DNA from: Escherichia coli
GTDB lineage: Bacteria > Pseudomonadota > Gammaproteobacteria > Enterobacterales > Enterobacteriaceae
NCBI RefSeq assembly: GCF_965641715.1
Contig: NZ_OZ282453.1
Direction: 5' to 3' (one strand)
Length of the DNA stretch: 64,000 nucleotides
The notes under the pieces: model-generated
The model's database searches: none
What the model saw: the letters and a program-made list of their open reading frames with translations, nothing else
Told to the model about the DNA's origin: nothing
Part shown: piece after piece, positions 1 to 64,000 of the stretch
How the letters are laid out: each line of letters starts with the position of its first letter
How positions within the stretch are numbered: the stretch's first letter is position 1
Translations under genes and position numbers: made by a program

Positions 1-1137
1 GAAGAAGCGGCTGTAGGGATTAAAAAATCCATCGAAGCCGGAACCTCTAAACTGAACGGTTTACCGGTAGTTAACCACGGCGTCGCAGCTTGCCGTCGCC
101 TCACCGAAACCCTGCAAAAACCGCTACAGATCCGCCACGGCACGCCAGATGCGCGTCTGCTGGCTGAAATCTCAATGGCCAGCGGCTTTACCAGTTATGA
201 AGGCGGTGGCATTTCCTACAACATTCCGTATGCCAAACGCGTAACGCTGGAAAAATCGATCCGCGACTGGCAGTACTGCGACCGTTTAATGGGGATGTAT
301 GAAGAACACGGGATCCGCATCAACCGCGAACCGTTTGGCCCACTAACGGGTACGCTGATCCCGCCGTTTATCTCGCACTCTATCGCGATAATCGAAGGCT
401 TGCTGGCGCTGGAACAGGGTGTGAAATCTATCACCGTTGGTTATGGCCAGGTCGGCAGCCTGACGCAGGATGTTGCGGCGATCCAGTCTCTGCGTGAACT
501 TGCACACGAATATTTTCAGAGCTATGGCTATACCGACTATGAATTGAGTACCGTGTTTCACCAGTGGATGGGCGGCTTTCCGGAAGACGAATCGAAAGCG
601 TTCGCTATTATCTCCTGGGGCGCAGCCGTCGCGGGGATGTCTGGTGCCACCAAAGTCATCACCAAAAGTCCGCACGAAGCCTGGGGCATCCCGACTGCCG
701 CTGCCAACATTCAGGGGCTGAAAGCCTCCCGCCAGATGCTCAACATGGTCAATGAGCAGAAATTCCCGCCGTGCCCTGCGGTTGAACTGGAAATTGAACT
801 GATTAAGAGCGAGGTTCGCGCAGTACTGAATAAAGTGTTCGAACTGGGTAATGGTGATATTGCGCGCGGAACGGTGCTGGCATTTGAAGCGGGCGTACTG
901 GATGTGCCGTTTGCGCCAGCCGCCTGCAACGCGGGCAAAATTCTTCCGGTCCGTGACAACACCGGCGCGATACGCGTACTGGAAGCCGGAGCCGTTCCAT
1001 TGCCAAAAGATATTCTCGACCTCCACCACGATTACGTTGCGGAACGCGCACGCTTTGAAGGACGCCAACCGACATTCCAGATGGTTGTAGATGACATCAA
1101 TGCTGTATCCCACAGTAAATTAATAGGAAGACCATAA
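1..1137 (+). CDS. glmE: glutamate mutase epsilon (E) subunit, 5'-truncated by the window edge
   Basis: Frame 1 is open from nt 1 to the stop at 1135-1137; the translation reads as GlmE/MutE-like (from memory) and is followed directly by methylaspartase, as in mut-mal clusters. Confidence 0.8.
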   Translation, partial: EEAAVGIKKSIEAGTSKLNGLPVVNHGVAACRRLTETLQKPLQIRHGTPDARLLAEISMASGFTSYEGGGISYNIPYAKRVTLEKSIRDWQYCDRLMGMYEEHGIRINREPFGPLTGTLIPPFISHSIAIIEGLLALEQGVKSITVGYGQVGSLTQDVAAIQSLRELAHEYFQSYGYTDYELSTVFHQWMGGFPEDESKAFAIISWGAAVAGMSGATKVITKSPHEAWGIPTAAANIQGLKASRQMLNMVNEQKFPPCPAVELEIELIKSEVRAVLNKVFELGNGDIARGTVLAFEAGVLDVPFAPAACNAGKILPVRDNTGAIRVLEAGAVPLPKDILDLHHDYVAERARFEGRQPTFQMVVDDINAVSHSKLIGRP

Positions 1138-2378
1138 TGAAAATAAAACAGGCTCTGTTCACCGCTGGCTACTCCTCATTCTATTTCGATGACCAGCAGG
1201 CGATAAAAAACGGAGCGGGTCATGACGGCTTTTTTTATACCGGGGAGCCGGTAACACAGGGGTTTAACGCCGTTCGTCAGGCCGGGGAGTGCGTATCGGT
1301 ACAGTTGATTCTGGAAAACGGCGCGGTCGCCGTAGGTGACTGTACTGCCGTACAGTATTCCGGGGCAGGCGGTCGCGATCCACTGTTCCTCGCAGAGCAC
1401 TTTATTCCGTTCCTCAACGACCATATCAAGCCATTACTGGTAGGCCGCGATGTGGATGCTTTCCTGCCGAATGCCCGTTTCTTCGACAAACTGCGTATTG
1501 ACGGCAACTTGCTGCATACCGCCGTGCGCTACGGATTATCACAGGCGCTGCTTGATGCTACCGCGCTGGCAACCGGCCGTCTGAAAACTGAAGTGGTCTG
1601 TGATGAATGGCAGTTGCCACGCGTGGCGGAATCCATTCCATTATTTGGTCAGAGCGGCGACGATCGATATATCGCCGTCGATAAGATGATCCTTAAGGGC
1701 ATCGACGTGCTGCCCCATGCGCTGATTAATAACGTCGAAGAGAAGCTGGGCTTTAAAGGTGAAAAACTGCGCGAATATGTCCGCTGGTTGTCGGATCGCA
1801 TTCTAAGCAAGCGCACCAGCGCACGCTACCACCCTACCCTGCACATCGATGTATACGGCACTATCGGTCTGATCTTCGATATGGATCCGCTTCGCTGTGC
1901 GCAATACATCGCCAGCCTGGAAAAAGAAGCGCAAGGCCTGCCGCTCTACATCGAAGGGCCGGTCGATGCCGGTAACAAGCCCGATCAAATTCGCCTGCTG
2001 ACCGCGATTACCAAAGAGCTGACGCGCCTCGGTTCCGGCGTGAAAATTGTGGCCGATGAATGGTGTAACACCTACCAGGATATTGTTGATTTCACTGATG
2101 CTGCCAGTTGTCACATGGTGCAAATCAAAACCCCGGATCTGGGCAGTATTCACAACATCGTCGATGCGGTTCTTTACTGCAACAGCCACAGCATGGAAGC
2201 GTACCAGGGCGGCACCTGCAATGAAACTGATGTCAGTGCCCGCACCTGTGTCCACGTCGCCCTTGCCGCTCGCCCTATGCGTATGCTGGTAAAACCAGGG
2301 ATGGGCTTTGACGAAGGCCTCGATATTGTCTTCAACGAAATGAATCGTACTATCGCGCTGTTGCAGGCTAAGGATTAA
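1137..2378 (+). CDS. 3-methylaspartate ammonia-lyase (methylaspartase, enolase superfamily)
   Basis: 413 aa ORF; start ATG overlaps the glmE stop (TAATG); length and N-terminus match methylaspartase as recalled. Confidence 0.85.
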   Translation: MKIKQALFTAGYSSFYFDDQQAIKNGAGHDGFFYTGEPVTQGFNAVRQAGECVSVQLILENGAVAVGDCTAVQYSGAGGRDPLFLAEHFIPFLNDHIKPLLVGRDVDAFLPNARFFDKLRIDGNLLHTAVRYGLSQALLDATALATGRLKTEVVCDEWQLPRVAESIPLFGQSGDDRYIAVDKMILKGIDVLPHALINNVEEKLGFKGEKLREYVRWLSDRILSKRTSARYHPTLHIDVYGTIGLIFDMDPLRCAQYIASLEKEAQGLPLYIEGPVDAGNKPDQIRLLTAITKELTRLGSGVKIVADEWCNTYQDIVDFTDAASCHMVQIKTPDLGSIHNIVDAVLYCNSHSMEAYQGGTCNETDVSARTCVHVALAARPMRMLVKPGMGFDEGLDIVFNEMNRTIALLQAKD

Positions 2379-2381
2379 CAA

Positions 2382-3752
2382 ATGGCTCGTTCTTTTAAAG
2401 TCTTATCGCCAACGGCAATCCTCGGGTATGGATTCCCGGAAGAGAGCTTCCGCAAAGCGATGGCAGAATCGCCCGATCTGATCGCCGTTGATGCAGGCTC
2501 TTCCGATCCAGGCCCCCACTACCTCGGGGCAGGCAAACCGTTTACCGATCGCGCAGGGGTCAAGCGCGATCTGCGCTATATGATCACCGCAGGCGTGCAA
2601 AATAATATACCGGTGGTGATCGGAACGGCCGGCGGTTCTGGTGCCGCACCACACCTGGAGTGGTGCCGAGAAATAATTCATGAGATTGCCCAGGAAGAGC
2701 ACCTCTCGTTCTCGATGGCGTTGATCCCGGCAGACGTTGACAAAGCCATCGTCCACCAGGCGCTGGATAACGGCAAAATCACGGCGCTGGAGTTTGTCCC
2801 GCCGTTAACCCACGACGCGATTGACGAAAGTACGTATATCGTCGCGCAAATGGGCATCGAACCCTTCCAGCGGGCGCTGAAAGAAGGCGCGCAAGTGGTG
2901 CTGGGCGGGCGCGCTTACGACCCGGCCTGCTTTGCTGCGCTCCCGATCATGCAAGGCTTTGATGAAGGTCTGGCGCTGCATTGTGGGAAAATCCTTGAGT
3001 GCGCAGCAATCGCCGCAACGCCCGGCTCAGGCTCTGACTGTGCGATGGGCATCATTGATGACAACGGCTTTACGCTGAAGACATTTAATCCGAAGCGTAA
3101 ATTTACCGAAACGTCAGCAGCTGCACACACACTGTATGAGAAATCCGATCCCTACTTCCTGCCAGGACCTGGCGGCGTGTTGAACCTGAAAGGCTGCACA
3201 TTTAAAGCAGTCAATGACGGCGAAGTCTACGTCAGCGGTTCTAAGCATGAAGAAACGCCGTATGCCCTGAAACTGGAAGGTGCACGACGGGTGGGCTTCC
3301 GCTGTCTGACCATCGCCGGAACGCGCGACCCGATTATGATCGCCGGGATCGATAAAATCATCGATGAAGTCAAAACCAGCGTTTCGCGTAACCTGTCGCT
3401 CGACGATGACAGCATTCGCATCAATTTCCACCTGTACGGCAAAAACGGGGTGATGGGAGACCATGAACCGATGCAAACTGCCGGGCATGAGCTGGGGATT
3501 GTCCTTGATGTAGTTGCACCGACCCAGGAAATTGCCAACAGCGTTTGCTCGCTGGTGCGCTCTACCATGCTGCACTACGGCTATGAAAACCGCATCGCTA
3601 CCGCAGGTAATCTGGCGTTCCCGTTCTCCCCTTCTGATATCCAGGGCGGGCCGGTATACGAATTTTCCATATATCACCTGATTGAAGCCAACGACGCTCT
3701 GCGTTTTGATTTCCATATTGAACAGGTGACGCCAGAAGGAGTTCAGGCATGA
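2382..3752 (+). CDS. DUF1446 (AtuA-like) family protein, function unknown
   Basis: 456 aa ORF 3 nt after methylaspartase; family assignment from memory of AtuA-like proteins and needs an HMM check. Confidence 0.65.
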   Translation: MARSFKVLSPTAILGYGFPEESFRKAMAESPDLIAVDAGSSDPGPHYLGAGKPFTDRAGVKRDLRYMITAGVQNNIPVVIGTAGGSGAAPHLEWCREIIHEIAQEEHLSFSMALIPADVDKAIVHQALDNGKITALEFVPPLTHDAIDESTYIVAQMGIEPFQRALKEGAQVVLGGRAYDPACFAALPIMQGFDEGLALHCGKILECAAIAATPGSGSDCAMGIIDDNGFTLKTFNPKRKFTETSAAAHTLYEKSDPYFLPGPGGVLNLKGCTFKAVNDGEVYVSGSKHEETPYALKLEGARRVGFRCLTIAGTRDPIMIAGIDKIIDEVKTSVSRNLSLDDDSIRINFHLYGKNGVMGDHEPMQTAGHELGIVLDVVAPTQEIANSVCSLVRSTMLHYGYENRIATAGNLAFPFSPSDIQGGPVYEFSIYHLIEANDALRFDFHIEQVTPEGVQA

Positions 3753-4066
3753 AACAGTCAATTGTCTCACTGGCGCAAGTCATTCGTTCGAAAAATGCCG
3801 GACCTTACGAACTGGTTTTAGATATTTTATTTAAAACGAAAGAAAACTATGAGCGAGTTAAATCATCAGGGCAATTAACCCCAGAACTGATTGCGCGCTT
3901 ATATCATGTTGAACCAGACTTTATTCATCGTATTGTCTGGTTTGATCCTTCTAACGCAGTAAAAATCGTCATGCCACGAGATATTATCTCCGGGAATGTA
4001 GGTGACAATGATGTCTATGGTGCACAGCAACATGCACCTTTATTAAATATGAGTTTCGATTTGTAA
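3749..4066 (+). CDS. small DUF4387-like protein, usual partner of DUF1446
   Basis: 105 aa ORF whose start overlaps the upstream stop by 4 nt (ATGA), implying translational coupling. Confidence 0.55.
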   Translation: MKQSIVSLAQVIRSKNAGPYELVLDILFKTKENYERVKSSGQLTPELIARLYHVEPDFIHRIVWFDPSNAVKIVMPRDIISGNVGDNDVYGAQQHAPLLNMSFDL

Positions 4067-4149
4067 TAATCCGAATACTTTTAGCCAACTGACATCCCGT
4101 CACTTATTGCAGTTCAACACTTCAGCTATTTGTAAGGTTGTAATAGCAG

Positions 4150-4181
4150 GTAGATGCCTGAATCTCTATTCAGGCATCTAC
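4150..4181 (+). terminator. perfect 14-bp stem hairpin (gtagatgcctgaat-ctct-attcaggcatctac), attenuator or operator candidate
   Basis: Inverted repeat read directly in the sequence between the DUF4387 gene and the transporter gene; downstream tract is only moderately T-rich. Confidence 0.45.
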
Positions 4182-4205
4182 TTCTCCTGATTCTGATTTA
4201 TCGCC

Positions 4206-5507
4206 GTGCACCTGATGGAGGAAAAAATGAAGAAAATAAGTTTAACCACGATGATTCTTTTGGCGCTGGTACTTGGAATGATTATCGGCGTAGTGCTTAA
4301 TAACACTGTTTCACCGGAAACAGCAAAACTCTATGCGCAAGAAATATCGATATTCACGACGATTTTCTTACGACTGATAAAAATGATTATCGCTCCGTTA
4401 GTGGTCTCTACCCTGGTGGTAGGTATTGCTAAAATGGGCGATGCCAAAGCCCTTGGTCGTATTTTTTCTAAAACACTCTTTTTATTTATTTGCGCCTCAT
4501 TGCTGTCAATTGCCTTAGGCTTGATAACGGTAAATTTCTTCATGCCAGGCACAGGAATTAATTTTGTTGCACACGGTGCCGAAACCACAGGAGTGGTCGC
4601 GTCAGAACCCTTTACGCTAAAAGTATTTATTTCGCATGCTTTCCCCACCAGCATTGTCGATGCCATGGCGCACAATGAAATTTTGCAAATCGTGGTGTTC
4701 TCAATTTTCCTCGGCTGTAGCCTGACGGCGATTGGAGAGAAAGGCAGCGCCATCGTTCACGCCTTAGATTCGCTGGCACATGCCATGTTAAAGCTCACTG
4801 GCTACGTCATGCTCTTCGCTCCCCTGACCGTATTCGCTGCTATTTCAGCATTGATTGCTGAACGAGGACTGGCAGTTATGGTGAGCGCCGGGATCTTTAT
4901 GGGTGAATTTTATTTCACCATGTTATTACTTTGGGTGCTGCTTATCGGTCTGGCCATCGTTTATGTCGGCCCCTGCATCAGACGCCTGACCCGCGCCCTT
5001 TCGGAACCCGCCCTGCTGGCATTTACCACATCCAGTTCTGAAGCGGCTTTTCCGGGAACGCTTGAAAAACTGGAGCAATTTGGCGTTTCCCCCAAAATTG
5101 CCAGCTTTGTCTTACCCATTGGCTACTCATTTAATCTCGTTGGATCAATGGCCTACTGCTCCTTCGCCACAGTTTTCATCGCCCAGGCCTGCAATATCCA
5201 TTTATCCATCGGTGAGCAAATCACCATGCTGTTGATCCTGATGTTGACCTCGAAAGGAATGGCTGGCGTACCACGCGCCTCAATGGTGGTTATCGCCGCC
5301 ACGCTCAACCAGTTCAATATTCCGGAAGCGGGGCTGATCTTGCTGATGGGCGTTGATCCGTTCCTTGATATGGGGCGTTCCGCGACAAACGTCATGAGCA
5401 ACGCAATGGGCGCTGCGATGGTGAGTCGGTGGGAAGGCGAACATTTCGGCGAGGGCTGTCGGGGTAAAGCATTAAAACCCAATGAATCGAACGTTGCTCT
5501 GCCCTGA
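4206..5507 (+). CDS. dicarboxylate/amino acid:cation symporter (DAACS, GltP/DctA-like)
   Basis: 433 aa polytopic membrane protein with DAACS-like motifs (…FIAQ…, …GVPRAS…); start may be the internal ATG at 4227 (MKKISLT…). Confidence 0.8.
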   Translation: MHLMEEKMKKISLTTMILLALVLGMIIGVVLNNTVSPETAKLYAQEISIFTTIFLRLIKMIIAPLVVSTLVVGIAKMGDAKALGRIFSKTLFLFICASLLSIALGLITVNFFMPGTGINFVAHGAETTGVVASEPFTLKVFISHAFPTSIVDAMAHNEILQIVVFSIFLGCSLTAIGEKGSAIVHALDSLAHAMLKLTGYVMLFAPLTVFAAISALIAERGLAVMVSAGIFMGEFYFTMLLLWVLLIGLAIVYVGPCIRRLTRALSEPALLAFTTSSSEAAFPGTLEKLEQFGVSPKIASFVLPIGYSFNLVGSMAYCSFATVFIAQACNIHLSIGEQITMLLILMLTSKGMAGVPRASMVVIAATLNQFNIPEAGLILLMGVDPFLDMGRSATNVMSNAMGAAMVSRWEGEHFGEGCRGKALKPNESNVALP

Positions 5508-5614
5508 GGGGGATCTTAAGCAATCAGAAGCCAATGACTACGCATTTTTATAAGCCGGATCAAGAAGTTAGACGGCAATTAAGTAACACTAACGTTTAAG
5601 GTGAAAAGTGAAAT

Positions 5615-7267
5615 ATGTCCAAACCATTTATCTGGCAAGAACCGTTTCTACAAAATAAAGACGGTACAGAATATACATTAATTAGCGATCAACATATTAC
5701 AGTAACGGAATTAGACGGCGAAGAAGTGATAAAAATCGCTCCTGAAGCATTAACGCTGCTTGCCCGGCAGGCATTTTATGAAGCCTCTTTTTTCTTACGT
5801 TCCGCTCATTTGCAACAGGTCGCCAGCATTCTTAACGATCCGCAGGCCAGCAGTAATGATAAATACGTTGCGTTGCAGTTATTACGTAATGCTGAAGTCT
5901 CAGCAAAAGGGGTATTACCCAACTGTCAGGATACCGGCACCGCAACTATTATTGCCAGTAAAGGGCAACAGATATGGACCGGAGGTAACGACGCCGAAGC
6001 CTTAAGCAAAGGCATTTACACCACTTTTCAGGAAAATAATCTGCGCTTTTCACAAAATGCGCCGCTGGATATGTATACCGAAGTCAATACGCAAACCAAT
6101 CTCCCGGCGCAGATTGATATCTGCGCCGTCGCTGGTGATGAGTACCATTTCCTCTGTGTTAATAAAGGAGGCGGCTCTGCCAATAAAGCCGCGCTTTATC
6201 AGGAAACCAAATCCTTATTGCAACCAGAAAAACTGACCGCATTTTTAATCGAAAAAATGAAATCGCTGGGCACCGCTGCCTGCCCGCCTTACCACATCGC
6301 CTTTGTCGTCGGAGGGCTTTCAGCCGATCAAACCTTAAAAATTGCCAAGCTGGCCTCAACGAAATATTACGACAATTTGCCCACCAGCGGAAACGAGCAG
6401 GGACAAGCATTCCGTGATATTGAGCTGGAAAAAGCGTTGCTCGAGGCCAGTCAGCAATTTGGTATTGGTGCACAATTTGGGGGGAAATATTTCGCTCATG
6501 ATATTCGCGTCATTCGTCTGCCGCGTCACGGTGGCTCTTGCCCGATAGCTATGGCGCTCTCCTGTTCTGCCGATCGCAATATCAAAGCAAAAATTAACAA
6601 ACACGGTATCTGGCTGGAAAAACTCGAACACAATCCGGGGCAATATATTCCAGCCTCACTGCGGGAAGAAAATCACGCGCAACATGTACAACTGGATCTA
6701 AACCGTCCGTTGCGTGACGTGATGCTGGATCTCGCCAGATTACCGGTAGGCACCCGCGTGTCGTTAAGTGGTCCCATCGTAGTGGCGCGCGATATCGCCC
6801 ACGCCAAAATAAAAGCGCGGCTGGATAGCGGTGAATCGATGCCGGAGTACCTGAAGCATCATATTGTCTATTACGCTGGCCCGGCGAAAACACCGGAGAA
6901 CATGGCCTGCGGTTCACTGGGTCCAACTACGGGCGGTCGAATGGACGGTTATGTCGATACCTTCCAGGCGGCCGGCGGCAGTCTGGTGATGTTATCGAAA
7001 GGGAACCGCAGCCAGCAGGTCACCGATGCTTGTCACAAACATGGCGGCTTCAATCTGGGAAGTATTGGCGGTGCAGCTGCGTTACTGGCGCAAGAATATG
7101 TCAAAAGTCTGCGTTGCCTGGAATACCCGGAGCTGGGTATGGAAGCGGTGTGGATGATGGAAGTGGAAAATCTGCCCGCATTCATCCTGGTAGATGATAA
7201 AGGCAATAATTTCTTTAGTCTGTTTGAGCAGCAACACCGCTGCGCCAGTTGCCCTGCGGGACATTAA
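5615..7267 (+). CDS. fumD: class I (Fe-S) fumarate hydratase paralog, probable mesaconase/fumarase
   Basis: 550 aa, collinear with and highly similar to E. coli FumA as recalled; context with glutamate mutase and methylaspartase suggests mesaconate hydration. The symbol fumD is from memory of the O157:H7 literature. Confidence 0.8.
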
Positions 7268-7276
7268 GGAAAATGA

Positions 7277-7879
7277 ATGGAAGCGCGAATTTCAACTGAA
7301 CGGCATGTGCAGCGCCAACAGAAATTGAAGGAACAGGTCGATACGCGCGTCGCAGCGGCGATAGAGAAAAAAGGGATCTTGATTGTTTTCACCGGCAACG
7401 GCAAAGGGAAATCCACTGCCGCGTTTGGTACTGTGACGCGCGCGGTGGGTCATGGCAAAACGGTGGGGGTTGCGCAGTACATCAAGGGGCAATGGGACAA
7501 CGGCGAATACAACCTTCTCCAGCCGCTGGGGGTTGAGTTTCATATTATGGGAACCGGTTTTACCTGGGAGACACAGAACCGGCAAGCGGATATCGACGCG
7601 GCGAAAGAGGTCTGGTCGGAAAGCAAACGGATGCTGGCTGACAAGCGTTACGACTTAGTGGTGCTTGATGAGCTGACCTATATGCTGGCTTACCATTATC
7701 TGGATACCGAAGAAGTGATCGCTTCTCTGCAAAACCGCCCGGCACAACAAAGTGTCATTGTCACCGGACGCGGTTGCCACAGTCAGATATTAAAAATGGC
7801 AGATACGGTCAGCGAAATCCGCCCCGTCAAACATGCTTTTGATAACGGCATTCAGGCCCAGCCGGGTATCGACTGGTAA
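7277..7879 (+). CDS. ATP:cob(I)alamin adenosyltransferase (BtuR/CobA/CobO family)
   Basis: 200 aa with a P-loop (GNGKGKSTAAFG) typical of BtuR-type adenosyltransferases; fits the AdoCbl requirement of glutamate mutase. Confidence 0.8.
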   Translation: MEARISTERHVQRQQKLKEQVDTRVAAAIEKKGILIVFTGNGKGKSTAAFGTVTRAVGHGKTVGVAQYIKGQWDNGEYNLLQPLGVEFHIMGTGFTWETQNRQADIDAAKEVWSESKRMLADKRYDLVVLDELTYMLAYHYLDTEEVIASLQNRPAQQSVIVTGRGCHSQILKMADTVSEIRPVKHAFDNGIQAQPGIDW

Positions 7880-7882
7880 TAA

Positions 7883-7914
7883 CTGCGCCTGGCATCCCGC
7901 CAGGCGCAGGTTTT
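7883..7914. terminator. bidirectional intrinsic terminator between convergent genes
   Basis: 11-bp perfect stem (ctgcgcctggc / gccaggcgcag) followed by TTTT, sitting between the adenosyltransferase stop and the LysR stop. Confidence 0.55.
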
Positions 7915-8818
7915 ACATCTCCTGCGGTACGACCGATTTCGCCAGCAACCATTCACGAAATTGCTGCAAGTGCGGTGAGTCAGATTTCTCTTCCTGCCAC
8001 GTCATAATAAAACGATTACCGGTACGAATAGGCACATCACAGGGAATCACCATATCGCCACTATCCAAATCATGTTGAATAGCGAACCGTGGTAACAGCG
8101 CCACGCCGAGATTAGAGCGCACGGCGGCAATCAGCATTGAAAGCAAATCGAAACGTGGTCCGTTGTTGACCAGCGGACTACTAACGCCAGATAAAGCAAA
8201 CCACTCTTCCCAGCCAGTAATACGGGTGCTTTGATGCAGAAGTGGTAACTCAGTAAGCAGTTCTGCCACTGACAGTTTTTGATCGGACATTGCAAGCAAA
8301 CTGCCGCTGCATACCGGCAAAATCTCCTCATCAAAGAGATATTCTACTTCCGCCCAGGGTGCGCAAAAATTTTCGCGCATAATGACAGCATCGTACTCCC
8401 GATTAAGAAAATCGCCGTTATTAGCTAAAGAATGAATATTAACAATAATATCGGGATGTAACTTTGTGAATTCATGTAAATTTGGGATTAACCAGTGGGT
8501 ACTAAAAGTAGGATTAACGGCAAGTTCAATAACCTGAACCGTAGGCTGCCAGGTCATAATGGTATTGGTATCGCGTTCCAGCTTATTTAATGTTTCTTTT
8601 ACTATCCCCAGGTAATACTTCCCTTTATCATTAAGAAAAATGCGTTTTTTAGAGTGTGAAAATAACGGAGTACGTAAAAATTCCTCCAGCGCACTTACTT
8701 GTCTGAATACTGCACTTTGGGTTAACGCTAACTCCTCTGCCGCTCTGGTATAACTTTCATGACGTGCGACGACCTCAAAAGTCACCAGCAGTTCCGTTTT
8801 AGGTATTTTCCCTCGCAT
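7913..8818 (-). CDS. LysR-family transcriptional regulator
   Basis: 301 aa; N-terminal HTH (…FEVVARHESYTRAAEELALTQSAVFRQV…) typical of LysR-type regulators. Confidence 0.85.
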   Translation of the reverse strand: MRGKIPKTELLVTFEVVARHESYTRAAEELALTQSAVFRQVSALEEFLRTPLFSHSKKRIFLNDKGKYYLGIVKETLNKLERDTNTIMTWQPTVQVIELAVNPTFSTHWLIPNLHEFTKLHPDIIVNIHSLANNGDFLNREYDAVIMRENFCAPWAEVEYLFDEEILPVCSGSLLAMSDQKLSVAELLTELPLLHQSTRITGWEEWFALSGVSSPLVNNGPRFDLLSMLIAAVRSNLGVALLPRFAIQHDLDSGDMVIPCDVPIRTGNRFIMTWQEEKSDSPHLQQFREWLLAKSVVPQEM

Positions 8819-9100
8819 AATGCCGTCCCTTAAAAATAGTTTAAACCATCAAAAATACATTACTTATTACGAAGTAATGGTAACCAAAGCAGCAATAAAT
8901 AATTTATAAGAATCATGATTGACATTTATAAACCAGTAAGGCTGGCGTGACAAATATCTTAATCAGATAATAATAATCCGAAAAGCACAGCGCCTTTCGA
9001 ATTATCCGGAATCACATTAAGTGAAAATTATTAAATTGATATCATTTATCATATCTGTGGATATTATGATAAACAATCAACAAAGATTTTATTTTTGATT
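8819..9100. promoter_or_regulatory. AT-rich upstream region of the LysR gene
   Basis: About 280 bp of very AT-rich DNA immediately 5' of the LysR start; no specific motif assigned. Confidence 0.3.
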
Positions 9101-9383
9101 TATAGCATATCCCTCTAAGAATTTTTGCGATGCTGCAATATCCGGGGTAAAGACCCGATCCTGGCTGACAAATGGCACGACTTGACGAAAAGCGGTGAAC
9201 ATCGCTTTTGTTGATTTACTTAACGCTACGGTCAAACGCTGGGAAGCCAGTGCATCAGGTAACGATTCGAAATTCGCCGTCGTTCTTATTCGTGGCTTGC
9301 GGTCGGTTGCGGCAATCCACAGTGGCTGTGGTCATGCAGTCAAGCCTGCAGTCAGATTTCGACCGTGGTTAACCGTTTAAGGC

Positions 9384-9484
9384 ATAAAAAAGGCCATCAT
9401 ACGATGGCCAACCATGTCGAAACCGACAGCCCTTCGCCATTCCTGTAGAGGGAAGCGGCGAGGGCTATTTCTTATTACAGATAT
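9384..9484 (-). ncRNA. sdhX: 3'-UTR-derived sRNA SdhX (RybD) with its intrinsic terminator
   Basis: Lies immediately 3' of the sucD stop on the minus strand; terminator hairpin ggccatcgtatgatggcc followed by a U-run, as at the K-12 sucD 3' end. Confidence 0.6.
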
Positions 9485-10354
9485 TTATTTCAGAACAGTT
9501 TTCAGTGCTTCACCGATATCCGCCAGGCTGCGAACGGTTTTCACGCCTGCGGCTTCCAGAGCAGCGAATTTCTCATCCGCAGTCCCTTTCCCACCGGCAA
9601 TGATGGCACCCGCGTGGCCCATACGTTTGCCTTTCGGCGCAGTCACACCAGCGATGTAACCCACAACTGGCTTGGTAACGTGCTCTTTGATGTACGCAGC
9701 TGCTTCTTCTTCAGCGCTACCGCCGATCTCACCGATCATCACGATCGCTTCGGTCTGCGGATCTTTTTCGAACATTTCAAGAATGTCGATAAAGTTAGAG
9801 CCAGGGATCGGGTCACCGCCGATACCGACACAGGTCGACTGACCGAAACCGTAATCCGTGGTCTGTTTAACCGCTTCATAGGTCAGTGTACCGGAACGGG
9901 AAACGATACCCACTTTACCCGGTTTGTGAATGTGACCCGGCTGAATACCGATTTTGCATTCACCCGGAGTGATAACGCCTGGGCAGTTCGGGCCGATCAT
10001 ACGAACGCCTGCTTCATCCAGCTTCACTTTCACAGTCAGCATATCCAGCGTCGGGATGCCTTCAGTGATGGTGATAATCAGTTTGATGCCTGCGTCGATG
10101 GCTTCCAGAATGGAGTCTTTGCAGAACGGTGCTGGTACGTAGATAACAGAAGCGGTAGCGCCAGTAGCAGCAACAGCTTCACGCACGGTGTTGAACACCG
10201 GCAGGCCGAGGTGGGTAGTACCGCCTTTACCTGGAGTTACGCCACCAACCATTTTGGTGCCGTATGCAATGGCCTGTTCAGAGTGGAAAGTCCCCTGGCT
10301 ACCGGTAAAGCCCTGGCAGATAACCTTGGTGTTTTTATCAATTAAAATGGACAT
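9485..10354 (-). CDS. sucD: succinyl-CoA synthetase alpha subunit
   Basis: 289 aa, [24 protein letters not shown]…. Confidence 0.97.
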
Positions 10355-11520
10355 TATTTCCCCTCCACTGCGGCAACAACCTGCTGAGCTGCATCCGTCA
10401 GACCTTTTGCTGCAATAATATTCAGGCCGCTGTCAGCCAGTTTCTTCGCGCCGAGTTCGGCGTTGTTACCTTCCAGACGTACCACGACCGGTACGTTAAC
10501 ACCCACTTCCGCTACCGCGCCGATGATACCGTCAGCGATCAGGTCGCAACGAACGATACCGCCGAAGATGTTAACCAGAACGGCTTTCACTTTGTCGTCA
10601 GAGAGAATGATTTTGAACGCTTCGGTTACACGTTCTTTGGTTGCGCCGCCGCCAACGTCAAGGAAGTTAGCTGGTTCGCCGCCGTGCAGTTTAACGATGT
10701 CCATCGTACCCATCGCCAGACCTGCGCCGTTAACCATACAACCGATGTTACCGTCCAGCGCAACGTAGTTCAGTTCCCACTGTGCAGCCTGTGCTTCACG
10801 CGGATCTTCCTGCGACTGGTCACGCATTTCGCGCAGATCAGGCTGGCGGAACAGGGCGTTGCCATCAGCGCCCAGTTTGCCGTCGAGGCAAATCAGATCA
10901 CCCTGTTTGGTGATGACCAGCGGGTTGATTTCGATCAGCGCCAGATCGCGTTCCAGGAAAATGGTCGCCAGGCCCATGAAGATTTTGGTGAACTGCTGAA
11001 CCAGTTTACCTTCCAGACCCAGTTTGAACGCCAGCTCGCGTCCCTGATACGGCATCGGGCCAGTCAGTGGATCAAGCGCAACTTTGTGGATCAGATGCGG
11101 AGTTTCTTCCGCCACTTTTTCGATTTCCACGCCGCCTTCGGTGGAGGCCATAAAGACCACGCGACGGGAACTACGGTCTACAACGGCACCGAGGTACAGC
11201 TCTTTAGCGATATCGGTCGCTGCTTCAACCAGAATCTGGTTAACCGGTTGGCCATTAGCATCTGTTTGATACGTTACCAGACGCTTGCCGAGCCAGTTTT
11301 CTGCAAAAGCACGGATGTCTTCTTTGCTGTTTACAACTTTCACACCGCCCGCTTTACCGCGGCCACCAGCGTGAACCTGACATTTCACTACCCACGGACC
11401 GGCACCGATTTTTGAAGCGGCTTCTTCTGCTTCGCGCGGAGTAGTACAGGCATAACCCACCGGTGCTGGTAAGCCATAGCGGGCAAACAGTTGTTTTGCC
11501 TGATATTCATGTAAGTTCAT
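10354..11520 (-). CDS. sucC: succinyl-CoA synthetase beta subunit
   Basis: 388 aa, [18 protein letters not shown]…; overlaps the sucD start by 1 nt. Confidence 0.97.
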
Positions 11521-11559
11521 GTGTTCTGTCCATCCTTCAGTAATCGTTATCTTTTAAAC

Positions 11560-11860
11560 CGTAGACCGAATATTTCGTATCGCTCCCGGGTATTGTCGGT
11601 CACCCGTAGGCCTGATAAGACGTGTAAGCGTCGCATCTGGCATCGCTTGTCGGATGCGGCGCGAGCGCCTTATCCGACCTACATCGGTGCTTCCCGTAGG
11701 CCTGATAAGACGTGTAAGCGTCGCATCAGACATCGCTTGTCGGATGCGGCGCGAGCGCCTTATCCGACCTACATTGGTGGTCCCGTAGGCCTGATAAGAC
11801 GCGTCAGCGTCGCATCAGGCTTCAATTGCCGGAGAAGGCGATAATGCCTTATCCGGTCTA
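11560..11860. repeat. BIME/REP array, three ~95-bp units
   Basis: Three near-identical units containing gcctgataagacg…gcgtcgcatc…cggatgcggcg…ccttatccgacctac palindromes in the sucB-sucC intergenic region. Confidence 0.85.
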
Positions 11861-11883
11861 CAGTGCAGGTGAAACTTAAACTA

Positions 11884-13101
11884 CTACACGTCCAGCAGCA
11901 GACGCGTCGGATCTTCCAGCAACTCTTTGATCGTTACCAGGAAGCCCACGGATTCGCGACCATCGATCAGACGGTGATCGTAGGACAGCGCCAGGTACAT
12001 CATCGGCAGGATCTCAACCTGACCATTCACAGCCATCGGACGATCTTTGATAGCGTGCATACCCAGAATTGCGCTCTGCGGCGGGTTGATGATCGGCGTA
12101 GACATCAGGGAACCGAACACACCACCGTTGGTGATGGTGAAGTTACCACCGGTCAGATCTTCAACCGTCAGCTTGCCGTCACGGCCTTTAACTGCCAGCT
12201 CTTTGATTTTCTTCTCGATGTCTGCCATGCCGAGGGTATCGACATCACGCAGTACCGGCGTCACCAGGCCGCGCGGCGTAGAAACCGCCATGCTGACGTC
12301 GAAATAGTTGTGGTAAACCACGTCATCGCCGTCGATAGAAGCATTCACTTCCGGGTAACGTTTCAGGGCTTCAACCACCGCTTTCACGTAGAAGGACATA
12401 AAGCCCAGACGGATGCCGTGGCGTTTTTCAAACGCTTCACCGTACTGCTTACGCAGATCCATAATCGGCTTCATGTTGACTTCGTTGAACGTGGTCAGCA
12501 TGGCGGTGGAGTTTTTCGCTTCCAGCAGACGCTCTGCCACACGCTTACGCAGGCGAGTCATCGGGACACGTTTTTCACTACGTGCAGCCAGAGCCGGTTG
12601 CGCCGCCGGAGCAGCCGCTGCCGGTGCAGACTCTTTCGCCGGGGATTTCGCCAGATGTTTTTCCACATCTTCACGGGTCAGACGACCACCCACACCGGTG
12701 CCTTTAATGGCGCTGGCGTCGAGGTTATGTTCAGCCAGCAAGCGACGGATCGCCGGGCTTAACGCATCGTTGTTTTGCTCTTCCAGAGACGCCTGCTGGC
12801 GTTGCGCCGGAGTGGACGCTTTCTCTTCAGATTTGGCGCTGGTTTCTTTACCGGCGCTGTTGCCTTCACGCAGGCGACCAAGGATCTGACGAGACGTTAC
12901 CGTTGTACCTTCATCTTTCAGAACCGCATCCAGAATGCCGTCTGCTGATGCCGGTACTTCCAGTACCACTTTGTCAGTTTCGATTTCTACCAGCACTTCA
13001 TCACGTACGACTGCGTCGCCGGGTTTTTTATGCCAGGTTGCGACGGTGGCATCGGCTACGGATTCAGGCAGGTCAGGGACCAGAATATCTACGCTACTCA
13101 T
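11884..13101 (-). CDS. sucB: 2-oxoglutarate dehydrogenase E2 (dihydrolipoyl succinyltransferase)
   Basis: 405 aa, [26 protein letters not shown]…. Confidence 0.97.
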
Positions 13102-13115
13102 TGTGTATCCTTTAT

Positions 13116-15917
13116 TTATTCGACGTTCAGCGCGTCATTAACCAGATCTTGTTGCTGTTTCTGGTGAACGGACATATACCCTACCGCCGGAGAGGCGGAG
13201 GCCGGGCGGCCTGCATAACGCAGAGAAGCCCCAAACGGAATCACTTCACGGAAATGATGCTGGCTGCAGTACCATGCGCCCTGGTTGAGCGGCTCTTCCT
13301 GGCACCAGACAAAATCCTTGACGTGAGCAAACTGCTGCAACACTTCCTGCATCGCTTTATGCGGGAACGGGTAGAGTTGCTCGATACGCACAATGGCGAC
13401 ATCGTGTTGATTGTTCTTACGACGTTGTTCCAGCAGGTCGTAATAAACCTTACCAGAACACATCACTACGCGCTTCACGCCCTTCGGATCAAGCTCGTCG
13501 ATTTCACCGATGGCTGGCAGGAAGGTGCCGTTCGCCAGTTCTTCGAGGCTGGAAACCGCCAGCGGATGACGCAGCAGGGATTTCGGCGACATCACGACCA
13601 GCGGACGACGCATCCCGCGCAGCGCCTGACGACGCAGCATGTGGTAAACCTGTGCCGGGGTAGACGGTACGCACACCTGCATGTTTTGCTCAGCACAAAG
13701 TTGCAGATAACGTTCCAGACGCGCGGAGGAGTGCTCCGGCCCCTGCCCTTCGTAACCGTGCGGCAGCAACATCACCAGACCACACATCCGGCCCCATTTC
13801 TGTTCGCCAGAGGAGATGAACTGGTCGATAACCACCTGCGCACCGTTGGCGAAGTCACCGAACTGCGCTTCCCAGATGGTCAGAGTGCGTGGTTCTGCGG
13901 TGGCATAACCGTATTCAAACGCCAGCACGGCTTCTTCAGACAGTACGGAGTCCCAGACGCGGAACGCGCCCTGCCCGTTATGGATGTGTTGCAGCGGCGT
14001 GTAAGTGGAACCGTTAGACTGGTTGTGGATCACCGCGTGGCGGTGGAAGAAGGTACCGCGACCGGAGTCTTCACCCGACAGGCGAACCGGAATGCCTTCG
14101 TCAACCAGCGTGGCGTAAGCGAGGTTTTCCGCGCCGCCCCAGTCGAACAGTTTCTCACCGGCAGCCATCGCCTGGCGATCGCCATAAATCTTGGCAACGC
14201 GAGACTGCATTTCAACCGCTTCCGGCACCGTACTGATGCGTTTAGCCAGTTCCTGCAGGCGCTTCATCTCAACTTTGTTCGGGTACTCTTCGTCCCATTC
14301 GTGGTTGAGATACGGCGACCAGGTGAAAGAGTGCATGTTCATCGGACGCCACTCTGCCACTACGCAATCGCCAGCATCCAGCGCATCGCGGTACAGGTTA
14401 ACCATCTCGGTGGCATCTTCCAGCGTCGCCACTTTTTCCTGCTCCAGCTTGTCAGCGTAGATTTTGCGCGGTGTCGGATGTTTTTTGATTTTCTGATACA
14501 TCAGCGGCTGGGTTGCGCTCGGCTCGTCGGCTTCGTTGTGGCCGTGACGGCGGTAGCACACCAGGTCGATGAAGACATCACGTTTAAAGGTGTTACGGAA
14601 ATCGAGCGCCAGACGGGTCACAAAGGCAACGGCTTCCGGATCATCCGCGTTAACGTGGAAAATCGGTGCCTGAACCATCTTACCGATATCAGTACAGTAC
14701 GGTGTAGAACGAGCATCCAGCGGATTAGAGGTGGTGAAACCAACCTGGTTGTTGATAACGATACGTACCGTACCGCCAACTTCATAACCACGCGCTTTCG
14801 ACATGTTCAGAGTTTCCTGAACCACGCCCTGCCCGGTCACTGCGGCGTCACCGTGGATGGTGATTGGCAGCACTTTGTTGCTGCTCGGCTCATCAAGTCT
14901 GTCCAGACGGGCACGAACAGAACCGATAACTACCGGGCTTACAATCTCAAGGTGAGACGGGTTAAACGCCAGCGCCAGGTGCACCAGGCCGCCATCGGTC
15001 TGGAAGTCAGACGAGAAGCCCATGTGGTATTTCACGTCACCCGTGCCGAGGTGTTCTTTATGTTTACCGGCAAACTCGTCGAACAAGTCTTGCGGTTTTT
15101 TACCCAGCACGTTCACCAGCACATTCAGACGACCACGGTGCGCCATCCCGAGAACCACTTCGCGGGTGCCGCTGTTGCCGGCATGGCGGATCATCTCTTT
15201 AAGCATCGGGATTAACGCGTCACCGCCTTCCAGCGAGAAGCGTTTTGCGCCAGGGAATTTTGCACCAAGGTAACGTTCAAGGCCTTCAGCGGCGGTCAGT
15301 TCGCTTAAGAAGCGTTTTTTCTCTTCGCTATTGAAAGTCGCGCGACCAGACTCGATACGCTGTTGGATCCAGCGTTTTTCTTCGGTGCTGGTAATGTGCA
15401 TATACTCGGCGCCAATCGGGCCGCAGTAGGTTTGCTTGAGAGCTTCCAGCAGGTCGCCAAGTTTCATGGTTTCTTTGCCGCTGGCAAATGAACCGACGTT
15501 GAAGGTCTCCTGGAAGTCTGCTTCGGTCAGATCGTGGAAAGACGGATCCAGATCGGCCACTTTATCTTGCTGCCACAGTCCCAGCGGATCGAGATTCGCA
15601 TGCTGGTGACCACGGAAGCGGTATGCGTTAATGAGCTGCAGGACTTTTACCTGCTTCACATTGGTGTCAGGGTCGGAGATCGTTGAAGAGTAACGTGAAG
15701 CGTCTTTCGCCAGGCGGCGGAAATATTCACGCGTTTGAGAGTGGAATTGATCCGGTTTGACTCCCGTACCAGGTAACTGCTGGAACGTCGAACGCCAGTT
15801 AGCGTCAACCGAGTCAGGATCGGTTAAGAAGTCTTCATAGAGCTGTTCTATCCAGCTCTGGTTTGCGCCAGAGAGGTAAGAAGAGTCCAACCAGGCTTTC
15901 AAAGCGCTGTTCTGCAT
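13116..15917 (-). CDS. sucA: 2-oxoglutarate dehydrogenase E1 component
   Basis: 933 aa, [31 protein letters not shown]…. Confidence 0.97.
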
Positions 15918-16094
15918 CGTGATCCCTTAAGCATCTTTTTTATGCTTACTTCGCCGTGGATACTACCACGCACAGTGATGTGCGTGCCGGGGTTCACTTG
16001 CGAGCTCTTGTCTACGTAGTGGCTCGCGAAGGAACCTTTAAAAACTGTCTTAGTGTCAGGGGCAGTTTTTAAAGATTTCCTGCATTTCTTTGTT

Positions 16095-16217
16095 ACGCCT
16101 GATGCGCTGCGCTTATCAGGCCTACGGGTAATGACTTGTAGGCCGGATAAGGCGTTCACGCCGCATCCGGCACTGGTTGCCTGATGCGACGCTTGCGCGT
16201 CTTATCAGGCCTACGGT
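16095..16217. repeat. REP elements in the sdhB-sucA intergenic region
   Basis: gcctgatgcg…cttatcaggcctac and gccggataaggcg…gcatccggc palindromes. Confidence 0.8.
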
Positions 16218-16934
16218 TTACGCATTACGTTGCAACAACATCGACTTGATATGGCCGATGGCGCGCGTCGGGTTCAGCCCCTTCGGACATACACTGACGC
16301 AGTTCATGATGCTGTGACAGCGGAATACACTGAATGCATCGCTCAAACCGTCGAGGCGGCTGTCAGTCTCGGTATCACGGCTATCGATCAGGAAACGATA
16401 TGCCGCTAACAAGCCTGCCGGGCCGATAAACTTATCGGGATTCCACCAGAAAGACGGACAAGAGGTTGAACAACATGCGCAGAGAATACATTCATACAGC
16501 CCGTCGAGTTTTTCGCGCTGCTCTGGCATCTGTAAATGCTCGCGAGCTGGCGGATTTTGTTCATTATTCAACAGGTAAGGCTTAATTTTCTCATATTGCG
16601 CATAGAATTGTCCCATGTCTACCACCAAATCGCGGATCACCGGTAAACCTGGCAGAGGGCGAATCACAATCTTCTTGCCCGGCTGGTTGAGTGCCGAAAT
16701 CGGGGTAATACAGGCCAGACCATTCTTGCCGTTCATGTTCAGACCGTCGGAACCGCACACACCTTCACGACAGGAGCGACGGAACGACAGGCTGGGATCT
16801 TTCTCTTTCAGCTGGATAAGCGCATCCAGCAGCATCATGTCGCGACCTTCATCCGCTTCCAGGGTGTAATCCTGCATACGCGGAGCATCATCAACATCCG
16901 GGTTATAGCGATAAATTGAAAACTCGAGTCTCAT
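16218..16934 (-). CDS. sdhB: succinate dehydrogenase iron-sulfur subunit
   Basis: 238 aa, MRLEFSIYRYNPDVDD…. Confidence 0.97.
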   Translation of the reverse strand: MRLEFSIYRYNPDVDDAPRMQDYTLEADEGRDMMLLDALIQLKEKDPSLSFRRSCREGVCGSDGLNMNGKNGLACITPISALNQPGKKIVIRPLPGLPVIRDLVVDMGQFYAQYEKIKPYLLNNEQNPPAREHLQMPEQREKLDGLYECILCACCSTSCPSFWWNPDKFIGPAGLLAAYRFLIDSRDTETDSRLDGLSDAFSVFRCHSIMNCVSVCPKGLNPTRAIGHIKSMLLQRNA

Positions 16935-16949
16935 TTTCCTGTCTCCGCA

Positions 16950-18716
16950 TTAGTAAGTACGAATCTTCGGCGGGAATGCCGGGCGCAGTTTCGGTTCCAT
17001 GTTGACGCTTCGGCGCGTCATGGATTCCGACTCTGGCAGATACAGGGAGTGGCACAGCCAGTTTTCATCATCACGATCCGGGAAGTCGAAGCGGCTATGC
17101 GCGCCACGGCTTTCGGTACGGAAGTTGGCAGAAACAGCCGTTGCATACGCCGTTTCCATCAGGTTATCCAGTTCCAGGCACTCAACGCGCTGGGTGTTGA
17201 ACTCGCTGGAAGTGTCATCCAGACGGGCATTTTTCAGACGCTCGCGGATAACTTTCAACTGCTCAAGCCCTTTCGCCATCGCATCACCTTCACGGAAGAC
17301 CGAGAAGTTATGCTGCATACATTCTTGCAGCGCTTTACGAATCGCCACCGGATCTTCACCGTTACGATTATTGTTCCAGCGGTTCAGACGATCCAGAGAC
17401 GCTTCAACATCAGACTCGCTGGCATCGCGCAGTGCACCCTGCTCGGCGATAGACTCTTGCAGATGCAGACCTGCCGCACGACCAAAGACCACCAGGTCCA
17501 GCAGCGAGTTGCCGCCCAGACGGTTAGCACCGTGTACCGATACGCAGGCAATTTCACCTACCGCGAACAGCCCCGGAACAACCACATCTTCGCCTTTCTC
17601 ATTCACAGTCAGCGCCTGACCGGTCACTTTGGTCGGAATACCGCCCATCATGTAGTGACAGGTTGGGATAACCGGAATCGGCTCTTTCACCGGATCAACA
17701 TGAGCGAAGGTACGGGAAAGCTCCAGGATACCCGGCAGACGGGATTCGAGAACTTCTTTACCCAGGTGATCGAGTTTCAGTTTCGCGTGTGGCCCCCACG
17801 GACCATCACAGCCGCGACCTTCACGGATTTCGATCATGATGGAACGCGCCACCACATCACGGCCCGCCAGGTCTTTGGCGTTCGGCGCATAACGCTCCAT
17901 AAAGCGTTCGCCATGTTTGTTCAGCAGATAACCGCCTTCACCACGGCAACCTTCGGTGACCAGTACACCCGCACCGGCAATGCCGGTCGGGTGGAATTGC
18001 CACATTTCCATATCCTGCACCGGTACGCCTGCGCGGATAGCCATGCCGACGCCGTCGCCGGTGTTAATGTGGGCGTTAGTGGTAGACTGATAAATACGCC
18101 CTGCTCCGCCAGTCGCCAGCACGGTAGCGCGGGCTTTAAAATAAACCACTTCACCGGTTTCGATGCACAGTGCGGTACAACCCACCACCGCACCATCCTG
18201 GTTTTTCACCAGATCCAGCGCATACCACTCGGAGAAAATGGTGGTGTGGTTTTTCAGGTTCTGCTGATAAAGCGTGTGCAACAGTGCGTGACCGGTACGG
18301 TCAGCAGCCGCCGCGGTACGTGCCGCCTGCTCGCCGCCGAAGTTTTTCGACTGACCGCCAAACGGACGTTGATAGATACGACCATCATCGAGACGCGAGA
18401 ACGGCAGGCCCATGTGTTCGAGTTCCAGAATCGCTTCCGGCCCGGTTTTACACATATATTCAATCGCGTCCTGGTCACCGATATAGTCCGACCCTTTTAC
18501 GGTGTCGTACATATGCCATTCCCAGTTATCTTCATGGGTATTACCCAGCGCAACGGTAATGCCGCCTTGCGCAGAAACGGTATGGGAACGGGTCGGGAAG
18601 ACTTTAGAGAGCAGCGCACAGGTCTGGCCGCTCTGGGAAATTTGCAGCGCCGCGCGCATACCTGCGCCGCCGGCACCAATCACAACTGCATCAAATTCTC
18701 TGACTGGCAATTTCAT
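16950..18716 (-). CDS. sdhA: succinate dehydrogenase flavoprotein subunit
   Basis: Canonical start [19 protein letters not shown] taken; the ORF track adds four upstream codons. Confidence 0.95.
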
Positions 18717-19063
18717 CACACACCCCACACCACAACGAATCCATAAATCACGTAAACCACCAGTGCAACGACAATCACCAGTTGCAGCATCAGGCGCAAA
18801 GCCAGCGGTTTAACGTAGTCGGTCAACACCTGCCACATGCCGATCCAGGCATGGATCAAGATAGAAAACAGCGCCAGCAGGGTGAACACTTTGGTGAACG
18901 CAGAGGCGAAGAAACCGATCCAGACTTCATATGTCAGCTCGCCACTGGTGGCGAAAAAACCGACCATATAAATGATGTAGAGCGTCAGGACGATAGCGGT
19001 AGCGCGAACGAGGATGAAATCATGTACGCCATTGCGTCCTAATGCGGAGGCGTTGCTTACCAT
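18716..19063 (-). CDS. sdhD: succinate dehydrogenase membrane anchor subunit
   Basis: 115 aa, [21 protein letters not shown]…. Confidence 0.95.
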
Positions 19064-19446
19064 ACGAGGACTCCTGCGAGAAGTGAAAGCACGACAGTAA
19101 TAACAAAGGAGATTTTGGCGGAGCGTTTACCCGCTTCGAATGTTTCTTCCAGATAGCCAAAATCCATCATCATGTGGCGAATACCTACGACGACGTGATA
19201 CGCCAGAGCGGTAAGGATGCCCCACATGATAAATTTGACGAAGAAGCTGCCCATAATCGCGGAAGCTTGCTCGAAACCTTCAGGGGAAGAGAGGCTGGTA
19301 CCCAGAAGCCACAGCAGGATACCCACTGCAACAAAGGTGATCACACCGGAAACGCGATGGAGAATGGACGCTATCGCCGTGATGGGGAACCGGATGGTCT
19401 GTAGGTCCAGATTAACAGGTCTTTGTTTTTTCACATTTCTTATCAT
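19057..19446 (-). CDS. sdhC: succinate dehydrogenase cytochrome b556 subunit
   Basis: 129 aa from [16 protein letters not shown]…; the ORF track's upstream ATG is rejected. Confidence 0.93.
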
Positions 19447-20154
19447 GAATAACGCCCACATGCTGTTCTTATTATTCCCTGGGGACTACGGGCACAGAGG
19501 TTAACTTTCTGTTACCTGGAGACGTCGGGATTTCCTTCCTCCGGTCTGCTTGCGGGTCAGACAGCGTCCTTTCTATAACTGCGCGTCATGCAAAACATTG
19601 CTTCCAGATGCGAAAACGACACGTTACAACGCTGGGTGGCTCGGGATTGCAGGGTGTTCCGGAGACCTGGCGGCAGTATAGGCCGTTCACAAAATCATTA
19701 CAATTAACCTACATATAGTTTGTCGGGTTTTATCCTGAACAGTGATCCAGGTCACGATAACAACATTTATTTAATTTTTAATCATCTAATTTGACAATCA
19801 TTCAACAAAGTTGTTACAAACATTACCAGGAAAAGCATATAATGCGTAAAAGTTATGAAGTCGGTATTTCACCTAAGATTAACTTATGTAACAGTGTGGA
19901 AGTATTGACCAATTCATTCGGGACAGTTATTAGTGGTAGACAAGTTTAATAATTCGGATTGCTAAGTACTTGATTCGCCATTTATTCGTCATCAATGGAT
20001 CCTTTACCTGCAAGCGCCCAGAGCTCTGTACCCAGGTTTTCCCCTCTTTCACAGAGCGGCGAGCCAAATAACAAACGGGTAAAGCCAGGTTGATGTGCGA
20101 AGGCAAATTTAAGTTCCGGCAGTCTTACGCAATAAGGCGCTAAGGAGACCTTAA
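19447..20154. promoter_or_regulatory. divergent gltA / sdhCDAB-sucABCD promoter-operator region
   Basis: About 700 bp AT-rich intergenic region between divergently transcribed gltA and sdhC; known in E. coli as a multi-regulator control region. Confidence 0.7.
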
Positions 20155-21438
20155 ATGGCTGATACAAAAGCAAAACTCACCCTCAACGGGGACACAGCTG
20201 TTGAACTGGATGTGCTGAAAGGCACGCTGGGTCAAGATGTTATTGATATCCGTACTCTCGGTTCAAAAGGTGTGTTCACCTTTGACCCAGGCTTCACTTC
20301 AACCGCATCCTGCGAATCTAAAATTACTTTTATTGATGGTGATGAAGGTATTTTGCTGCACCGCGGTTTCCCGATCGATCAGCTGGCGACCGATTCTAAC
20401 TACCTGGAAGTTTGTTACATCCTGCTGAATGGTGAAAAACCGACTCAGGAACAGTATGACGAATTTAAAACTACGGTGACCCGTCATACCATGATCCACG
20501 AGCAGATTACCCGTCTGTTCCACGCTTTCCGTCGCGACTCACATCCAATGGCAGTCATGTGTGGTATTACCGGCGCGCTGGCGGCGTTCTATCACGACTC
20601 GCTGGATGTTAACAATCCTCGTCATCGTGAAATTGCCGCGTTCCGCCTGCTGTCGAAAATGCCGACCATGGCAGCGATGTGTTACAAGTATTCCATTGGT
20701 CAGCCATTTGTTTATCCGCGCAACGATCTCTCCTATGCCGGTAACTTCCTGAATATGATGTTCTCCACGCCGTGCGAACCGTATGAAGTTAATCCGATTC
20801 TGGAACGTGCTATGGACCGTATTCTGATCCTGCACGCTGACCATGAACAGAACGCCTCTACCTCCACCGTGCGTACCGCTGGCTCTTCGGGTGCGAACCC
20901 GTTTGCCTGTATCGCAGCAGGTATTGCTTCACTGTGGGGACCTGCTCACGGTGGTGCTAACGAAGCGGCGCTGAAAATGCTGGAAGAAATTAGCTCCGTT
21001 AAACACATTCCGGAATTTGTTCGTCGTGCGAAAGATAAAAATGATTCTTTCCGCCTGATGGGCTTCGGTCACCGCGTGTACAAAAATTACGACCCGCGCG
21101 CCACCGTAATGCGTGAAACCTGCCATGAAGTTCTGAAAGAGCTGGGCACCAAAGATGACCTGCTGGAAGTGGCTATGGAGCTGGAAAACATCGCGCTGAA
21201 CGACCCGTACTTTATCGAGAAGAAACTGTACCCGAACGTCGATTTCTACTCTGGTATCATCCTGAAAGCGATGGGTATTCCGTCTTCCATGTTCACCGTC
21301 ATCTTCGCTATGGCCCGTACCGTTGGCTGGATCGCTCACTGGAGCGAAATGCACAGTGACGGCATGAAGATCGCCCGTCCGCGCCAGTTGTACACCGGCT
21401 ATGAAAAACGAGACTTTAAATCAGATGTTAAACATTAA
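20155..21438 (+). CDS. gltA: citrate synthase
   Basis: 427 aa, [47 protein letters not shown]…. Confidence 0.97.
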
Positions 21439-21466
21439 TTATCTGATTTGAATCATATATCGTTTA

Positions 21467-21497
21467 GCCCGCCTGAATATCTGGCGGGCTTTTTTTT
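21467..21497 (+). terminator. gltA intrinsic terminator
   Basis: gcccgcc-tgaatatc-tggcgggc hairpin followed by TTTTTTTT. Confidence 0.8.
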
Positions 21498-21824
21498 GTT
21501 CGTTAGTTATGTCTATCGACAAAAAAACGTAATCGGACACAAATACATAATTACACGTTACAAGAATACATATCCGATAACTAAATAAAATCCTAATTTT
21601 TCATTCACCACCACCGTTATCCCGCCAATCGATGTAGAATACATTGGGTAGCACCCACAATTAAATAAACTCGTAATAGGATTAATTCACTTTATTTATG
21701 ATTCGAGAGCTTTGAGAAACTCTCAAACATAATGTAGCAACATTAATATTATTACATGAGCAAAAAACCACTATTCTGTCGGAATAATTAGTATACTTTA
21801 TCATAGCCCATGAAGGATTCATGT

Positions 21825-22391
21825 ATGTTTAAAGGACAAAAAACACTGGCCGCCCTGGCCATATCTCTACTATTCGCTTCACCTGTTTTTGCTGCAGATG
21901 AAGGATCTGGTGAAATCCACTTTAAAGGTGAAGTTATTGAAGCACCTTGTGAAATTCACCCTGATGACCTTGATATGAACATTGACCTGGGTGAAGTAAC
22001 CACATCCCACATAAATCGAGAACATCATAGCGAGAAAAAACCTGTCAATATTCGCTTAATCAACTGTGATATTGCAGGCTGGGATGATGGCAACGGTGGC
22101 GTGGTCTCAAAGGTAGGCGTGACCTTCGACAGCACGGCTAAAACGACAGGTGCAACGCCGCTCCTTAGTAACATCAGTGCTGGCGAGGCTACCGGCGTTG
22201 GCGTACGTCTCATGAACAAAGATGAATCATTTGTTGTATTGGGAACAGAAGCGCCAACAATTGACTTATTGGCAAGTTCAACAGAACAAACGTTAAACTT
22301 CTTTGCCTGGATGGAACAGATGGATAACGCAGTTTCGGTTACCGCGGGGGCCGTTACTGCTAACGCAACTTACGTTCTGGATTACCAATAA
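21825..22391 (+). CDS. ybgD: fimbrial major subunit (chaperone-usher fimbriae)
   Basis: Signal peptide MFKGQKTLAALAISLLFASPVFA; the ORF track starts 5 codons earlier at 21810. Confidence 0.85.
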   Translation: MFKGQKTLAALAISLLFASPVFAADEGSGEIHFKGEVIEAPCEIHPDDLDMNIDLGEVTTSHINREHHSEKKPVNIRLINCDIAGWDDGNGGVVSKVGVTFDSTAKTTGATPLLSNISAGEATGVGVRLMNKDESFVVLGTEAPTIDLLASSTEQTLNFFAWMEQMDNAVSVTAGAVTANATYVLDYQ

Positions 22392-22440
22392 TCCTTTTTA
22401 AGGCGGCTGATTAGCCGCCTTTTGCGAATATTGTTCAGGT

Positions 22441-24900
22441 ATGGATGCCGTGAATATTTATCGACTCTCTGTTCTTTCCTGTCTGGCAATGGTAACCCCT
22501 CCTGCGCTGACAGCTGAATTTAACCTTAACGTTCTCGATAAGTCGATTCGGGATAGCGTTGATATTTCGTTGCTCAATCAAAAAGGCGTCGTAGCTCCCG
22601 GCGATTACTTTGTTAGTGTTACGGTTAATAATAATAAAATCAGTAATGGGCAACAAATTCGCTGGCAAAAATCTGGCGATAAAATTATTCCTTGTATCAA
22701 TGAATCGCTGATCGAACTCTTCGGACTTAAATCTGACTTTCGTAAAAAATTACCTGCAATAAAAGAATGTGTCGATTTTAGTGTCTTCCCTGAAATCATC
22801 TTTACTTTCGATCAGGCAAATCAACAGCTCAATATTACAATCCCGCAGGCATGGCTGGCGTGGCATTCAGAAAACTGGACGCCACCCTCAACGTGGAATA
22901 ACGGTATTCCTGGCTTCCTGATGGATTACAACCTGTTTGCCAGCACTTATCGCCCACAAAGCGGCAGCAGCAGCAACAACCTGAACGCCTATGGCACCAC
23001 GGGCCTCAACGCCGGGGCATGGCGTCTGCGCAGCGATTATCAGCTTAGCCAGTCCGATAGCGGCGACAACCGTGAACAATCTGGGGCGATTTCACGGACC
23101 TACCTGTTCCGCCCGTTACCGCAAATAGGTTCCCGATTAACCCTGGGCGAAACCGATTTTAGCTCTAACATTTTTGATGGTTTCTCCTATACCGGTGCGG
23201 CGTTAGCCAGCGACGATCGAATGCTCCCCTGGGAGTTACGCGGCTACGCGCCGCAAATCAGCGGCATCGCACAGACTAACGCCACGGTCACGATAAGCCA
23301 TTCTGGTCGCGTGATTTACCAGAAAAAAGTTCCGCCAGGCCCATTTATTATTGATGACCTGAATCAGTCAGTGCAAGGTACACTGGATGTCAAAGTGAGC
23401 GAAGAAGATGGACGGGTGAATAACTTCCAGGTTTCAGCGGCCTCTACCCCGTTCCTGACGCGTCAGGGCCAGGTGCGCTATAAACTGGCTGCCGGTCGCC
23501 CGCGTTCCTCTATGTCGCACCACACCGAGGATGAAACCTTCATTAGCCATGAAGTCTCCTGGGGGATGCTCTCCAACACTTCACTATATGGCGGCATGCT
23601 TCTCGCAGGCGATGACTATCGTTCCGGCGCGCTGGGTATTGGGCAAAATATGCTCTGGCTGGGGGCGCTGTCGTTTGACGTGACCTGGGCCGACAGCCAT
23701 TTTGATACCCAACAGGATGAGCAGGGTTACAGCTACCGCTTTAACTACAGCAAACAGGTTGATGCGACCAACAGCACCATCTCATTGGCAGCCTATCGCT
23801 TCTCCGATCGCCATTTTCACAGCTACGCTAACTACATTGATCACAAATACAATGACGCCGACGCGCAGGATGAAAAGCAAACCATCAGCCTCTCCTTCGG
23901 TCAGCCTATTACTCCGCTGAATCTTAATCTCTACGCCAACATCCTGCATCAGAGCTGGTGGAATGCGGATACCTCCACCACGGCCAACATTACCGCCGGT
24001 TTTAACGTCGACATTGGCGACTGGAAAGATATTTCTGTCTCGACCTCGTTCAACACCACCCATTATGAAGATAAAGATCGCGACAACCAGATTTACTTTT
24101 CGATCTCCTTACCGATTGGGGAAAGTGGTCGACTGGGTTATGACATGCAGAACAACAGTAATACTACCACCCACCGCATGTCGTGGAACGATACCCTGGA
24201 TGAACGAAACAGTTGGGGAATGTCGGCTGGAATACAATCCGATCGCCCGGATAACGGTGCGCAGGTCAGCGGCAATTACCAACACCTCAGTTCGGCGGGG
24301 GAATGGGATCTGACCGGAACCTATGCCGCCAATGATTACACTTCCGCCAGTGCCAGTTGGAGCGGCTCGTTTACCGCGACTCAACATGGCGCGGCATTCC
24401 ATCGCCGCAGTTCCACCAATGAACCACGCCTGATGGTCAGCACCGACGGCGTGGGCGATATTCCGATTCAGGGCAATATTGACTACACCAACCGCTTTGG
24501 TATTGCCGTGGTACCGTTTGTTTCCAGCTACCAGCCTACGACGGTGGCGGTCAATATGAACGACTTGCCTGACGGCGTTACCGTTTCCGAAAACGTGGTG
24601 AAAGAAACCTGGACCGAAGGCGCCATCGGCTTTAAATCGCTGGCGTCCCGCGCCGGGAAAGATCTCAACGTCATTATCAGCGATGCTAACGGGCATTTCC
24701 CGCCGCTCGGTGCCGATGTTCGCCAGGCTGAAGGCGGTGTCAGCGTCGGGATGGTTGGCGAAAACGGTCACGCATGGCTGAGTGGGGTCGATGAAAATCA
24801 ACAATTTACCGTGCACTGGGGCGACCAGAAAACGTGTGCCATTCATCTGCCGGAACATCTGGAAGATGTGACTAATCGCCTGATTTTACCCTGTCATTAA
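22441..24900 (+). CDS. ybgQ: fimbrial outer-membrane usher
   Basis: 819 aa usher-like protein; small hairpin (aaggcggctgattagccgcctt, 22399-22420) upstream, as often found after major subunit genes. Confidence 0.85.
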   Translation: MDAVNIYRLSVLSCLAMVTPPALTAEFNLNVLDKSIRDSVDISLLNQKGVVAPGDYFVSVTVNNNKISNGQQIRWQKSGDKIIPCINESLIELFGLKSDFRKKLPAIKECVDFSVFPEIIFTFDQANQQLNITIPQAWLAWHSENWTPPSTWNNGIPGFLMDYNLFASTYRPQSGSSSNNLNAYGTTGLNAGAWRLRSDYQLSQSDSGDNREQSGAISRTYLFRPLPQIGSRLTLGETDFSSNIFDGFSYTGAALASDDRMLPWELRGYAPQISGIAQTNATVTISHSGRVIYQKKVPPGPFIIDDLNQSVQGTLDVKVSEEDGRVNNFQVSAASTPFLTRQGQVRYKLAAGRPRSSMSHHTEDETFISHEVSWGMLSNTSLYGGMLLAGDDYRSGALGIGQNMLWLGALSFDVTWADSHFDTQQDEQGYSYRFNYSKQVDATNSTISLAAYRFSDRHFHSYANYIDHKYNDADAQDEKQTISLSFGQPITPLNLNLYANILHQSWWNADTSTTANITAGFNVDIGDWKDISVSTSFNTTHYEDKDRDNQIYFSISLPIGESGRLGYDMQNNSNTTTHRMSWNDTLDERNSWGMSAGIQSDRPDNGAQVSGNYQHLSSAGEWDLTGTYAANDYTSASASWSGSFTATQHGAAFHRRSSTNEPRLMVSTDGVGDIPIQGNIDYTNRFGIAVVPFVSSYQPTTVAVNMNDLPDGVTVSENVVKETWTEGAIGFKSLASRAGKDLNVIISDANGHFPPLGADVRQAEGGVSVGMVGENGHAWLSGVDENQQFTVHWGDQKTCAIHLPEHLEDVTNRLILPCH

Positions 24901-24914
24901 TTAAGGAAAAGACG

Positions 24915-25646
24915 ATGACATTTGTTAAAGGATTCCCTTTGATTCTTCTGGTTGCCAGTATGTGCAGCCACGGCGCAGTGCAGCCTGACCGCACGCGCAT
25001 CATCTTTAATAGCAAAGATAAAGCAACCAGCCTGCGCGTGGAAAACCGCAGCGATAAACTCCCCTACCTCGCCTATTCATGGATAGAAAATGAAAAGGGA
25101 GAGAAAAGCGATGAATTTCTCGTCGCCCTGCCGCCTATCCAGCGACTGGAGCCAAAAGCGACTTCGCAGGTTCGGATCATGAAACAAGCCGCCACCGCGA
25201 AATTACCCACCGATCGCGAATCTCTCTTTTACTATAACCTGCGTGAAATTCCGCCTGTCCCGGAAGGCAGCGAGGGCCATGCGATCCTGCAAGTCGCCGT
25301 CCAAAGTCGCATTAAGCTATTCTGGCGACCCGCCGCATTACGCAAAAAAATGGGCGATCATGTTGAGCAACAGCTACAGGTTAGCCAGCAGAATAACCAG
25401 CTTACCCTGAAAAACCCGACCGGATACTATCTGACTATTGCCTATCTTGGGCGGGATGAGAAAGGCGTGCTGCCTGGCTTTAAAAGCACGATGGTCGCAC
25501 CGTTCAGTTCGGTCACCACCAGCACGGGCAGCTATAGCGGCAAGCAGTTTTATCTTGGCTACATGGACGACTACGGCGCATTGCGTATGAACACGCTCTC
25601 CTGCCAGCGGCAATGCCGCCTGCAGCCGGTGGAGAATAAAAAATGA
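24915..25646 (+). CDS. ybgP: fimbrial periplasmic chaperone
   Basis: 243 aa with signal peptide, PapD-like. Confidence 0.85.
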
Positions 25647-26704
25647 GATTCGCCAAAGGCGTGTTGCTCGCCATCTGTCTGATTTTTTTGCCGCTAAAAG
25701 CGGCGCTGGCGCTGAACTGCTATTTTGGTACCGCAAACGGCGCTGTAGAAAAATCGGAAGCTATTATGCCCTTCGCCGTTCCGGCCAATTCCAAACCCGG
25801 CGATAAAATCTGGGAATCTGACGATATAAAAATTCCGGTCTACTGTGACAACAACACAAACGGTAATTTTGAAAGCGAGCACGTCTACGCCTGGGTAAAC
25901 CCTTACCCCGGTATTCAGGATCCCTATTATCAATTGGGCGTAACCTATGAAGGCGTGGACTATGACGCAAGCCTTGGGAAAAGCCGCATCGACACGAATC
26001 AGTGCATCGACAGTAAGAATATTGATATTTACACCCCGGAGCAGATCATTGCGATGGGCTGGCAAAATAAACTTTGCTCCGGCGATCCAACCGTTATGCA
26101 CAAATCGCGGACGTTTGTGGCGCGTATGCGGCTTTACGTTAAAGTTCGCGCCATGCCGCCCCATGATTATCAGAGCAAACTCAGCGATTACATCGTCGTA
26201 CAGTTTGATGGCGCAGGCAGCGTGAACGAAGACCCTACCGCGAAGAATCTGAAATATCACATTACCGGTCTGGAAAATATCCGCGTGCTGGATTGCAGCG
26301 TCAACTTTGCTATCTCACCTGAAACCCAGGTCGTTGATTTTGGCCGATTTAACGTGCTGGATATTCGTCGCCATACGATGTCGCAGCAATTTAAAATAAC
26401 TACAACCAAATCACAAAACGACCAGTGTACCGACGGTTTTAAAGTCAGCTCTTCGTTTTATACCGATAAAACCCTTATCGACGAAGATAAATCACTGCTC
26501 ATTGGCAATGGCCTGAAGCTTCGATTGTTGGATGAAAATGCCTCACCCTATACTTTCAACAAATACAGTGAGTATGCCGATTTTACCAGCGACCTGTTAG
26601 TGTATGAAAAAACCTACACGGCAGAATTGTCATCCACGCCGGGTACGCCCATCGACGTTGGTCCCTTTGATACAGTGGTACTTTTCAAAATTAACTACAA
26701 CTGA
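25643..26704 (+). CDS. ybgO: fimbrial adhesin-like protein
   Basis: 353 aa with signal peptide; start overlaps the ybgP stop. Confidence 0.8.
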
Positions 26705-26852
26705 TTTAGCCTATTGCCCTTTCCAGCCGGAGAGGGCTTCTTCGGTTAATTGCCAATTTTCCGGCTTTTATTGATTACCGTTATTTTTTCCATGCCCGGC
26801 ATTCTTTATGCTGTATCGATACACCAAAGAGTAAATAATGAGGGAGCAAAGG

Positions 26853-27899
26853 ATGCCAGTTTTGCAGTGGGGAATGTTATGTGTGCTATCACTTCTCCTT
26901 TCTATTGGTTTCCTCGCGGTACATCTCCCGGCGGCATTATTACTTGGGCCGATGATCGCCGGGATCATCTTCAGTATGCGCGGGGTTACCCTGCAACTCC
27001 CCCGCTCCGCTTTTCTCGCCGCGCAGGCCATTCTTGGCTGCATGATTGCGCAAAACTTGACCGGTTCGATCCTGACCACGCTGGCGGTTAACTGGCCGAT
27101 TGTGTTAGCTATTTTACTGGTGACGTTGCTTTCCAGCGCTATCGTGGGATGGCTACTGGTGCGCTATAGCTCACTGCCCGGAAATACTGGTGCCTGGGGC
27201 TCCTCGCCTGGCGGGGCGGCGGCAATGGTCGCGATGGCGCAGGATTACGGCGCAGATATCCGCCTGGTGGCGTTTATGCAGTATCTGCGAGTGCTGTTTG
27301 TCGCGGGGGCCGCAGTTCTGGTCACGCGAATGATGCTGGGCGATAACGCTGAAGCGGTTAACCAGCATATCGTCTGGTTCCCGCCAGTGAGCATTAATCT
27401 CCTGCTTACTATTTTGCTCGCGGTCGTTGCCGGTACAGTGGGATGCCTGCTGCGTCTTCCTTCCGGCACGATGCTCATCCCGATGCTGGCGGGCGCAGTG
27501 CTCCAGTCTGGTCAGCTCATCACCATCGAACTACCGGAATGGCTGCTGGCGATGGCGTATATGGCAATTGGCTGGCGGATTGGTCTTGGTTTCGATAAAC
27601 AAATCTTACTGCGGGCACTACGCCCGCTACCACAAATCCTGCTGTCGATTTTTGCTCTGCTGGCTATTTGTGCGGGTATGGCGTGGGGACTGACACGGTT
27701 TATGCACATTGATTTTATGACTGCCTACCTCGCCACCAGCCCCGGCGGGCTTGATACCGTGGCGGTCATCGCCGCAGGGAGCAATGCCGATATGGCGCTC
27801 ATTATGGCGATGCAAACCCTGCGCCTGTTCAGTATTTTGCTGACAGGGCCTGCCATTGCGCGGTTTATTTCAACCTATGCGCCGAAACGTACGGCCTAG
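26853..27899 (+). CDS. abrB: AbrB-family membrane protein (putative regulator of aidB)
   Basis: Start taken at [21 protein letters not shown]…; 3' end overlaps the convergent nei stop. Confidence 0.85.
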
Positions 27900-28687
27900 T
27901 GCTGGCAGCCCGGACACCAGTAAAACGGGCGAGATGACAGCGTGGTTTTCTCAATGATGCCGCCACAGCGTTCGCACAGTTCGCCATCACGATGAAAAAC
28001 CTTAAAGCGAAACAGCGCCCCATGATGCTTATTCTCATCCACCTGCCCCCGCGTAGCGTAAGAAAACCGAGGAATATCCAGTAACGCGTGTGCGAGTGCA
28101 TCCAGTTGCGCCGCATTGAGGTCTTTCGCTTTATGATTTGCAGTCAACCCAACCTGCCAGAGGATCTCCACCCGCAAATAATTGCCAAGTCCTGCCAGAA
28201 ACGCCTGATCGAGCAGTAATCCAGCAAACTGACGGTTACGAAAGCGCGGCGACAATAATCGTTCCTTTACCACCTCCGGCGTCAGATTCGGATCCAGCAC
28301 ATCGGGACCAACGCGTTGTAAAAACGGATGCGTGGTCAGTTGTTCCGGGGTCAACATCTCAATATCCGAGGCACTATAAAGCAGAATGGTTTTGTCAGCC
28401 GTTTGCAGTTTTACCCGCAATACTCGCGTGGTCTGCGACTCTTCGCCGGTATCAACCACGCGCCAGACGCCATAAAGCTGATTATGGCTGTAGAGCGTTA
28501 AGTCGTTGGAAAAATGAGTTAACAACGCCTTACCACGCGTTTCCACATGGGTAACGTGTTGACCGATAAGTTGTGATTGATAAGTTTTTAACTGCGGGAA
28601 GGCAAACCAGACATCAGTTAGTGGTTTGCCTTTGATCGCCGCCTCCAGGTTATCCGCTGCACGGCGGATCTCCGGGCCTTCAGGCAT
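27896..28687 (-). CDS. nei: endonuclease VIII (DNA glycosylase/AP lyase)
   Basis: 263 aa, [26 protein letters not shown]…; C-terminal zinc finger CPGCQ. Confidence 0.95.
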
Positions 28688-28722
28688 GGTGATATCCTTT
28701 TTTCATTCTTTATTAAACGGGG

Positions 28723-29457
28723 TTATGCTGCGACAACAATCCCCTTTTCGGCAAATGTAGAGCGTAGTCGGCGGGCGAATGCCAGTGCGTGCTCGCCGTC
28801 GCCATGCAGGCAGACCGTTTGCGCCGTGACCGTTGCCCATTCGCCGGTGATACTTTTGACTCTGCCGTGTTGCACCATCTCCAACGTTTGCGCAAGCGCC
28901 TGTTCTTCGTCTTCAATCAGCGCGCCTGACTGGCTTCGCGGCACCAGCGAGCCGTCAGCCTGATAACCGCGATCGGCAAACACTTCCTCGCGCGTTGTCA
29001 GGCCATATTGCTTGCCTGCACGAATCAGCTCGCTTCCTGCCAGCCCAACGAGAACCAATGCTGGATCGCAAGCGTATACCGCTCTGGCGATGGCGTCAGC
29101 CAGTTGTGCCTCTTTCGCCGCCTGGTTGTATAACATGCCGTGCGGTTTGACATGACGCATTACACCGCCTTGCGCACGGGTAATCGTTGCCAGCGCGCCA
29201 ATTTGATACAGCGTCTGGGCGTAAACGGTTTCTGGCGGCAGCTGCATAGCGCTGCGACCAAAATTTTCCCTGTCGGGAAAACTCGGATGAGCGCCAATCG
29301 CGACACCATTTTTTATTGCTTCACGCACGCAAGCTTGCATGGTTTGCGCATCGCCTGCATGAAATCCACAGGCAATATTGGCAGAGGAAACCAGCGTTAA
29401 TAGCTCTGCGTCGCTGGTGCAGCCTTCGCCCAGATCGGCGTTCAGGTCAATTTTCAT
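28723..29457 (-). CDS. pxpA: 5-oxoprolinase subunit A (LamB/YcsF family)
   Basis: 244 aa, [36 protein letters not shown]…; formerly ybgL. Confidence 0.9.
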
Positions 29458-30379
29458 TGTGCAGTCGCCACGCTAATTGTTCAAAATAACGTTGCTGATC
29501 TTGCCGCGCTTTCAGTGCCTCTTCCAGTGAACACTGGACAAAATGAATCGGCTGACCGAGCGGAATTTGCGCCAGATGGTACATATCAGCCTCAATGATA
29601 CAGGCAATACGTGGATAACCACCGGTGGTCTGTGCGTCGTTCATCAACACAATGGGCTGCCCGTTATGCGGCACCTGCACCACGCCCGGTAACAAACCGT
29701 GAGATAACAGTTCGCGATCGGTGGTGCGTTTTAAAATTTGCCCCTGTAAGCGATAGCCCATGCGGTTACTTTGCGGGCTAAGCTGCCAGGGCGAACGCCA
29801 GAATGCATCCTGCGAGGCGCGATCGAACTCATGATATTCCGGCCCCGGCAAGGCGCGAATGCGGTTGCCCCACAGCAGCTGTTTAACGCCCTGCGCTTCC
29901 ATAAAATCACGCTTCGATTTGCCAATCGGGAGTCGGTCACCATCCTTCAGTAAACGGCCTTCCAGCCCGCCAATCCCCACTTTGAGATCGGTGCTGCATG
30001 ACCCCATTACCGGCGGAACATCAATACCACCCGCGACCGCCAGATAACTGCGCATCCCGTGCTGCGGGCGTTTAAGCGTTAAACGCTGGCCTGCTTTCAT
30101 CGGCAATCGCCAGCCGGTCCAGACGGCATTATCATCCAGCAGCGCTTCGCAACCGGCACCCGTCAGAGCAAACCACCCATCAGTTTCGAACTCAACCGTT
30201 AACTGACCGAGCGTGATCTCCAGCGCGGGGGCATTGGCGTCATTACCCACCAGCAGGTTAGCAATGCGTAACGCAGGCATATCCAGTGCGCCGCAGTGGC
30301 TGATACCCGACTGGCGAAAACCGTGACGACCGCCATCTTGCACAGTGGTATACATGCCCGCACGAATAATCTTCAGCAT
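29447..30379 (-). CDS. pxpC: 5-oxoprolinase subunit C
   Basis: 310 aa; formerly ybgK; overlaps its neighbours. Confidence 0.9.
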
Positions 30380-31029
30380 ACTCCCTCCTTTTGCGGTACA
30401 AAGCGCACGCTGTCTCCCGGACGTAATAAGATGGGTTCGTCACGCGCCGGATCAAACAGGCTGAGTGAGGTATGACCAATCAACTGCCAGCCACCCGGCG
30501 TTGCCAGCGGATAAACACCAGTCTGCGGCCCGCCGATCCCGACAGAACCTGCCGGAACGAGCAAGCGCGGTTCAGCGCGCCGTGGCGTGTGTAGTTGTTC
30601 CGGCAAACTCCCGAGATACGGGAAGCCCGGTTGAAAACCTAAGAACCAGACCACGTATTCCACGGAGGAGTGCAATTCAACAACCTGTTTTTCGCTCAAC
30701 CCGCAATGCGCCGCGACCACCGCCAAATCCGGTCCGCCTGCACCACCGTAAACCACCGGAATTTCAATAAAGCGAGACTCAGGTTCCAGGGCCTCGCTCT
30801 CCTCCCACCAGCGTTGCAAACGCTCTATGGCATCCAGCGCCAGCGACTCAGGATTACGCAAAATCACCGTGATATTGTTCATGCCGGGAATGGCTTCAAC
30901 CACATTCGGCATATCCACCAGACGCTGCGCCAGTCGCCAGATCCGTTTCTGGCTAGCCAGCGTCACCGGCGGTTCCAGTTCCAGCACTACCGCCGTTTCA
31001 CCTATCAGATAACAACGCGCTCGTTGCAC
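30373..31029 (-). CDS. pxpB: 5-oxoprolinase subunit B
   Basis: 218 aa; formerly ybgJ. Confidence 0.9.
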
Positions 31030-31051
31030 TTTCGATCCCTCTGATTATTCG

Positions 31052-31795
31052 TTATGCAGGATTAGGAATATCAATAAAGGTCACATCAAGATCGGTATTT
31101 TCGTTCAGCCACTCGCTCAATGCGCGAATACCACCACGTTCAGTGGCATGGTGACCTGCAGCATAAAAATGCAATCCCTGCTCGCGGGCTGAATGAATGG
31201 TCTGTTCAGAAACTTCGCCAGTAATAAAAGCATCCACGCCAAAACGCGCGGCACTATCGATAAAACTTTGCCCGCCGCCCGTGCACCAGGCAACACGCTG
31301 GACCACCTCAGGTCCGGTATCGCCACACCATAACGGCTTACGTCCCAGGCGCGCTTCAATCCAGGAAGCCAGCTCCAGTCCCGGCACAGGCATGGTCAGC
31401 TCTCCCCACGGCACCAACGGCTCAATTTCGCCCATGACCGTGATCCCCAGTAACGCCGCCAGCTGTGCGTTATTGCCCAGCTCAGGATGTGCGTCAAGCG
31501 GCAAATGCCAGCCATACAGGTTGATATCATTCGCCAGCAACGTTTTTAAACGGTTACGCTTCATGCCGCGAATGACCGGAGATTCGCCTTTCCAGAAGTA
31601 GCCATGATGCACAATGACCGCATCCGCGCCCAGACGCACTGCCTCATCGAGCAAAGCCTGGCTGGCGGTGACACCGGTAACAATTTTTTGCACCGTCTCT
31701 TTGCCTTCCACCTGCAAACCATTCGGCGCGTAATCACTAATCGCCGCGCTGTTCAGTTTTTCGTTAATCAGTTGTTCCAGTTCGGTGTTTTTCAT
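31052..31795 (-). CDS. ybgI: Nif3-family metal-binding protein (GTP cyclohydrolase 1 type 2 homolog)
   Basis: 247 aa, MKNTELEQLINEKLNSAAISDYAPNGLQVEG…. Confidence 0.9.
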   Translation of the reverse strand: MKNTELEQLINEKLNSAAISDYAPNGLQVEGKETVQKIVTGVTASQALLDEAVRLGADAVIVHHGYFWKGESPVIRGMKRNRLKTLLANDINLYGWHLPLDAHPELGNNAQLAALLGITVMGEIEPLVPWGELTMPVPGLELASWIEARLGRKPLWCGDTGPEVVQRVAWCTGGGQSFIDSAARFGVDAFITGEVSEQTIHSAREQGLHFYAAGHHATERGGIRALSEWLNENTDLDVTFIDIPNPA

Positions 31796-31882
31796 CTTCG
31801 CGCCTTCCGTATTCTGATAGCTACACCGTTAACATAGCGTTACCTCGCCTGTTCGTCGATAGCCAATCTTTTGACATATTAA

Positions 31883-33547
<1,665 letters not shown>

Positions 33548-33559
33548 TAGGCCAGCACC

Positions 33560-33675
33560 GATGCCTGATGCGACGCTTGACGCGTCTTATCAGGCCTACG
33601 TATTTCCTGCAATTTATTGAATTTGCACAAATTTGTAGGCTGGATAAGGCGTTCACGCCGCATCCGGCATCTGGG
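33560..33675. repeat. REP elements between dtpD and phr
   Basis: gcctgatgcgacgcttgacgcgtcttatcaggcctac and ggctggataaggcgttcacgccgcatccggc. Confidence 0.8.
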
Positions 33676-33696
33676 CTCGATTGCCTGACGCGTCTG

Positions 33697-35115
33697 TTAT
33701 TTCCCCTTCCGCGCCGCCTCATACGCTGCCAACGTTTGTACTCTCGCCTCTTTGTGCTCGACTATCGGTTGCGGATAATCCAGCTTCACACCTGCTTTCT
33801 GCGCCCACTTCCACGGCTCATGCACCGATTTCCCCGGTACATTGCGTAGTTCCGGTAGCCACTGGCGGATAAACTCGCCTTCGCGGTCAAATTTCTCGCC
33901 CTGGGTTGTCGGGTTGAAAATACGAAAATACGGCGCTGCATCAGTACCCGTAGAAGCCGCCCACTGCCAGCCACCGTTATTAGCTGCCAAATCACCATCA
34001 ATCAGCTGCGACATGAAATATCGCTCGCCTTCGCGCCAGTCGATCAATAAATCTTTCACCAGAAAACTGGCTGTAATCATCCGTAGCCGGTTATGCATCC
34101 AGCCAGTGCTATTAAGCTGACGCATGGCAGCATCGACAATCGGGTATCCCGTTTTGCCTTCCTGCCAGGCCTGTAAATGTGCGGGATTGCTCTGCCACTG
34201 CACACGATCCGTCCAGGCAATAAACGGACAATGTTTACACAACGAGGGGTGATACGTTATCAGGTGACGGTAAAACTCGCGCCAGATCAGCTCACTAAGC
34301 CAGACACTACCGGCCCCACCGTCCAGCGCCTGCGGCTGTTCCGCCAACAAGCGATGCAAACACTGGCGAGGCGATAACCCGCCCGTTGCCAGGCTGGCGG
34401 ACAAACGACTGGTGCCTTCCACTGCCGGAAAATCTCGTTGTTGCTCATATTCTCCGGCACCGTTCTGGCAAAACTGGCGTAATTGCGCAATCGCCGCTTT
34501 TTCTTCCACCGGGAAATGCGCAGTATCGAAAGACTGACGAGGATAATTCAGCGTAATGGATGGCGCGGGCTTTATCGATCCGCTACTACGAACTTTTGGT
34601 GCAGCGACGCACTCCGGCATCCCTTCCCGCAGCCGTTTCAGCCAGGCATTCTTAAAAGGCGTAAAGACTTTGTACATCTCATGATTGCCGGTCATCACCG
34701 CGCCAGGCGGCAGGATCACGCTGTCATCAAATCCTTCACACACCACGTTACGCAGCGTTCTCTCAACCTGCACATCCCGCGCCCGCTCATTCACCTCATA
34801 CTGATAGTTATAAAAAAGATGAGTAACGCTGTTTTCCGCGCACACCTGTTTAACTATTTCGACGCTGGCGGCAAAGTCATCCACTTCACGGAACAATAAA
34901 GGAATGCCTTTTTCCGCCAGCGCGATTTGTAGCCCGTTCAGTTGAGCATTGATAAGTTCAGCCTGACGCGGCGACATATTATGCGCCGCCCACTGGCGTG
35001 GTGTAGCGATATACAACGCCAGCACGCGTGCAGACGAATTGCGGCAGGCGGCAGCCAGCGCGAGATTATCATGCAGACGTAAATCCTGGCGAAACCAGAC
35101 CAGATGGGTAGTCAT
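33697..35115 (-). CDS. phr: deoxyribodipyrimidine photolyase
   Basis: 472 aa, MTTHLVWFRQDLRLHDNLALAAAC…. Confidence 0.95.
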   Translation of the reverse strand: MTTHLVWFRQDLRLHDNLALAAACRNSSARVLALYIATPRQWAAHNMSPRQAELINAQLNGLQIALAEKGIPLLFREVDDFAASVEIVKQVCAENSVTHLFYNYQYEVNERARDVQVERTLRNVVCEGFDDSVILPPGAVMTGNHEMYKVFTPFKNAWLKRLREGMPECVAAPKVRSSGSIKPAPSITLNYPRQSFDTAHFPVEEKAAIAQLRQFCQNGAGEYEQQRDFPAVEGTSRLSASLATGGLSPRQCLHRLLAEQPQALDGGAGSVWLSELIWREFYRHLITYHPSLCKHCPFIAWTDRVQWQSNPAHLQAWQEGKTGYPIVDAAMRQLNSTGWMHNRLRMITASFLVKDLLIDWREGERYFMSQLIDGDLAANNGGWQWAASTGTDAAPYFRIFNPTTQGEKFDREGEFIRQWLPELRNVPGKSVHEPWKWAQKAGVKLDYPQPIVEHKEARVQTLAAYEAARKGK

Positions 35116-35621
35116 AAAACTCCTGAATGGCGCAAGTTAATCACACGCGGCCAAAGTTCGAAATAACGCTGCCCTGAAAGCCAGGCGTCAGGATAAAGCG
35201 CCATATAGTGTTTGATACGCATCAGCGGCGCAAGAAGCGGTTGCTCGCCACGGCGATAACTGTCGATAAGCGCCGCCAGCTGCTGGCGTTCTGTGGCATC
35301 AATATGCGGGCGAAAATACCCCTGAACGTGCATCAAAACGTTGGTGTGATCGCGCGGGTTGGCGGGATGAGAAAGCAAAACAATTACGCGTTGGCGGTAC
35401 TGGCTGTAAAAATCATCCAGATTTTGCCACTGGTGAATATCAGCCACGAACGGGCCAAGTTTGCGGTATTCCGGCTGGGAATGAGCCAGAAAGACGAGTT
35501 TATAGCGGCTGTGATAATCGAGAAGCGCCCCGCGCGTTAAGCCATGTTCTTTCAGTCGATGTAACTCATGAAGGGCGAAGATACGGATTAGGGTGCTGTC
35601 ATCAAATCGTTGCTGATTCAT
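35112..35621 (-). CDS. ybgA: DUF1722-family protein YbgA
   Basis: Start taken at MNQQRFDDSTLIRIF… (169 aa); the ORF track's longer form to 35711 is less likely. Overlaps phr by 4 nt. Confidence 0.8.
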   Translation of the reverse strand: MNQQRFDDSTLIRIFALHELHRLKEHGLTRGALLDYHSRYKLVFLAHSQPEYRKLGPFVADIHQWQNLDDFYSQYRQRVIVLLSHPANPRDHTNVLMHVQGYFRPHIDATERQQLAALIDSYRRGEQPLLAPLMRIKHYMALYPDAWLSGQRYFELWPRVINLRHSGVL

Positions 35622-35721
35622 TACTGCTCCTGAACGGTTTACAGGAGTAAGTGTAGACGGCGAAAAGAAAAAACCGCCAGCGTTTCCACTAGCGGTTTTC
35701 AATGTATTCAAAACTCAGCAA

Positions 35722-35928
35722 TCAGTAAAAATCACCGGTTGCCTTTTCGGCCTGATCCATCCAAACCGGTTTATCGCTGGTTTTCGACCAGACGCGATGC
35801 AGGTAGCTGTAAAAGCGGGCGCGGTCTTTCCAGAAAAGCATGAAAGGCAGCGCCAGAACGCCCGCTGCAACCGCATAAGTACGGCGTAAAAAGATAAGCC
35901 ATGCAGGATATTCTCTGTAGAGTTCCAT
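35722..35928 (-). CDS. ybfA: small membrane-associated protein YbfA (DUF2517)
   Basis: 68 aa, [33 protein letters not shown]…. Confidence 0.85.
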
Positions 35929-36129
35929 ACTTTTCTCCCCCTTTTGTATCTACCCGGTGAATGGCACCGGAAAATGAATTTGTTTATCTGATGAAAATAG
36001 TACCGCCTTTTGTGTAATTTCACTACTCATCCGACCACTTATTTTTGCTTATTGATGGTTTATTTACATTCACCCTGTAATTAAGTTACACAAAAGTTAA
36101 ATTAATACTAAACATTAGTTAAATCATGG

Positions 36130-36239
36130 CTTTTGCCATTTTTATACTTTTTTTACACCCCGTCCGCAGATTTTTGCGAAATCTTTGCAGCCAGAATTCT
36201 ACCCTTCCGGTATCACTTTTAGGCCACTGGAGGTGCACT
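36130..36239 (+). promoter_or_regulatory. kdpFABC promoter with KdpE-binding T-rich direct repeat
   Basis: catttttatactttttttacaccccg at about 36137-36162, upstream of ttgcga; matches the K-12 kdp promoter/operator as recalled. Confidence 0.6.
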
Positions 36240-36329
36240 GTGAGTGCAGGCGTGATAGCCGGCGTGTTGCTGGTGTTTTTATTACTGGGTTATCTGGTTT
36301 ATGCCCTGATCAATGCGGAGGCATTCTGA
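36240..36329 (+). CDS. kdpF: K+-transporting ATPase subunit F
   Basis: 29 aa (M)[28 protein letters not shown] with a GTG start; the stop overlaps the kdpA start. Confidence 0.85.
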
Positions 36330-38002
36330 TGGCTGCGCAAGGGTTCTTACTGATTGCCACGTTTTTACTGGTATTAATGGTGCTGGCGCGTCCTTTAGGC
36401 AGCGGGCTGGCGCGGCTGATTAATGACATTCCTCTTCCAGGTACAGCGGGCGTTGAACGTATACTCTTTCGTTTACTTGGCGTCTCTGACCATGAGATGA
36501 ACTGGAAGCAATATCTTTGTGCCATTCTCGGCCTGAACATGCTGGGGCTGGCGGTGCTGTTTTTTATGTTGCTCGGTCAGCACTATCTGCCGCTTAATCC
36601 ACAGCAGTTGCCGGGGCTGTCGTGGGATCTGGCGCTCAATACCGCCGTCAGCTTTGTCACGAATACCAACTGGCAATCTTATAGCGGTGAAACCACGTTG
36701 AGCTATTTCAGCCAGATGGCGGGCTTAACGGTGCAAAACTTTCTTTCTGCCGCCAGCGGGATTGCGGTGATTTTTGCCCTCATTCGTGCATTTACCCGCC
36801 AGAGCATGAGCACACTCGGGAATGCCTGGGTCGATCTGCTACGCATCACGTTATGGGTGCTCGTCCCTGTGGCGTTGGTGATCGCACTGTTTTTTATTCA
36901 ACAAGGTGCGCTGCAAAACTTTCTGCCCTATCAGGCAGTGAATACCGTTGAAGGAGCGCAACAGCTGTTACCAATGGGTCCGGTGGCTTCTCAGGAAGCG
37001 ATCAAGATGCTCGGTACTAACGGCGGTGGCTTCTTTAATGCCAACTCGTCGCATCCGTTTGAAAACCCAACCGCACTGACCAACTTCGTGCAGATGCTGG
37101 CGATCTTCTTGATCCCAACAGCGCTGTGCTTTGCCTTTGGTGAAGTGACGGGCGATCGCCGCCAGGGGCGCATGTTGCTGTGGGCGATGTCAGTGATTTT
37201 TGTCATCTGCGTAGGCGTGGTGATGTGGGCAGAAGTTCAGGGTAATCCTCATCTGCTGGCGCTCGGCGCAGACAGCAGCATCAATATGGAAGGTAAAGAG
37301 AGCCGTTTCGGCGTGCTGGTCAGTAGCCTGTTTGCGGTCGTGACTACGGCGGCGTCCTGTGGCGCGGTGATTGCGATGCATGATTCGTTTACCGCTCTCG
37401 GTGGCATGGTGCCGATGTGGCTGATGCAAATTGGTGAAGTGGTATTCGGCGGTGTCGGTTCTGGTCTTTACGGCATGATGCTGTTTGTCCTGCTGGCGGT
37501 GTTTATTGCCGGGCTGATGATTGGTCGTACACCGGAATATCTGGGTAAAAAAATCGACGTACGTGAGATGAAACTGACTGCACTGGCGATTCTGGTCACC
37601 CCGACGCTGGTGCTGATGGGCGCGGCGCTGGCAATGATGACCGACGCCGGACGTAGCGCCATGCTCAACCCTGGCCCGCATGGTTTTAGCGAAGTGCTGT
37701 ACGCCGTGTCATCCGCCGCTAACAACAACGGCAGCGCCTTTGCCGGATTAAGCGCCAACTCTCCGTTCTGGAACTGTTTACTGGCGTTCTGCATGTTTGT
37801 CGGTCGCTTCGGAGTGATTATCCCGGTGATGGCAATTGCCGGTTCGCTGGTAAGTAAAAAGAGCCAACCCGCCAGCTCCGGCACGCTGCCAACGCACGGC
37901 CCGCTGTTTGTTGGCCTGTTAATCGGCACCGTGTTGCTGGTTGGCGCACTGACCTTTATCCCTGCCCTGGCGCTTGGTCCGGTGGCGGAATATCTCTCCT
38001 GA
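36329..38002 (+). CDS. kdpA: K+-transporting ATPase subunit A
   Basis: 557 aa from [24 protein letters not shown]…. Confidence 0.95.
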
Positions 38003-38024
38003 TGATATTGAGTGAGCACTGAAT

Positions 38025-40073
38025 ATGAGTCGTAAACAACTGGCGCTATTCGAACCAACACTTGTCGTTCAGGCGCTGAAAGAAGCGGTGAAAAAATTAA
38101 ACCCGCAGGCGCAATGGCGCAATCCGGTGATGTTTATCGTCTGGATCGGCAGTCTGCTGACCACCTGTATTAGCATCGCGATGGCAAGCGGCGCGATGCC
38201 TGGCAATGCGCTGTTTAGCGTGGCCATTAGCGGCTGGCTGTGGGTCACCGTACTGTTCGCTAATTTCGCCGAGGCGCTGGCAGAAGGCCGCAGTAAAGCG
38301 CAGGCCAACAGCCTGAAAGGGGTGAAAAAAACTGCTTTTGCTCGCAAGCTGCGCGAACCGAAATATGGCGCTGTGGCAGACAAAGTTCCTGCCGATCAAC
38401 TGCGTAAAGGTGACATCGTGCTGGTAGAAGCTGGCGATATTATCCCCTGCGATGGTGAAGTCATTGAAGGCGGCGCATCGGTCGATGAAAGCGCCATCAC
38501 CGGGGAATCGGCACCGGTGATCCGTGAATCCGGTGGCGATTTTGCCTCCGTCACTGGCGGCACGCGTATTCTTTCTGACTGGCTGGTGATTGAGTGTAGC
38601 GTTAACCCCGGCGAGACATTTCTGGATCGGATGATCGCGATGGTGGAAGGCGCACAGCGACGTAAAACGCCGAACGAGATTGCCCTGACCATCCTGCTGA
38701 TTGCCCTGACTATCGTCTTTTTACTGGCAACCGCCACGCTGTGGCCGTTTTCCGCGTGGGGCGGTAATGCAGTCAGTGTAACGGTACTGGTGGCGCTGCT
38801 GGTCTGTCTGATCCCAACCACTATTGGCGGCCTGTTGTCAGCGATCGGCGTCGCCGGGATGAGTCGGATGCTGGGCGCGAATGTGATTGCCACCAGCGGA
38901 CGTGCAGTTGAAGCGGCGGGTGACGTTGACGTCCTGCTGCTGGATAAAACCGGCACCATCACACTCGGTAACCGTCAGGCGTCGGAGTTTATCCCCGCGC
39001 AGGGCGTGGATGAAAAAACGCTGGCTGACGCCGCACAACTGGCTTCGCTGGCTGATGAAACGCCGGAAGGCCGCAGTATTGTGATCCTCGCCAAGCAGCG
39101 TTTTAACCTGCGCGAGCGCGATGTGCAGTCGCTCCATGCCACCTTTGTACCGTTTACTGCGCAAAGCCGGATGAGCGGGATCAACATCGACAACCGCATG
39201 ATCCGTAAAGGTTCTGTCGATGCCATTCGCCGCCATGTTGAGGCTAACGGTGGTCACTTCCCTGCCGATGTTAATCAAAAAGTCGATCAGGTTGCGCGTC
39301 AGGGGGCCACGCCGCTGGTGGTGGTGGAAGGTTCTCGTGTGCTGGGCGTTATTGCGCTGAAAGATATCGTTAAAGGCGGCATTAAAGAACGCTTCGCGCA
39401 ACTGCGCCAAATGGGCATTAAAACGGTGATGATTACCGGCGATAACCGTCTGACTGCCGCCGCCATTGCCGCGGAAGCGGGTGTCGATGATTTTCTCGCC
39501 GAAGCGACACCAGAGGCCAAGCTGGCATTGATCCGTCAGTATCAGGCGGAAGGCCGTTTGGTGGCGATGACCGGCGATGGCACCAACGATGCTCCGGCGC
39601 TGGCGCAAGCAGATGTCGCGGTGGCGATGAACTCTGGTACTCAGGCGGCGAAAGAAGCGGGCAATATGGTGGATCTCGACTCTAACCCGACCAAGTTGAT
39701 CGAGGTGGTGCATATTGGCAAACAGATGCTGATGACCCGTGGCTCGCTGACCACCTTCAGCATTGCCAACGATGTGGCGAAATACTTCGCCATTATTCCG
39801 GCGGCGTTCGCGGCAACGTATCCGCAGTTAAATGCGCTGAACATCATGCGCCTGCATTCGCCCGACTCCGCCATTCTCAGTGCGGTGATTTTCAACGCCT
39901 TGATTATCGTCTTTTTGATTCCCCTGGCGTTAAAAGGCGTGAGTTATAAACCGCTTACCGCTTCTGCCATGTTGCGCCGTAACTTATGGATTTACGGTCT
40001 GGGTGGGCTGCTGGTGCCGTTTATTGGTATCAAAGTCATTGATTTACTGCTGACCGTTTGCGGTCTGGTGTGA
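38025..40073 (+). CDS. kdpB: K+-transporting P-type ATPase subunit B
   Basis: 682 aa; P-type ATPase motifs DKTGT and [11 protein letters not shown] present. Confidence 0.97.
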
Positions 40074-40081
40074 GGTTTACC

Positions 40082-40654
40082 ATGAGTGGATTACGTCCGG
40101 CATTATCGACATTTATCTTTCTGTTATTGATTACTGGCGGCGTTTACCCGCTGCTGACCACCGCGCTGGGGCAATGGTGGTTTCCCTGGCAGGCCAACGG
40201 TTCGTTGATCCGTGAAGGTGATACGGTGCGCGGTTCGGCATTAATCGGGCAGAATTTTACCGACAACGGCTATTTTCAGGGTCGCCCGTCGGCAACGGCA
40301 GAAATGCCCTATAATCCACAGGCTTCTGGCGGGAGCAATCTGGCAGTCAGTAACCCCGAGCTGGATAAACAGATAGCCGCACGCGTTGCCGCATTACGGG
40401 CCGCTAACCCGGATGCCAGCACGAGCGTTCCGGTTGAACTGGTGACGGCATCGGCAAGCGGGCTGGACAATAACATCACCCTACAAGCGGCGGCCTGGCA
40501 GATCCCACGCGTAGCGAAAGCGCGTAATCTCAGCGTTGAACAGCTCACGCAACTGATCGCAAAATACAGCCAACAACCACTGGTGAAATATATCGGCCAG
40601 CCGGTCGTCAACATTGTCGAACTCAATCTGGCGCTGGATAAACTTGATGAATAA
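40082..40654 (+). CDS. kdpC: K+-transporting ATPase subunit C
   Basis: 190 aa from [25 protein letters not shown]…. Confidence 0.93.
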
Positions 40655-43331
40655 CGAACCCTTACGTCCCGACCCCGATCGTCTGCTGGAACAAACTGCC
40701 GCGCCGCATCGGGGGAAGCTGAAAGTTTTCTTCGGTGCCTGCGCAGGCGTCGGGAAGACCTGGGCGATGCTGGCAGAAGCCCAGCGACTGCGGGCGCAAG
40801 GGCTGGATATTGTGGTTGGCGTGGTAGAAACCCACGGGCGGAAAGATACCGCCGCCATGCTGGAAGGGCTGGCTGTTCTGCCGCCAAAACGCCTGGCGTA
40901 CCGTGGGCGGCACATCAGCGAGTTTGATCTCGATGCCGCCCTCGCCCGCCGTCCGGCGCTGATCTTAATGGACGAACTGGCGCACAGTAATGCGCCAGGT
41001 TCTCGTCATCCTAAACGCTGGCAGGATATCGAAGAACTGCTGGAAGCTGGCATTGATGTTTTCACAACCGTCAACGTTCAGCATCTGGAAAGTCTGAATG
41101 ATGTGGTCAGCGGCGTCACCGGAATTCAGGTACGGGAAACCGTGCCCGATCCTTTTTTCGATGCCGCCGACGACGTGGTGCTGGTGGACTTGCCCCCGGA
41201 CGATCTGCGCCAGCGGCTGAAAGAAGGCAAAGTCTATATTGCCGGGCAGGCGGAGCGCGCCATTGAACATTTTTTCCGCAAAGGCAATCTGATCGCCCTG
41301 CGCGAACTGGCACTGCGCCGTACTGCCGATCGCGTTGATGAGCAAATGCGCGCCTGGCGGGGGCATCCTGGCGAAGAGAAAGTGTGGCACACGCGCGACG
41401 CGATCCTTTTATGCATCGGCCATAACACCGGCAGCGAAAAACTGGTCCGCGCGGCGGCGCGGCTGGCGTCACGGCTGGGGAGCGTCTGGCACGCGGTGTA
41501 TGTTGAAACCCCTGCCCTGCATCGCTTACCGGAGAAAAAACGTCGGGCAATTCTCAGCGCCTTACGTCTGGCGCAGGAGCTGGGCGCGGAGACGGCAACA
41601 CTTTCTGATCCAGCGGAAGAGAAAGCGGTAGTGCGTTATGCCCGTGAACATAATCTCGGCAAGATTATTCTCGGTCGCCCAGCCTCGCGCCGCTGGTGGC
41701 GTCGGGAAACGTTTGCTGACCGACTGGCGCGCATCGCCCCCGATCTCGATCAGGTGCTGGTCGCGCTTGATGAACCACCCGCCCGCACGATTAACAACGC
41801 GCCGGATAGCCGCTCTTTTAAAGACAAGTGGCGGGTACAGATTCAGGGATGCGTGGTTGCCGCCGCGTTATGCGCCGTTATCACCTTAATTGCCATGCAG
41901 TGGCTGATGGCGTTTGATGCCGCCAACCTGGTGATGCTGTATCTACTTGGCGTGGTGGTGGTGGCGCTATTTTATGGACGCTGGCCTTCGGTGGTTGCTA
42001 CCGTCATTAATGTGGTGAGTTTCGATCTCTTTTTTATCGCCCCACGCGGCACGCTCGCCGTCTCTGATGTGCAATATCTGCTGACCTTCGCGGTGATGTT
42101 AACCGTCGGGCTGGTGATCGGGAACCTTACTGCTGGCGTGCGTTATCAGGCGCGGGTAGCCCGTTACCGCGAACAACGCACACGGCACTTATATGAAATG
42201 TCGAAAGCTCTGGCTGTGGGCCGCAGTCCGCAGGACATCGCCGCCACCAGCGAACAATTTATTGCCTCCACGTTTCATGCCCGCAGTCAGGTGTTGTTGC
42301 CCGATGACAACGGTAAATTGCAGCCGTTAACACATCCGCAAGGAATGACGCCGTGGGACGATGCCATCGCGCAGTGGAGTTTTGATAAAGGCCTGCCTGC
42401 GGGTGCGGGCACCGACACGTTACCCGGCGTGCCGTACCAGATTTTGCCGTTAAAAAGCGGTGAGAAAACCTACGGGCTGGTGGTGGTGGAACCGGGGAAT
42501 CTGCGTCAGTTGATGATCCCGGAACAGCAGCGCCTGCTGGAGACGTTTACGCTGTTAGTCGCCAATGCGCTTGAGCGGCTGACGCTGACCGCCAGCGAAG
42601 AACAGGCGCGGATGGCAAGCGAACGTGAACAGATCCGCAACGCCCTGCTGGCGGCGCTTTCGCATGATTTACGCACTCCGCTTACGGTGCTGTTTGGTCA
42701 GGCAGAAATCTTAACGCTCGATCTGGCAAGCGAAGGATCACCCCACGCCCGCCAGGCCAGCGAGATTCGTCAGCATGTGCTGAACACTACCCGACTGGTG
42801 AATAATCTACTGGATATGGCGCGAATTCAGTCCGGCGGCTTTAATTTGAAGAAAGAGTGGTTAACGCTGGAAGAAGTAGTCGGCAGCGCGCTGCAAATGC
42901 TGGAACCGGGTTTATCGTCGCCCATCAATCTTTCTCTGCCAGAACCGCTGACCTTAATCCACGTTGACGGGCCACTCTTTGAACGGGTGCTGATTAATCT
43001 GCTGGAGAACGCGGTGAAATATGCGGGTGCGCAGGCCGAAATTGGTATCGATGCCCACGTTGAGGGCGAAAATCTACAACTGGATGTCTGGGATAACGGC
43101 CCCGGTCTTCCGCCAGGCCAGGAGCAGACGATATTTGATAAGTTTGCTCGCGGGAATAAAGAGTCGGCAGTACCGGGGGTAGGGCTTGGACTGGCAATTT
43201 GTCGGGCGATAGTGGATGTACACGGGGGCACTATTACCGCGTTCAACCGACCGGAAGGTGGTGCCTGTTTTCGTGTTACACTTCCCCAGCAAACTGCCCC
43301 TGAACTTGAAGAATTTCATGAGGATATGTGA
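40647..43331 (+). CDS. kdpD: sensor histidine kinase KdpD
   Basis: 894 aa from [16 protein letters not shown]…; contains the H-box (LSHDLRTPL) and ATPase domain; overlaps kdpC by 8 nt. Confidence 0.95.
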
Positions 43332-44005
43332 CAAACGTTCTGATTGTTGAAGATGAACAGGCTATTCGTCGCTTTCTGCGCACGGCGCTGGAGGGCGACG
43401 GGATGCGCGTCTATGAGGCCGAAACGCTGCAACGCGGCTTGCTGGAAGCGGCTACCCGTAAGCCAGATTTGATTATTCTCGATCTCGGCCTGCCCGATGG
43501 TGATGGGATTGAGTTTATCCGCGACCTGCGCCAGTGGAGCGCGGTGCCGGTGATTGTGCTTTCCGCACGCAGCGAAGAGAGCGACAAAATCGCCGCGCTG
43601 GATGCCGGAGCGGATGATTATCTAAGTAAGCCGTTTGGCATTGGCGAATTGCAGGCCCGTCTGCGCGTCGCTTTACGCCGCCACTCCGCCACCGCCGCGC
43701 CCGATCCGCTGGTGAAATTTTCCGATGTTACCGTCGATTTAGCCGCCCGCGTGATTCACCGGGGTGAGGAAGAGGTGCATCTCACCCCGATTGAGTTTCG
43801 CCTGCTGGCAGTGCTGCTCAACAACGCCGGAAAAGTGCTCACCCAGCGCCAACTCCTTAACCAGGTGTGGGGGCCAAACGCGGTCGAACACAGTCATTAT
43901 TTGCGTATTTATATGGGGCATCTGCGACAAAAACTGGAGCAGGATCCCGCCCGCCCCCGCCATTTCATTACCGAAACCGGTATTGGGTATCGGTTTATGC
44001 TTTAG
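43328..44005 (+). CDS. kdpE: response regulator KdpE (OmpR family)
   Basis: 225 aa, [31 protein letters not shown]…. Confidence 0.95.
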   Translation: MTNVLIVEDEQAIRRFLRTALEGDGMRVYEAETLQRGLLEAATRKPDLIILDLGLPDGDGIEFIRDLRQWSAVPVIVLSARSEESDKIAALDAGADDYLSKPFGIGELQARLRVALRRHSATAAPDPLVKFSDVTVDLAARVIHRGEEEVHLTPIEFRLLAVLLNNAGKVLTQRQLLNQVWGPNAVEHSHYLRIYMGHLRQKLEQDPARPRHFITETGIGYRFML

Positions 44006-44288
44006 GGGTTGAAATGCCGGATGCGGCGTAAACGCCTTATCCAGCCTACTCATCGTCCCGTAGGCATGATAAGACGCGTCAGCGTCGCATCAGGCATGGC
44101 TCTGTGAATAACGTCGGCAAAAACTGGAAAAAGACCCCGCCCTCGCCATTTCATTACCGAAACCGGTATTGGGTATCGGTTTATGCTTTAGGGGCTGACT
44201 TGCCGGATGCGGCGTGAACGCCTTATCCAGCCTACTCATCGTCCCGTAGGCATGATAAGACGCGTCAGCGTCGCATCAGGCATTGGCA
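43927..44288. repeat. tandem direct duplication (~190-bp period, 2 copies) of the kdpE 3' end plus a REP pair
   Basis: Copy 1 at 43927-44098 and copy 2 at 44117-44288 are near-identical; each carries the last ~80 nt of kdpE followed by gccggatgcggcg…ccttatccagcctac and gcctgatgcgacgctgacgcgtcttatcatgcctac palindromes. Confidence 0.85.
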
Positions 44289-44304
44289 CTCATGGCTAAA
44301 TATT

Positions 44305-44799
44305 TTAATGTGTATTTATCGCTTTCAACTCTTGCTGGCATTTTTCTGACTGGCAGCGTCGCAACTCAATAATCCCGACATGCATCATCGAGCCAATAAA
44401 GCCGCTTTCGCTGACATAATCCTCATTAACTATCGGTCGAGTGCCGGGCTTGCCCTGGCAAACCAGCATAAAAAATGAGGTGTAGCACTGCCAGCCGGGA
44501 TTTAAACCGGCTTTTTCTTGTGCTGACATATCGTGAAGATAAATAAGTTCTTTTTCGTTCCCGCCTGACAACTGCCAGCGGCGGGTATTATCAGGTAAGT
44601 TATCGCTACAACAATTTGTCTTACACCGGGAAGGCGCAATATTTACCGCAATGCTACCCTTTAACCCTCTGGTTTTATCTTTAGGGGTCAGTAACCAGTC
44701 GCCAGCTAATGATGATTGTTCAGGTTGGGCACATGCAGTCAGCAGTAGTGTGGCGGCAATGAATGTTACTCTTACGACCAGACTCCTTTTGGTCTTCAT
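44305..44799 (-). CDS. ybfP: lipoprotein YbfP
   Basis: 164 aa with a lipoprotein signal (…LLLTAC…). Confidence 0.85.
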   Translation of the reverse strand: MKTKRSLVVRVTFIAATLLLTACAQPEQSSLAGDWLLTPKDKTRGLKGSIAVNIAPSRCKTNCCSDNLPDNTRRWQLSGGNEKELIYLHDMSAQEKAGLNPGWQCYTSFFMLVCQGKPGTRPIVNEDYVSESGFIGSMMHVGIIELRRCQSEKCQQELKAINTH

Positions 44800-44849
44800 T
44801 TTGAATTCCCTTGAGCTATTCAGTTTGTTGGCAAAGTGCGCGTTGTTTT

Positions 44850-44885
<36 letters not shown>

Positions 44886-44931
44886 AAATGATGCAAATTC
44901 AATATATTGCACCATCAGGCAGTCATACGTA

Positions 44932-44966
44932 AAAAAGGGCGATCTTGCGACCGCCCTTTTTTTATT
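44932..44966. terminator. intrinsic terminator 3' of pgm, bidirectional-looking
   Basis: aaaaaagggcgatcttgcgaccgccctttttttatt: GC stem flanked by an A-run and a T-run. Confidence 0.75.
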
Positions 44967-44974
44967 AAATGTGT

Positions 44975-46615
44975 TTACGCGTTTTTCAGAACTTCGCTAA
45001 CAATCTCAACCGCTTCTTTCTCAATCTGCTTGCGATGTTCTTCACCGAGGAAGCTTTCGCAGTAGATCTTATATGCGTCTTCCGTGCCTGACGGACGCGC
45101 GGCGAACCAGCCGTTGTCAGTCATCACTTTCAGACCGCCAATAGAAGCACCGTTGCCCGGAGCAGCTGTCAGGCGCGCGGTGATCGGGTCACCTGCCAGG
45201 GTGCTGGCGCTCACCATTTCCGGAGACAGCTTAGACAGCGCCGCTTTTTGTGCGGAAGTCGCAGCTGCCTGCAAACGGTTGTAGCTCGGCGCACCAAAGC
45301 GTTTTGCCAGTTCGTTGTAGTGTTCCTGCGGGTTCTTACCGGTGACAGCGGTGATTTCCGCCGCGAGCAGACACATGATGATGCCGTCTTTGTCGGTGGA
45401 CCACGGCGTGCCGTCGAAACGCAGGAAGGAAGCCCCTGCGCTCTCTTCGCCGCCAAAGCCGAAGCTGCCGTCGAACAGACCATCAACAAACCATTTGAAA
45501 CCTACCGGGACTTCTACCAGTTTACGGCCCAAGTCGTTGACCACACGGTCGATCATCGCAGATGAAACCAGCGTTTTACCGACGGCAACATCTTTGCCCC
45601 ACTGCGGACGATGCTGGAACAGGTAATTGATCGCCACCGCCAGGTAGTGGTTCGGATTCATCAAACCTGCCGGAGTGACGATACCGTGACGGTCATAATC
45701 CGGGTCGTTAGCAAACGCCAGATCGAACTTATCACGCAGTGCCAGCAGGCCTGCCATTGCACACTCAGAGGAGCAGTCCATACGGATCGCGCCGTCTTTA
45801 TCAAGGTGCATAAAGCGGAAGGTTTGATCGACCTGATCGTTAACGATAGTCAGGTTGAGGTTGTAATACTCGCCAATACGCTTCCAGTATTCGATACCGG
45901 AACCGCCCAGCGGATCAACGCCAAGCGTCAGGCCCGCTTTCTGAATCGCCGCCATATCAACGATATCGGCCAGCCCTTCCACGAACGGCTGCACCAGATC
46001 CTGCTCTTTCACATGACCGGATGCCATCGCTTCGTCGAGGGAGATACGCTTCACGCCTTTCAGGCCATCGGCCAGCAGTGCGTTGGCACGATCTTCCACC
46101 ACTTTAGTGACGTTGGTATCAGCCGGGCCACCATTTGGCGGATTGTACTTGATACCACCATCTTCCGGCGGGTTATGGGACGGTGTAATAACGATACCGT
46201 CTGCCAGCGGGCCACCTTTTTTATTGTGAACCAGGATGGCATTGGAAACGGCAGGCGTCGGGGTGAAGCCATTGTTTTCCTGCACAATAACATCTACGCC
46301 GTTCGCTGCCAGCACTTCCAGAACGGAAATAAATGCAGGTTCGGACAGGGCGTGAGTATCTTTACCCACATAGCAAGGGCCAGTGATGCCGTTTTTCGCA
46401 CGTTCTTCAGCAATTGCCTGAGCGATCGCCAGAATGTGCGGCTCGTTAAAGCTGTGGCGCGCTGCACTGCCACGGTGACCGGAAGTACCGAATTTCACCG
46501 CGTGCTCCGCATTCCCTGCTTCTGGTTTCAGTACATAATATTGCGCCGTCAGTTGGGCGACGTTAATCAAATCACTCTGTTGTGCAGGTTGGCCTGCACG
46601 ATTGTGGATTGCCAT
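44975..46615 (-). CDS. pgm: phosphoglucomutase
   Basis: 546 aa from [22 protein letters not shown]…; active-site TSGHRG motif (read as GTSGHRGS) present. Confidence 0.95.
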
Positions 46616-46640
46616 TGCTTTGTCCTTTGTCTGCAACGTT

Positions 46641-47186
46641 TTAGATAGTTCCGCAAACCTTCTCAATCAATTCCGCCGGGAATTGCATCGACTGCATGAT
46701 GTGTTCGATCATGCTGCATTTACGGCCGGTGTTGGTGTTGGTGATCACCCAATACGGCGTGCCTGGCACATGTTTCGGCTTGGTCTGATTACCATTTTTC
46801 AGCAGCGTTTGTTCATCTGCCGCAAAGTAAACGCGTGTACGACCGTGCAACGATTCCGTTGCTTCGGCAAACGCCTGGGCGTCAAGAGAATATAGTGTAG
46901 ACAACAGCAGCATAAAGCGATTGACCGCTCGCTTTTGCTCTGCGTATTCATCCGAAAGCAGAAGTTCACGCATTGCGCGAACCTTGTCTTTAATCGTTTT
47001 GACCGGCTTCGCTTCGACGATAGCAGGTGACGCAACGCGAACCTCTTTCGTCACCGGAGCAGCAGGCTGTGATGCGGCGGAAAATTTCAACATACGCCGT
47101 AAAATGTCGGATGCGCTCTCGCCGATATGCTTAGTGTGGCTGGCAATATAGCTGTAGAGTTCATCATCAACTTCAATCGTTTTCAT
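46641..47186 (-). CDS. seqA: replication initiation negative regulator SeqA
   Basis: 181 aa from [33 protein letters not shown]…. Confidence 0.95.
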
Positions 47187-47370
47187 CTTAATCCAGTGCA
47201 GTGTCTTAGCTGAATACAAGTCGCCAGGAGTATATGAATAAATCCCGGCAGCGGATAGCGTCAAGCCTGGCTTGCAGAAAAACTCGGAATAAACCTTATT
47301 TGTTGCAGCCCTGTGGCACAATGGTCAACATAATACCCTAACCCGACAACGCGAAAAAAAGAACTTTGCC

Positions 47371-48135
47371 ATGAAATTGAATATCCGCGCGCAAACTGCA
47401 CAAAACCAGCACAATAATTCTCCCATCGTTCTTGTCCATGGTCTGTTTGGCAGCCTCGACAACCTTGGCGTACTGGCTCGCGATCTGGTAAACGATCACA
47501 ATATCATCCAGGTTGATATGCGTAACCACGGTCTTTCACCGAGAGATCCGGTAATGAATTACCCGACGATGGCGCAGGATCTTGTTGATACCCTGGATGC
47601 ACTGCAGATCGACAAAGCAACATTTATCGGTCACTCCATGGGCGGTAAAGCGGTAATGGCACTTACTGCACTGGCCCCCGATCGCATCGATAAACTGGTG
47701 GCGATCGATATCGCACCGGTCGACTATCACGTACGCCGTCATGATGAGATTTTCTCGGCTATCAACGCGGTCAGTGAATCGGACGCACAAACTCGCCAGC
47801 AAGCAGCAGCAATAATGCGCCAGCATCTTAATGAAGAAGGGGTGATTCAGTTTCTGTTGAAATCTTTTGTTGACGGGGAGTGGCGCTTTAACGTGCCGGT
47901 ATTGTGGGATCAGTATCCGCATATTGTGGGTTGGGAGAAAATCCCGGCATGGGATCACCCTGCCCTGTTTATCCCTGGTGGTAATTCTCCGTATGTTAGC
48001 GAGCAGTACCGTGATGATTTACTGGCACAATTTCCACAGGCACGGGCGCATGTGATTGCAGGCGCGGGTCACTGGGTCCATGCTGAAAAACCGGATGCGG
48101 TATTACGCGCTATCCGTCGCTATCTCAATGATTAA
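47371..48135 (+). CDS. ybfF: alpha/beta-hydrolase esterase YbfF
   Basis: 254 aa with a GHSMGG nucleophile elbow. Confidence 0.9.
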   Translation: MKLNIRAQTAQNQHNNSPIVLVHGLFGSLDNLGVLARDLVNDHNIIQVDMRNHGLSPRDPVMNYPTMAQDLVDTLDALQIDKATFIGHSMGGKAVMALTALAPDRIDKLVAIDIAPVDYHVRRHDEIFSAINAVSESDAQTRQQAAAIMRQHLNEEGVIQFLLKSFVDGEWRFNVPVLWDQYPHIVGWEKIPAWDHPALFIPGGNSPYVSEQYRDDLLAQFPQARAHVIAGAGHWVHAEKPDAVLRAIRRYLND

Positions 48136-48274
48136 CGCAACTGATTAAAAACCCAGCGTCCGCGTCGCTTTCCGCGCGTGGGCGTTGGCGTGACTCATCG
48201 CGCTGATGTATTATGGCGCGCTATCCATCCGGGCAGAGGCCTGGCTGATTGTTTCCCCCGAAGTCACCAAGATC

Positions 48275-48568
48275 ATGGCCAAAGAACAAACGGACCGTAC
48301 GACATTAGATCTGTTCGCGCACGAGCGTCGACCGGGACGACCGAAAACTAATCCGCTTTCGCGCGATGAACAGCTGCGTATTAATAAACGCAACCAACTA
48401 AAACGCGACAAAGTACGTGGCCTTAAGCGTGTCGAACTGAAGCTGAACGCGGAAGCTGTCGAGGCGCTGAACGAGCTGGCGGAATCGCGCAATATGAGCC
48501 GTAGCGAACTGATCGAAGAGATGTTAATGCAGCAACTGGCGGCGCTGCGTAGTCAGGGCATCGTTTAA
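48275..48568 (+). CDS. ybfE: LexA-regulated small protein YbfE
   Basis: 97 aa from MAKEQTDRTTLDLFAHERRPGRPK…. Confidence 0.85.
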   Translation: MAKEQTDRTTLDLFAHERRPGRPKTNPLSRDEQLRINKRNQLKRDKVRGLKRVELKLNAEAVEALNELAESRNMSRSELIEEMLMQQLAALRSQGIV

Positions 48569-48706
48569 ATTTCCACTTTCATGTAGCACAGTGTGCAGTC
48601 CTGCTCGTTTGCTGATTCCGCAAGACTGCCTGTTCTGCTATGATTGCCTTTATCCGTGGGCAATTTCCCCCCCCATTTCAATAAGTTTCAAGAGGTTATT
48701 TCACTC

Positions 48707-49237
48707 ATGGCTATCACTGGCATCTTTTTCGGCAGCGACACCGGTAATACCGAAAATATCGCAAAAATGATTCAAAAACAGCTTGGTAAAGACGTTGCCG
48801 ATGTCCATGACATTGCAAAAAGCAGCAAAGAAGATCTGGAAGCTTATGACATTCTGCTGCTGGGCATCCCAACCTGGTATTACGGCGAAGCGCAGTGTGA
48901 CTGGGATGACTTCTTCCCGACTCTCGAAGAGATTGATTTCAATGGCAAACTGGTTGCGCTGTTTGGTTGTGGTGACCAGGAAGATTACGCCGAATATTTC
49001 TGCGACGCATTGGGCACCATCCGCGACATCATTGAACCGCGCGGTGCAACCATCGTTGGTCACTGGCCAACTGCGGGCTATCATTTCGAAGCATCAAAAG
49101 GTCTGGCAGATGACGACCACTTTGTCGGTCTGGCTATCGACGAAGACCGTCAGCCGGAACTGACCGCTGAACGTGTAGAAAAATGGGTTAAACAGATTTC
49201 TGAAGAGTTGCATCTCGACGAAATTCTCAATGCCTGA
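48707..49237 (+). CDS. fldA: flavodoxin 1
   Basis: 176 aa from [23 protein letters not shown]…. Confidence 0.95.
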
Positions 49238-49245
49238 TGTGATGC

Positions 49246-49272
49246 GGCGTAGACTCATGTCTACGCCGTATT
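49246..49272 (+). terminator. fldA intrinsic terminator
   Basis: ggcgtagac-tcat-gtctacgcc hairpin followed by T-rich sequence. Confidence 0.6.
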
Positions 49273-49279
49273 AATAGAT

Positions 49280-49446
49280 AATGCCAATCAAAATAATTGC
49301 TACAAATTTGTAACTTTTGCTGTTGTACCTGTACAATGTCCCGGTGTTCAAGTGGCCTTGCCGTTGTAAATGTAAGCTGTGCCACGTTTTTATTAACAAT
49401 ATTTGCCAGGGACTTGTGGTTTTCATTTAGGCGTGGCAATTCTATA
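49280..49446 (+). promoter_or_regulatory. fur promoter region with Fur-box-like AT-rich repeats
   Basis: gataatgccaatcaaaataattgctacaaatttgtaac upstream of uof-fur; fur is known to be autoregulated. Confidence 0.55.
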
Positions 49447-49533
49447 ATGATACGCATTATCTCAAGAGCAAATTCTGTCACTTCTTCTAATGAAGTGAAC
49501 CGCTTAGTAACAGGACAGATTCCGCATGACTGA
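49447..49533 (+). CDS. uof: fur leader peptide Uof
   Basis: 28 aa MIRIISRANSVTSSNEVNRLVTGQIPHD; overlaps the fur start, implying translational coupling. Confidence 0.8.
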   Translation: MIRIISRANSVTSSNEVNRLVTGQIPHD

Positions 49534-49972
49534 TAACAATACCGCCCTAAAGAAAGCTGGCCTGAAAGTAACGCTTCCACGTTTAAAAATCCTGGAAGTT
49601 CTTCAGGAGCCGGACAACCATCACGTCAGTGCGGAAGATTTATACAAACGTCTGATCGATATGGGTGAAGAAATTGGTCTGGCTACGGTATATCGCGTAC
49701 TGAACCAGTTTGACGACGCTGGTATCGTCACCCGCCACAATTTTGAAGGCGGTAAATCCGTATTTGAACTGACACAGCAACATCACCACGATCACCTGAT
49801 CTGCCTCGACTGCGGCAAGGTTATCGAATTTAGTGATGATTCCATCGAAGCGCGTCAGCGTGAAATTGCCGCAAAACATGGCATTCGCCTGACTAACCAC
49901 AGTCTCTATCTTTACGGTCACTGTGCCGAAGGCGATTGCCGCGAAGATGAGCACGCGCACGAAGGCAAATAA
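49526..49972 (+). CDS. fur: ferric uptake regulator
   Basis: 148 aa, MTDNNTALKKAGLKVTLPRLKILEVLQEP…. Confidence 0.97.
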   Translation: MTDNNTALKKAGLKVTLPRLKILEVLQEPDNHHVSAEDLYKRLIDMGEEIGLATVYRVLNQFDDAGIVTRHNFEGGKSVFELTQQHHHDHLICLDCGKVIEFSDDSIEARQREIAAKHGIRLTNHSLYLYGHCAEGDCREDEHAHEGK

Positions 49973-49990
49973 GCCAGTCTGAACGAGAAA

Positions 49991-50018
49991 AGCCAACCTG
50001 CGGGTTGGCTTTTTTATG
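49991..50018 (+). terminator. fur intrinsic terminator
   Basis: agccaacc-tgcg-ggttggct hairpin followed by TTTTTT. Confidence 0.7.
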
Positions 50019-50055
50019 CAAGGGAAATAAGAAAAGCGAGAGTTACAGCTCTCAC

Positions 50056-50382
50056 TTATTTGTTATTACTGCGAATTTCCTGCCAGACCTTATCACAATC
50101 GGCTTTCACCGCCTGATCATTTCCGGTTTGCGTTGCACGCAGACACTGCTGATAATCCAGTACGCGGACACTTTCCTGGTCGGCAAACTGCTGATGTTGT
50201 TTCTCTTTCTTCAGCACGTTTAACACGCTCTGGCAGGCTTCAATTTTTTCCGGCGAACCTTGCGCGGTGTTGATACAGGCGCTGTATGCCTCTTTCAGAC
50301 GACTGTCTTCCTGTGGCGCGGTTGATTGCGCACAAGCTACCAGCCCCGATGCCATCATGGCGATGAGAATCAGTTTTTTCAT
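50056..50382 (-). CDS. chiQ: chitobiose-operon lipoprotein ChiQ
   Basis: 108 aa with a lipoprotein signal (…GLVAC…). Confidence 0.85.
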   Translation of the reverse strand: MKKLILIAMMASGLVACAQSTAPQEDSRLKEAYSACINTAQGSPEKIEACQSVLNVLKKEKQHQQFADQESVRVLDYQQCLRATQTGNDQAVKADCDKVWQEIRSNNK

Positions 50383-50431
50383 AGCAAATTCCTCAAACGT
50401 GCGGCAGGCACAAAACCTGCCGCGTCGGGCA

Positions 50432-51838
50432 TCAGAAGATGGTGAATGGTGCGATTACCATAAATTTCACGTCGCGCTCATCCTGGAAGATGTTACCGTA
50501 ACCGCCACCCCAGCTTGGGATGTCGGAGTGGTTGTCGTATTCGGTGAAGTGCAGTTTGAACATCGTGCCTTTGGCGCGACCGTCCTGAATGGTGTAGACC
50601 GCATCCAGGCTGTATGCAGACTCTTCAATAGTCCGGTTTTTGTCGTAGTACGCATCCGGATTGCTCTGCCAAGTCGCAGGTTTAGCATCCCATGCGTAAA
50701 CGTAGGAAGCGCCGATGGCGAAGCCTGGAAGATTCCAGTTTTTCAGGTCATACATCGCACCGAAGAAGACCGCTTTTTCGCCGTTGGCGTTGAAGTCAGA
50801 ACGGTTATCCCACCAGATATCCAGGCGGCCGTTGGAAGAAGCGTAGGTTGGAGTCATACGTTGCAGGAAGTATCCCTGCTGACCTTCAGCCTTAACCCAG
50901 GTGCCTTCGAGGCGCAAATCCACTACGTCAGCCGCCCGGTAACCAAAGGTCAACGCTTGCAGCCAGGCGGTGCCGTCATAAAGATCGTTGACGCTGCGAT
51001 CGTCAACTTTATCGCGCGTACCGTAGAACTGGTAGCTGGTGGTTAACGGGCTACCGGCGATATCAAATTTGTAGCTGGCTTTGGCAAAGTATTGATCGAT
51101 ATACCCTTCCGCCTGACCAAATGCCGCTTCCAGTACGAAGTTATTTTTGAAGTCGTATTTCGCACCAAGGGAGTGCAGATAATCAACTTTGGTGGTTTTA
51201 TCGTTCTGATAAAACTCATCCATTTCCAGATGCCACGGTGCTTTGTATTCGTTGGTCCACATGTAGGAGAAACTCAACGCACCAGCATCGCCGTAATCAA
51301 AATTCGCTCCGGCTTCCGCACCCTGATAAGTACCCGGCATAAAGCTCCAGTGAGGCGCTAACAGCGTCTGACCGGTTGGCTGAATATAACCTGCCCTCGC
51401 CCAAACCGGACCGTATTTAAATTTGGCCGCAGCTTTATACAGGCTTATACCGCTTTTGTCGCCGGACCAGTCTTCGTCATAGGCTTTATTACTTTTTGAA
51501 AACGCGATTTCGTTCGGGTGAGAGCTGTCGCCGTTTTCCGCCATTTCAATCGCCGTAAACGCAGCAATATCAAGGCCGAACATATCAGCAGCATAACCGG
51601 ACTGAAAATCGAGGTTGGCATTCCAGGTGGAGTGAGAAAGGTTGGTTTTGTATTTGTCGCCGTCGGTAACATCTTTACGGTCGCGTTCACGCTGCCAGTA
51701 ATATATACCGCCGGTTAAGGTTGAATCGTCGATGAATCCTTCGGCGCGAGCCTCCGGCATTGCCATAAAGCCCGACATTGCTGTAACACCGGCGATAGCC
51801 AGCGCCAGCGTACTACGTTTGCCACTAAACGTACGCAT
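50432..51838 (-). CDS. chiP: chitoporin (OprD-family outer-membrane porin)
   Basis: 468 aa with signal peptide, ending in a C-terminal aromatic residue (…APFTIF). Confidence 0.9.
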
Positions 51839-52150
51839 GGGTTAATCCTCTTTGACGTATAAATTGCTGCACCAAAGGTGAACAGCGAAAAAAAATAAAA
51901 ATTAAAAAAGTAGCGTTGAGAAAAGTCTCGCTGACTACAGGAACAGACTATTTTTCGCGACGCGAATTATCAATCTCTTTCTGTAACCAGAATGTAAGAA
52001 CATGAGCAACCGCACATATTTTGATGATTTTTGTTACAAGGCTTAAGTTTGCGGTTGAAAGGCTTGCAGAAGAATAAAAGCGTGAATTTCCAGCAAGATG
52101 AAAGCGGTTACATTTTATTTAATTATGTTTTGTTATTTTAAATTTATTTT
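51839..52150 (-). promoter_or_regulatory. chiPQ promoter and 5' leader
   Basis: AT-rich region upstream of chiP; in E. coli this leader is the known ChiX sRNA / NagC target region. No motif verified here. Confidence 0.4.
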
Positions 52151-52227
52151 ATGGATAAATTGCGAAGCGGAATTAATTCGCGAAGAAAAGCAGAAAAAAC
52201 GCCGCTGAACGCGGCGTTTTGGATTGT

Positions 52228-52412
52228 TTGCATATTTCTTGCCGGATGCGGCGTGAACGCCTTATCCGGCCTACAAAAGCACGCAAACTCAATATATTGC
52301 AGAGATCATGTAGGCCTGATAAGCGTAGCGCATCAGGCAATTTAGCGTTTGAAACTGTTTGTCTGTTCCTTGCCGGATGCGACGTAAACGCCCCATCCGG
52401 CATAGCGAAACT
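52228..52412. repeat. REP/BIME cluster between glnS and chiP
   Basis: Three REP palindromes: gccggatgcggcgtgaacgccttatccggcctac, gtaggcctgataagcgtagcgcatcaggc and gccggatgcgacgtaaacgccccatccggc. Confidence 0.8.
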
Positions 52413-52417
52413 TAAAA

Positions 52418-54082
52418 TTACTCGCCAACTTTCGCCCAGGTATCACGCAGCCCAACGGTGCGGTTAAATACCGGTTTTTCGGCAGTGGAATGGCGGCTAT
52501 CGAGGCAGAAGTAACCTTCACGCTCAAACTGGAATGCTTTACCCGCAACCGCATCTTTCAGCGACGGTTCAGCAAAGCCCTGTTTGATCACCAGCGATTC
52601 CGGGTTAATCACCGACAGGAAATCATCCGCAGCACCAGGGTTCGGCACACTGAACAGACGGTCATACAAACGGATTTCAACCGGCAGCGCATGTGCCGCG
52701 CTCACCCAGTGAATAACACCTTTGACTTTACGACCATCTGCCGGATCTTTACTTAAGGTATCGGCGTCATAAGTACAGAAGATGGTGGTGATATTACCTT
52801 CGGCATCTTTCTCGACGCGTTCTGCCTTAATCACATAAGCATTACGCAGACGCACTTCTTTACCGAGCACCAGACGTTTGTACTGCTTGTTAGCTTCTTC
52901 GCGGAAATCGGCGCGATCGATCCAAATCTCACCGCTAAACGGCACCTGACGGCTCCCCATTTCCGGTTTGTTCGGATGGTTCGGCATGGTGACCATTTCG
53001 CCTTCGCCCTGATAGTTTTCGATAACCAGTTTCACCGGATCGATAACCGCCATTGCGCGCGGCGCATTTTCGTTGAGATCTTCACGGATGCAGGATTCCA
53101 GCGACGCCATCTCAATGGTGTTGTCCTGCTTGGTCACGCCGATGCGTTTGCAGAACTCACGAATAGAAGCCGCAGTGTAACCACGACGACGCAGACCGGA
53201 AATGGTCGGCATTCGCGGGTCATCCCAGCCTTCAACGTGCTTGTCGGTCACCAGCAGGTTCAGCTTACGCTTGGACATCACAGTGTATTCCAGATTCAGG
53301 CGCGAGAATTCGTACTGGCGCGGGTGAACAGGAATGGTGATGTTGTCCAGCACCCAGTCGTACAGGCGACGGTTGTCCTGGAACTCAAGCGTACACAGAG
53401 AGTGCGTAATACCTTCCAGCGCATCGCTGATGCAATGGGTGAAGTCGTACATCGGGTAGATGCACCACTTGTTGCCAGTCTGGTGGTGTTCAGCAAATTT
53501 AATGCGGTACAGCACCGGATCGCGCATTACGATAAATGGCGACGCCATGTCGATTTTCGCACGCAGGCAGGCTTTACCTTCTTCAAAACCGCCGGTACGC
53601 ATTTTCTCGAACAGCGCCAGGTTCTCTTCAACGCTACGGTCGCGGTACGGGCTGTTTTTACCAGGCTGCGTCAGGGTGCCGCGGTATTCGCGGATCTGTT
53701 CCGGCGTCAGTTCATCAACGTACGCCAGGCCTTTATTGATCAGTTCGATCGCATAGGCGTGGAGCTGATCAAAATAATCGGAGGAGTAACGGACGTTACC
53801 AGACCAGTGAAAACCTAACCACTCAACGTCGTTTTTGATCGAATCGACATACTCGATATCTTCTTTTACCGGGTTAGTGTCGTCGAAACGCAGGTTGCAC
53901 TGGCCTTTATAGTCCTGGGCGATCCCGAAGTTCAGGCAGATAGATTTCGCATGGCCAATATGCAGATAGCCATTCGGCTCCGGCGGGAAACGGGTGTGTA
54001 CTGTGGTGTGCTTACCACTGGCCAGATCTTCATCGATGATCTGACGAATAAAGTTAGTCGGGCGGGCTTCTGCCTCACTCAT
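52418..54082 (-). CDS. glnS: glutaminyl-tRNA synthetase
   Basis: 554 aa, [24 protein letters not shown]…; class I HIGH motif (HIGH). Confidence 0.97.
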
Positions 54083-54301
54083 CGTGGATTCCTCAAAGCG
54101 TAAACAACGTATAACGGCGTATGATCTTATAAGCGGGACAGGCTGACAACTGTTAGTTAGCGAAAAAGTGGTTTTGCGTAAGATATTGGGGCGTTTTCTG
54201 CGCTACAGCCAGCAGATCCTCGCGCTGGAGACGTAAGGCCAAACGTCGCCAGCCTGACGCGTTTATTAAATTTCCGGATGAGCTGGCCGCAGAGTCGTAG
54301 A

Positions 54302-55063
54302 TTAATCCGCTATGATTAAACGCGTCGACAAGGACGCCAGCGTTTTGCGCGTCTGCCCATCAAGCTGATTATCCGTAATAATCTCTGTCAGTTCATTAAG
54401 ATGCGCGATATTAAACAGCGACCATGAACCGTATTTTGAGCTGTCAGCCAGGAGAATTTTGCGCGAAGCATGCGCGATAAGATCGCGTTTTAGTGCGGCT
54501 TTCTCTTCCGTGGGTGCTGTAATACCCTTTTCAAGATCCCAGCTGTTACAGCTTAAAAATGCCACGTCCGGCCAGGTATTTTGCAGCATTTTACGACCAT
54601 GTTCGCCAATGCAGGACTGGCTGGAGTCGTCGATACGTCCGCCGATAATCGTCACTTCAATCTGCTTGAATTCAGCCAAAAAAAGCGCGATATGCAGGTC
54701 GCTGGTGATCACGCGAAGCGGTAAATGGGTAATCTGCCGCGCAAGTTCAATCATTGTCGTACCGGCATCAAGGACGACGGAATCCCCCGCTTTGACCATT
54801 GACGCCGCTGCGCTGGCGATGGCATGTTTTTCCGCCAGGCTGCGCTGCATTTTCTCATGGGTAGTCGGTTGGGTAGGAATAAACCGGTTGAGGGTCACAC
54901 CGCCGTGTGTACGGCTGATAACACCCTGCTCATCGAGTTTTATCAGGTCTCGACGAATCGTGGCCGGCGACGCATTGGTTACCGCCACCAGCTCATCAAC
55001 GGTGACCAGATTATGGCTTTTCAGGTAATCCATGATCTGCTCTAACCGGTTATATCCCTTCAT
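54302..55063 (-). CDS. DeoR/GlpR-family transcriptional regulator
   Basis: 253 aa; N-terminal HTH …[21 protein letters not shown]… typical of DeoR; last gene of the minus-strand kinase-dehydrogenase-regulator operon. Confidence 0.85.
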
Positions 55064-55064
55064 T

Positions 55065-56051
55065 TTATTCTCGCGAAATCTGCATTGCTAACTGGATGGA
55101 AACTGCCATGCTCTCAGACTTGGCTTTTCCTGTCCAGGCAATATCAAATGCGGTGCCGTGGTCGGCAGAAGTACGAATAAATGGCAACCCGGCGGTGATA
55201 TTCACCCCATCATAAAATCCAAGCAGTTTTAAAGGGATATGCCCCTGATCGTGGTACATAGCCACCACCATATCGAATAGCCCTTCATGGCACTGCATGA
55301 ACACGGTATCTGGCGGGCACGGGCCAGTAACATCAATATCTTCGGCCTGCATTGCTTCAATCGCAGGTGCGATAATCTCGATTTCCTCAGTGCCGAATAA
55401 ACCGTGTTCCCCTGCATGTGGATTTACACCCGCCACGGCAATACGCGGACGCTCAATACCGACACGTTTCAGGAAGTGGTTCGCAACTCGAATAACCGTT
55501 TTGACCCTTTCACCGTTCAATGTATCCAGGAATTTACGCAGTGAGATGTGAGTCGAAATATGGATAACCTTGAGCTTATCGGTATAGAGCACCATCGCGT
55601 ACTCTTTGCTGCCGGTAAGATGGGCCAGCAATTCCGTATGGCCAGGATAGTTATGCCCGCCAAGATGCAGCGCTTCTTTATTCAACGGCGCAGTGGCTAT
55701 GGCTTTCACCTCGCCTGATAAGGCCAGGGCCGTTGCACGTTTGATACAGCGATACGCTAAATCGCCTGCCGCAGCCTGTACCACTCCGGGTGTCAGCGCA
55801 TCGGGGTTAGCCAGCGGCTCATCCATCACGTTAATCACGCCGGGAGCAAAGTGGGCGTCGCACACCTTTTGAATGACGCGTAACTCTGTCTGCGGCGTGA
55901 TATTCATCGCCATAATACGTCGTAACGTGCGCACACAGCCCACCACCACCACCGGGGCACCAGCAAGCCCGGCTTCGCTCAGGGATTTAATAATGATCTC
56001 CGGGCCAATACCCGCCGGATCGCCCATCGTTACCGCAATAATATTATTCAC
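55065..56051 (-). CDS. PdxA-family NAD-dependent dehydrogenase (PdxA2-like)
   Basis: 328 aa with a PdxA-type N-terminus (…[14 protein letters not shown]…); adjacent to a DUF1537 kinase. Confidence 0.8.
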
Positions 56052-57282
56052 TACGCTTCTCCTCGATAAAATTCAGAACCTGATGCAACGTGGTCTCATC
56101 GCCAAACCCACCGGCTTTCGTCATCACCGAACGGGACCAGACGCCGCCCAGAAAGTGACCGTATGGAACGCACTGCGCCACCTTCCCCGTAATACGAAAC
56201 CCGGTCGCACCTAACGCACTGGCTGTTGCCATTGCGACATCGCCACCAGAGAGATAAAGGGCATCAGGGGTGACACGAAGCAGAACTTGCCGGGTAAGTT
56301 CGCCAAGAAACCGGCAAATTTTTTCCCCAAGCGCAGCGCGACTCATCTGCCAACGCTGGCAAAGGGTGTCGATATGGTGCCTTGCTTCAGAATCGGTACA
56401 GGTGTGGACAATGCAGTGGTCCCCTTTCTGTAAGGCCTGCACAATACGCGCGTCATAGCCCCTGGCGTTGCCTGCCAGAATGTGTTCAACATCGACGTAT
56501 ATCTGTGTGATACGTGAGTGTGAATGCAGTGTGGCGATCTGCCGTTGAGCGATTTCGCTCATTGAACCAATAATGGCCAGCACGGTGGGTGGCGGCATAA
56601 TCGCCGAGCGCCGGGCAACGGCATCACAAATACCAGCGGAGCCGACCAGCAGCAGCGGTTGTTTAGCCTGCATCACAGCGGCAGCGATGCAATCCAGGTC
56701 GCTGTCCGTCTGCGCATCCATCACCCCAATCCACGGTTGCTCACGAGACAAATGGCTGAGCTCAGAAACTGTAACGGGCTGGCATGGAATGGCCGTCTGC
56801 AACCGAATGATGTCCGCAATTCGTGCGCTCATTACCGGGGTTTTTGGATCGCTGGCAAACTCGGTTTCCGTTAGCCGCACGCCGTTTACCCGACACTCAC
56901 CGTCCACCGTGGTCCTTCCCACCTGGGGAAATGCGGGGGCAACCACTGCGCCCGTTATGCCGCATGCCTGCATCAGGGCTTCAATTTCTGCGCCGATATT
57001 CCCTCGCAGCGTGGAATCTATCTTTTTAATCATGAGCGGCGGGTTATTCGCCAGAGGGAGATGACTCATCAGCGAGGTCATTTTCATCGCGGCCTGCTTA
57101 GGATCCATCGCCCGACTGTCGCTATTAATCACCCATACGCTTGCATCACCGTGATAAGGCGTTGCAAAGGCCACATCAACCGTATGTCCCACCTGCGCCA
57201 GGCTTACTCCTGCGTCGTTGGCCCCTGTGAAATCATCGGCAACGACGAGAATGCTCGGCTTAGTGATTCCCTTTTCCATCAT
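56044..57282 (-). CDS. four-carbon acid-sugar kinase family protein (DUF1537; DtnK/OtnK/DenK-like)
   Basis: N-terminal …ILVVADDFTGANDAG… motif; start ambiguous (57282, 57279 or 57321); overlaps the PdxA-family gene by 8 nt. Confidence 0.75.
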   Translation of the reverse strand: MMEKGITKPSILVVADDFTGANDAGVSLAQVGHTVDVAFATPYHGDASVWVINSDSRAMDPKQAAMKMTSLMSHLPLANNPPLMIKKIDSTLRGNIGAEIEALMQACGITGAVVAPAFPQVGRTTVDGECRVNGVRLTETEFASDPKTPVMSARIADIIRLQTAIPCQPVTVSELSHLSREQPWIGVMDAQTDSDLDCIAAAVMQAKQPLLLVGSAGICDAVARRSAIMPPPTVLAIIGSMSEIAQRQIATLHSHSRITQIYVDVEHILAGNARGYDARIVQALQKGDHCIVHTCTDSEARHHIDTLCQRWQMSRAALGEKICRFLGELTRQVLLRVTPDALYLSGGDVAMATASALGATGFRITGKVAQCVPYGHFLGGVWSRSVMTKAGGFGDETTLHQVLNFIEEKRSE

Positions 57283-57299
57283 CACTCCAGGTTGTTTTA

Positions 57300-57448
57300 T
57301 GATGACAATGATTATATTCAATCACGATTGATTAAATGTGAGCAAGTTCAAGTTATTAATCACTCGAATAAATTATAAAATTAGGCCATGTTACGTAGAC
57401 AACGGTATTTTGAATGATTGATTTCAATCACGAGAAGAGAGGTTATTT
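57300..57448. promoter_or_regulatory. divergent promoter/operator region with repeated TTCAATCACGA motifs
   Basis: Motif at 57318-57328 and 57423-57433, each next to a gattgatt half-site; lies between the divergent kinase and alcohol-dehydrogenase operons. Confidence 0.45.
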
Positions 57449-58606
57449 GTGGTAATTATCAATAGCACGATACTGAGCGGCGCAGGCGCTATCCCTTCCC
57501 TGACGTCGCTCTTACCCGGCGTCAGAAAATTGCTGCTGGTCACAGACAGCAATATTGCGCAGCTTAACGGAGTGCAGCAGATTCGCGCCTTACTGGAAAA
57601 GCACTGCCCGCAGGTGAGCGTTATCGATAATGTGCCTGCAGAGCCTACGCATCATGATGTGCGCCAGCAAATGGCGACCCTCGGCAACGCGTCGTTTGAT
57701 GTAGTAGTGGGCGTCGGCGGCGGCAGCGTGCTGGATGTCGCAAAACTGTTGTCGGTGCTTTGTCACCCCGATTCACCGGGGCTGGATGCGCTGCTTGCCG
57801 GTGAAAAACCGACGCAGCGGGTGCAATCATGGTTGATTCCTACAACCGCCGGTACCGGCTCAGAAGCCACGCCAAATGCGATTCTGGCGATCCCTGAACA
57901 AAGCACGAAGGTGGGTATTATTTCTCCGGTGCTGCTACCGGATTATGTGGCACTTTTCCCCGAGCTGACCACCAGCATGCCCGCACATATTGCAGCGTCT
58001 ACGGGCATTGATGCGCTTTGTCACTTACTGGAGTGTTTTACCGCGACCGTGGCAAATCCGGTCAGCGATAACGCGGCGCTAACCGGGTTAAGTAAGCTTT
58101 TCCGGCATATTCAACCCGCCGTGAACGATCCTCAGGATCTGCGCGCAAAACTGGAAATGCTGTGGGCGTCTTACTATGGCGGCGTAGCGATAACCCATGC
58201 GGGCACGCACCTGGTCCATGCGCTCTCCTACCCGTTAGGCGGCAAATATCACCTGCCGCACGGTGTGGCGAATGCCATCTTGCTGGCACCGTGCATGGCG
58301 GTTGTTCGCCCCTGGGCGGTCGAGAAATTTGCCCAGGTCTGGGATTGCATTCCCGATGCGGATACATCCTTGAGCGCGGAAGAGAAATCTCACGCTCTGG
58401 TGGCCTGGCTACAGGCATTAGTCAATCAACTCAAGCTGCCCAACAATCTCGCGGATCTTGGCGTACCGCCAGATGATATTACGTCTCTTAGCGCGGCGGC
58501 ACTGAACGTGAAGCGCCTGATGAACAATTCCCCCTGCCAACTGAATCAGCGGGACGTGCAGGCCATTTACCAAACGCTGTTTCCGCAACATCAATTTAAG
58601 GAGTAA
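57449..58606 (+). CDS. iron-containing (group III) alcohol dehydrogenase family oxidoreductase
   Basis: 385 aa with GTG start and upstream RBS gagaagagagg; GGGSVLD nucleotide-binding motif. Confidence 0.8.
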   Translation: MVIINSTILSGAGAIPSLTSLLPGVRKLLLVTDSNIAQLNGVQQIRALLEKHCPQVSVIDNVPAEPTHHDVRQQMATLGNASFDVVVGVGGGSVLDVAKLLSVLCHPDSPGLDALLAGEKPTQRVQSWLIPTTAGTGSEATPNAILAIPEQSTKVGIISPVLLPDYVALFPELTTSMPAHIAASTGIDALCHLLECFTATVANPVSDNAALTGLSKLFRHIQPAVNDPQDLRAKLEMLWASYYGGVAITHAGTHLVHALSYPLGGKYHLPHGVANAILLAPCMAVVRPWAVEKFAQVWDCIPDADTSLSAEEKSHALVAWLQALVNQLKLPNNLADLGVPPDDITSLSAAALNVKRLMNNSPCQLNQRDVQAIYQTLFPQHQFKE

Positions 58607-58609
58607 ATC

Positions 58610-59497
58610 ATGCCAAAAACCATTGAAGGTGTATTAACCGCCATCGTCACCCCGTTTACCGCGACCGGCGTCCTGAATCTCCCGGCGTTAAAAGTGCAGG
58701 TTAATCGCCAACTGGAAGCCGGTAACGCGATTTTTTGCGGCGGCACCAACGGCGAGTTTTTTGTGTTGAACGAACAGGAGAAGCTCAGCGTTACGCAAAC
58801 CTGCGTGGATGAAGTGGCTGGCCGCGCACCGGTCGTGGCGCACATTGGTGAGATCTCGACGCGCGAAACCATTCGTCTGGGTCAGCAGATTGAAAAACTG
58901 GGCGTTGATGCGGTATCGGTCATTACCCCGTACTTTGTACCGCTAAAACAGGAAGAGCTGATTGCCCATTACACCGCAATTGCCGACGCACTAAGCATTC
59001 CCATGTTTCTCTATAACATCCCGGCCCGCACCGGCAATACGATTCAGCCGGAAACCGCGCGCGCTCTGGCGTCGCATCCCAATATCATTGGGATTAAAGA
59101 CAGCGCCGGAAGCTACGAAAGCCTGAAGGGTTTTCTCGATGCTGTGCGCAACATTGACGGCTTTAATGTGCTCAACGGCCCGGATTCGCTGATCCATAAA
59201 GGGTTTGTCGAGGGGTGTTCAGCCTGTATTTCCGGGCTCGCCAACGTCGCGCCGCGAGAAATCAATGCCATCTGGTCTCGCTTCCATGCCGGTGATATTG
59301 AAGGATCGTATCAGGCACAGGAGAGTGTGACTGGCCTGCGTACCGATCTTTATAAAGTAGCATTCTCCCCAGCTGCGGTGAAAAAAGCGTTGCAGCTTAT
59401 GGGGCATGATGTTGGTGATAGCCGCTACGCGGTTAATTTCACGCCTGAACAGATCAGCGAGATTCAACAAATTATTCGTCATTATCACATTAATTAA
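58610..59497 (+). CDS. DapA/NanA-family class I aldolase (dihydrodipicolinate synthase-like lyase)
   Basis: 295 aa with GTNGE motif, a Tyr in ITPYF and a Schiff-base Lys candidate in IIGIKDS (Lys163); 3 nt after the dehydrogenase gene. Confidence 0.8.
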   Translation: MPKTIEGVLTAIVTPFTATGVLNLPALKVQVNRQLEAGNAIFCGGTNGEFFVLNEQEKLSVTQTCVDEVAGRAPVVAHIGEISTRETIRLGQQIEKLGVDAVSVITPYFVPLKQEELIAHYTAIADALSIPMFLYNIPARTGNTIQPETARALASHPNIIGIKDSAGSYESLKGFLDAVRNIDGFNVLNGPDSLIHKGFVEGCSACISGLANVAPREINAIWSRFHAGDIEGSYQAQESVTGLRTDLYKVAFSPAAVKKALQLMGHDVGDSRYAVNFTPEQISEIQQIIRHYHIN

Positions 59498-59556
59498 ATT
59501 AACTCTATTATCCAGCCCGCTATAACGTATAGATAAAGAGAATAAAGGATTACCCC

Positions 59557-60315
59557 ATGTTTTTGTGGTTTATGCAGCCAGATATCTGGCTCACTTTAAT
59601 TACCCTCACCTTTCTGGAAATTATTCTCGGGGTGGATAATATTATTTTTCTTTCACTGGTGGTGGCAAAACTTCCGTTATCACAACAAAATATGGCGCGT
59701 AAACTGGGTTTAAGCTGCGCGATGATTATGCGGATATTATTGCTGATATCCATTGCGTGGCTTTCACATATTACCCAGCCGCTTTTTACCGTGCTGGCGC
59801 TGGAGATTTCGTTCCGCACGTTGATTCTACTCGGGGGCGGGCTGTTCCTGATTTATAAAGCGATACAGGAGATACGCGAAGAGTTGTCGCCCGCGCAGGA
59901 AGACGCGCATGGCAGCGGGTCGCGGCAGCTGTCGCTGTGCGGTGCTATCGTACAGATAATGCTGCTGGATATTGTGTTCAGCCTGGACTCGGTGATCACC
60001 GCCGTCGGCCTTTCTCAGCATATATTTATTATGATTGCTGCCGTCATGATTGCCGTTGGCATCATGATGTTTGCGGCGAAAACCATTGGTGACTTCGTGA
60101 ACGCGACGCCATCGATAAAAATACTGGCGTTAACCTTTTTATTATTTGTCGGCGTATTGTTGGTTGCCGATAGCCTCAATATTCATATTGCCAAAGAGTA
60201 TCTCTACTTCGCGATATTTTTCTCATTAAGCGTGGAGACACTCAATATTTTCCGTGAAAGAAGACATAAAAAAGTTTCGACATCGATCGAAACGCATGAA
60301 TCGAACTCGCATTAA
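59557..60315 (+). CDS. TerC-family integral membrane protein
   Basis: 252 aa polytopic protein with a TerC-like …LEIILGVDNIIFLSLV… motif. Confidence 0.7.
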   Translation: MFLWFMQPDIWLTLITLTFLEIILGVDNIIFLSLVVAKLPLSQQNMARKLGLSCAMIMRILLLISIAWLSHITQPLFTVLALEISFRTLILLGGGLFLIYKAIQEIREELSPAQEDAHGSGSRQLSLCGAIVQIMLLDIVFSLDSVITAVGLSQHIFIMIAAVMIAVGIMMFAAKTIGDFVNATPSIKILALTFLLFVGVLLVADSLNIHIAKEYLYFAIFFSLSVETLNIFRERRHKKVSTSIETHESNSH

Positions 60316-60350
60316 TAAATCTATTACCGACTTTAAGATGGAGTCTAACT

Positions 60351-61520
60351 ATGTCTGTAGCTCTTATTCGTGACGGCGTCATCCGTCCGTCCGAAAATGA
60401 TTCGCATGTGCTTACCGCCATGCTGCCCTCGTCCTGCCCGCAAAACCACGCGGCGAATATTCTGCCTTTGCCGGATGGCGCGTTAATGTGCGTCTGGTTT
60501 GCGGGAACGCAGGAAGGTATTGCCGATATTTCCGTCTGGGGATCGCGGCTGCCCGCTGGCGGAACGCAGTGGAGCGATGCGGTCAAACTGTCCCACGATG
60601 ACACGCGTTCAGAGCAGAACCCGGTACTGTTTCTCGCACCGGATAACGTGCTGTGGCTGCTATGGACCGCACAAATATCCGGTAATCAGGACACCGCCAT
60701 CGTCCGCTACCGTAAGTCAGACGACCTCGGACAAACCTGGGGCGAGATTGCCACGCTGCTCGATAAACCCGGCACGTTCATTCGCCAGCCGATCACGGTG
60801 CTTGATAACGGCAACTGGCTGCTGCCCGTCTTTTATTGCCGTACCCAACCCGGTGAAAAATGGGTCGGCAATGATGATATCAGCGCAGTGAAAATTTCCG
60901 CTGACGGTGGTCACTCATGGCGCGATGTCGAGGTGCCGCAAAGTCTCGGCTGCGTTCATATGAATATCACAATGCTGCACGACGGTACGTTGGCTGCTCT
61001 CTTTCGCAGCCGTTGGGCAGACAACATCTATATCAGCCATTCTGCGGACCACGGCGAGAGCTGGTCGGTGCCGCAAGCAACCGAACTGCCCAACAACAAT
61101 TCGTCTATTCAGGTGACGACGCTTGCCAGCGGTGAGCTGGCGCTGGTGTACAACGCAATGAGTGCGGCAGGCGCAGTAGAACGTCGCGCGTCGCTGTATG
61201 ACGAAATCGACGATGGCGACGACAGTCGCAAAGAACCCACAGCCGTTGGACGCTCCGCTTTCTGGGGTGCCCCGCGCGCGCCGATGACGGTAGCGATTTC
61301 TGCCGATGGCGGGAAAAGCTGGCCGTGGCGGCGCAATCTCGATGAAGGCGATGGCTACTGCATGACCAACAATTCGCTGGAAAAGCTAAATCGCGAGTTC
61401 TCCTACCTCAGTATCAAACAAAGCCCGGACGGTACGCTGCATATCGCTTACACCTGGTGGCGTCAGGCCATCAAGTACGTGCGCATCTCCCCCGAGTGGG
61501 TTAAGGGGCAGGCATTATGA
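60351..61520 (+). CDS. BNR/Asp-box repeat protein, sialidase-superfamily beta-propeller, predicted cytoplasmic
   Basis: Four Asp-boxes: SDDLGQTW (60717-60740), SADGGHSW (60897-60920), SADHGESW (61041-61064), SADGGKSW (61299-61322); N-terminal IRP resembles the sialidase RIP motif; no signal peptide apparent. Confidence 0.75.
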   Translation: MSVALIRDGVIRPSENDSHVLTAMLPSSCPQNHAANILPLPDGALMCVWFAGTQEGIADISVWGSRLPAGGTQWSDAVKLSHDDTRSEQNPVLFLAPDNVLWLLWTAQISGNQDTAIVRYRKSDDLGQTWGEIATLLDKPGTFIRQPITVLDNGNWLLPVFYCRTQPGEKWVGNDDISAVKISADGGHSWRDVEVPQSLGCVHMNITMLHDGTLAALFRSRWADNIYISHSADHGESWSVPQATELPNNNSSIQVTTLASGELALVYNAMSAAGAVERRASLYDEIDDGDDSRKEPTAVGRSAFWGAPRAPMTVAISADGGKSWPWRRNLDEGDGYCMTNNSLEKLNREFSYLSIKQSPDGTLHIAYTWWRQAIKYVRISPEWVKGQAL

Positions 61521-61987
61521 TTATCGGGAATCTCAACCATTTGTCACAGGCGGGGCTTCCCGCTGGCGTGAAAAATATTCTGCTGCGCCCGGAATGTTCG
61601 TTACGGGCGTTATCCGCCAGAGAGGACGGTCGCTGGCAACTGGAAGGATGCCGGTGGTTCTGCACGCTGGGCCTTTCAGACACGCAGCCCGCCGATCTCC
61701 GGCATACGGAGTATCACCATCTGTGGGCCGATATTCAGGTGGTGATTGCCGGTTGTGAGGGCATTAATGCGGGGACGCGGCCCGTAGCGCAGGAAAGCGA
61801 TGAAGAACGTAAGCCCGATCTGTTTATCGCCCCATCCCCTGAAAACAGTGTCGCAATCACCTTACACCCCGGTGATTTCGCCGTCTTTATGCCAGAAGAA
61901 CCCCATCAGGCGCTGTGCGCGGTTGGCGCGGCCACGTCAGTACGTAAAGCGGTCTTTAAGGTACCGCGCGACATGCTGGAAGCCTAA
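61517..61987 (+). CDS. YhcH/YjgK/YiaL-family (DUF386) protein, putative ulosonic-acid anomerase
   Basis: 156 aa resembling E. coli YhcH (…GDFAVFMPEEPH… versus YhcH …GMFAVFMPGEPH…); overlaps the upstream gene by 4 nt. Confidence 0.75.
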   Translation: MIIGNLNHLSQAGLPAGVKNILLRPECSLRALSAREDGRWQLEGCRWFCTLGLSDTQPADLRHTEYHHLWADIQVVIAGCEGINAGTRPVAQESDEERKPDLFIAPSPENSVAITLHPGDFAVFMPEEPHQALCAVGAATSVRKAVFKVPRDMLEA

Positions 61988-62000
61988 AAGGAGAGAAAAA

Positions 62001-63281
62001 ATGACAATGGAAATGATCCTGGCATTAGGAATACTGGTCCTGATGATCGTGCTGATCATGTCGGACAAAATGCCCTTTGGCGCACCGCCACTGCTTGCGT
62101 GTTTATTGCTGGTTGTCTCGGGGCTGTCGACGGTTCAACAGGCTTTTGCCGGATTCGTCAATCCAAGCGTGGTGATGATTGCAGGGTTTATGGTGGTGAT
62201 GGCTGCGCTACAAAAAACCCGGCTTATCAGCAACGTTAAATCTGCGATGATAAGCCTGGTCAATAAAGGCAGTTACCGCAGTTATGGGCTGTTGTTAGTC
62301 ATCGTTATGCTGGGCGCCAGTCTTGCCGGCACCGGCGCGACGGGTTATTACGTGCTGATTCTGTCTCTGGTATCCACCATTCCGTACAGTAAAAAGCTAC
62401 CAACATCGAAATTGATGATGCCACTGGGATTTGCCACCAACCATCCGCTTCTTCCTATCAATCTCGCGCTTCTCTTTGGCGTCACGGCGACCGTACTCGA
62501 AACAGCCGGTTTTCATCAGGAGATTTCGATGGGGCGCTTTGCGCTGGTGAATCTCGTCATGTCAGCGGCTTTTCTGGCGTGGAGTCTGATTGCCTACCGT
62601 TTTCTTCCGGATCATCCCATTGCGGATGCTTCCGAGGATGCGCTGGCCGCACGCGAAGAAACGTTTAACGCCCTTCCTGCCTGGAAAGAGTATTGCACCA
62701 TCGCCGCATTCGCCGTCAGCGTTATCGGCATGATGCTGATGAATATGCTGGGTAATATCGCCTTCGTTATTCCAGGCCTTGCGGGTGCGTTTGTTCTGAT
62801 GATCGATGTACTGGACTTTAAAGAAGTTCGCGATCATATGGGGGCACCGGTCATTTTAATGATGGCGGGGGTGATCGGTGTGGCTGATGCGCTGGCTGGC
62901 ACCGGCTTTACGGCAATGGTAGGCGATGCCGTTGCAGGTGTGCTCGGGTCTGGCGTCTCACCGTTTGTATTTATTGTCGCCTTTGCTTTACTTACCAGTA
63001 CCTGCGCCACCTTCACGGGTTCGAATATGGGGTCAGTCTATATTTTTGCCCCCATCGCCATTGCCGCCTGTACTAGCCTTGGGCTTAACCCGACCGCTGC
63101 CGCGATTGCGGTGGTGATTTCTGGCTGGAATGGCGGCTATATGCCTATTGACGGAATGCCAGCCATGATCCTCGGAATGGGGAAATACAAACTTCCCGAA
63201 TTCTGGGTGTTCTCTGTACCAATGTATCTCATCCGCATTCTGGCGCTTTGTGCAGGCGCTGTTTTTATCTTCCCAATGTAA
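62001..63281 (+). CDS. ion-transporter superfamily permease (DASS/CitMHS/ArsB-like), putative organic anion transporter
   Basis: 426 aa polytopic membrane protein; start taken at the ATG 7 nt after the aaggaga RBS (MTMEMILALGIL…), not the ORF-track start at 61800 which overlaps the upstream gene. Confidence 0.7.
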   Translation: MTMEMILALGILVLMIVLIMSDKMPFGAPPLLACLLLVVSGLSTVQQAFAGFVNPSVVMIAGFMVVMAALQKTRLISNVKSAMISLVNKGSYRSYGLLLVIVMLGASLAGTGATGYYVLILSLVSTIPYSKKLPTSKLMMPLGFATNHPLLPINLALLFGVTATVLETAGFHQEISMGRFALVNLVMSAAFLAWSLIAYRFLPDHPIADASEDALAAREETFNALPAWKEYCTIAAFAVSVIGMMLMNMLGNIAFVIPGLAGAFVLMIDVLDFKEVRDHMGAPVILMMAGVIGVADALAGTGFTAMVGDAVAGVLGSGVSPFVFIVAFALLTSTCATFTGSNMGSVYIFAPIAIAACTSLGLNPTAAAIAVVISGWNGGYMPIDGMPAMILGMGKYKLPEFWVFSVPMYLIRILALCAGAVFIFPM

Positions 63282-63290
63282 TCTCAGACA

Positions 63291-63327
63291 AAAAAAGCGG
63301 CAGAGAAGATCCCTGCCGCTTTTTATT
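63291..63327. terminator. bidirectional intrinsic terminator between the convergent permease gene and nagE
   Basis: aaaaaaa-gcggcag-agaagatcc-ctgccgc-ttttt. Confidence 0.75.
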
Positions 63328-63366
63328 GTTGAATGCGACGCTGCCGTGTCGCATCAGGCATGAAGC
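63328..63366. repeat. REP-like palindrome at the nagE 3' flank
   Basis: gaatgcgacgctgccgtgtcgcatcaggc resembles a REP core. Confidence 0.5.
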
Positions 63367-63369
63367 AGA

Positions 63370-64000
63370 TTACTTTTTGATTTCATACAGCGGTGTTTGA
63401 CCCGCCACAACATGGCCCTGAGCTTTAATGATCAAGCCACTGAAATCGTCGATATTACTGCAAACCACTGGGCTAATCATCGAGCGGGCGTTAGCGTTCA
63501 GGTAATCCAGATCCATTTCCAGAATCGGTTGTCCTGCGCTTACCTGCGCGCCCTCTTCCACCAGACGTTTAAAGCCTTTACCTTCCAGCGCTACGGTATC
63601 GATACCCATATGGACGACGATCTCCGCGCCTTTTTCGGTTTCCAGGCAGAACGCGTGGTTGGTGTTGAAGATTTTCACGATTGTCCCTGCGGCTGGTGAT
63701 ACGACGATTTTATCTGTCGGTTTCACCGCCACACCGTCACCCACTGCTTTGCTGGCGAATGCTTCGTCAGGAACCTGATCCAGTGCCACGACATCACCGG
63801 TAATCGGCGATACCAGCTCCGCGATAGATACCGCGTTTGGTACAGCCTGCGGTTTTGCTACAGGAGCGGCAGTTGCCGGAGTTGCTTCAGCAGAGGCAGC
63901 TGCTACCGGGCCACGGGCAACGACTTTCTTCATCGCATCGCCGATGGATTCTGCTTTCGCGCCAACAATCACCTGAATAGTCTGTTTGTTCAGTTTTACT
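63370..64000 (-). CDS. nagE: PTS N-acetylglucosamine-specific EIICBA component, C-terminal part (5' end lies beyond the window)
   Basis: Translation ends …GQTPLYEIKK; EIIA-Glc-type domain with the GIDTVALEGKGF region; the frame stays open towards the window edge. Confidence 0.85.
   Translation of the reverse strand, partial: VKLNKQTIQVIVGAKAESIGDAMKKVVARGPVAAASAEATPATAAPVAKPQAVPNAVSIAELVSPITGDVVALDQVPDEAFASKAVGDGVAVKPTDKIVVSPAAGTIVKIFNTNHAFCLETEKGAEIVVHMGIDTVALEGKGFKRLVEEGAQVSAGQPILEMDLDYLNANARSMISPVVCSNIDDFSGLIIKAQGHVVAGQTPLYEIKK

Follow-up and report, generated by a model that had tools for sequence, protein, structure and literature searches.

Within the window, by which we mean the whole stretch of 64,000 nucleotides of Escherichia coli DNA that was analysed, the strand opposite sucA and sucB, sdhA and pgm carries open reading frames of 770, 565 and 345 codons, and the question these frames raise is whether they are genes or a consequence of how the genes on the other strand are encoded. 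The initial annotation had reported all three as long stop-free frames and had taken them most likely for by-products of codon bias in highly expressed genes; an ORF listing of the plus strand contains each of them (Table 1, in which the sense genes are named as RefSeq annotates them in E. coli genomes nearly identical to this one). We put the probability at roughly 95% that they are non-coding "shadow" ORFs, a side effect of the avoidance of rare codons in codon-biased sense genes.

Table 1. Antisense frames, their sense genes and natural premature stops, in positions of the window
Feature	Coordinates	Strand	Remarks
Antisense ORF, 770 codons, TTG start	12903..15215	+	opposite sucB/sucA
770-codon ORF, sucB part	12903-13101	+	opposite sucB 5' end, non-opposite frame
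770-codon ORF, sucA part	13116-15215	+	codon-for-codon opposite sucA codons 235-934
Stop-to-stop open frame opposite sucA, 835 codons	12708..15215	+	
Stop upstream of the 835-codon frame	12705-12707	+	
Terminal TAA of the sucA-opposite frame	15213-15215	+	reverse complement of sucA Leu codon 235 (TTA)
Antisense ORF, 565 codons, GTG start	17049..18746	+	codon-opposite to sdhA
Stop-to-stop open frame opposite sdhA, 608 codons	16920-18746	+	
Antisense ORF, 345 codons, ATG start	45611..46648	+	codon-opposite to pgm
Stop-to-stop open frame opposite pgm, 360 codons	45566-46648	+	
sucB (odhB), E2 component, 405 aa	11884..13101	-	first 66 codons overlapped by the 770-codon ORF
sucA, 2-oxoglutarate dehydrogenase E1, 933 aa	13116..15917	-	Nc 39.6
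sdhA, succinate dehydrogenase flavoprotein, 588 aa	16950..18716	-	Nc 36.8
pgm, phosphoglucomutase, 546 aa	44975..46615	-	Nc 40.3
Natural premature stop, AGA to TGA	14706..14708	+	synonymous TCT to TCA, sucA Ser404
Natural premature stop, CGA to TGA	14316..14318	+	synonymous TCG to TCA, sucA Ser534
Natural premature stop, AGA to TGA	13938..13940	+	synonymous TCT to TCA, sucA Ser660

In an antisense frame that lies codon for codon opposite a gene, the stops TAA, TAG and TGA can arise only where the gene has the Leu codons TTA or CTA or the Ser codon TCA, whose reverse complements they are. We find that all three ORFs have this relation (frame offset 0) to sucA, sdhA and pgm, respectively, and that their ends fall on a sense TTA, CTA or TCA codon. 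The seven TTA or TCA codons of sucA stand at codons 31, 48, 74, 78, 143, 204 and 235, and none of TTA, CTA and TCA occurs in codons 236-933, a run of 698 codons. None occurs anywhere in sdhA, and pgm has two TCA codons (351 and 509), the first of which, with a CTA just upstream of the pgm start, bounds the open frame. The mirror frame thus stays open because the sense genes almost never use these three codons. We propose that sucA, sdhA and pgm, by drawing on CTG for Leu and on TCC, TCT or AGC for Ser, and almost never on TTA, CTA or TCA, would leave their mirror frames open over hundreds of codons. The same mirroring would account for the residues of the antisense translations, as common sense codons would be read as Gln (CAG from CTG), as Arg (CGC, CGT and CGG from GCG, ACG and CCG) and as His (CAC and CAT from GTG and ATG). 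The initial annotation had described the translations as rich in Arg, His and Gln, which holds for the sucA-opposite ORF (12.1, 6.8 and 6.4%, respectively, against 5.2, 2.5 and 3.9% in the window's real genes) and holds less well for the sdhA- and pgm-opposite ORFs, where Arg and Gln are still high.

The effect extends to other genes in the window. Across 42 window genes the density of TTA, CTA and TCA rises with Nc (Spearman rho 0.79, P = 7e-10) and is inversely related to the fraction of the gene that lies under an open antisense run (rho -0.82), and sucD, sucC, sucB and glnS show the effect as well. The longest open run of the window genes averages 180 codons in the codon-opposite frame versus 59-102 in the remaining four alternative frames. 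The window-wide density is 19.8 per 1000 codons, relative to which sdhA, pgm and sucA are depleted. Strong codon bias (low Nc) serves here as a stand-in for high expression of the three central-metabolism genes, which is presumed, and we infer that the bias itself is due to translational selection on expression. A very unlikely alternative is that base composition alone, in the form of GC-rich third positions produced by mutational bias, keeps the frames open without any codon selection linked to expression. Among the matches listed, antisense stops in sucA and sdhA do track GC3 across species, with 2-4 stops and open runs of up to 899 codons in high-GC3 Aeromonas and 40-66 stops in AT-rich taxa; in sucA the counts rise as GC3 falls. 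Within this one window (GC 0.45-0.58), however, genes that share a single mutational background range from 0 to 53 TTA, CTA or TCA codons per 1000, a density that follows gene-specific bias, and sdhA has a GC3 of only ~0.59-0.60 yet lacks these codons altogether.

How surprising the open frames are depends on the codon usage that is assumed. Under window-wide codon usage the probabilities are 3.5e-6 for sucA codons 236-933, 2.6e-5 for sdhA and 3.5e-3 for pgm, and the first of these rules out pure chance under average usage, the non-randomness belonging to the sense genes. When gene-specific usage is applied, openness is mostly no longer beyond chance: the pgm frame becomes unremarkable (P = 0.57) and sdhA has no such codon to place. 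For sucA a moderate excess over these simple codon-usage nulls is left, as synonymous shuffling within the gene puts all seven codons inside the first 235 with P = 0.001, and frequencies taken from the rest of the operon and gltA, under which about four such codons would be expected, give P = 0.017. The first quarter of sucA is less well adapted (major-codon fraction 0.505, against 0.582 elsewhere; P = 0.05) and in relatives TTA, CTA and TCA are 1.35-1.7 times denser there, which explains the clustering of the seven codons only partly. We considered whether the clustering might reflect selection for the antisense frame and rejected this reading on the grounds, detailed below, that alleles creating stops are common in nature, that none of the other species sampled keeps the frame open and that constraint is absent.

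It is nonetheless the clustering in sucA (P = 0.001 to 0.017), together with the extreme length of the 770-codon frame, that favors regarding these frames as genuine young antisense overlapping genes, the 770-codon frame coding in whole or in part and being limited to some E. coli lineages, comparable to the overlapping genes described from EHEC and P. aeruginosa. We judge this to be most improbable. The frame opposite sucA is open in 9 of the 13 E. coli sequences examined, which would suit such a gene, but premature stops interrupt it in 4 of 12 evenly sampled strains, all of them arising from synonymous changes of a Ser codon from TCT or TCG to TCA. Among 5,426 complete E. coli genomes the TCA allele is found at Ser404 in at least 313, O157:H7 among them, at Ser534 in at least 288 and at Ser660 in at least 260. 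Premature stops reach an appreciable frequency among natural strains of the species, the whole O157:H7-type group included. The sdhA-opposite frame is interrupted in 3 of 11 strains, and the bounds of the pgm-opposite ORF shift between strains to give open runs of 270, 350 or 508 codons. The comparison with other species drew on 80 listed loci, which do not include the nearest sister taxa (E. albertii, E. fergusonii, Salmonella and Citrobacter). Among the matches listed, sucA codons 236-933 contain one antisense stop or more in each of the 78 other species, the closest genera having 2-6, and the sdhA-opposite frame is broken in all other species but one (a comparison from which locus L090 was left out, its sdhA being cut at the end of the locus).

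Nor does the antisense translation carry a mark of selection. The initial annotation had proposed dN/dS across strains as a check, and within E. coli we find an apparent ratio of 2.3 for the frame antisense to sucA, compared with 0.004 for sucA itself, with no sign of purifying selection on the former. The 94 sites that vary in the sucA overlap include 92 that are synonymous in sucA, and 84 alter the antisense residue. Against Pseudocitrobacter, the closest outgroup used among the matches listed, the ratios are 2.6 and 0.05, and the antisense translation is 69% identical where SucA is 95% identical. Synonymous diversity in sucA is not reduced by the overlap, dS being 0.064-0.069 in the overlapped part and 0.026 in the non-overlapped 5' part. 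Variants that create stops (3 of 88) show no significant deficit relative to the other synonymous variants ending in A (22 of 339; P = 0.44), a comparison of low power with only three events. Neither purifying selection on the antisense product nor its conservation, by which a functional overlapping gene would be recognized, was found in these comparisons.

Signals of expression are likewise weak. The lack of convincing ribosome-binding sites noted earlier is borne out by the energies of pairing with rRNA, which are -3.0 kcal/mol at the TTG at 12903, +0.2 at the first ATG of that frame (12948), -2.6 at 17049 and -1.1 at 45611, against a median of -5.8 kcal/mol for 21 real genes. A consensus scan, to whose reach weak or leaderless expression does not belong, found one promoter-like site where shuffled sequences would give 1.2, and CAI on the window's own codon table is 0.54-0.60 for the antisense ORFs and 0.61-0.80 for real genes. 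At the curated threshold Pfam assigns no family to the sucA- and pgm-antisense translations, and the sdhA-antisense translation has only a sub-threshold chance match (E = 0.15; 11.5 bits, with the cutoff at 25). An Rfam search of the whole window places no RNA family within the three antisense ORFs. The Rfam matches that the window does contain are REP-type naRNA4 elements in flanking spacers and ES036 elsewhere. Among 5.8 billion database proteins, nine small and sporadic clusters match at 31-71% identity, none of them named or from E. coli; such matches are what mirrored conservation of sucA would be expected to yield, and they do not help to choose among the hypotheses. Gene callers almost never call the sucA-opposite frame, and the RefSeq annotation of 12 genomes has nothing on the strand opposite.

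In favor of an overlapping gene there are claims of translated antisense ORFs from both E. coli and Pseudomonas (PMC9927249, PMC8850804). Our literature search, however, turned up no work reporting that the strand opposite sucA, sdhA or pgm is translated: the three genes do not figure among the candidates that PMC9927249 gives in its supplements and are unmentioned in the text of bioRxiv 2020.11.18.388249, and searching for sucA antisense together with ribosome profiling found only papers on SdhX and sRNA networks. We infer that the three frames are not translated. It is scarcely credible that, in E. coli lineages with the frame open, K-12 among them, low-level transcription and translation of some of the 770-codon frame yields a very young and dispensable overlapping protein, selection for which would have helped to clear the final three quarters of sucA of TTA, CTA and TCA. 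The reading of the frames as shadow ORFs, and with it the initial annotation's claim of a by-product of codon bias, draws its support from the frame offset of 0, the link between codon density and Nc, the non-conservation of openness, the absence of constraint and the weakness of the expression signals.

Comparison with systems described previously leads to the same place. The antisense genes reported to be translated, namely pop opposite ompA, ano and laoB in EHEC and olg1 and olg2 in P. aeruginosa, rest on RNA-seq and ribosome profiling, on promoters or start sites and partly also on phenotypes or signs of purifying selection (PMC7103648, PMC5960689, PMC5810103, PMC8850804). The frames described here resemble them in being embedded antisense in an annotated gene, but differ in their weak sequence-level signals, their lack of constraint and their common natural knock-out alleles. 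A closer parallel is provided by the long ORFs opposite dnaK, once annotated as an NAD-specific glutamate dehydrogenase (Pfam PF10712; bioRxiv 10.1101/724807). In both cases a very long frame -1 ORF lies opposite a conserved, codon-biased gene, "homologues" exist only through conservation of the sense gene, and gene callers can mistake the ORF for a gene; unlike the dnaK-opposite ORFs, the sucA, sdhA and pgm shadows have no Pfam family at the curated threshold and only the nine unnamed relatives. Such mis-calling is illustrated by a metagenome contig (L101) in which a gene caller gave shadow "proteins" of 653 and 549 aa in place of sucA and sdhA. For annotation it is of value to recognize that shadow frames may be mis-called where damage or fragmentation has affected the true gene, and that a frame codon-opposite to a codon-biased gene is not shown to be coding by ORF length alone, even at 770-835 codons.

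Lastly, non-stop or shadow antisense ORFs that arise in frame -1 from codon bias have been described in Mir et al. 2012 (PMC3454372) and in bioRxiv 10.1101/724807, and Merino 1994 and Silke 1997 are cited for them in PMC3454372. All three frames in the window share the traits that define this class, in that they are codon-opposite to strongly biased sense genes, can meet stops only opposite TTA, CTA and TCA and are bounded by such rare codons, scale with the bias, and show neither conservation of, nor selection for, their openness. Nothing essential sets them apart, although the sucA case is unusually long, at 835 codons from stop to stop, and goes somewhat beyond a homogeneous within-gene null (P ~0.001). 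The long codon-opposite frames are thus an already known phenomenon whose biological weight here is small, and they make a clear worked example of how codon bias gives rise to such frames as a statistical by-product.

The segment is E. coli chromosome, with gene names taken from RefSeq annotation of near-identical genomes. In a megablast search of 5,426 complete genomes of the species, the interval of its longest antisense ORF matches sucA/odhB in 5,425 (95-99.7% identity). The three antisense ORFs opposite sucA, sdhA and pgm fully match their description in the initial annotation (see table), and from stop to stop they span 835, 608 and 360 codons, respectively. All three lie at frame offset 0 relative to the sense codons, and by the genetic code a TAA, TAG or TGA in this codon-opposite frame can arise only as the reverse complement of a sense TTA, CTA or TCA. 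There are no such codons among the 588 of sdhA, two in pgm (TCA at positions 351 and 509) and seven in sucA (positions 31, 48, 74, 78, 143, 204 and 235), with TTA235 being the complement of the TAA that terminates the 770-codon ORF. The initial 66 codons of that ORF cross the 14-base sucB-sucA spacer and overlap the 5' end of sucB; their frame relation to sucB differs from that to sucA.

Antisense ORFs and neighbouring features of the window
Feature	Coordinates	Strand	Remark
sdhCDAB-sucABCD operon		-	
gltA		+	
kdp, pgm, seqA, glnS			beyond the gltA/sdh-suc region
sucA	13116-15917	-	lower 5' synonymous diversity (codons 1-234)
ORF opposite sucA and 5' end of sucB	12903-15215	+	770 aa, TTG start
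ORF opposite sdhA	17049-18746	+	565 aa
ORF opposite pgm	45611-46648	+	345 aa
Further shadow ORF opposite sucD	9614-10345		
Further shadow ORF opposite sucC	10684-11415		
Further shadow ORF opposite sucB	11863-12762		
Further shadow ORF opposite kdpB	38838-39713		
Further shadow ORF opposite glnS	52976-53818		
Further shadow ORFs opposite methylaspartate-cluster genes	343-1113, 3114-3770		
Second ORF opposite sdhA	16999-17619	+	206 aa, not codon-opposite
naRNA4 match (Rfam)	16141-16211	+	REP-type, CssrE
naRNA4 matches (Rfam)	11609-11679, 11699-11769	-	REP-type, CssrE
ES036 match (Rfam)	33592-33634	-	CssrF sRNA, between dtpD and phrB
Cluster adjoining sucD	1-8818		
kdpE-pgm spacer	44006-44974		
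Block between glnS and the 3' end of nagE	54302-63281		about 9 kb

If codons were used as they are on average in the window ((TTA+CTA)/Leu = 0.138, TCA/Ser = 0.098), the chance of staying free of antisense stops would be 3.5e-6 over sucA codons 236-933, 2.6e-5 over sdhA and 3.5e-3 over pgm codons 1-350. The open frames are non-random, and the non-randomness lies with the sense genes. In a comparison of 42 window genes, TTA, CTA and TCA together account for 0 to 53 of every 1000 codons. This density rises with the effective number of codons (Spearman 0.79, P = 7e-10) and correlates inversely with the fraction of the gene lying under an open codon-opposite run (rho -0.82). The longest open run averages 180 codons in the codon-opposite frame versus 59-102 in the other four alternative frames. 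The strongest codon bias in the window is found in sucD, sucB, sdhA, glnS, gltA, sucA, pgm and sucC, and the shadow run spans about 64-100% of each of these genes except gltA (163 of 427 codons). Once each gene's own codon content is taken into account, the pgm run no longer stands out (P = 0.57), and the sdhA frame is open as a matter of course.

We note that the window holds further shadow ORFs of 218-299 aa. Those opposite sucD, sucC, sucB, kdpB and glnS face genes with long codon-opposite open runs (286-353 codons), and the ORFs themselves are not necessarily in that frame. The second ORF opposite sdhA occupies an open run of 220 codons, among the two longest of its frame class in the window, and is not explained by avoidance of TTA, CTA and TCA.

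For sucA there is a moderate residual beyond gene-specific codon content. All seven codons fall within the first quarter of the gene (P about 0.001 by synonymous shuffling), and about four would be expected in the remaining 698 codons at the Leu/Ser frequencies of sucBCD, sdhA and gltA, where there are none (P = 0.017). Part of this clustering reflects a less codon-adapted 5' quarter: its major-codon fraction is 0.505 versus 0.582 elsewhere (P = 0.05), and in 78 relatives, among the matches listed, the density of TTA, CTA and TCA over codons 1-235 is 1.35-1.7 times that in the remainder. What remains is compatible with the picking of an extreme case, and we found no independent signs of selection behind it in species conservation, variation within E. 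coli or constraint. That the last 698 sucA codons are so completely devoid of these codons in most E. coli is the sole mildly unusual point.

Across strains the antisense frame is without purifying selection. Among E. coli sequences the overlap has 94 variable sites, of which 92 leave SucA unchanged and 84 alter the antisense residue. Over the same bases, sucA has a Nei-Gojobori dN/dS of 0.004 within E. coli and of 0.05 against Pseudocitrobacter, and the antisense frame has one of 2.3 and 2.6, respectively; in the Pseudocitrobacter comparison identity is 95% for SucA and 69% for the antisense translation. Such values are expected of an unselected frame that faces a gene under strong constraint (bioRxiv 10.1101/724807). 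Constraint on the antisense product should lower the synonymous divergence of sucA in the overlap. In 13 E. coli sequences no such drop was found; dS is about 2.5 times higher in the overlap (0.064-0.069, codons 236-933) than in the non-overlapped 5' part (0.026, codons 1-234), a contrast that could stem from recombination history or from tighter constraint on synonymous sites around the 5' end and the internal promoter region. Stop-creating synonymous variants (3 of 88 eligible Leu/Ser codons) were not significantly rarer than A-ending synonymous variants of other codon families (22 of 339; P = 0.44), in a comparison of low power.

Nor is the open frame conserved. In 12 E. coli genomes sampled at even steps along an identity ranking, 10 of which share an identical SucA protein accession, four strains carry premature antisense stops opposite sucA, all from synonymous serine changes: TCT660TCA (site 13938), TCG534TCA (14316) and TCT404TCA (14706). 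One strain carries the first two together. Searches with 33-mers seeding only on these three stop alleles, which give lower bounds, place them in at least 260, 288 and 313 of 5,426 complete genomes, respectively, with O157:H7 among the carriers of the 14706 allele. The sdhA antisense frame is broken in 3 of 11 usable strains, and the pgm run is 270, 350 or 508 codons long depending on the strain, with TCA351 and CTA271 variably present. A one-genome-per-species scan yielded at least 80 loci with sucA; they extend beyond Enterobacterales to Vibrio, Aeromonas and Alteromonadales. Among the matches listed, all 78 complete sucA genes have at least one antisense stop in the region homologous to codons 236-933, from 2-6 in the closest genera (91-95% SucA identity) up to 48 in AT-rich taxa; comparably long runs occur only in high-GC3 genomes, Serratia silvae and Shimwellia, and end at positions other than that in E. 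coli. The sdhA antisense frame is interrupted, among the matches listed, in every other species but Aeromonas salmonicida (GC3 0.74).

The initial annotation saw no convincing ribosome-binding sites. Anti-Shine-Dalgarno duplex energies at the first starts are -3.0, +0.2, -2.6 and -1.1 kcal/mol, compared with a real-gene median of -5.8 (n=21) and a regional background of -2.4. Between 12300 and 15400 there is no excess of promoter-like sites (1 found versus 1.2 expected from shuffles). Measured against codon usage in the window itself, codon adaptation of the shadow ORFs is 0.54-0.60, lower than in any of 17 real genes (0.61-0.80). The reported richness in Arg, His and Gln is borne out by composition for the sucA shadow translation, and reflects the complementing of common sense codons (CTG to CAG; GCG/ACG/CCG to CGC/CGT/CGG; GTG/ATG to CAC/CAT).

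Several other features of the window vary between strains. The naRNA4 matches lie in the sdhB-sucA and sucB-sucC spacers, whose lengths differ among E. coli strains (200-550 bp, and 93, 261, 274 or 365 bp, respectively), suggesting that REP elements are gained and lost inside the operon. The block after glnS encodes a DeoR regulator, PdxA-like dehydrogenase, SBD_N/NBD_C kinase, Fe-alcohol dehydrogenase, DHDPS-family enzyme, TerC, BNR_2 (sialidase-like) protein and CitMHS transporter; it looks like a strain-variable carbohydrate/acid-sugar utilisation island and is absent from strain ET350, where nagE directly follows glnS. Compared with ET350, the kdpE-pgm spacer has about 800 bp more, and it holds a repeat present in about 32 copies per E. 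coli genome; only 246 genomes share the full arrangement, and in other strains potE adjoins pgm at this site. The cluster adjoining sucD (methylaspartate mutase, methylaspartate ammonia-lyase, AtuA-family protein, dicarboxylate symporter, class I fumarate hydratase, cobO and a LysR-type regulator) has the look of an accessory island for the glutamate/mesaconate pathway.

Database searches returned no Pfam family at the curated threshold for the three antisense translations, no Rfam family within the three ORFs and no RefSeq annotation on the strand opposite sucA in 12 E. coli genomes. Among 5.8 billion proteins, the sucA shadow translation resembles only 9 small unnamed clusters (31-71% identity), none with E. 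coli members. The best match sits on a metagenome contig (ENA ERZ28631384) where the gene caller passed over sucA and sdhA in favour of shadow genes of 653 and 549 aa (3001-4962 and 6855-7962); the contig's sucA ORF is cut to 868 aa, probably by assembly error or frameshift, and the shadow calls are a mis-call and no evidence for a gene.

The initial observation is confirmed, and its interpretation of the ORFs as by-products of codon bias is supported by the relation of TTA/CTA/TCA density to the effective number of codons, the frame offset of 0 and the lack of constraint on the antisense frame. That lineages with an open sucA frame translate a young, dispensable product from it at a low level seems to us extremely improbable. 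The phenomenon has been described before and is of little interest: the ORFs opposite sucA, sdhA and pgm are classical frame -1 shadow, or non-stop, ORFs (Mir et al., PMC3454372), and the TTA/CTA/TCA formula applied here is also given in bioRxiv 10.1101/724807, which concludes that negative selection does not act on shadow ORFs, including the dnaK-opposite 'glutamate dehydrogenase' family PF10712. The antisense genes reported as translated in EHEC and Pseudomonas are, in contrast, based on expression data and partly on purifying selection; the ORFs described here show no such constraint.

Follow-up and report, generated by a model that had tools for sequence, protein, structure and literature searches.

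The DNA analyzed in this study, a stretch of 64,000 nucleotides (64 kb; hereafter, the window), was a segment of the Escherichia coli chromosome, the orientation of which was opposite to that of K-12, as judged from annotation and colinearity. The gene order ran from sucABCD/sdhCDAB/gltA through dtpD, phr, ybgA, ybfA, and kdpFABCDE to pgm, seqA, fur, glnS, and nagE. The ybfA and ybgA genes, the names of which agreed with the annotation of colinear genomes, were adjacent and in the same orientation between kdpFABC and phr, and ybgA and phr overlapped by 4 nt (Table 1). In the sequence and the list of open reading frames, the stop codon of ybfA (35724..35722) and the ATG of ybgA (35621..35619) were separated by exactly 100 bp, in agreement with the original prediction that the two genes were direct neighbours about 100 bp apart. 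Since this was an observation of gene adjacency, chance was not an issue, and the adjacency was confirmed as real.

Table 1. Features of the ybfA-ybgA site and the adjacent genes (positions in the window).
Feature	Position	Strand	Description	Basis
phr	33697..35115	-	deoxyribodipyrimidine photolyase, 472 aa; second gene of the ybgA-phr unit	ORF list and annotation
ybgA	35112..35621	-	169 aa, stand-alone DUF1722	ORF list; Pfam PF08349, E 5.8e-35
ybfA-ybgA spacer	35622..35721	-	exactly 100 bp; unoccupied RhsC ('position 5') site	
Ribosome-binding site of ybgA, AGGAG	35627..35631	-	5 nt before ATG	read from sequence; conserved in alignments
Sigma-S-type extended -10 box, TCTACACTTA	35648..35657	-	-10 of ybgAp1	K-12 homology
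8 nt, CTTTTCGC	35660..35667	-	only in unoccupied alleles	junction alignments
Intrinsic terminator hairpin of ybfA	35669..35700	-	14 bp stem, GAAA loop	terminator scan
ybfA	35722..35928	-	68 aa, DUF2517; upstream of the site	ORF list; Pfam PF10725, E 2.9e-34

Several differences from other strains were found elsewhere in the window. No close match to it was present among complete RefSeq E. coli genomes, and the best relatives were the baboon isolates A30 (~99% over 54 kb) and PapRG-04-4 (99.4% over 901 bp); finished genomes from the lineage of this strain are thus scarce. K-12 carries a speFL-speF-potE-ybfI-ybfG block of ~5.1 kb from ybfP to kdpE (4911..10059 of the K-12 locus L127); this block was missing at ~44003..44301, and only ybfP lay between pgm and kdpE, as was also the case in A30. 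Between glnS and nagE, a 9.2-kb island (54167..63347) stood where A30, the closest genome, had 153 bp. Its products were assigned by Pfam to a DeoR regulator, a PdxA-family dehydrogenase, a four-carbon acid-sugar kinase (SBD_N and NBD_C), an Fe-alcohol dehydrogenase, a DHDPS/NanA-family lyase, TerC, BNR_2 (sialidase-like), a YhcH/YjgK protein, and a CitMHS transporter, and from these families it looks like a catabolic island of the sugar-acid or sialic-acid type. By colinearity with A30, the region beside sucD (1..~8800) encoded methylaspartate mutase subunit E, methylaspartate ammonia-lyase, an AtuA-family protein, DUF4387, a dicarboxylate symporter, class I fumarate hydratase, CobO, and a LysR regulator; K-12 presumably lacks a methylaspartate-type cluster of this kind. 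Rfam matches to naRNA4 (three copies) and ES036 at 11609..11769, 16141..16211, and 33592..33634 were REP-derived intergenic repeats that were unrelated to the Rhs site.

The 100 bp proved to be a functional spacer, a point that the original prediction did not make. A G+C-rich hairpin began 21 nt past the stop codon of ybfA and was followed by a run of six T (35668..35663; a U-run in the transcript); its fold was -22.6 kcal/mol (z = -3.25 against shuffled sequences), and it was conserved in K-12, O157, Escherichia spp., and Citrobacter. The predicted structure is that of a textbook intrinsic (rho-independent) terminator of ybfA. On the ybgA side, the sequence TCTACACTTAc matched 10 of the 11 positions of KCTAYRCTTAA, the consensus for the extended -10 of sigma-S that PMC5650638 cites from Weber et al. 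2005, including the C at -13, and it lay about 16 nt ahead of AGGAG. The -10 of the K-12 sigma38 promoter ybgAp1 is recorded at NC_000913.2 position 738191 (supplement of bioRxiv 10.1101/2020.02.05.936344), and this position was the A of cTACACT in the printed K-12 sequence, i.e., the homologue of the box in the window. The -10 pattern occurred twice in the window (0.5 expected). When the core [GT]CTA[CT][AG]CTT was searched for in the 250 nt downstream of ybfA, it was found in 43 of 113 Enterobacterales loci among the matches listed (chance expectation, ~0.008 matches per locus), including Citrobacter, Pseudocitrobacter, Enterobacter, Siccibacter, Serratia, Pantoea, Mixta, and Edwardsiella, and the box [GT]CTACACTT was mostly located 20-35 nt ahead of the ybgA/rudS start. 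These results suggested that the box probably represents a conserved -10 of the sigma-S type for the rudS/ybgA-phr unit, and that in the window it most likely acts as the active ybgA-phr promoter with a predicted start near 35643. A canonical sigma-70 promoter is not claimed, because a simple sigma-70 scan gave no promoter in the spacer; its sole match in 35000..36300 was inside phr (35092..35065).

In the annotation of K-12 MG1655, the order is ybfA-rhsC-ybfB-ybfO-ybfC-ybfQ-ybfL-ybfD-ybgA-phr, with ybfO and ybfL as pseudogenes, and the distance from the ybfA stop to the ybgA start is 9,660 bp, compared with 100 bp in the window. The gene order given in the original prediction, with the RhsC region between ybfA and ybgA, was therefore correct. 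The alignment against K-12 that it had proposed as a check mapped the break to 35659/35668 (BLAST and pairwise alignment): homology on the ybfA side passed through the terminator hairpin and the T-run (…GGCGGTTTTTT) and stopped at 35668, and that on the ybgA side started at CGTCTACACTTACTCC (35659). Consequently, 9,568 bp in K-12 (2396..11963 of the K-12 locus L001) stood where the window had only the 8 nt CTTTTCGC.

No Rhs core, tip, immunity, or H-rpt sequence was found in the whole 64 kb. When the seven products of the K-12 RhsC element were compared with the window by tblastn, there was nothing significant (best E = 0.037 over 20 aa): the best value for RhsC itself (1,397 aa) was 0.89, with no large YD-repeat rhs ORF in the window, and YbfB, YbfO, YbfC, YbfQ, YbfL, and YbfD gave nothing below E = 0.03. 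A blastn search of the window with the whole 9,568-bp element returned chance matches of 16-27 nt only, and the right end of the element (CACAAAnnTCATTT) was absent from the spacer. Six-frame scans of the 64 kb revealed zero matches to the core-end motif PxxxxDPxG[LW], which precedes the variable C-terminal toxin tip of Rhs proteins, and neither the YD repeat (Y.YD..G[NR]) nor the VENN motif; CDI motifs, an immunity ORF, an orphan tip, and an H-rpt/ISAs1 unit were also absent from the window. The sequence, the ORF list, and the tblastn, blastn, and motif scans thus agreed with the proposal that the site carried no Rhs core, toxin tip, or immunity genes, and the "empty Rhs site" corresponded to a true unoccupied 'position 5' (kdpA..phr) of Jackson et al. 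2009 (PMC2935791). The further claim that the window contained no polymorphic toxin was correct as a conclusion, but an empty site alone does not prove it; it follows from the motif and homology tests, from the Pfam content of the 9.2-kb island, and from the colinearity (~99%) of positions 1..54166 with A30, in which the annotation listed only housekeeping, fimbrial, and metabolic genes.

Homologous loci outside E. coli were collected from species-representative genomes using a degenerate YbfA peptide pattern (13 letters), which gave at least 120 loci; the matches listed do not include E. fergusonii, E. marmotae, E. ruysiae, or the E. coli type strain. Among the matches listed, 62 of 120 loci had ybgA/rudS behind ybfA in the same orientation (59 within ~1.4 kb), and phr followed without a ybgA match in ~30 further loci (for example, Enterobacter and Kluyvera), while many of the remaining listed loci were too short for the downstream order to be judged. 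The Salmonella arizonae locus (L070) contained neither ybgA nor phr within 1.5 kb downstream of ybfA. Spacers of the empty type were found in Escherichia sp. SCPM-O-B-8794 (L026; 85-91% identical to the window) and 'E. coli' E69 (L067; ~95%), in Citrobacter (L012 and L112), and in Trabulsiella (L061), each with the terminator, 8-10 nt, (C)GTCTACACTTA, and the ribosome-binding site in this order. The spacer of the window was colinear with all of these and contained no remnant of an element end, and the 8-10 nt in the empty sites of L026, L067, and Citrobacter were homologous to CTTTTCGC. E. albertii (L009) was colinear with K-12 at 91.5% through ybfA and the junction into rhsC, and in E. whittamii (L086) the match to the K-12 left junction extended 142 bp into the element, beyond which the sequences differed.

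The gene at the ybgA position also varied in domain content among these genera. YbgA of E. coli corresponds to the DUF1722 half of the tRNA 4-thiouridine desulfidase RudS, and its stand-alone status has been published (PMC11417400). The corresponding gene in C. werkmanii contained both TudS (PF04463) and DUF1722, and in Citrobacter sp. FP75 the N-terminus of TudS (MNKRIPVGIRACL) was fused directly to DUF1722. This fusion looks like an internal deletion, which we read as part of an apparent deletion series at a conserved locus.

The occupancy of the site was estimated in 5,426 complete E. coli genomes. With a 901-bp query spanning the junction, a contiguous match was scored as empty and a split match as the rest; the K-12-type junction query combined the ybfA terminator with the left end of the RhsC element. 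The site was empty in 1,310 genomes (~24%), most of which had a B2-type allele, whereas 3,716 (68%) had the K-12-type left junction, 114 (2%) had an alternative Rhs element with the junction of strain 2018-05-2CC, and about 5% belonged to none of the three classes; since the collection is biased to clinical isolates, these percentages are not population frequencies. The value for strain typing that the original prediction had attached to the empty site is accordingly modest, about a quarter of complete genomes being empty and most of them of the B2 type.

In an evenly spaced sample of 44 occupied genomes, the match on the ybgA side ended at 35659 in 43, and at 35674 in the remaining one (H85). 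The right end CACAAAnnTCATTTnCnAn, abutting CGTCTACAC, was common to K-12, O157:H7 NE122 (7,876 bp between ybfA and ybgA), and 2018-05-2CC. The shared right end and break point suggest one old insertion followed by internal turnover, in line with the model of C-terminal displacement proposed by Jackson et al. 2009. A target-site duplication was also considered, because the K-12 right end TCATTTCTCAA resembled TCTTTTCGC of the empty site at about 7 of 9 positions; this resemblance is taken as unproven, and the conservation of the right end as CACAAAnnTCATTT in three different occupants, together with its T-rich composition, speaks against such a duplication.

Two types of empty allele were distinguished. 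In a sample of 15 empty genomes, 13 (including APEC O1) were only ~93% identical to the window, the haplotype of which was the rarer non-B2 empty type, found in PapRG-04-4, A30, and a few dozen other genomes. This haplotype shared 98-100% identity with occupied O157:H7 in its flanks. Within the 5' arm of the terminator (35683..35690), the window, PapRG-04-4, A30, and 10035776-3 had CCGCTAGTGG, in comparison with CCGCCAGCGG in occupied K-12 and O157; these two C-to-T changes convert two G-C pairs of the terminator to G-U wobbles. In the aligned genomes, CCGCTAGTGG is a sequence-level haplotype marker of the non-B2 empty allele.

Taken together, the interval is very probably an ancestral, never-interrupted ybfA-ybgA spacer within the kdp-ybfA-ybgA-phr neighbourhood, namely the unoccupied allele of the RhsC/Rhs site, which would function as a spacer in three parts: the intrinsic terminator of ybfA; after the 8 nt, a sigma-S-type box that would drive ybgA-phr; and the ribosome-binding site with the ATG of ybgA. 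In occupied strains, the Rhs element lies exactly between the T-run of the terminator and the -10 box and takes the place of the 8 nt. Because these 8 nt were missing from every occupied allele examined and were shared with the empty sites of other lineages, and because no trace of either element end was present, we infer that the allele descends from a never-occupied lineage and is not a product of excision. Both alleles, empty and occupied, are old.

A minor competitor of this reading is a secondary loss, in which a clean deletion removed an Rhs element that the lineage once had at the site. It was inferred by Jackson et al. [quoted passage not shown] However, CTTTTCGC is absent in occupied alleles, common to the empty sites of other Escherichia lineages, and present in a diverged form in Citrobacter, and a deletion would have no template from which to rebuild these 8 nt; neither element end has left a remnant in the window. 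A clean deletion is therefore considered to be improbable. Loss through homologous replacement by an empty allele is indistinguishable from retention, which is the best explanation.

The possibility that a repetitive Rhs element collapsed or was dropped in assembly, with ybfA falsely joined to ybgA, deserves mention since Rhs cores occur in multiple copies, and short-read assemblies break at such repeats; the E. whittamii contig ends 1.8 kb past ybfA. The same junction was nevertheless seen in the 1,310 finished genomes, including the nearest relatives A30 and PapRG-04-4, and it holds the empty-specific 8 nt that a collapse could not create, which makes such an artefact extremely unlikely. It is scarcely more probable that the real feature is another element hidden in the spacer (a small RNA, a small ORF, or a mobile-element scar). 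The hairpin is strong and the box is conserved across genera, but a scan of the whole window at the Rfam gathering score gave nothing in the spacer and only REP-type families elsewhere (naRNA4 and ES036), and the ORFs overlapping the spacer were only the 5'-extended ybgA frame (TTG at 35711) and a 102-aa frame overlapping ybfA. A hairpin and T-run right after a stop codon are the classic layout of a terminator, and the box fits both the sigma-S -10 consensus and the promoter recorded in K-12.

The empty site is an ordinary, already described presence/absence polymorphism, published for exactly this locus: the variable presence of rhs among strains at position 5 (kdpA..phr; defined in Table 3 of that paper) was reported by Jackson et al. 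2009 (PMC2935791), and the rhs genes at b0699-b0706 were tabulated in four laboratory strains in the E. coli W genome paper (PMC3032704). Since variable occupancy among E. coli strains had been published, the finding matters little alone. The present analysis adds base-exact coordinates of the insertion point, a rough census, and evidence that the empty allele is the ancestral spacer and not a scar. As a modestly useful by-product, a conserved sigma-S -10 box was located immediately beside the Rhs element, and the element of K-12 supplies upstream parts of the ybgA-phr promoter.

Compared with known systems, the RhsC element of K-12 occupies the same chromosomal site, with flanks (kdpFABC and ybfA; ybgA and phr) 97% identical to those of the window, which has none of the 9,568-bp element and 8 nt in its stead. 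The B2-type empty site (e.g., that of APEC O1) has the same 100 bp gap and the same layout of terminator, -10 box, and ribosome-binding site as the window, but it is only ~88-92% identical around the spacer and differs in the sequence from the stop codon to the terminator; its flanks are ~88-99% identical to those of the window, which instead resemble those of occupied non-B2 strains. The alternative element of 2018-05-2CC, a strain 98.7% identical to the window over 25 kb, has its right boundary at CGTCTACAC as in K-12 and the same 71-bp right end, but no DNA similarity to the rhsC core of K-12. This element (5,054 bp; 4111..9164 of L005) starts directly after the ybfA stop, so that the terminator is removed, and contains a DcrB-like remnant, an RHS pseudogene, a 97-aa ORF without a Pfam match, and a SymE type I toxin gene.

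The promoter region differs in a corresponding manner. The -10 of K-12 ybgAp1 (the RegulonDB name; sigma-38), cTACACT, is kept in the window, and the Rhs element ends 1-2 nt upstream of this box. In K-12, the parts upstream of 738186, i.e., the -35-like TTCACA (738165..738170) and the UP elements of ybgAp1, lie inside the Rhs right end, as does the whole of the second sigma-38 promoter, ybgAp2 (-10 at 738137). The window has the ybfA terminator at this position, and the strain therefore lacks the K-12 -35, UP elements, and ybgAp2. Because these parts are inside the element, empty and occupied strains differ in the regulatory setting of ybgA-phr. The presence or absence of Rhs may possibly rewire the ybgA-phr (photolyase) promoter, a tentative proposal under which photolyase expression and read-through from ybfA could differ, and comparisons of photolyase expression across strains should allow for the Rhs state.

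Follow-up and report, generated by a model that had tools for sequence, protein, structure and literature searches.

A rare tandem duplication of the kdpE 3' end and its BIME on a putatively old speF-potE-less haplotype of Escherichia coli

The window, that is, the whole stretch of 64,000 nucleotides analysed here (E. coli, contig NZ_OZ282453.1), contains a kdpE-ybfP spacer of 299 bp with two tandem copies of a segment comprising the kdpE 3' end and a pair of REPs (a BIME). It is probable, taking all the evidence as a whole, that the locus descends from an old haplotype with an empty site, i.e. without the speFL-speF-potE cassette, and that the tandem duplication arose on it later, as a separate event which is itself old. 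The repeat structure is far beyond chance, and the duplication is real; it is rare in finished genomes, yet not unique.

Gene layout and anatomy of the tandem repeat

The genes kdpD and kdpE lie on the + strand, and kdpE, coding for a protein of 225 aa, is intact, with its TAG stop at 44003-44005 according to the ORF list. It is convergent to ybfP, a gene for a 164-aa lipoprotein whose product has no Pfam match, and ybfP is followed by pgm, which runs on the - strand from 44975, with seqA and ybfF located beyond it. The features of the locus are the following:

43328-44005, + strand: kdpE, taken from the ORF list and annotated as kdpE in A30 and 2018-05-2CC; its last 81 nt are the head of repeat copy 1
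43925-44103, + strand: repeat copy 1, 179 nt, consisting of the kdpE 3' end, an 11-nt spacer, a BIME and a GGCTCT tail, located by the repeat finder and alignment
44016-44049, + strand: REP of the first BIME (GCCGGATGCGGCG...CCTAC), repeat family D2, with a REP core match
44060-44096, - strand: inverted REP of the first BIME (GCCTGATGCGACG... on the - strand), hairpin partner of 44016-44049, -50 kcal/mol
44104-44114, no strand assigned: junction filler GTGAATAACGT, 11 nt, not homologous to any of kdpE, ybfI and the ybfP side
44115-44290, + strand: repeat copy 2, 176 nt, consisting of a non-coding kdpE 3' end (a fossil), a spacer, a second BIME and a GGCACT tail
44115-44191: kdpE-derived part of copy 2, with a 4-nt deletion and its start absent
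44202-44235, + strand: REP of the second BIME, from the repeat finder and a REP core match
44246-44282, - strand: inverted REP of the second BIME, from a REP core match and folding
44305-44799, - strand: ybfP, with the allele identical in A30 and 2018-05-2CC
44849-44912, + strand: REP and linker in the ybfP-pgm spacer, corresponding by orthology to the latter half of the kdpE-pgm spacer in speF-less Escherichia species

The repeat finder returned a direct repeat of 148 nt (43950-44097 and 44136-44283, 97% identity, spacing 186), which is extended at the 5' side by 33 nt (43925-43957 and 44115-44147) with just 79% identity and a spacing of 190. The global alignment shows 10 substitutions between the two copies along with one 4-nt deletion and one 1-nt indel, and nearly all of these changes are located in the first 33 nt, the 11-nt post-stop spacer, one base of the REP loop and the last 7 nt. 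Each copy consists of the final 77-81 nt of kdpE including the TAG, the 11-nt spacer, which has the form GGGG(T/C)TGA(AA/CT)T, and two inverted REPs joined by a 10-nt linker, TCATCGTCCC. A longer linker of the AAATTCAATATATTGCA type is present in the ybfP-pgm spacer. A preliminary description of this DNA, made from the letters alone, had reported a gap of about 300 bp between kdpE and ybfP with two copies of the kdpE tail and REP pair, the second kdpE 3' end being truncated; both the truncated end and the second REP pair are indeed present, and the measured lengths are those given above.

The gap between the copies is the 11-nt filler GTGAATAACGT, for which no source was found in kdpE, K-12 ybfI, the ybfP side or the rest of the window. 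When the junction sequence, taken as 11-27 nt, was locally aligned to upstream kdpE, upstream ybfI and the ybfP-side tail and the scores were compared with those of shuffles, only its first ~13 nt (CAGGCATGGCTCT) gave a match, namely to the post-BIME tail (p ~0.01-0.02). The duplicated unit starts at position 43925, inside the kdpE coding sequence, and there is no REP at that point.

The window contains 19 occurrences of the REP core GCCKGATGCGRCG, the expected number being 0.74, and the core consensus (GCCKGATGCGRCG ... CCTAC) has four matches without a mismatch in the repeat, at 44016, 44083 (-), 44202 and 44269 (-). The two BIME hairpins have minimum free energies of -50.2 and -50.6 kcal/mol (z = -6.4 and -5.1, respectively), with no shuffle being as stable. 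Possessing the REP core, an inverted hairpin-forming pair and an extragenic 3'-end position between the convergent kdpE and ybfP, the spacer elements are ordinary REP/BIME units. BIMEs are elements whose copy number varies through tandem repetition, and REP/BIME elements stabilise upstream mRNA and attenuate transcription.

Against this background, and given two highly stable hairpins between convergent genes and a structure kept across backgrounds ~1-2% apart, the duplicated unit might be regarded as a selected functional element, such as a small RNA, a doubled terminator or a 3' structure that stabilises the mRNA of the kdp operon or of ybfP. This is very unlikely. No Rfam family reaches its threshold in the repeat, the best scores for naRNA4 (Rfam RF02564, the REP325-derived RNA) being 33-37 bits under a gathering threshold of 59.5 bits, which is generic REP similarity only; the promoter and terminator scan gave no enrichment above background; one copy is lost in close relatives, and most kdpE-ybfP genomes have a single copy. 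The kdpE gene is intact and the spacer amounts to two strong BIME hairpins separating convergent genes, nothing more, and the duplication is probably neutral.

Haplotypes of the kdpE-pgm junction and the absence of speF-potE

The gene order in K-12 is ybfP, ybfG, ybfI, potE, speF, speFL, kdpE, with ybfG and ybfI being pseudogenes, which bears out the order assumed in the preliminary description. Compared to this arrangement, speFL-speF-potE and ybfG are absent between kdpE and ybfP, as had been stated, and so is ybfI. Identity of the window to K-12 continues to 44003 in the kdpE stop, with kdpE being 97% identical to its K-12 counterpart up to that position, and resumes at 44301, 4 nt past the ybfP stop, so that 5.1 kb of K-12 DNA are missing from the window between the breakpoints. 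No SpeF or PotE matches were obtained with tblastn within the 64-kb window. Aligning the junction with K-12 and other E. coli, a check proposed together with the original observation, reveals both the duplication and the missing 5.1 kb.

The distribution of these features was determined in 5426 complete E. coli genomes. A fused query of the kdpE 3' end and ybfP placed kdpE within ~900 bp of ybfP in 251 of them, and a longer native kdpE-ybfP query did so in 247, but the copy-2 junction is present in only two, A30 and 2018-05-2CC, leaving 249 of the 251 kdpE-ybfP genomes without the duplication. Among the genomes examined, eco-241, Combat11I9 and ET201 have the single-copy arrangement kdpE-BIME-ybfP, and a single-copy span of the same kind is listed for strain 042. 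Outside the complete genomes, the duplication was detected in about a dozen further assemblies. An exact-protein look-up of the window YbfP returned its allele in 155 blocks of the assembly collection, and in the 24 contigs read among the matches listed the 300-bp spacer with the same junction is found in at least six places and a 114-bp spacer in at least two.

Short tandem repeats with strong hairpins are error-prone in assembly, which might suggest that a short repeat was collapsed or expanded artificially. Such an artefact is scarcely conceivable here, as the junction, the filler and copy 2 recur in assemblies made independently, among them two finished chromosomes and a contig lineage from a gut metagenome, and the copies differ at no fewer than 10 positions, allowing reads to be placed unambiguously.

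The decarboxylase gene speF was found at ≥90% identity in ~5046 of the 5426 genomes and next to kdpE in 4810, these counts being loose, and not decisive as a test for speF at other positions, since the speF 5' end is just ~80% identical between alleles. Nissle 1917 and O157:H7 have the order kdpE-speFL-speF-potE-pgm without ybfP, ybfG and ybfI, and K-12 and XH992 have the long form of the locus. The kdpE-pgm junction thus exists in at least five haplotypes with deep mosaicism, which bears on pangenome and metabolic-model annotation.

In species-representative genomes scanned with KdpE as a query, kdpE is located directly beside pgm in Pantoea, Serratia, Dickeya, Yersinia-like genomes and many Citrobacter and Enterobacter, and speF-potE lies between the two genes in E. 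albertii, Kluyvera, Atlantibacter and other Citrobacter and Enterobacter. Within Escherichia, the arrangement kdpE-BIME-pgm with neither speF nor ybfP was found in E. whittamii and SCPM-O-B-8794. The latter is labelled E. coli, yet it is only 93-95% identical to the window. In both genomes kdpE ends with ...ATGCTTTAG, followed by GGGGCTGAATT and then GCCGGATGCGGCG, and the succession of TTTAG, GGGGCTGAATT and GCCGGATGCGGCG is common to both window copies, the single-copy E. coli alleles and these two speF-less Escherichia genomes. The E. whittamii spacer is 92% identical to 43982-44042 and to 44168-44228, its REP and linker are 89% identical to 44849-44912 upstream of ybfP, and its terminator is 97% identical to the pgm terminator. 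In K-12 and E. albertii, kdpE has a TGA stop followed by AT-rich DNA of the speFL leader, as do all speF-bearing alleles, and there is no REP after kdpE in K-12.

Because this left junction (TAG, GGGGCTGAATT and REP) is shared with speF-less Escherichia species, the absence of speF-potE appears, as far as sequence comparison goes, to be an old trans-specific "empty-site" allele and not a fresh deletion from a K-12-like locus, the direction of change between the haplotypes being judged from a few dozen loci and a handful of informative sites at a heavily recombining locus rather than from a genome-wide phylogeny. For deeper ancestors, an ancient precise loss of speF-potE with subsequent spread of the empty allele may have taken place, given that speF-potE occupies the same position in many genera.

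A different history had been proposed in the preliminary description, where the repeat was taken for the footprint of a REP-mediated deletion or duplication; under this model ybfG-ybfI-potE-speF-speFL was removed from a K-12-like ancestor by one REP-mediated event, which left the repeat as its scar. The repeat is indeed located exactly at the missing 5.1 kb, REPs are generally known as rearrangement substrates, and there is a REP-like half-site beside ybfI in K-12. However, a deletion scar would have K-12-type flanks right up to the novel junction, and here the stop is TAG instead of TGA and is followed by a spacer and a REP as in speF-less Escherichia, the 11-nt spacer being identical in those species, at a position where K-12 has no REP. 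The duplication is absent in 249 of the 251 kdpE-ybfP genomes, the left end of the unit lies within kdpE and is REP-free, copy 2 fits kdpE no worse than it fits K-12 ybfI, and no ybfI alleles resemble copy 2. A single deletion from the K-12 arrangement is therefore highly improbable, and the model is largely refuted already. As just 2 of the 251 kdpE-ybfP genomes carry the duplication, the absence of speF-potE and the duplication are separate events, and since the duplicated genomes form a tiny subset of the kdpE-ybfP genomes, the duplication is the later one. The tempting inference of a loss relative to K-12 is hence corrected: the absence of speF-potE would be an old allele common to sister species.

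The presence of speF elsewhere in the chromosome was addressed with a chimeric query made of the window ybfP allele and a 420-nt speF segment whose identity across E. coli alleles is no lower than 97.6%. At the top of the resulting list, A30, 2018-05-2CC and three single-copy genomes matched it in one place each (ybfP), speF-bearing genomes matched in two places, and there was only one match of speF on a plasmid in the whole complete-genome collection. The gene is thus absent from the chromosomes of A30 and 2018-05-2CC, the two closest complete genomes (about 99% identical locally). The preliminary description had concluded that the strain lacks inducible ornithine decarboxylase and its antiporter at this locus; with both genes absent from the window and speF absent from its two closest complete relatives, the strain very probably has no acid-inducible ornithine decarboxylase and putrescine antiporter. 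It would presumably rely on the constitutive speC. The same phenotype, i.e. no acid-inducible ornithine decarboxylase and no putrescine-ornithine antiporter, is predicted for some 5% of the complete genomes of E. coli. The gene speF is reported to belong to the metabolic genes that are most often pseudogenised in the E. coli pangenome (PMC13322260), and ornithine decarboxylase genes are known to vary in Salmonella (PMC9748477, PMC3768506); a literature search on lineage-specific speF loss in E. coli returned nothing specific.

Origin and age of the duplication

The most probable course of events begins with a haplotype in which kdpE, ending with TAG, is directly followed by a BIME and on which the speFL-speF-potE cassette was possibly never present. 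Relative to the species with kdpE-BIME-pgm, the sole addition would be a ~0.8-kb ybfP segment inside the ancestral BIME, with a REP on either side. Later, ~180 bp made up of the final ~80 nt of kdpE, the BIME and some 7 nt past the BIME would have been tandemly duplicated through an illegitimate join, to which the REP-free left end and the 11-nt filler point; replication template switching or illegitimate recombination near the strong hairpin may have been the mechanism. Recombination between REPs, which would place REPs at both ends of the unit and the join within a REP, was considered as the origin of the join and is ruled out by the REP-free left end at 43925 in the kdpE coding sequence and by the filler.

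At six or more of the 10 differing sites, copy 2 has the state of speF-less Escherichia or of other single-copy alleles, with GGAAC, CAAGA, GACCC, CCTCGCC, GGGGCTGA and GTGAACG as examples of ancestral states, and what is private to it amounts to no more than three substitutions and the 4-nt deletion. Since its states are mostly ancestral or those of single-copy alleles, copy 2 is best described as a fossil of an earlier kdpE allele and not as a rapidly decayed recent copy. It is a non-coding remnant keeping ancestral kdpE bases, while the functional copy 1 has been overwritten variably by allelic recombination. In A30, copy 1 has an ET201-like kdpE tail and spacer and copy 2 is unchanged.

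The BIME-core bases CCAGCCTACTCATCG are present in both copies and absent from all other alleles examined, which favours, on the sequence evidence, an intrachromosomal duplication. The near-identity of the core of the copies is probably due to gene conversion. At one position, copy 2 of the window agrees with copy 1 of the window in having C, and T is found there in six other duplicated genomes (ATTTCATT vs ATTTTATT); another duplicated locus has copy 1 with the copy-2 T. Gene conversion taking place now and then between the copies would fit both cases.

The divergence among duplicated genomes reaches 2.4% towards kdp and 0.9% towards pgm, so the structure is either long-lived or has been passed around. 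Two loci, L012 and L014, carry an identical ybfP allele and a single copy that is a chimera of a copy-1 spacer and REP loop (GGGGTTGAAAT, GTAAACG) and a copy-2 tail (GGCATTGGCACTCATGGCTAAATA). They are nested in the diversity of the duplicated genomes, with L012 being the nearest relative of the window on the kdp side, and their single copy is explained in one step by a crossover between the copies, so it is quite reasonable to suggest that homologous recombination occasionally collapses the repeat to one chimeric copy. These two loci were also considered as ancestors of the duplication and were rejected, as this would need convergent reversion of copy 2 to ancestral states at several sites.

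K-12 has a kdpE 3' fragment of its own, which had not been mentioned in the preliminary description: ybfI (b4636), on the far side of potE, between potE and ybfG, is a 142-nt kdpE 3'-end fragment 89% identical to kdpE. An orthologue would share its boundaries and flanks, but both the 5' and the 3' flanks of copy 2 differ from those of ybfI, and none of the 5426 genomes has a ybfI allele covering the junction, which excludes copy 2 as an orthologue of ybfI. A distant-mode search with the junction and copy 2 returned A30 and 2018-05-2CC only, other genomes matching through kdpE at 88% or less. Copy 2 is therefore analogous, not orthologous, to K-12 ybfI. The literature search on ybfI together with kdpE and on the origin of ybfI gave nothing specific.

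It is conceivable, though unlikely, that the repeat is a scar left by illegitimate integration of the one-sided, homology-facilitated kind. The incoming DNA with kdp...kdpE-BIME would have recombined homologously upstream, and its right end would have been joined illegitimately, with the 11-nt filler, to the resident kdpE 77 nt short of the end of that gene, leaving the resident kdpE tail and BIME as copy 2, and ybfI would be the analogous scar of the arrival of speF-potE in K-12. This would account for the filler at the join and for the clustering of the copy differences at the edges, copy 2 being a different, older allele; an extra T is absent from the copy-1 tail, as in 042-type alleles, and present in the copy-2 tail, as in ET201. 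The position of the 142-nt kdpE fragment just past potE in K-12 also fits, and speFL and the speF 5' part are only 77% identical between K-12 and Nissle/O157, compared with 98-99% for the speF 3' end and potE, a contrast from which it follows that foreign segments do enter the kdpE-speF locus. Nevertheless, the lineage-specific BIME-core bases CCAGCCTACTCATCG make the copies each other's closest relatives, later allelic replacement of copy 1, which is visible in A30, accounts for the edge differences, and E. coli is generally known not to be naturally highly transformable.

With the same low probability, the kdpE 3' end could be a recurrent landing point for one-sided integrations at a kdpE/pgm hotspot, each kdpE-tail fossil marking a separate exchange of cargo. 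If that were true, ybfI would represent the arrival of the foreign segment with speFL and the speF 5' part and copy 2 the replacement of a resident kdp allele, and from such fossils the succession in which speF-potE, ybfG and ybfP were gained and lost across Escherichia could be worked out. Under the preferred reading, an old empty site followed by a separate duplication, the finding is that of a gene tail and a REP hairpin present in duplicate, a small and probably neutral change beside a known presence/absence polymorphism, and it matters little for mechanism. No paper describing this kdpE-tail duplication variant was found.

Comparison with known systems

REP-mediated tandem duplications of the chromosome with join points in REPs have reportedly been described in Salmonella and E. 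coli. The duplication reported here is likewise a tandem one and lies beside REPs, but those duplications are large and have REPs at both ends, whereas the unit here spans 186 bp, has a REP near one end only and carries a filler at the join.

As in the REP/BIME elements of E. coli, each copy ends in inverted REPs forming a long hairpin at a position between convergent genes. Unlike them, the unit also takes in 77-81 nt of kdpE coding sequence, and its left join lies in unique coding DNA.

Copy 2 resembles K-12 ybfI in being a promoterless kdpE 3' end which reaches the kdpE stop downstream of the true kdpE, and both keep the ancestral CCTCGCCATTTTATTAC motif. They differ in length, with 142 nt in ybfI and 77 nt in copy 2, and in location, ybfI being 5 kb from kdpE, past speFL-speF-potE; in addition, ybfI continues with TGA and ybfG-side DNA, in contrast to the TAG and BIME of copy 2.

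The speFL-speF-potE operon is the cargo missing at this site. In comparison with the loss or decay of ornithine decarboxylase in Salmonella, there is no decayed gene here and the site is a clean empty one, homologous to that of speF-less sister species.

Other differences between the window and K-12

The first 9378 nt of the window (1-9378) are unlike K-12, which carries mngR-mngA-mngB at the same place. The region looks like a methylaspartate-pathway island, its products being glutamate mutase E chain, methylaspartate ammonia-lyase, an AtuA-like protein and a dicarboxylate symporter, as well as a class I fumarase-type hydratase, a corrinoid adenosyltransferase and a LysR regulator. Five alternating repetitive extragenic palindromes (REPs) are clustered at 11629-11820 as a multi-unit bacterial interspersed mosaic element at the sucD/sdhX-side boundary; here the alignment to K-12 overlaps with itself.

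Further along, the identity to K-12 falls to 89.8% at 21813-34622, compared with 97-99% for the flanks, and the region is a strongly divergent allele block with the following content:

21813-34622: phr, dtpD, ybgI, pxpBCA, nei, abrB and the fimbrial genes ybgOPQD

The K-12 rhsC element (~9.5 kb, from rhsC to ybfD, K-12 729.4-739.0 kb) is missing at 35659-35668, where ybfA nearly adjoins ybgA, as is also the case in Nissle and O157. Between glnS and nagE there is a 9.1-kb insertion relative to K-12 (54158-63290), encoding a DeoR regulator, a PdxA-like dehydrogenase, a four-carbon acid-sugar kinase (SBD_N/NBD_C), an Fe-alcohol dehydrogenase, a DHDPS-family lyase, TerC, a BNR sialidase-like protein, a YhcH-family protein and a CitMHS transporter.

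Occurrence of ybfP and speF among E. coli genomes

ybfP is itself an accessory gene. In the Nissle 1917, ST131, UTI89-type and O157:H7 genomes of the collection the gene order is kdpE-speFL-speF-potE-pgm, with ybfP, ybfG and ybfI all missing. When the window ybfP allele fused to a 420-nt speF segment was used as a query, 116 of the 5426 complete genomes gave no match to ybfP or the speF segment. E. coli HS, searched with a kdpE+speF query, matched the kdpE half alone.

Make-up of the K-12 locus

The K-12 pseudogene ybfI is a 142-nt fragment of the kdpE 3' end (4722-4871 and flanks in the K-12 locus), preceded by the REP-like half-site ATGCCGCATCCGGCA and by the motif GTTTGTTGGCAAA. Since this motif is found upstream of ybfP too, the flanks of ybfI suggest that the K-12 arrangement is a composite, in which a speF-bearing segment was joined to a speF-less haplotype carrying ybfG-ybfP.

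The speF region was compared over these segments:

K-12 locus (L001), 8062-9056
Nissle 1917 locus (L098), 8401-9489
O157:H7 locus (L099)

The kdpE-speFL spacer, the speFL leader and the first ~400 nt of speF are ~77-83% identical between K-12 and both Nissle and O157, whereas the speF 3' end and potE are 98-99% identical, which places a sharp mosaic boundary within speF. Over the kdpE-speFL spacer, the speFL leader and the speF 5' end, K-12 diverges from Nissle and O157 at a level seen between different genera.

Follow-up and report, generated by a model that had tools for sequence, protein, structure and literature searches.

The window analyzed here is a 64-kb stretch of Escherichia coli DNA. 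Between glnS (52418-54082, minus strand) and nagE (63370 onward, minus strand), it carries nine intact open reading frames in two divergent operons (54302-63281). In K-12, nagE and glnS are neighbors separated by a 202-bp spacer, and the junction alignment with K-12 showed that 43 bp of this spacer were replaced by an accessory block of 9128 bp (54159..63286). An earlier sequence-only reading had claimed both the nine genes in two divergent operons and the adjacency of the flanking genes in K-12, and each claim was borne out. No tRNA gene was present in the 64-kb window, no integrase-like product was detected among the nine block genes with NCBIfam, and inspection of the block junctions revealed no direct repeats. 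A mechanical list of open reading frames placed the starts of DtnK and the permease at 57321 and 61800, whereas the RefSeq annotation of E2348/69 supports 57279 and 62001. Since dN/dS against the E2348/69 alleles was 0.01-0.22 across all nine genes and their orthologues are present in many genera, these are real genes and not chance reading frames.

Among 5426 complete E. coli genomes, 1047 (about one in five) carry the block, at approximately 95% identity. Its genes are already annotated by PGAP, and it appears as the uncharacterized region 'GR 6' of ExPEC strains (PMC12928451). According to that paper, Thiaville et al. 2016 had noted a comparable sialidase-like/dapA/adh cluster in S. meliloti. 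The previous statement that the two catabolic modules had not been described together thus needs to be narrowed: their co-location had already been noticed, but no paper assigning a substrate to the block was found in our literature search. The block sequence is not new; its pathway and substrate are the uncharacterized part.

All family assignments of the sequence-only reading agreed with the NCBIfam and Pfam profile matches. The minus-strand operon ends with the gene for a DeoR/GlpR-family repressor (54302..55063), the NCBIfam matches of which (AgaR-, YgbI-, and GlpR-like) were all below the equivalog cut-offs. PdxA2, the D-threonate 4-phosphate dehydrogenase (55065..56051, minus strand; dN/dS 0.04 against the E2348/69 allele), scored 681 bits (NF002891; cut-off 583), and DtnK, the DUF1537 D-threonate kinase (56044..57279, minus strand), scored 532 bits (NF047819; cut-off 450). 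PdxA2 catalyzes an oxidative decarboxylation that yields DHAP and CO2. Since both proteins exceeded curated D-threonate equivalog cut-offs, we place the end of the pathway at D-threonate. The E. coli PdxA2 orthologue is 75% identical to Salmonella PdxA2 P58718 (PMC12928451, Table 5), whereas DtnK is only approximately 40% identical to the characterized Salmonella kinase (PMC12928451).

The divergent promoter region contains an inverted repeat, TCAATC-AC-GATTGA (57318..57331), which is a candidate DeoR operator, and a putative CRP-like site, TGTGA-N6-TCAA(G) (57337..57351). Each occurs once in the window, and they are kept in 26 and 27, respectively, of the 28 related loci that share this divergent arrangement. 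A second inverted repeat, TGATTGA-TT-TCAATCA (57415..57430), lies directly upstream of the Fe-ADH start and may be a second operator; half-sites resembling it were found in several relatives. The DeoR repressor, together with CRP, probably governs both divergent operons, and the conservation of the operator-like repeat and the CRP-like site would favor catabolic regulation. A different role for the PdxA2/DUF1537 pair is proposed in PMC12928451, citing Thiaville et al. 2016: 4-hydroxy-L-threonine would be recycled or detoxified into the PLP pathway of vitamin B6. On such a reading, the neighboring genes would supply or remove related toxic intermediates. PdxA2 is able to catalyze the PdxA reaction (PMC9997740); however, the same source regards PdxA2 as a catabolic paralogue and not as a PLP synthesis gene. 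The D-threonate equivalog scores of PdxA2 and DtnK and the carbon-source operon setting, with a transporter, an aldolase, a DeoR repressor, and a CRP-like site, also argue against a vitamin B6 function, which we consider to be highly improbable.

The plus-strand operon begins with an iron-containing alcohol dehydrogenase of the Fe-ADH family (57449..58606, plus strand). Its top NCBIfam matches, namely, ErcA, lactaldehyde reductase, and 4-hydroxybutyrate dehydrogenase, were all below cut-off, and its relatives in the PDB are FucO and 1,3-propanediol oxidoreductase. We propose that it functions as a D-threuronate (2,3-dihydroxy-4-oxobutanoate) reductase yielding D-threonate. The next gene (58610..59497, plus strand) encodes a class I aldolase that family profiles place in the DapA/NanA superfamily. 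It scored below the dapA cut-off (190 vs 206), both NanA cut-offs (148 vs 281; 114 vs 382), and that of TIGR02313 (145 vs 397). The Schiff-base residue Lys163, Tyr135, and Arg140 were conserved among 52 orthologues. Arg140 corresponds to R138 of DapA, which is Leu in NanA, and this position was basic throughout (Arg in 46 and Lys in 6). T45 and Y107 of DapA were replaced by Asn and Phe, respectively, in all orthologues; these replacements led us to reject a true DapA, and the superfamily assignment stands. Judged by its profile scores, the aldolase is nearer DapA than NanA. In DapA, R138 contacts the carboxylate of aspartate semialdehyde, a four-carbon aldehyde-acid. The conserved Arg140 therefore points to a distal carboxylate on the aldolase substrate. 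We propose that this enzyme is an aldolase of 3-deoxy-D-lyxo-hept-2-ulosaric acid (Dha; name confirmed in PMC3355719) that produces pyruvate and D-threuronate.

The following gene encodes a TerC-family membrane protein (59557..60315, plus strand; TIGR03716/03717, below cut-off) and sits where most relatives have an SSS symporter. Apart from the E. coli alleles, only 3 of the 80 loci scanned, one from K. spallanzanii and two from Kluyvera, have TerC at this position. Its dN/dS against the E2348/69 allele was 0.06, and no riboswitch was found upstream of the gene. The sialidase-fold protein ('SiaL'; 60351..61520, plus strand) is a six-bladed BNR propeller, and the predicted Asp-box sialidase fold was upheld by Pfam BNR_2 (E = 1.4e-62). 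It has no obvious N-terminal signal sequence on inspection, and His apparently occupies the position of the RIP arginine. Structurally, it is nearer GH33 sialidases than GH143, and it is the most conserved member of the cluster, with 60-65% identity across phyla. We tentatively propose that it is a ketosidase-type enzyme freeing or converting an ulosaric acid, the least certain of our functional proposals.

The YhcH/NanQ-family protein (61517..61987, plus strand) scored 97 bits with TIGR00022 (cut-off 45.5), but missed the NanQ equivalog (94 bits vs 160). Based on the function of the YhcH family (PMC8141875), we propose that it is an anomerase ('openase') that provides the aldolase with its keto acid substrate in open-chain form. 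A NanA-like aldolase with YhcH had been viewed as the hallmark of sialic acid catabolism; the families hold, but the hallmark is weak given the affinity of the aldolase to DapA. The operon is completed by a DASS/SLC13 anion permease (62001..63281, plus strand; TIGR00785, 57 bits, below cut-off; 'SLC13 family permease' in PGAP) with a dN/dS of 0.01 against the E2348/69 allele. It is 76% identical to the DASS gene within the equivalent Paenibacillus ginsengihumi cluster, and we propose that it imports the dicarboxylate substrate.

With the sialidase-fold protein as the query, 80 related loci were retrieved, and neighbors within 10 kb of its gene were counted. The aldolase was present in 62 loci, PdxA2 and Fe-ADH in 58 each, DtnK in 57, and a DeoR orthologue in 41. 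These loci span Enterobacterales, Vibrio, Pasteurellaceae, Beta- and Alphaproteobacteria, Bacillus, Paenibacillus, and Negativicutes, and gene order varies among the taxonomic groups. In Bacillus, genes for the aldolase, Fe-ADH, SSS, sialidase-fold protein, regulator, DtnK, and PdxA2 follow one another on the same strand. The combination of TerC and the DASS permease is seen only in the variant of E. coli, Klebsiella spallanzanii, and Kluyvera; most relatives instead have an SSS symporter and an SDR oxidoreductase at these positions. The cluster transporters are all carboxylate carriers (DASS, TAXI-TRAP, SSS, and galactonate-type MFS). The hosts are mostly plant-associated and include pectin degraders (Dickeya, Pectobacterium, Erwinia, Pantoea, Kosakonia, Bradyrhizobium, Azospirillum, and Paenibacillus), and six loci have GH28 pectinase-like genes no more than 10 kb away.

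Since the sialidase-fold protein, aldolase, Fe-ADH, DtnK, and PdxA2 cluster in 57-62 of the 80 loci in varied orders, the conserved neighborhood supports the view that the block is a single functional unit. It also supports the earlier suggestion of one catabolic system proceeding from uptake through ring opening, cleavage, and the redox, kinase, and PdxA2 reactions to DHAP. Two independent modules lying side by side, a D-threonate operon (deoR-pdxA2-dtnK) and an operon scavenging a sialic acid-like sugar, KDN, or Kdo (aldolase, YhcH, sialidase-fold protein, and transporter), would be compatible with the location of the gene sets on opposite strands. DtnK and PdxA2 by themselves reportedly suffice for D-threonate catabolism in Salmonella (Zhang et al. 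2016, PNAS), and in Pantoea and Bradyrhizobium, the SSS/sialidase-fold/SDR trio also occurs with none of the other cluster genes within 10 kb. However, the two sets occur together across phyla, in some cases on the same strand, as in Bacillus. Moreover, the block has neither NanK nor NanE, its aldolase scores below the cut-offs of both NanA models, and it contains no downstream enzymes for the C5 or C6 sugars expected from Kdo, Neu5Ac, and KDN. We consider two separate modules to be improbable.

We propose that the block encodes one inducible pathway for a C7 2-keto-3-deoxy aldaric acid, most likely Dha, with a probability of approximately 0.45. Dha is a side-chain D sugar of rhamnogalacturonan-II (RG-II) pectin. 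The substrate had been regarded as impossible to name from the sequence; however, stereochemistry allows Dha to be proposed. In the Fischer projection of the D-lyxo configuration, the hydroxyl groups of C4 and C5 are on the left and that of C6 is on the right. Once C3-C4 is cut, C5 and C6 of Dha are threo and of the D series; therefore, by this nomenclature-based derivation, the product would be D-threuronate, and its reduction would give D-threonate. The Dha route fits because this reduced cleavage product is exactly the substrate of DtnK/PdxA2. The same stereochemical logic applied to Kdo correctly yields D-arabinose.

The analysis established the gene content, the family membership, and the conservation of synteny and of residues, whereas the substrate, the order of steps, and the regulation are inferred. 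The proposed steps are as follows. The DASS permease would bring in the dicarboxylate; most relatives have an SSS symporter and a few a TAXI-TRAP transporter at the corresponding position. The cytoplasmic sialidase-fold protein may release Dha from a small conjugate or convert a derivative, which is the least certain step. YhcH would open the pyranose ring, and the DapA-like aldolase would cut C3-C4 to yield pyruvate and the four-carbon aldehyde-acid D-threuronate. The aldehyde would be reduced by Fe-ADH to D-threonate, O4 would be phosphorylated by DtnK, and oxidative decarboxylation by PdxA2 would deliver DHAP, which enters glycolysis, and CO2.

The carboxylate-carrier transporters, aldolase Arg, plant-associated hosts, and nearby GH28 genes in some loci support Dha as the substrate. 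However, several points count against it. Dha is a minor sugar, with approximately one residue per RG-II chain, which is odd for so widespread a cluster. SSS symporters, which most relatives use, typically carry monocarboxylates, and the SDR of these relatives is superfluous in the scheme and missing from E. coli. A free monosaccharide would not require the sialidase-fold protein, the most conserved member, which is nearer GH33 than GH143 and is also found in the trio alone. DtnK shares only approximately 40% identity with the Salmonella kinase, and the TerC gene has no place in the scheme.

The same logic, from a keto-deoxy acid sugar to pyruvate and a C4 compound, D-threonate, and DHAP, may also apply to a substrate other than Dha, such as a different C7 acid of the ulosonic or ulosaric type, or a small derivative (glycoside, lactone, or anhydro form). 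This compound would first be converted by the sialidase-fold protein and, in most species, by the SDR as well. Synteny and the D-threonate end fit such a substrate equally, the conserved trio suggests the pre-processing of an imported conjugate, and monocarboxylate sugars, for example, sialic acid, are typical cargo of SSS carriers. However, we know of no other natural C7 2-keto-3-deoxy acid of the threo configuration. A monoacid would yield D-threose, which requires oxidation and not a reduction of the Fe-ADH type, and the SDR is missing from E. coli; a distal carboxylate is also indicated by Arg140, which is conserved in the aldolase. A substrate other than Dha is somewhat less likely.

The block, with Dha as the favored candidate substrate, resembles several known systems. 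It shares with the nan cluster (NanA, NanQ/YhcH, NanT/SiaT, and sialidase) a class I pyruvate aldolase superfamily, a YhcH anomerase, a sialidase fold, and, in most relatives, SSS. However, its aldolase stays below the NanA cut-offs, with Arg in place of Leu142 of NanA, NanK and NanE are missing, and its downstream enzymes would act on a C4 acid instead of ManNAc; in contrast to the nan sialidase, its sialidase-fold protein lacks an obvious signal sequence and apparently has His at the RIP arginine. Another related system is BT_1020 (PDB 5mqs), the GH143 Dha hydrolase of the RG-II locus of Bacteroides thetaiotaomicron reported by Ndeh et al. 2017. DapA (4-hydroxy-tetrahydrodipicolinate synthase) and the DapA-like 2,4-dihydroxyhept-2-ene-1,7-dioate aldolases (TIGR02313) similarly interconvert pyruvate plus a C4 aldehyde-acid and a C7 2-oxo-4-hydroxy diacid. 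The equivalents of the Lys, Tyr133, and Arg138 of DapA are kept in the block aldolase, although it is below the cut-offs of both DapA and TIGR02313 and has Asn for T45 and Phe for Y107 in all orthologues.

In the glucarate/galactarate route, an aldolase (GarL) is followed by a semialdehyde reductase (GarR, tartronate semialdehyde reductase) and a kinase (GarK, glycerate kinase). There, as in the proposed pathway, a 2-keto-3-deoxy aldaric acid is converted to pyruvate and an aldehyde-acid that is reduced, phosphorylated, and passed into glycolysis. The block differs in that its substrate would be C7 and not C6, its aldolase is of the class I DapA type and not the class II HpcH type, its reductase is an Fe-ADH and not a beta-hydroxyacid dehydrogenase, and PdxA2 adds a decarboxylation; no protein is homologous to its counterpart, and the likeness is one of analogy, not family membership. 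A further known system is the DtnK and PdxA2 pair of Salmonella: equivalog cut-offs are passed, PdxA2 is 75% identical, and a DeoR regulator adjoins the pair. In contrast to the Salmonella pair, the block adds an aldolase, Fe-ADH, an anomerase, a sialidase-fold protein, and other transporters, and its kinase is approximately 40% identical. Since the pair is embedded among upstream enzymes, D-threonate would be an internal intermediate of this pathway and not the imported substrate.

The accessory gene block between glnS and nagE is a probable acid-sugar catabolic cluster for which a specific substrate hypothesis is presented here. The sequence-only reading had placed nine genes in two divergent operons at this site. 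The ORF list confirmed this arrangement, and all nine genes are intact. The minus strand carries, in order of coordinate after glnS (52418-54082), genes for a DeoR regulator (54302-55063), D-threonate 4-phosphate dehydrogenase (PdxA2, 55065-56051), and the DUF1537 D-threonate kinase (DtnK, 56044-57279). The plus strand carries genes for an iron-containing alcohol dehydrogenase (Fe-ADH, 57449-58606), a DapA/NanA-family aldolase (58610-59497), a TerC protein (59557-60315), a BNR/sialidase-fold protein (60351-61520), YhcH (61517-61987), and a DASS/SLC13 permease (62001-63281). The nagE gene lies on the minus strand from 63370 onward. For DtnK and the permease, the RefSeq annotation of E2348/69 was followed, which gives shorter reading frames than the mechanical ORF list does.

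In K-12, nagE and glnS are adjacent, as that reading had also stated. The spacer between them in K-12 measures 202 bp. The junction alignment showed that 43 bp of this spacer are replaced by window 54159-63286. A classical mobile island was rejected because the window contains no tRNA gene, none of the nine block products matched an integrase family in NCBIfam, and the GC content of the block (0.45-0.59) is similar to that of its flanks. No direct repeats were seen when the junction sequences were read by eye. The spacer between the permease gene and nagE (63287-63369) is common to K-12, and the matched stretch, which extends into nagE, is 95% identical. This spacer has a hairpin, then a T run, and also a REP-like palindrome, and is probably the native nagE terminator region left at the insertion edge. 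Elsewhere in the window, three naRNA4 (CssrE, REP-derived) elements and one ES036 (CssrF) sRNA exceeded the Rfam gathering scores (11609-11769, 16141-16211, and 33592-33634); they are unrelated to the block.

The distribution of the block, which had been left to database comparison, was established among complete E. coli genomes. It is present in 1047 of 5426, always as a single chromosomal copy, and its carriers include E2348/69, clone D i14, and BEN2908. All 1047 copies are only ~95% identical to the window copy, and the flanking chiQ-chiP-glnS stretch shows up to 99.1% identity to some strains. Identity to E2348/69 is mosaic (Fe-ADH 90.6%, YhcH 91.5%, DeoR 98.6%, PdxA2 ~98.5%, and glnS 97.5%). 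This pattern suggests an old polymorphism with internal recombination, and that the complete genomes do not include the lineage of the window. The dN/dS values against E2348/69 were 0.01-0.22 for all nine genes; therefore, all nine are under purifying selection. In BEN2908 (NZ_LR740776.1, 702404-705816), an IS1A element splits the TerC gene of the block, and TerC is therefore dispensable, at least in this strain.

Profile searches supported the family assignments that had been made by inspection, with matches for DtnK, PdxA2, YhcH, and BNR_2. DtnK passed the D-threonate kinase equivalog NF047819 (531.7 bits, cut-off 450), and PdxA2 passed the D-threonate 4-phosphate dehydrogenase equivalog NF002891 (680.9 bits, cut-off 583). 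These assignments set the predicted end of the pathway, in which D-threonate would be converted to D-threonate 4-phosphate and then to DHAP and CO2. YhcH scored 97 bits against its family model (cut-off 45.5) and 94.3 bits against the NanQ equivalog (cut-off 160). The sialidase-fold protein had no NCBIfam match and matched Pfam BNR_2 at 1.4e-62. A riboswitch before TerC was rejected, since an Rfam search of 53900-63500 at E <= 1 gave a single, chance-level match.

The aldolase is neither a DapA nor a NanA. It scored below the dapA cut-off (TIGR00674, 189.6 vs 206.15 bits) and below both NanA cut-offs (NF003164, 148 vs 281 bits; TIGR00683, 114 vs 382 bits). The Schiff-base lysine (DapA Lys161) and Tyr135 (DapA Tyr133) are kept in all 52 orthologues, and the position of DapA Arg138 is basic in all of them (Arg in 46, Lys in 6). 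DapA Tyr107 and Thr45 are replaced by Phe109 and Asn47 in 52/52, and Arg140 sits where NanA has Leu142. A true DapA, which would have overturned the original assignment, was ruled out by the equivalog score and by the catalytic-triad residues, as the Thr44/Tyr107/Tyr133 set is not kept whole. A true NanA was ruled out by its scores and by Arg140 in place of Leu142.

The proposal that the aldolase and the kinase/dehydrogenase pair form one pathway was supported. The aldolase, Fe-ADH, DtnK, and PdxA2 share a neighbourhood across varied taxa. One genome per species was scanned with an alignment of 16 sialidase-fold sequences, which yielded 571 confirmed relatives, and the best 80 loci were kept. 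Among these 80, the aldolase was found within 10 kb of the sialidase-fold gene in 62, PdxA2 and Fe-ADH in 58 each, DtnK in 57, DeoR in 41, and YhcH in 37. Represented among the 80 loci are Enterobacterales, Vibrio, Lonepinella, Propionivibrio, Burkholderia, Paraburkholderia, Azospirillum, Bradyrhizobium, Roseomonas, Bacillus, Paenibacillus, Megasphaera, and Lucifera. Their gene orders differ; in Bacillus, the aldolase, Fe-ADH, an SSS transporter, the sialidase-fold protein, a regulator, DtnK, and PdxA2 are encoded on one strand. Co-occurrence across these taxa in varied orders argues strongly that the genes act as one functional unit. We consider it about 75% probable that the block encodes one pathway through D-threonate to DHAP, with 3-deoxy-D-lyxo-hept-2-ulosaric acid (Dha) or another compound of the same kind as its substrate.

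The transport and accessory functions differ among loci. The common enterobacterial order is DeoR, PdxA2, and DtnK on one strand, followed divergently by Fe-ADH, the aldolase, SSS, the sialidase-fold protein, YhcH, and an SDR oxidoreductase. In the variant of E. coli, Klebsiella spallanzanii, and Kluyvera, TerC takes the place of the SSS symporter and the DASS permease that of the SDR. A TAXI-TRAP system is present in the Vibrio, Lonepinella, and Formivibrio loci, and the Erwinia loci have an extra galactonate-type MFS carrier and a 2-hydroxyacid dehydrogenase. The DASS permease of E. coli is 76% identical to one encoded within the Paenibacillus ginsengihumi cluster (L055:11337-12623), and this transporter therefore belongs to the system. 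The neighbouring P. ginsengihumi enzymes are only 31-62% identical to those of E. coli, a difference suggesting that the transporter gene moved between phyla recently and on its own. Annotation of neighbours in the Bacillus and Bradyrhizobium loci revealed nothing but unrelated transporters and regulators.

Four loci from Pantoea and 'Enterobacter cancerogenus' M004 (L021, L023, L024, and L047, about 1500-12000) contain an SSS/sialidase-fold/SDR trio without an aldolase, DtnK, or PdxA2 within 10 kb. Tartrate dehydrogenase (TIGR02089, 575 bits, cut-off 470) is encoded in all four and a TtdR-like LysR regulator in three. In three of these Pantoea-type loci, a sugar ABC transporter adjoins the trio together with tartrate dehydrogenase, and two of the three also have a GH28 pectinase-like gene. 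Trio-only organisms could instead convert the C4 aldehyde-acid to tartrate by oxidation.

Dha occurs in the plant polysaccharide rhamnogalacturonan-II (RG-II) and in some green-algal walls (PMC3355719). In the proposed scheme, a class I pyruvate aldolase would cleave Dha, a seven-carbon 2-keto-3-deoxy diacid, to a four-carbon aldehyde-acid. Fe-ADH would reduce the aldehyde to give D-threonate, which DtnK would phosphorylate to D-threonate 4-phosphate for conversion by PdxA2 to DHAP and CO2. The D-lyxo configuration has the C4 and C5 hydroxyls on the left and the C6 hydroxyl on the right. As derived from nomenclature, this stereochemistry fits exactly: cleavage between C3 and C4 would leave D-threuronate, and reduction of its aldehyde would yield D-threonate because the threo pattern is C2-symmetric. 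The same reasoning applied to Kdo gives D-arabinose, its known aldol cleavage product, and this serves as a check on the derivation. In DapA, Arg138 binds the carboxylate of aspartate semialdehyde, itself a four-carbon aldehyde-acid. The block aldolase keeps a basic residue at this position (Leu in NanA), which independently supports the Dha reading.

Kdo, Neu5Ac, and KDN were rejected as substrates because their cleavage gives C5 or C6 sugars without downstream enzymes in the block. Similarly, 3-deoxy-D-arabino-heptulosonate was rejected because its product, D-erythrose, needs oxidation. Several features do not fit Dha. The SDR of most relatives has no part in the scheme and is missing from E. 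coli, the scheme does not account for TerC, and the trio is able to stand alone. Monocarboxylates are more typical of SSS carriers than a diacid such as Dha, and Dha is scarce in nature. Furthermore, a glycosidase-like enzyme would be superfluous for a free monosaccharide, yet it is strongly constrained in E. coli. Because of these misfits, we place Dha itself as the substrate at a little under even odds.

No other protein of the cluster is as conserved as the sialidase-fold protein (60-65% identity between E. coli and Firmicutes), and its dN/dS of 0.05 in E. coli indicates strong constraint. No N-terminal signal sequence was obvious by inspection. AlphaFold modelling from 46 diverse relatives gave a confident structure (pLDDT 94.7). 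Profile alignments matched Arg219 and Arg309 to the second and third sialidase arginines and Tyr352 to the nucleophilic tyrosine; all three residues are >90% conserved. Judged by motif spacing only, the place of the RIP arginine appears to be taken by His33, which is invariant in two narrower alignments and >90% conserved among all 46 relatives. The sialidase glutamate that partners the nucleophile aligns with Val202/His203. Near the acid/base position, Glu55 is invariant and Asp59 is invariant among closer relatives. Assembly GCA_001247695.2 encodes two BNR_2 proteins (L086 and L087) with 38-40% identity to the query; it looks eukaryotic from its gene ranges of 9-11 kb. Look-ups of longer, possibly secreted relatives in polysaccharide loci led to such an assembly, whose gene surroundings were uninformative, and otherwise to no recorded entry.

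The divergent promoter region contains an inverted repeat, TCAATC-AC-GATTGA (57318-57331), as a candidate operator kept in 26 of 28 related loci, and a CRP-like site, TGTGA-N6-TCAA(G) (57337-57351), kept in 27 of 28. A plus-strand search found each once in the window. A second inverted repeat (57415-57430) is another candidate control site. The conserved repeat and CRP-like site together are what is usually seen at carbon-source operons under repressor control and catabolite sensitivity, which these would be. Scans for consensus promoters and terminators gave counts at the shuffled-sequence level and were set aside. The hosts of the best 80 loci of the 571 relatives are mostly plant-associated and include pectin-degrading soft-rot genera. 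Six loci, from Pantoea, Erwinia mallotivora, and Bacillus, have GH28 genes (polygalacturonase or rhamnogalacturonidase type) no more than 10 kb away.

The block, common to ExPEC strains and AIEC LF82, is listed as 'GR 6, nagE..glnS' in a table of uncharacterised features (PMC12928451). That article, citing Thiaville et al. (2016), describes a similar arrangement of sialidase-like, dapA-like, and adh genes in S. meliloti. Full-text searches found no paper that gives this cluster a substrate or describes Dha catabolism; an already characterised operon with a defined substrate, which would have contradicted the original reading, was likewise not found. Mentions of PdxA2 or four-carbon kinases in work on Klebsiella and Sinorhizobium were uninformative. 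According to a 2026 RG-II preprint, B. thetaiotaomicron secretes several sugars, D-Kdo among them, for which pathways in other gut microbes are unconfirmed. As a sequence the block is widespread, carries annotation, and has been published as uncharacterised; what is new is the pathway assignment. That the block represents jointly the first Dha catabolic pathway, a natural D-threonate source, a new sialidase-fold activity, and an RG-II cross-feeding link is a tentative proposition, slightly less probable than Dha by itself. If true, it would fill in the fate of one 'orphan' sugar of the most complex plant polysaccharide and supply a natural origin of D-threonate for DtnK and PdxA2. It would also reveal a new activity, towards a seven-carbon ulosaric acid, of a sialidase-fold enzyme in the cytoplasm, and a role for the COG4692 'predicted neuraminidase' proteins that are widespread and lack an obvious signal sequence. 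Gut Bacteroides or soil flavobacteria that degrade pectin would cross-feed B2/ExPEC E. coli, Klebsiella, soft-rot pathogens, and rhizobacteria. This would be a concrete nutrient niche for 19% of complete E. coli genomes, ExPEC/B2 model strains among them, and equally for Dickeya, Pectobacterium, and similar plant pathogens. Should Dha prove to be the wrong substrate, a well-defined and conserved orphan pathway would still be left.

The block was compared with known systems. The sialidase-fold protein has the six-bladed beta-propeller with Asp-box repeats of GH33 exo-alpha-sialidases. Two arginines of their triad are matched by alignment, and His33 appears, by motif spacing, at the position of the RIP arginine. 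In structure the protein is nearer to GH33 sialidases than to GH143, the family of the Dha hydrolase BT_1020. In the comparison with the sialic acid (nan) cluster, YhcH passed its family model and scored below the NanQ cut-off, the aldolase is outside the NanA equivalogs, and none of the nine products matched NanK (ManNAc kinase) or NanE (ManNAc-6-P epimerase). Dha is the hydroxy analogue of the open-chain DapA intermediate. In NCBIfam, DapA-like 2,4-dihydroxyhept-2-ene-1,7-dioate aldolases split a C7 diacid with the release of succinate semialdehyde, which 4-hydroxybutyrate dehydrogenases of the Fe-ADH type reduce. These families, which count among the weaker hits of the block aldolase and Fe-ADH, serve as supporting precedents for the two corresponding steps of the scheme. 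The Dha scheme would be a one-carbon-longer analogue of the glucarate/galactarate pathway.

Follow-up and report, generated by a model that had tools for sequence, protein, structure and literature searches.

The window analyzed here, a 64,000-nucleotide stretch of Escherichia coli DNA, carries a 9.1 kb accessory island (positions 54159 to 63286) between glnS and nagE that is missing from E. coli K-12; the alignment of the K-12 glnS-nagE spacer to the window ends at 54158 and picks up again at 63287. When genomes with at least 80% coverage were counted as positive, the island was found in 1047 of 5426 complete E. coli genomes (~19%). It corresponds to "GR 6 nagE..glnS" of ExPEC strains, where it is given as uncharacterized (PMC12928451), and it has been reported in B2-group ExPEC and AIEC strains.

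The island has nine genes. Three of them, on the minus strand, form its lower half: a gene for a DUF1537 four-carbon acid-sugar kinase, the predicted D-threonate kinase DtnK (56044 to 57279); a gene for the 328-aa PdxA2, a predicted decarboxylating D-threonate-4-phosphate dehydrogenase (55065 to 56051); and, last in the operon, a gene for a 253-aa transcription regulator of the DeoR/GlpR family (54302 to 55063). A preliminary description of the locus had noted that the kinase and PdxA2 genes overlap by 8 nt and that the DeoR gene follows 1 nt later, and both junctions were as described. The PdxA2 gene starts with a GTG at 56051, downstream of a GAGGAG Shine-Dalgarno sequence, and the kinase TAA ends at 56044 (junction sequence ...CGTAGTGAATAA); the PdxA2 TAA ends at 55065 and is followed, after one base, by the DeoR ATG at 55063. 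The three ORFs placed within 54302 to 57321 are also real, but position 57321 is the TTG of the longest possible kinase ORF, and the likely start lies at 57279. This start, which gives a 411-aa protein, is backed by the RefSeq orthologue (1236 nt) and, of two nearby ATGs, by a GGAG that precedes the second at a distance of five bases.

The divergent pairing with an aldolase/dehydrogenase operon held up as well, with six plus-strand genes spanning 57449 to 63281. The putative promoter/operator region between the operons (57280 to 57448) contains two copies of a 21-nt repeat (57307 to 57327 and 57413 to 57433), each holding a TGATT-N6-AATCA palindrome (57309 to 57324 and 57415 to 57430, 106 nt apart). 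The sequence TGATTATATTCAATCA, or a variant of it in the central bases, occurred in 40 of 40 intergenic regions between divergent kinase and iron-containing alcohol dehydrogenase (Fe-ADH) genes from Enterobacterales, Tolumonas, and Gilliamella, most of which had a second copy ~105 nt away. We regard the palindrome pair as a putative operator common to both operons.

Kinase, dehydrogenase, and regulator of the lower operon

The kinase keeps the full C-terminal nucleotide-binding domain (Pfam NBD_C, residues 234 to 398, model positions 1-168/168, 1e-30) as well as the N-terminal sugar-binding domain (Pfam SBD_N, residues 10 to 220, 4e-54). It scored above NCBI's curated cut-off for the D-threonate kinase model NF047819 (DtnK-gamma, 532 bits vs. 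450) and below those of models for sister specificities (OtnK, 109 vs. 350; OiaK, 30 vs. 700). Its closest solved relative is the crystallized Pectobacterium DUF1537 protein 4XFM (E = 2e-91), aligned to the last residue of the kinase, compared with 1e-29 for 4XFR and 1e-12 to 1e-15 for 3DQQ, 5DMH, and 1YZY. The PDB names of these proteins read "uncharacterized"; after the 2016 work of Zhang and colleagues, we take 4XFM to be of the DtnK type and the others to be of the DenK/OtnK types. 4XFM is ~94% identical to the kinase of a Pectobacterium cluster of the same type (L032), and the characterized Salmonella DtnK shares only ~40% identity with the island kinase. We predict that the island kinase is DtnK and phosphorylates D-threonate at O4 with ATP.

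The PdxA homologue proved to be PdxA2, as had been proposed, and not a housekeeping PdxA. It scored 681 bits against NF002891 ("D-threonate 4-phosphate dehydrogenase," cut-off 583), fell below the cut-offs of the housekeeping-PdxA subfamily models NF002992, NF003699, NF002744, NF002520, and NF003040, and matched the PdxA2 structures 6E85 and 2HI1 at 4e-173 and 2e-166, vs. 4e-56 for E. coli PdxA (1PS6). It also passes the broad pdxA model TIGR00557 (370 vs. 290). The enzyme is predicted to carry out NAD-dependent oxidative decarboxylation of 4-phospho-D-threonate to DHAP and CO2, and we are confident that the kinase and PdxA2 together turn a four-carbon acid sugar into DHAP. The DeoR protein gave end-to-end matches to the AgaR, YgbI, GlpR, and SrlR models (1e-41 to 1e-51), none over an equivalog cut-off, and an 81%-identical orthologue carries the Pfam domains HTH_DeoR (N-terminal) and DeoRC (the C-terminal sugar-phosphate sensor).

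The same two enzymes, both over equivalog cut-offs in the island, make up the Salmonella D-threonate module (STM0162/STM0163, DtnK and PdxA2), which the island further resembles in its translationally coupled gene pair, DeoR-type regulator, and predicted product DHAP. According to Zhang and colleagues in 2016, the Salmonella module is reportedly paired with a tetronate transporter and serves external D-threonate that is taken up. In contrast, the neighbors of the E. coli pair encode the aldolase, Fe-ADH, sialidase-fold protein, and YhcH homologue of the divergent operon, which are predicted to make the tetronate inside the cell.

Proteins encoded by the divergent operon

The first plus-strand gene (57449 to 58606) encodes the Fe-ADH, a predicted reductase of a four-carbon aldehyde acid to D-threonate. 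Its matches were at the family level only: the ErcA, lactaldehyde reductase, and 4-hydroxybutyrate dehydrogenase models (E ~1e-63) were all under cut-off, and its relatives in the PDB were lactaldehyde reductase and propanediol/methanol dehydrogenases (~1e-45). The next gene (58610 to 59497) encodes a DapA-like class I aldolase of the DHDPS/NAL family with Schiff-base Lys163, which aligned with S. aureus DHDPS over residues 4 to 256. We rejected its assignment as a true DapA, given a TIGR00674 score of 189.6 bits (cut-off 206.15) and the replacement of Thr45 by Asn and of Tyr107 by Phe, each in 57 of 61 sequences; T45N plus Y107F is the signature of this subfamily (61 sequences). Lys163 and the Tyr/Thr proton relay of this TIM-barrel family, Tyr135 and Thr46, were invariant (61/61), and Arg140, the equivalent of DapA Arg138, was present in 55 of the 61. 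The catalytic motifs of the E. coli DapA reference (Thr44-Thr45 and Tyr106-Tyr107) also appeared in the PDB alignment. In DHDPS, Arg138 binds the carboxylate of aspartate semialdehyde, a four-carbon 4-oxo acid.

A TerC-family membrane protein (59557 to 60315; weak YkoY/YjbE matches, Pfam TerC in an orthologue) comes next. It was encoded in only 5 of the 88 loci that we fetched, each time with an SLC13/CitMHS permease, and is confined to the Enterobacteriaceae variant of the cluster that has this citrate-type permease.

The gene at 60351 to 61520 encodes a cytoplasmic BNR_2 protein that is predicted to act on a 2-keto-3-deoxy acid sugar, either as a ketosidase or in processing its ring. The protein has the GH33 fold, a six-bladed beta-propeller with Asp-box (BNR) repeats. 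The full GH33 arginine triad for the C1 carboxylate, including the N-terminal RIP motif, was absent in an hhalign comparison with human NEU2: NEU2 R21 falls on His33 (motif QNHA), and R237 on Arg219. In a profile alignment with Amuc_1547-type sialidases, Arg309 lies at the third-Arg region; two of the three triad arginines are thus retained. For the catalytic Asp acid/base and Tyr/Glu nucleophile pair of GH33, the hhalign comparison placed NEU2 D46 on Asp59 and E218 on Cys201/His203, and a Glu partner of the Tyr nucleophile was not evident in it. Tyr352, in an E-x-S-Y motif that is invariant in our alignment A2, aligns near the C-terminal nucleophile region of sialidases.

Overlapping this gene by 4 nt is one for a YhcH/YjgK/YiaL (DUF386) protein (61517 to 61987), a homologue of the sialic-acid anomerase NanQ, which scored 97 bits against TIGR00022 (cut-off 45.5) and 94 bits, under the cut-off of 160, against the NanQ model NF040884; YhcH was present in 48 of 88 loci. 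The last gene (62001 to 63281) encodes a CitMHS/DASS (SLC13-like) anion permease, the predicted substrate importer, named "SLC13 family permease" in RefSeq (Pfam CitMHS, 1.6e-21; Na_sulph_symp, 1.3e-12). Elsewhere its slot is taken by SSS, TRAP-TAXI, MFS-ACS, Opp-type ABC, or Nramp-like transporters, and we identified no dedicated tetronate transporter.

Conservation of the gene set across bacteria

Five genes, encoding the kinase, PdxA2, Fe-ADH, DapA-like aldolase, and cytoplasmic sialidase-fold protein, form a conserved core shared by Alpha-, Beta-, and Gammaproteobacteria as well as Firmicutes, in which transporters and regulators are swapped. It was found among enteric and other gamma genera (E. 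coli, Klebsiella, Yersinia, Pantoea, Pectobacterium, Dickeya, Gilliamella, and Vibrio) and in Ralstonia, Rhizobium, Sinorhizobium, Agrobacterium, Azospirillum, Bacillus, and Paenibacillus. The kinase and PdxA2 genes were paired in ~59 loci, the aldolase, Fe-ADH, and sialidase-like genes accompanied them in ~60 of 88 across phyla, and the Fe-ADH and sialidase-like genes occurred together in 62 of 88. In Firmicutes, Azospirillum, and Ralstonia, the genes form a single co-directional string, and in Ralstonia the kinase and PdxA are fused into a protein of 766 aa. The arrangement is not due to chance; dozens of species share this set of genes.

The host taxa are mostly plant-associated or pectin-degrading bacteria and herbivore or bee gut symbionts, and GH28 galacturonidase-like genes adjoin the cluster in three lineages. 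Accessory genes vary. An SDR gene was present in 53 of the 82 loci with a sialidase-like ORF (88 fetched), and an SSS-BNR-SDR trio was also seen where the lower pathway is missing, in some cases next to a tartrate dehydrogenase; such an enzyme adjoins the module in Pantoea. Clusters in Erwinia and Bacillota carry a 2-hydroxyacid dehydrogenase and an MFS-ACS transporter.

A candidate pathway for a seven-carbon sugar acid and its alternatives

The preliminary description had suggested that the four-carbon acid is produced inside the cell from a larger substrate. Our results support this suggestion through the cross-phylum synteny of the five core genes, the conserved putative operator shared by the operons, the kinase-PdxA fusions inside clusters, and the lack of an identified tetronate transporter. 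We consider it likely that the acid arises when a larger keto-deoxy acid undergoes aldol cleavage, and the nine-gene island probably converts a seven-carbon, sialic-acid-like plant sugar acid to pyruvate and a glycolytic intermediate. On balance, we lean toward reading the DeoR-PdxA2-DtnK operon as the lower half of a single DeoR-controlled island with a four-step upper pathway, for which 3-deoxy-D-lyxo-hept-2-ulosaric acid (Dha) is the leading candidate substrate. Gene identities at the family or equivalog level, synteny, and conservation of the palindromes were computed; we infer the upper-operon reactions, the direction of the Fe-ADH reaction, and the substrate.

In such a pathway, the citrate-type permease would bring in an anionic, sialic-acid-like 2-keto-3-deoxy sugar acid, and the sialidase-fold protein and YhcH homologue would release it from a ketoside or provide its open-chain keto form. 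The DapA-like Schiff-base aldolase would then yield pyruvate and a four-carbon 4-oxo acid (D-threo-tetruronate, "tartrate semialdehyde"), which the Fe-ADH would reduce to D-threonate with NAD(P)H. DtnK would form 4-phospho-D-threonate, and oxidation and decarboxylation by PdxA2 would give DHAP and CO2. The net conversion of a C7 diacid to pyruvate, DHAP, and CO2 would be redox-neutral.

We tentatively suggest that the substrate may be Dha of pectic rhamnogalacturonan-II (RG-II), free or as a small ketoside. In a Fischer/CIP derivation by hand (Dha C4 left, C5 left, C6 right), C3-C4 cleavage and reduction gave (2S,3R)-trihydroxybutanoate, which is D-threonate, in agreement with the annotated specificity of the kinase and dehydrogenase. 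Also in favor of the pathway, the CitMHS/DASS, SSS, TRAP, and MFS-ACS transporters are carboxylate or anion carriers, the Fe-ADH resembles the aldehyde reducers 4-hydroxybutyrate dehydrogenase and lactaldehyde reductase, and the aldolase comes closest to true DapA and retains the carboxylate-binding Arg equivalent. Against it, the sialidase-like protein is cytoplasmic, yet the transporters seem for the most part to carry monomers; the SDR of most non-E. coli clusters is not needed; TerC has no step; and family-level homology cannot fix substrates, with the kinase itself only ~40% identical to Salmonella DtnK. Dha is a minor sugar, with one residue per RG-II side chain D, and tartrate derived from it, as the tartrate dehydrogenase neighbors would require, would be the unusual D-(-)-tartrate; both points count against Dha. 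We found no published Dha catabolic pathway in the literature.

The proposed scheme has partial counterparts in known systems. It resembles sialic acid (nan) catabolism, with its sialidase, NanA lyase, NanQ/YhcH anomerase, and SiaT-type SSS or other acid transporter, in acid import, ring opening/anomerization, and Schiff-base cleavage to pyruvate by the same protein families. Unlike in nan, the lyase resembles DapA and carries an Arg suited to a carboxylated aldehyde, the proposed product is a C4 acid instead of a hexosamine, the sialidase-like protein is cytoplasmic with His for the first triad Arg, and there are no NanK, NanE, or NagA equivalents. DapA and the homoprotocatechuate route, in which a C7-diacid aldolase leads to succinate semialdehyde, likewise relate pyruvate plus a C4 4-oxo acid to a 4-hydroxy-2-oxoheptanedioate skeleton: DapA forms the adduct 4-hydroxy-2-oxo-6-aminoheptanedioate, and the systematic name of Dha is 4,5,6-trihydroxy-2-oxoheptanedioate. 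The island aldolase keeps the Lys, Tyr, Thr, and Arg138 equivalent of DapA but belongs to a separate subfamily; its predicted reaction is the cleavage of a trihydroxylated substrate, and the Fe-ADH step would resemble the action of 4-hydroxybutyrate dehydrogenase on succinate semialdehyde. The GH143 Dha hydrolase BT1020, which takes part in RG-II degradation by Bacteroides thetaiotaomicron (Ndeh et al. 2017; PDB 5MQS), is a periplasmic glycosidase of a polysaccharide utilization locus, without Dha catabolism. In structure, GH33 is a better match for the island protein than GH143, and its gene is part of a cluster for monomer catabolism. Carter and colleagues are said to have described in 2018 D-apiose pathways with DUF1537 kinases, in which this rare RG-II sugar ends in decarboxylation to triose phosphate. 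They set a precedent for a dedicated route from a rare RG-II sugar ending in a DUF1537 kinase and decarboxylation, but with other substrates and enzymes (3-oxo-isoapionate kinase, RuBisCO-like decarboxylases), and the island kinase reached only 30 bits on the OiaK model.

Could the island simply serve D-threonate (or D-erythronate) that is taken up directly, perhaps through the citrate-type permease, with the upper genes merely adjacent? The HMM match of the kinase, PdxA2, and DeoR protein to the Salmonella module and the presence of an anion permease would fit, and that module, as Zhang and colleagues reportedly found in 2016, needs no aldolase. We nevertheless judge this unlikely, since the upper genes stay with the kinase and PdxA2 in ~60 of 88 loci while transporters and regulators change, and since one conserved putative operator lies between the operons and single co-directional strings occur in Firmicutes, Azospirillum, and Ralstonia. 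There is a modest chance that the architecture is as proposed and the substrate is another 2-keto-3-deoxy acid sugar, such as a 3-deoxy-heptulosonate (which would yield a tetrose), a heptulosarate of different stereochemistry, or a bacterial/algal ulosonic acid, with D-erythronate or, in some species, tartrate as the C4 compound. Dha was assigned by retrosynthesis alone, and the SDR, 2-hydroxyacid dehydrogenase, and tartrate dehydrogenase neighbors suggest chemistry beyond it. However, the product from a monoacid heptulosonate would be a neutral tetrose and would need an aldehyde dehydrogenase, which the E. coli gene set lacks; the DapA-type Arg140 argues for a carboxylated aldehyde, the kinase and PdxA2 exceed D-threonate-specific cut-offs, and Dha is, to our knowledge, the only common natural 3-deoxy-heptulosaric acid.

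A second catabolic system for sialic acid, Kdo, or KDN, unrelated to the C4 module, would account for the sialidase fold, NanQ homologue, and NAL-family lyase, and Ghalambor and Heath reportedly saw growth of Enterobacter on Kdo through a Kdo aldolase that was never traced to a gene. We hold it to be very improbable: Neu5Ac, KDN, or Kdo would be cleaved to ManNAc, mannose, or arabinose, for which no kinase, epimerase, or deacetylase is present; the aldolase is under the NanA cut-offs (114 vs. 382) and closer to DapA; and the linkage to the kinase and PdxA2 would go unexplained. A role in vitamin B6 salvage or detoxification, with the kinase acting on toxic 4-hydroxy-L-threonine and PdxA2 replacing PdxA, seems scarcely credible for an accessory island (19% of genomes) with a sugar-type regulator inside a catabolic cluster, in a species with its own pdxA and pdxB. 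Thiaville and colleagues reportedly held in 2016 that acid-sugar catabolism was the primary role. For the B6 role, reviews citing Thiaville et al. 2016 credit the DUF1537 kinase STM0162 with phosphorylation of 4-hydroxy-L-threonine and PdxA2 with the PdxA reaction, and PMC12928451 reads the E. coli pair as B6 salvage/detoxification; against it, a later paper from the same group as the 2016 study (PMC9997740) places PdxA2 in organic-acid catabolism and not PLP synthesis.

If the Dha pathway is correct, it would be the first catabolic pathway for this sugar, feeding DtnK and PdxA2 through a sialidase-fold enzyme, a DapA-derived aldolase, and an Fe-ADH. The ~19% of E. coli that bear the island could then cross-feed in the gut on Dha freed by Bacteroides from dietary pectin, and the pathway would account for why the cluster has spread to plant pathogens, rhizobia, endophytes, and Gilliamella of the bee gut.

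The kinase/PdxA2/DeoR operon and its island

The minus-strand operon comprises genes for a DeoR-family regulator (54302-55063, 253 aa), a PdxA-family protein, PdxA2 (55065-56051, 328 aa, with a GTG start), and a DUF1537 kinase, whose longest open reading frame (56044-57321) begins with a TTG codon. Reading the junctions bore out two features that a preliminary description had claimed: the kinase and PdxA genes overlap by 8 nt, their respective stop and start sharing GTGAATAA downstream of a GAGGAG, and the DeoR ATG follows the stop of PdxA after a gap of one base. That description was right about the genes and their junctions, but the operon end that it gave, 57321, is the TTG of the longest open reading frame and probably not the kinase start. 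Since the RefSeq kinase orthologue is 1236 nt long and a GGAG lies five bases upstream of the second of two ATGs, the likely start is 57279, predicting a protein of 411 aa.

The kinase contains the Pfam domains SBD_N and a complete NBD_C, which rules out a truncated protein, and its alignment with PDB entry 4XFM (E 2e-91) reaches the kinase C terminus. It scored 532 bits on the NCBIfam model "D-threonate kinase, gamma" (cut-off 450), compared to 109 bits on the 3-oxo-tetronate kinase model (cut-off 350). The PdxA-like protein scored 681 bits on the NCBIfam equivalog model "D-threonate 4-phosphate dehydrogenase" (cut-off 583), and its nearest PDB entries were 6E85 ("D-threonate 4-phosphate dehydrogenase") and 2HI1 (Salmonella PdxA2), at E ~1e-170; the E. 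coli housekeeping PdxA matched it at E ~1e-56. The equivalog score and the PDB comparison rule out a housekeeping PdxA. The preliminary description had allowed for a kinase lacking its C-terminal nucleotide-binding domain or a PdxA of the housekeeping type; because NBD_C is complete and the scores are of the PdxA2 type, neither is the case here. The regulator matched NCBIfam DeoR/GlpR members end to end, below every equivalog cut-off. We are highly confident in predicting that the kinase and PdxA2 form a module taking a C4 acid sugar to DHAP, one that, as far as computation can show, belongs to the known D-threonate pathway of DtnK and PdxA2. The pair alone is ordinary and already named in RefSeq; the interest lies in its genomic context.

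Compared with K-12, where nagE adjoins glnS, the island is a 9.1-kb insertion (54159-63286), and relative to the K-12 empty site it cleanly replaces ~43 bp. The ORF and annotation tables show neither an integrase nor a tRNA gene at the island ends. The island is carried by 1047 of 5426 complete E. coli genomes. Flanking sequence is that of E. coli, at 99.0% identity for chiP-glnS (50432-54082) and 99.4% for the first 25 kb (1-25000; suc, sdh, and neighbours), whereas the island core (56044-61520) is 94.1-94.7% identical to the island of all 1047 carriers. Given this difference, the window holds a diverged island allele at the same glnS/nagE site, which would thus have arisen by separate acquisition or old recombination. 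As "GR 6 nagE..glnS", the island is among the "uncharacterized features" common to the compared ExPEC strains, CFT073 among them, and AIEC LF82 (PMC12928451, 2026). That study takes the kinase/PdxA2 pair to be PLP-related and, with reference to Thiaville et al. 2016, points to a comparable cluster in S. meliloti; a later paper of the Thiaville et al. group treats PdxA2 as catabolic (PMC9997740).

No known RNA was found within the island at Rfam gathering thresholds, including a Mn riboswitch before TerC. Elsewhere in the window, three naRNA4 (REP-derived nucleoid-associated RNA) matches [11609-11679 (-), 11699-11769 (-), and 16141-16211 (+)] and the ES036/CssrF sRNA [33592-33634 (-)] exceeded the gathering score. 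Segments 4001-6000, 8001-10000, and 20001-22000 have a GC content of 0.45-0.46 against a background of ~0.52-0.54 and may be further accessory segments; among the E. coli annotations matching this part of the window are a fimbrial usher and a protein of the AtuA family.

The divergent operon and related clusters

Beyond a 169-bp spacer, the divergent operon contains six genes, encoding an Fe-alcohol dehydrogenase (Fe-ADH), a DHDPS-family protein, TerC, a BNR_2 "sialidase family" protein (389 aa; inspection by eye showed no signal peptide), a YhcH/NanQ homologue, and a CitMHS/DASS-type anion permease. The spacer in the window carries a 21-nt repeat in two copies spaced 106 nt apart, each with a TGATT-N6-AATCA core. 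We found the palindrome TGATTATATTCAATCA in 40/40 orthologous spacers (Enterobacterales, Tolumonas, and Gilliamella), usually with the second copy as well. This conservation is best explained if the palindrome is the operator of the cluster's DeoR protein, which is predicted to control both operons. Scans for sigma-70 promoters and terminators were uninformative, since they gave no more matches than shuffled sequence.

Using the sialidase-like protein as a probe, we searched plasmids and megaplasmids and then scanned one genome per species with a narrower alignment of this protein (A2). The gene occurs on plasmids or megaplasmids of Rhizobium, Sinorhizobium, Pantoea, Ralstonia, Agrobacterium, and Azospirillum; in the scan of one genome per species, at least 592 species of bacteria carry it. 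It marks the uncharacterised five-gene core, which was complete at most of the best 80 loci that we examined. Among 88 fetched loci, 82 had the sialidase-like (BNR) ORF, 62 the Fe-ADH, 60 PdxA2, and 59 each the DHDPS-like protein and the DUF1537 kinase. Further genes were an SSS transporter (55 loci), a small SDR of ~225 aa (53), YhcH (48), DeoR (45), an SLC13-type permease (7), and TerC (5). Transporters are swapped among clusters (SSS, CitMHS/SLC13, TRAP-TAXI, MFS acid-sugar ACS family, Opp-type ABC, and Nramp-like), as are regulators (DeoR, GntR/FadR, and sigma-54 activators). The Ralstonia solanacearum cluster (L003) encodes a 766-aa kinase-PdxA fusion (5115-7415), both halves of which were confirmed by HMM, and a 755-aa ORF in Methylobacterium (L087, 4074-6341) suggests the same fusion there. 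Pectobacterium has a cluster of the island type whose kinase is ~94% identical to the crystallised 4XFM protein. The cross-species clusters and the shared palindrome indicate one system, supporting and extending the earlier proposal that the C4 acid is made inside the cell from a larger substrate.

At protein level, the E. coli CitMHS/SLC13-type permease (62001-63281) is 76% identical to that of the Paenibacillus ginsengihumi cluster (L078, 11337-12623), compared with only 31-49% for the other proteins of the two clusters, which suggests that the transporter gene has recently moved horizontally between Firmicutes and Enterobacteriaceae. The transporter slot also holds metal-transporter families: TerC in E. 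coli (window 59557-60315), Klebsiella, and Kluyvera, and Nramp-like proteins in Lysinibacillus and a Bacillota MAG (L054, 8618-9970; L071, 36-1346). We speculate that the acid enters through the CitMHS-type permease as a metal complex, the metal then being expelled by TerC; the Nramp-like protein of Lysinibacillus fits this idea.

The SDR, which gave generic FabG-like matches in PDB and NCBIfam, accompanies 44/55 SSS-type clusters and is absent from the window, from L001, and from all 7 loci in which an SLC13-type permease lies near the sialidase-like gene (Klebsiella/Kluyvera/Enterobacteriaceae, Actinobacillus, and Paenibacillus). Stand-alone trios of SSS, sialidase-like, and SDR genes, without kinase, PdxA2, aldolase, or ADH nearby, occur in L031, L033, L034, L065, L051, L058, and L075; in Pantoea and Enterobacter cancerogenus, genes for a tartrate dehydrogenase (574 bits, cut-off 470) and a LysR regulator resembling TtdR lie beside the trio.

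A candidate upper pathway and its substrate

In the mechanism that we propose, a larger anionic acid would be cleaved in the cell by the class I aldolase to pyruvate and a C4 4-oxo acid, which the Fe-ADH would reduce to D-threonate. The kinase and then PdxA2 would convert D-threonate to DHAP and CO2. The net yield would be pyruvate, DHAP, and CO2, and the route would be redox-neutral, since the ADH would use NAD(P)H and PdxA2 would make NADH. The mechanism assigns no step to the SDR, the stand-alone trios, or TerC. That the C4 acid arises inside the cell through aldol cleavage is probable, and the combined mechanism, with the upper operon feeding DtnK/PdxA2, has from sequence comparison a somewhat better than even chance of being correct.

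The DHDPS-like protein falls under the DapA cut-off and has the subfamily signature T45N/Y107F; its Schiff-base Lys163, along with Tyr135 and Thr46, is kept in 61/61 sequences. In 55/61, the counterpart of DapA Arg138 is retained as an Arg within the motif YNIPART. In DapA, Arg138 binds the carboxylate of aspartate semialdehyde, a C4 4-oxo acid. The Fe-ADH most resembles family members that reduce aldehydes (lactaldehyde reductase, 4-hydroxybutyrate dehydrogenase, and propanediol dehydrogenase). For active-site mapping of the sialidase-like protein, we used human NEU2 as the reference. In the profile alignment, the catalytic Asp of NEU2 aligns with Asp59 and the second Arg with Arg219; the first (RIP) Arg falls on His33 and the Glu partner on Cys201/His203. 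Further sialidase alignments put Arg309 at the third Arg and Tyr352 in the region of the nucleophile. The protein is therefore sialidase-like with an active site that is not canonical GH33, and we do not file it as a sialidase. It is cytoplasmic, whereas most cluster transporters look like monomer carriers; candidate substrates for it are a small ketoside and lactone, anhydro, and glycal forms.

The Fe-ADH could yield D-threonate only from the corresponding 4-oxo acid, and a class I aldolase that depends on pyruvate and releases such a C4 acid must cleave a 3-deoxy-hept-2-ulosaric acid. Kdo, KDN, or Neu5Ac would on carbon count give C5 or C6 aldoses, and hexarates would give C3 tartronate semialdehyde, and these substrates were rejected. 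Dha (3-deoxy-D-lyxo-hept-2-ulosaric acid) is the natural compound of this class, present in side chain D of pectic rhamnogalacturonan-II (RG-II) as L-Araf-beta1,5-D-Dha-beta-2,3-GalA. In Dha, as worked out by hand with Fischer projection and CIP rules, C4 and C5 are left and C6 is right, and its product is (2S,3R)-2,3,4-trihydroxybutanoate, i.e., D-threonate, the isomer specified by the kinase and PdxA2 models. D-Threonate is also the configurational analogue of 4-phosphohydroxy-L-threonine, PdxA's own substrate. The retrosynthesis is specific and stereochemically consistent, and Dha is our leading, though tentative, candidate.

Circumstantial observations fit a Dha pathway. All transporter types in the clusters carry organic anions, and most of the bacteria with a cluster are plant pathogens, rhizobia, endophytes, and pectinolytic Bacillus/Paenibacillus, together with gut symbionts of pollen and leaf feeders (Gilliamella and Lonepinella). 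Pantoea, Erwinia mallotivora, and the Bacillus pumilus group, three lineages that are unrelated, have genes resembling GH28 alpha-galacturonidase/polygalacturonase beside the module (L033, 4698-6107; L034, 2973-4304; L039, 12505-13893; L064, 1428-2819; L074, 1375-2766), a hint of a link to pectin.

Novelty and significance

The full-text literature that we searched contained no description of a Dha catabolic pathway or of the entire gene cluster. A 2026 RG-II preprint states that, for the secreted RG-II sugars that it lists (D-Kdo, 2-O-methyl-L-fucose, and a methyl-xylosyl-fucose disaccharide), no pathway has been confirmed in other gut microbes. What is new here is an undescribed upper pathway feeding a known terminal module, with a specific and falsifiable substrate prediction. 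If true, it would provide functions for the COG4692/BNR_2 sialidase-fold family and for subfamilies of DapA-like aldolases and Fe-ADHs, show a natural origin of bacterial D-threonate, and fill a missing step of pectin (RG-II) mineralisation. It would also give a nutritional rationale for an ExPEC/AIEC island listed as uncharacterised (PMC12928451).
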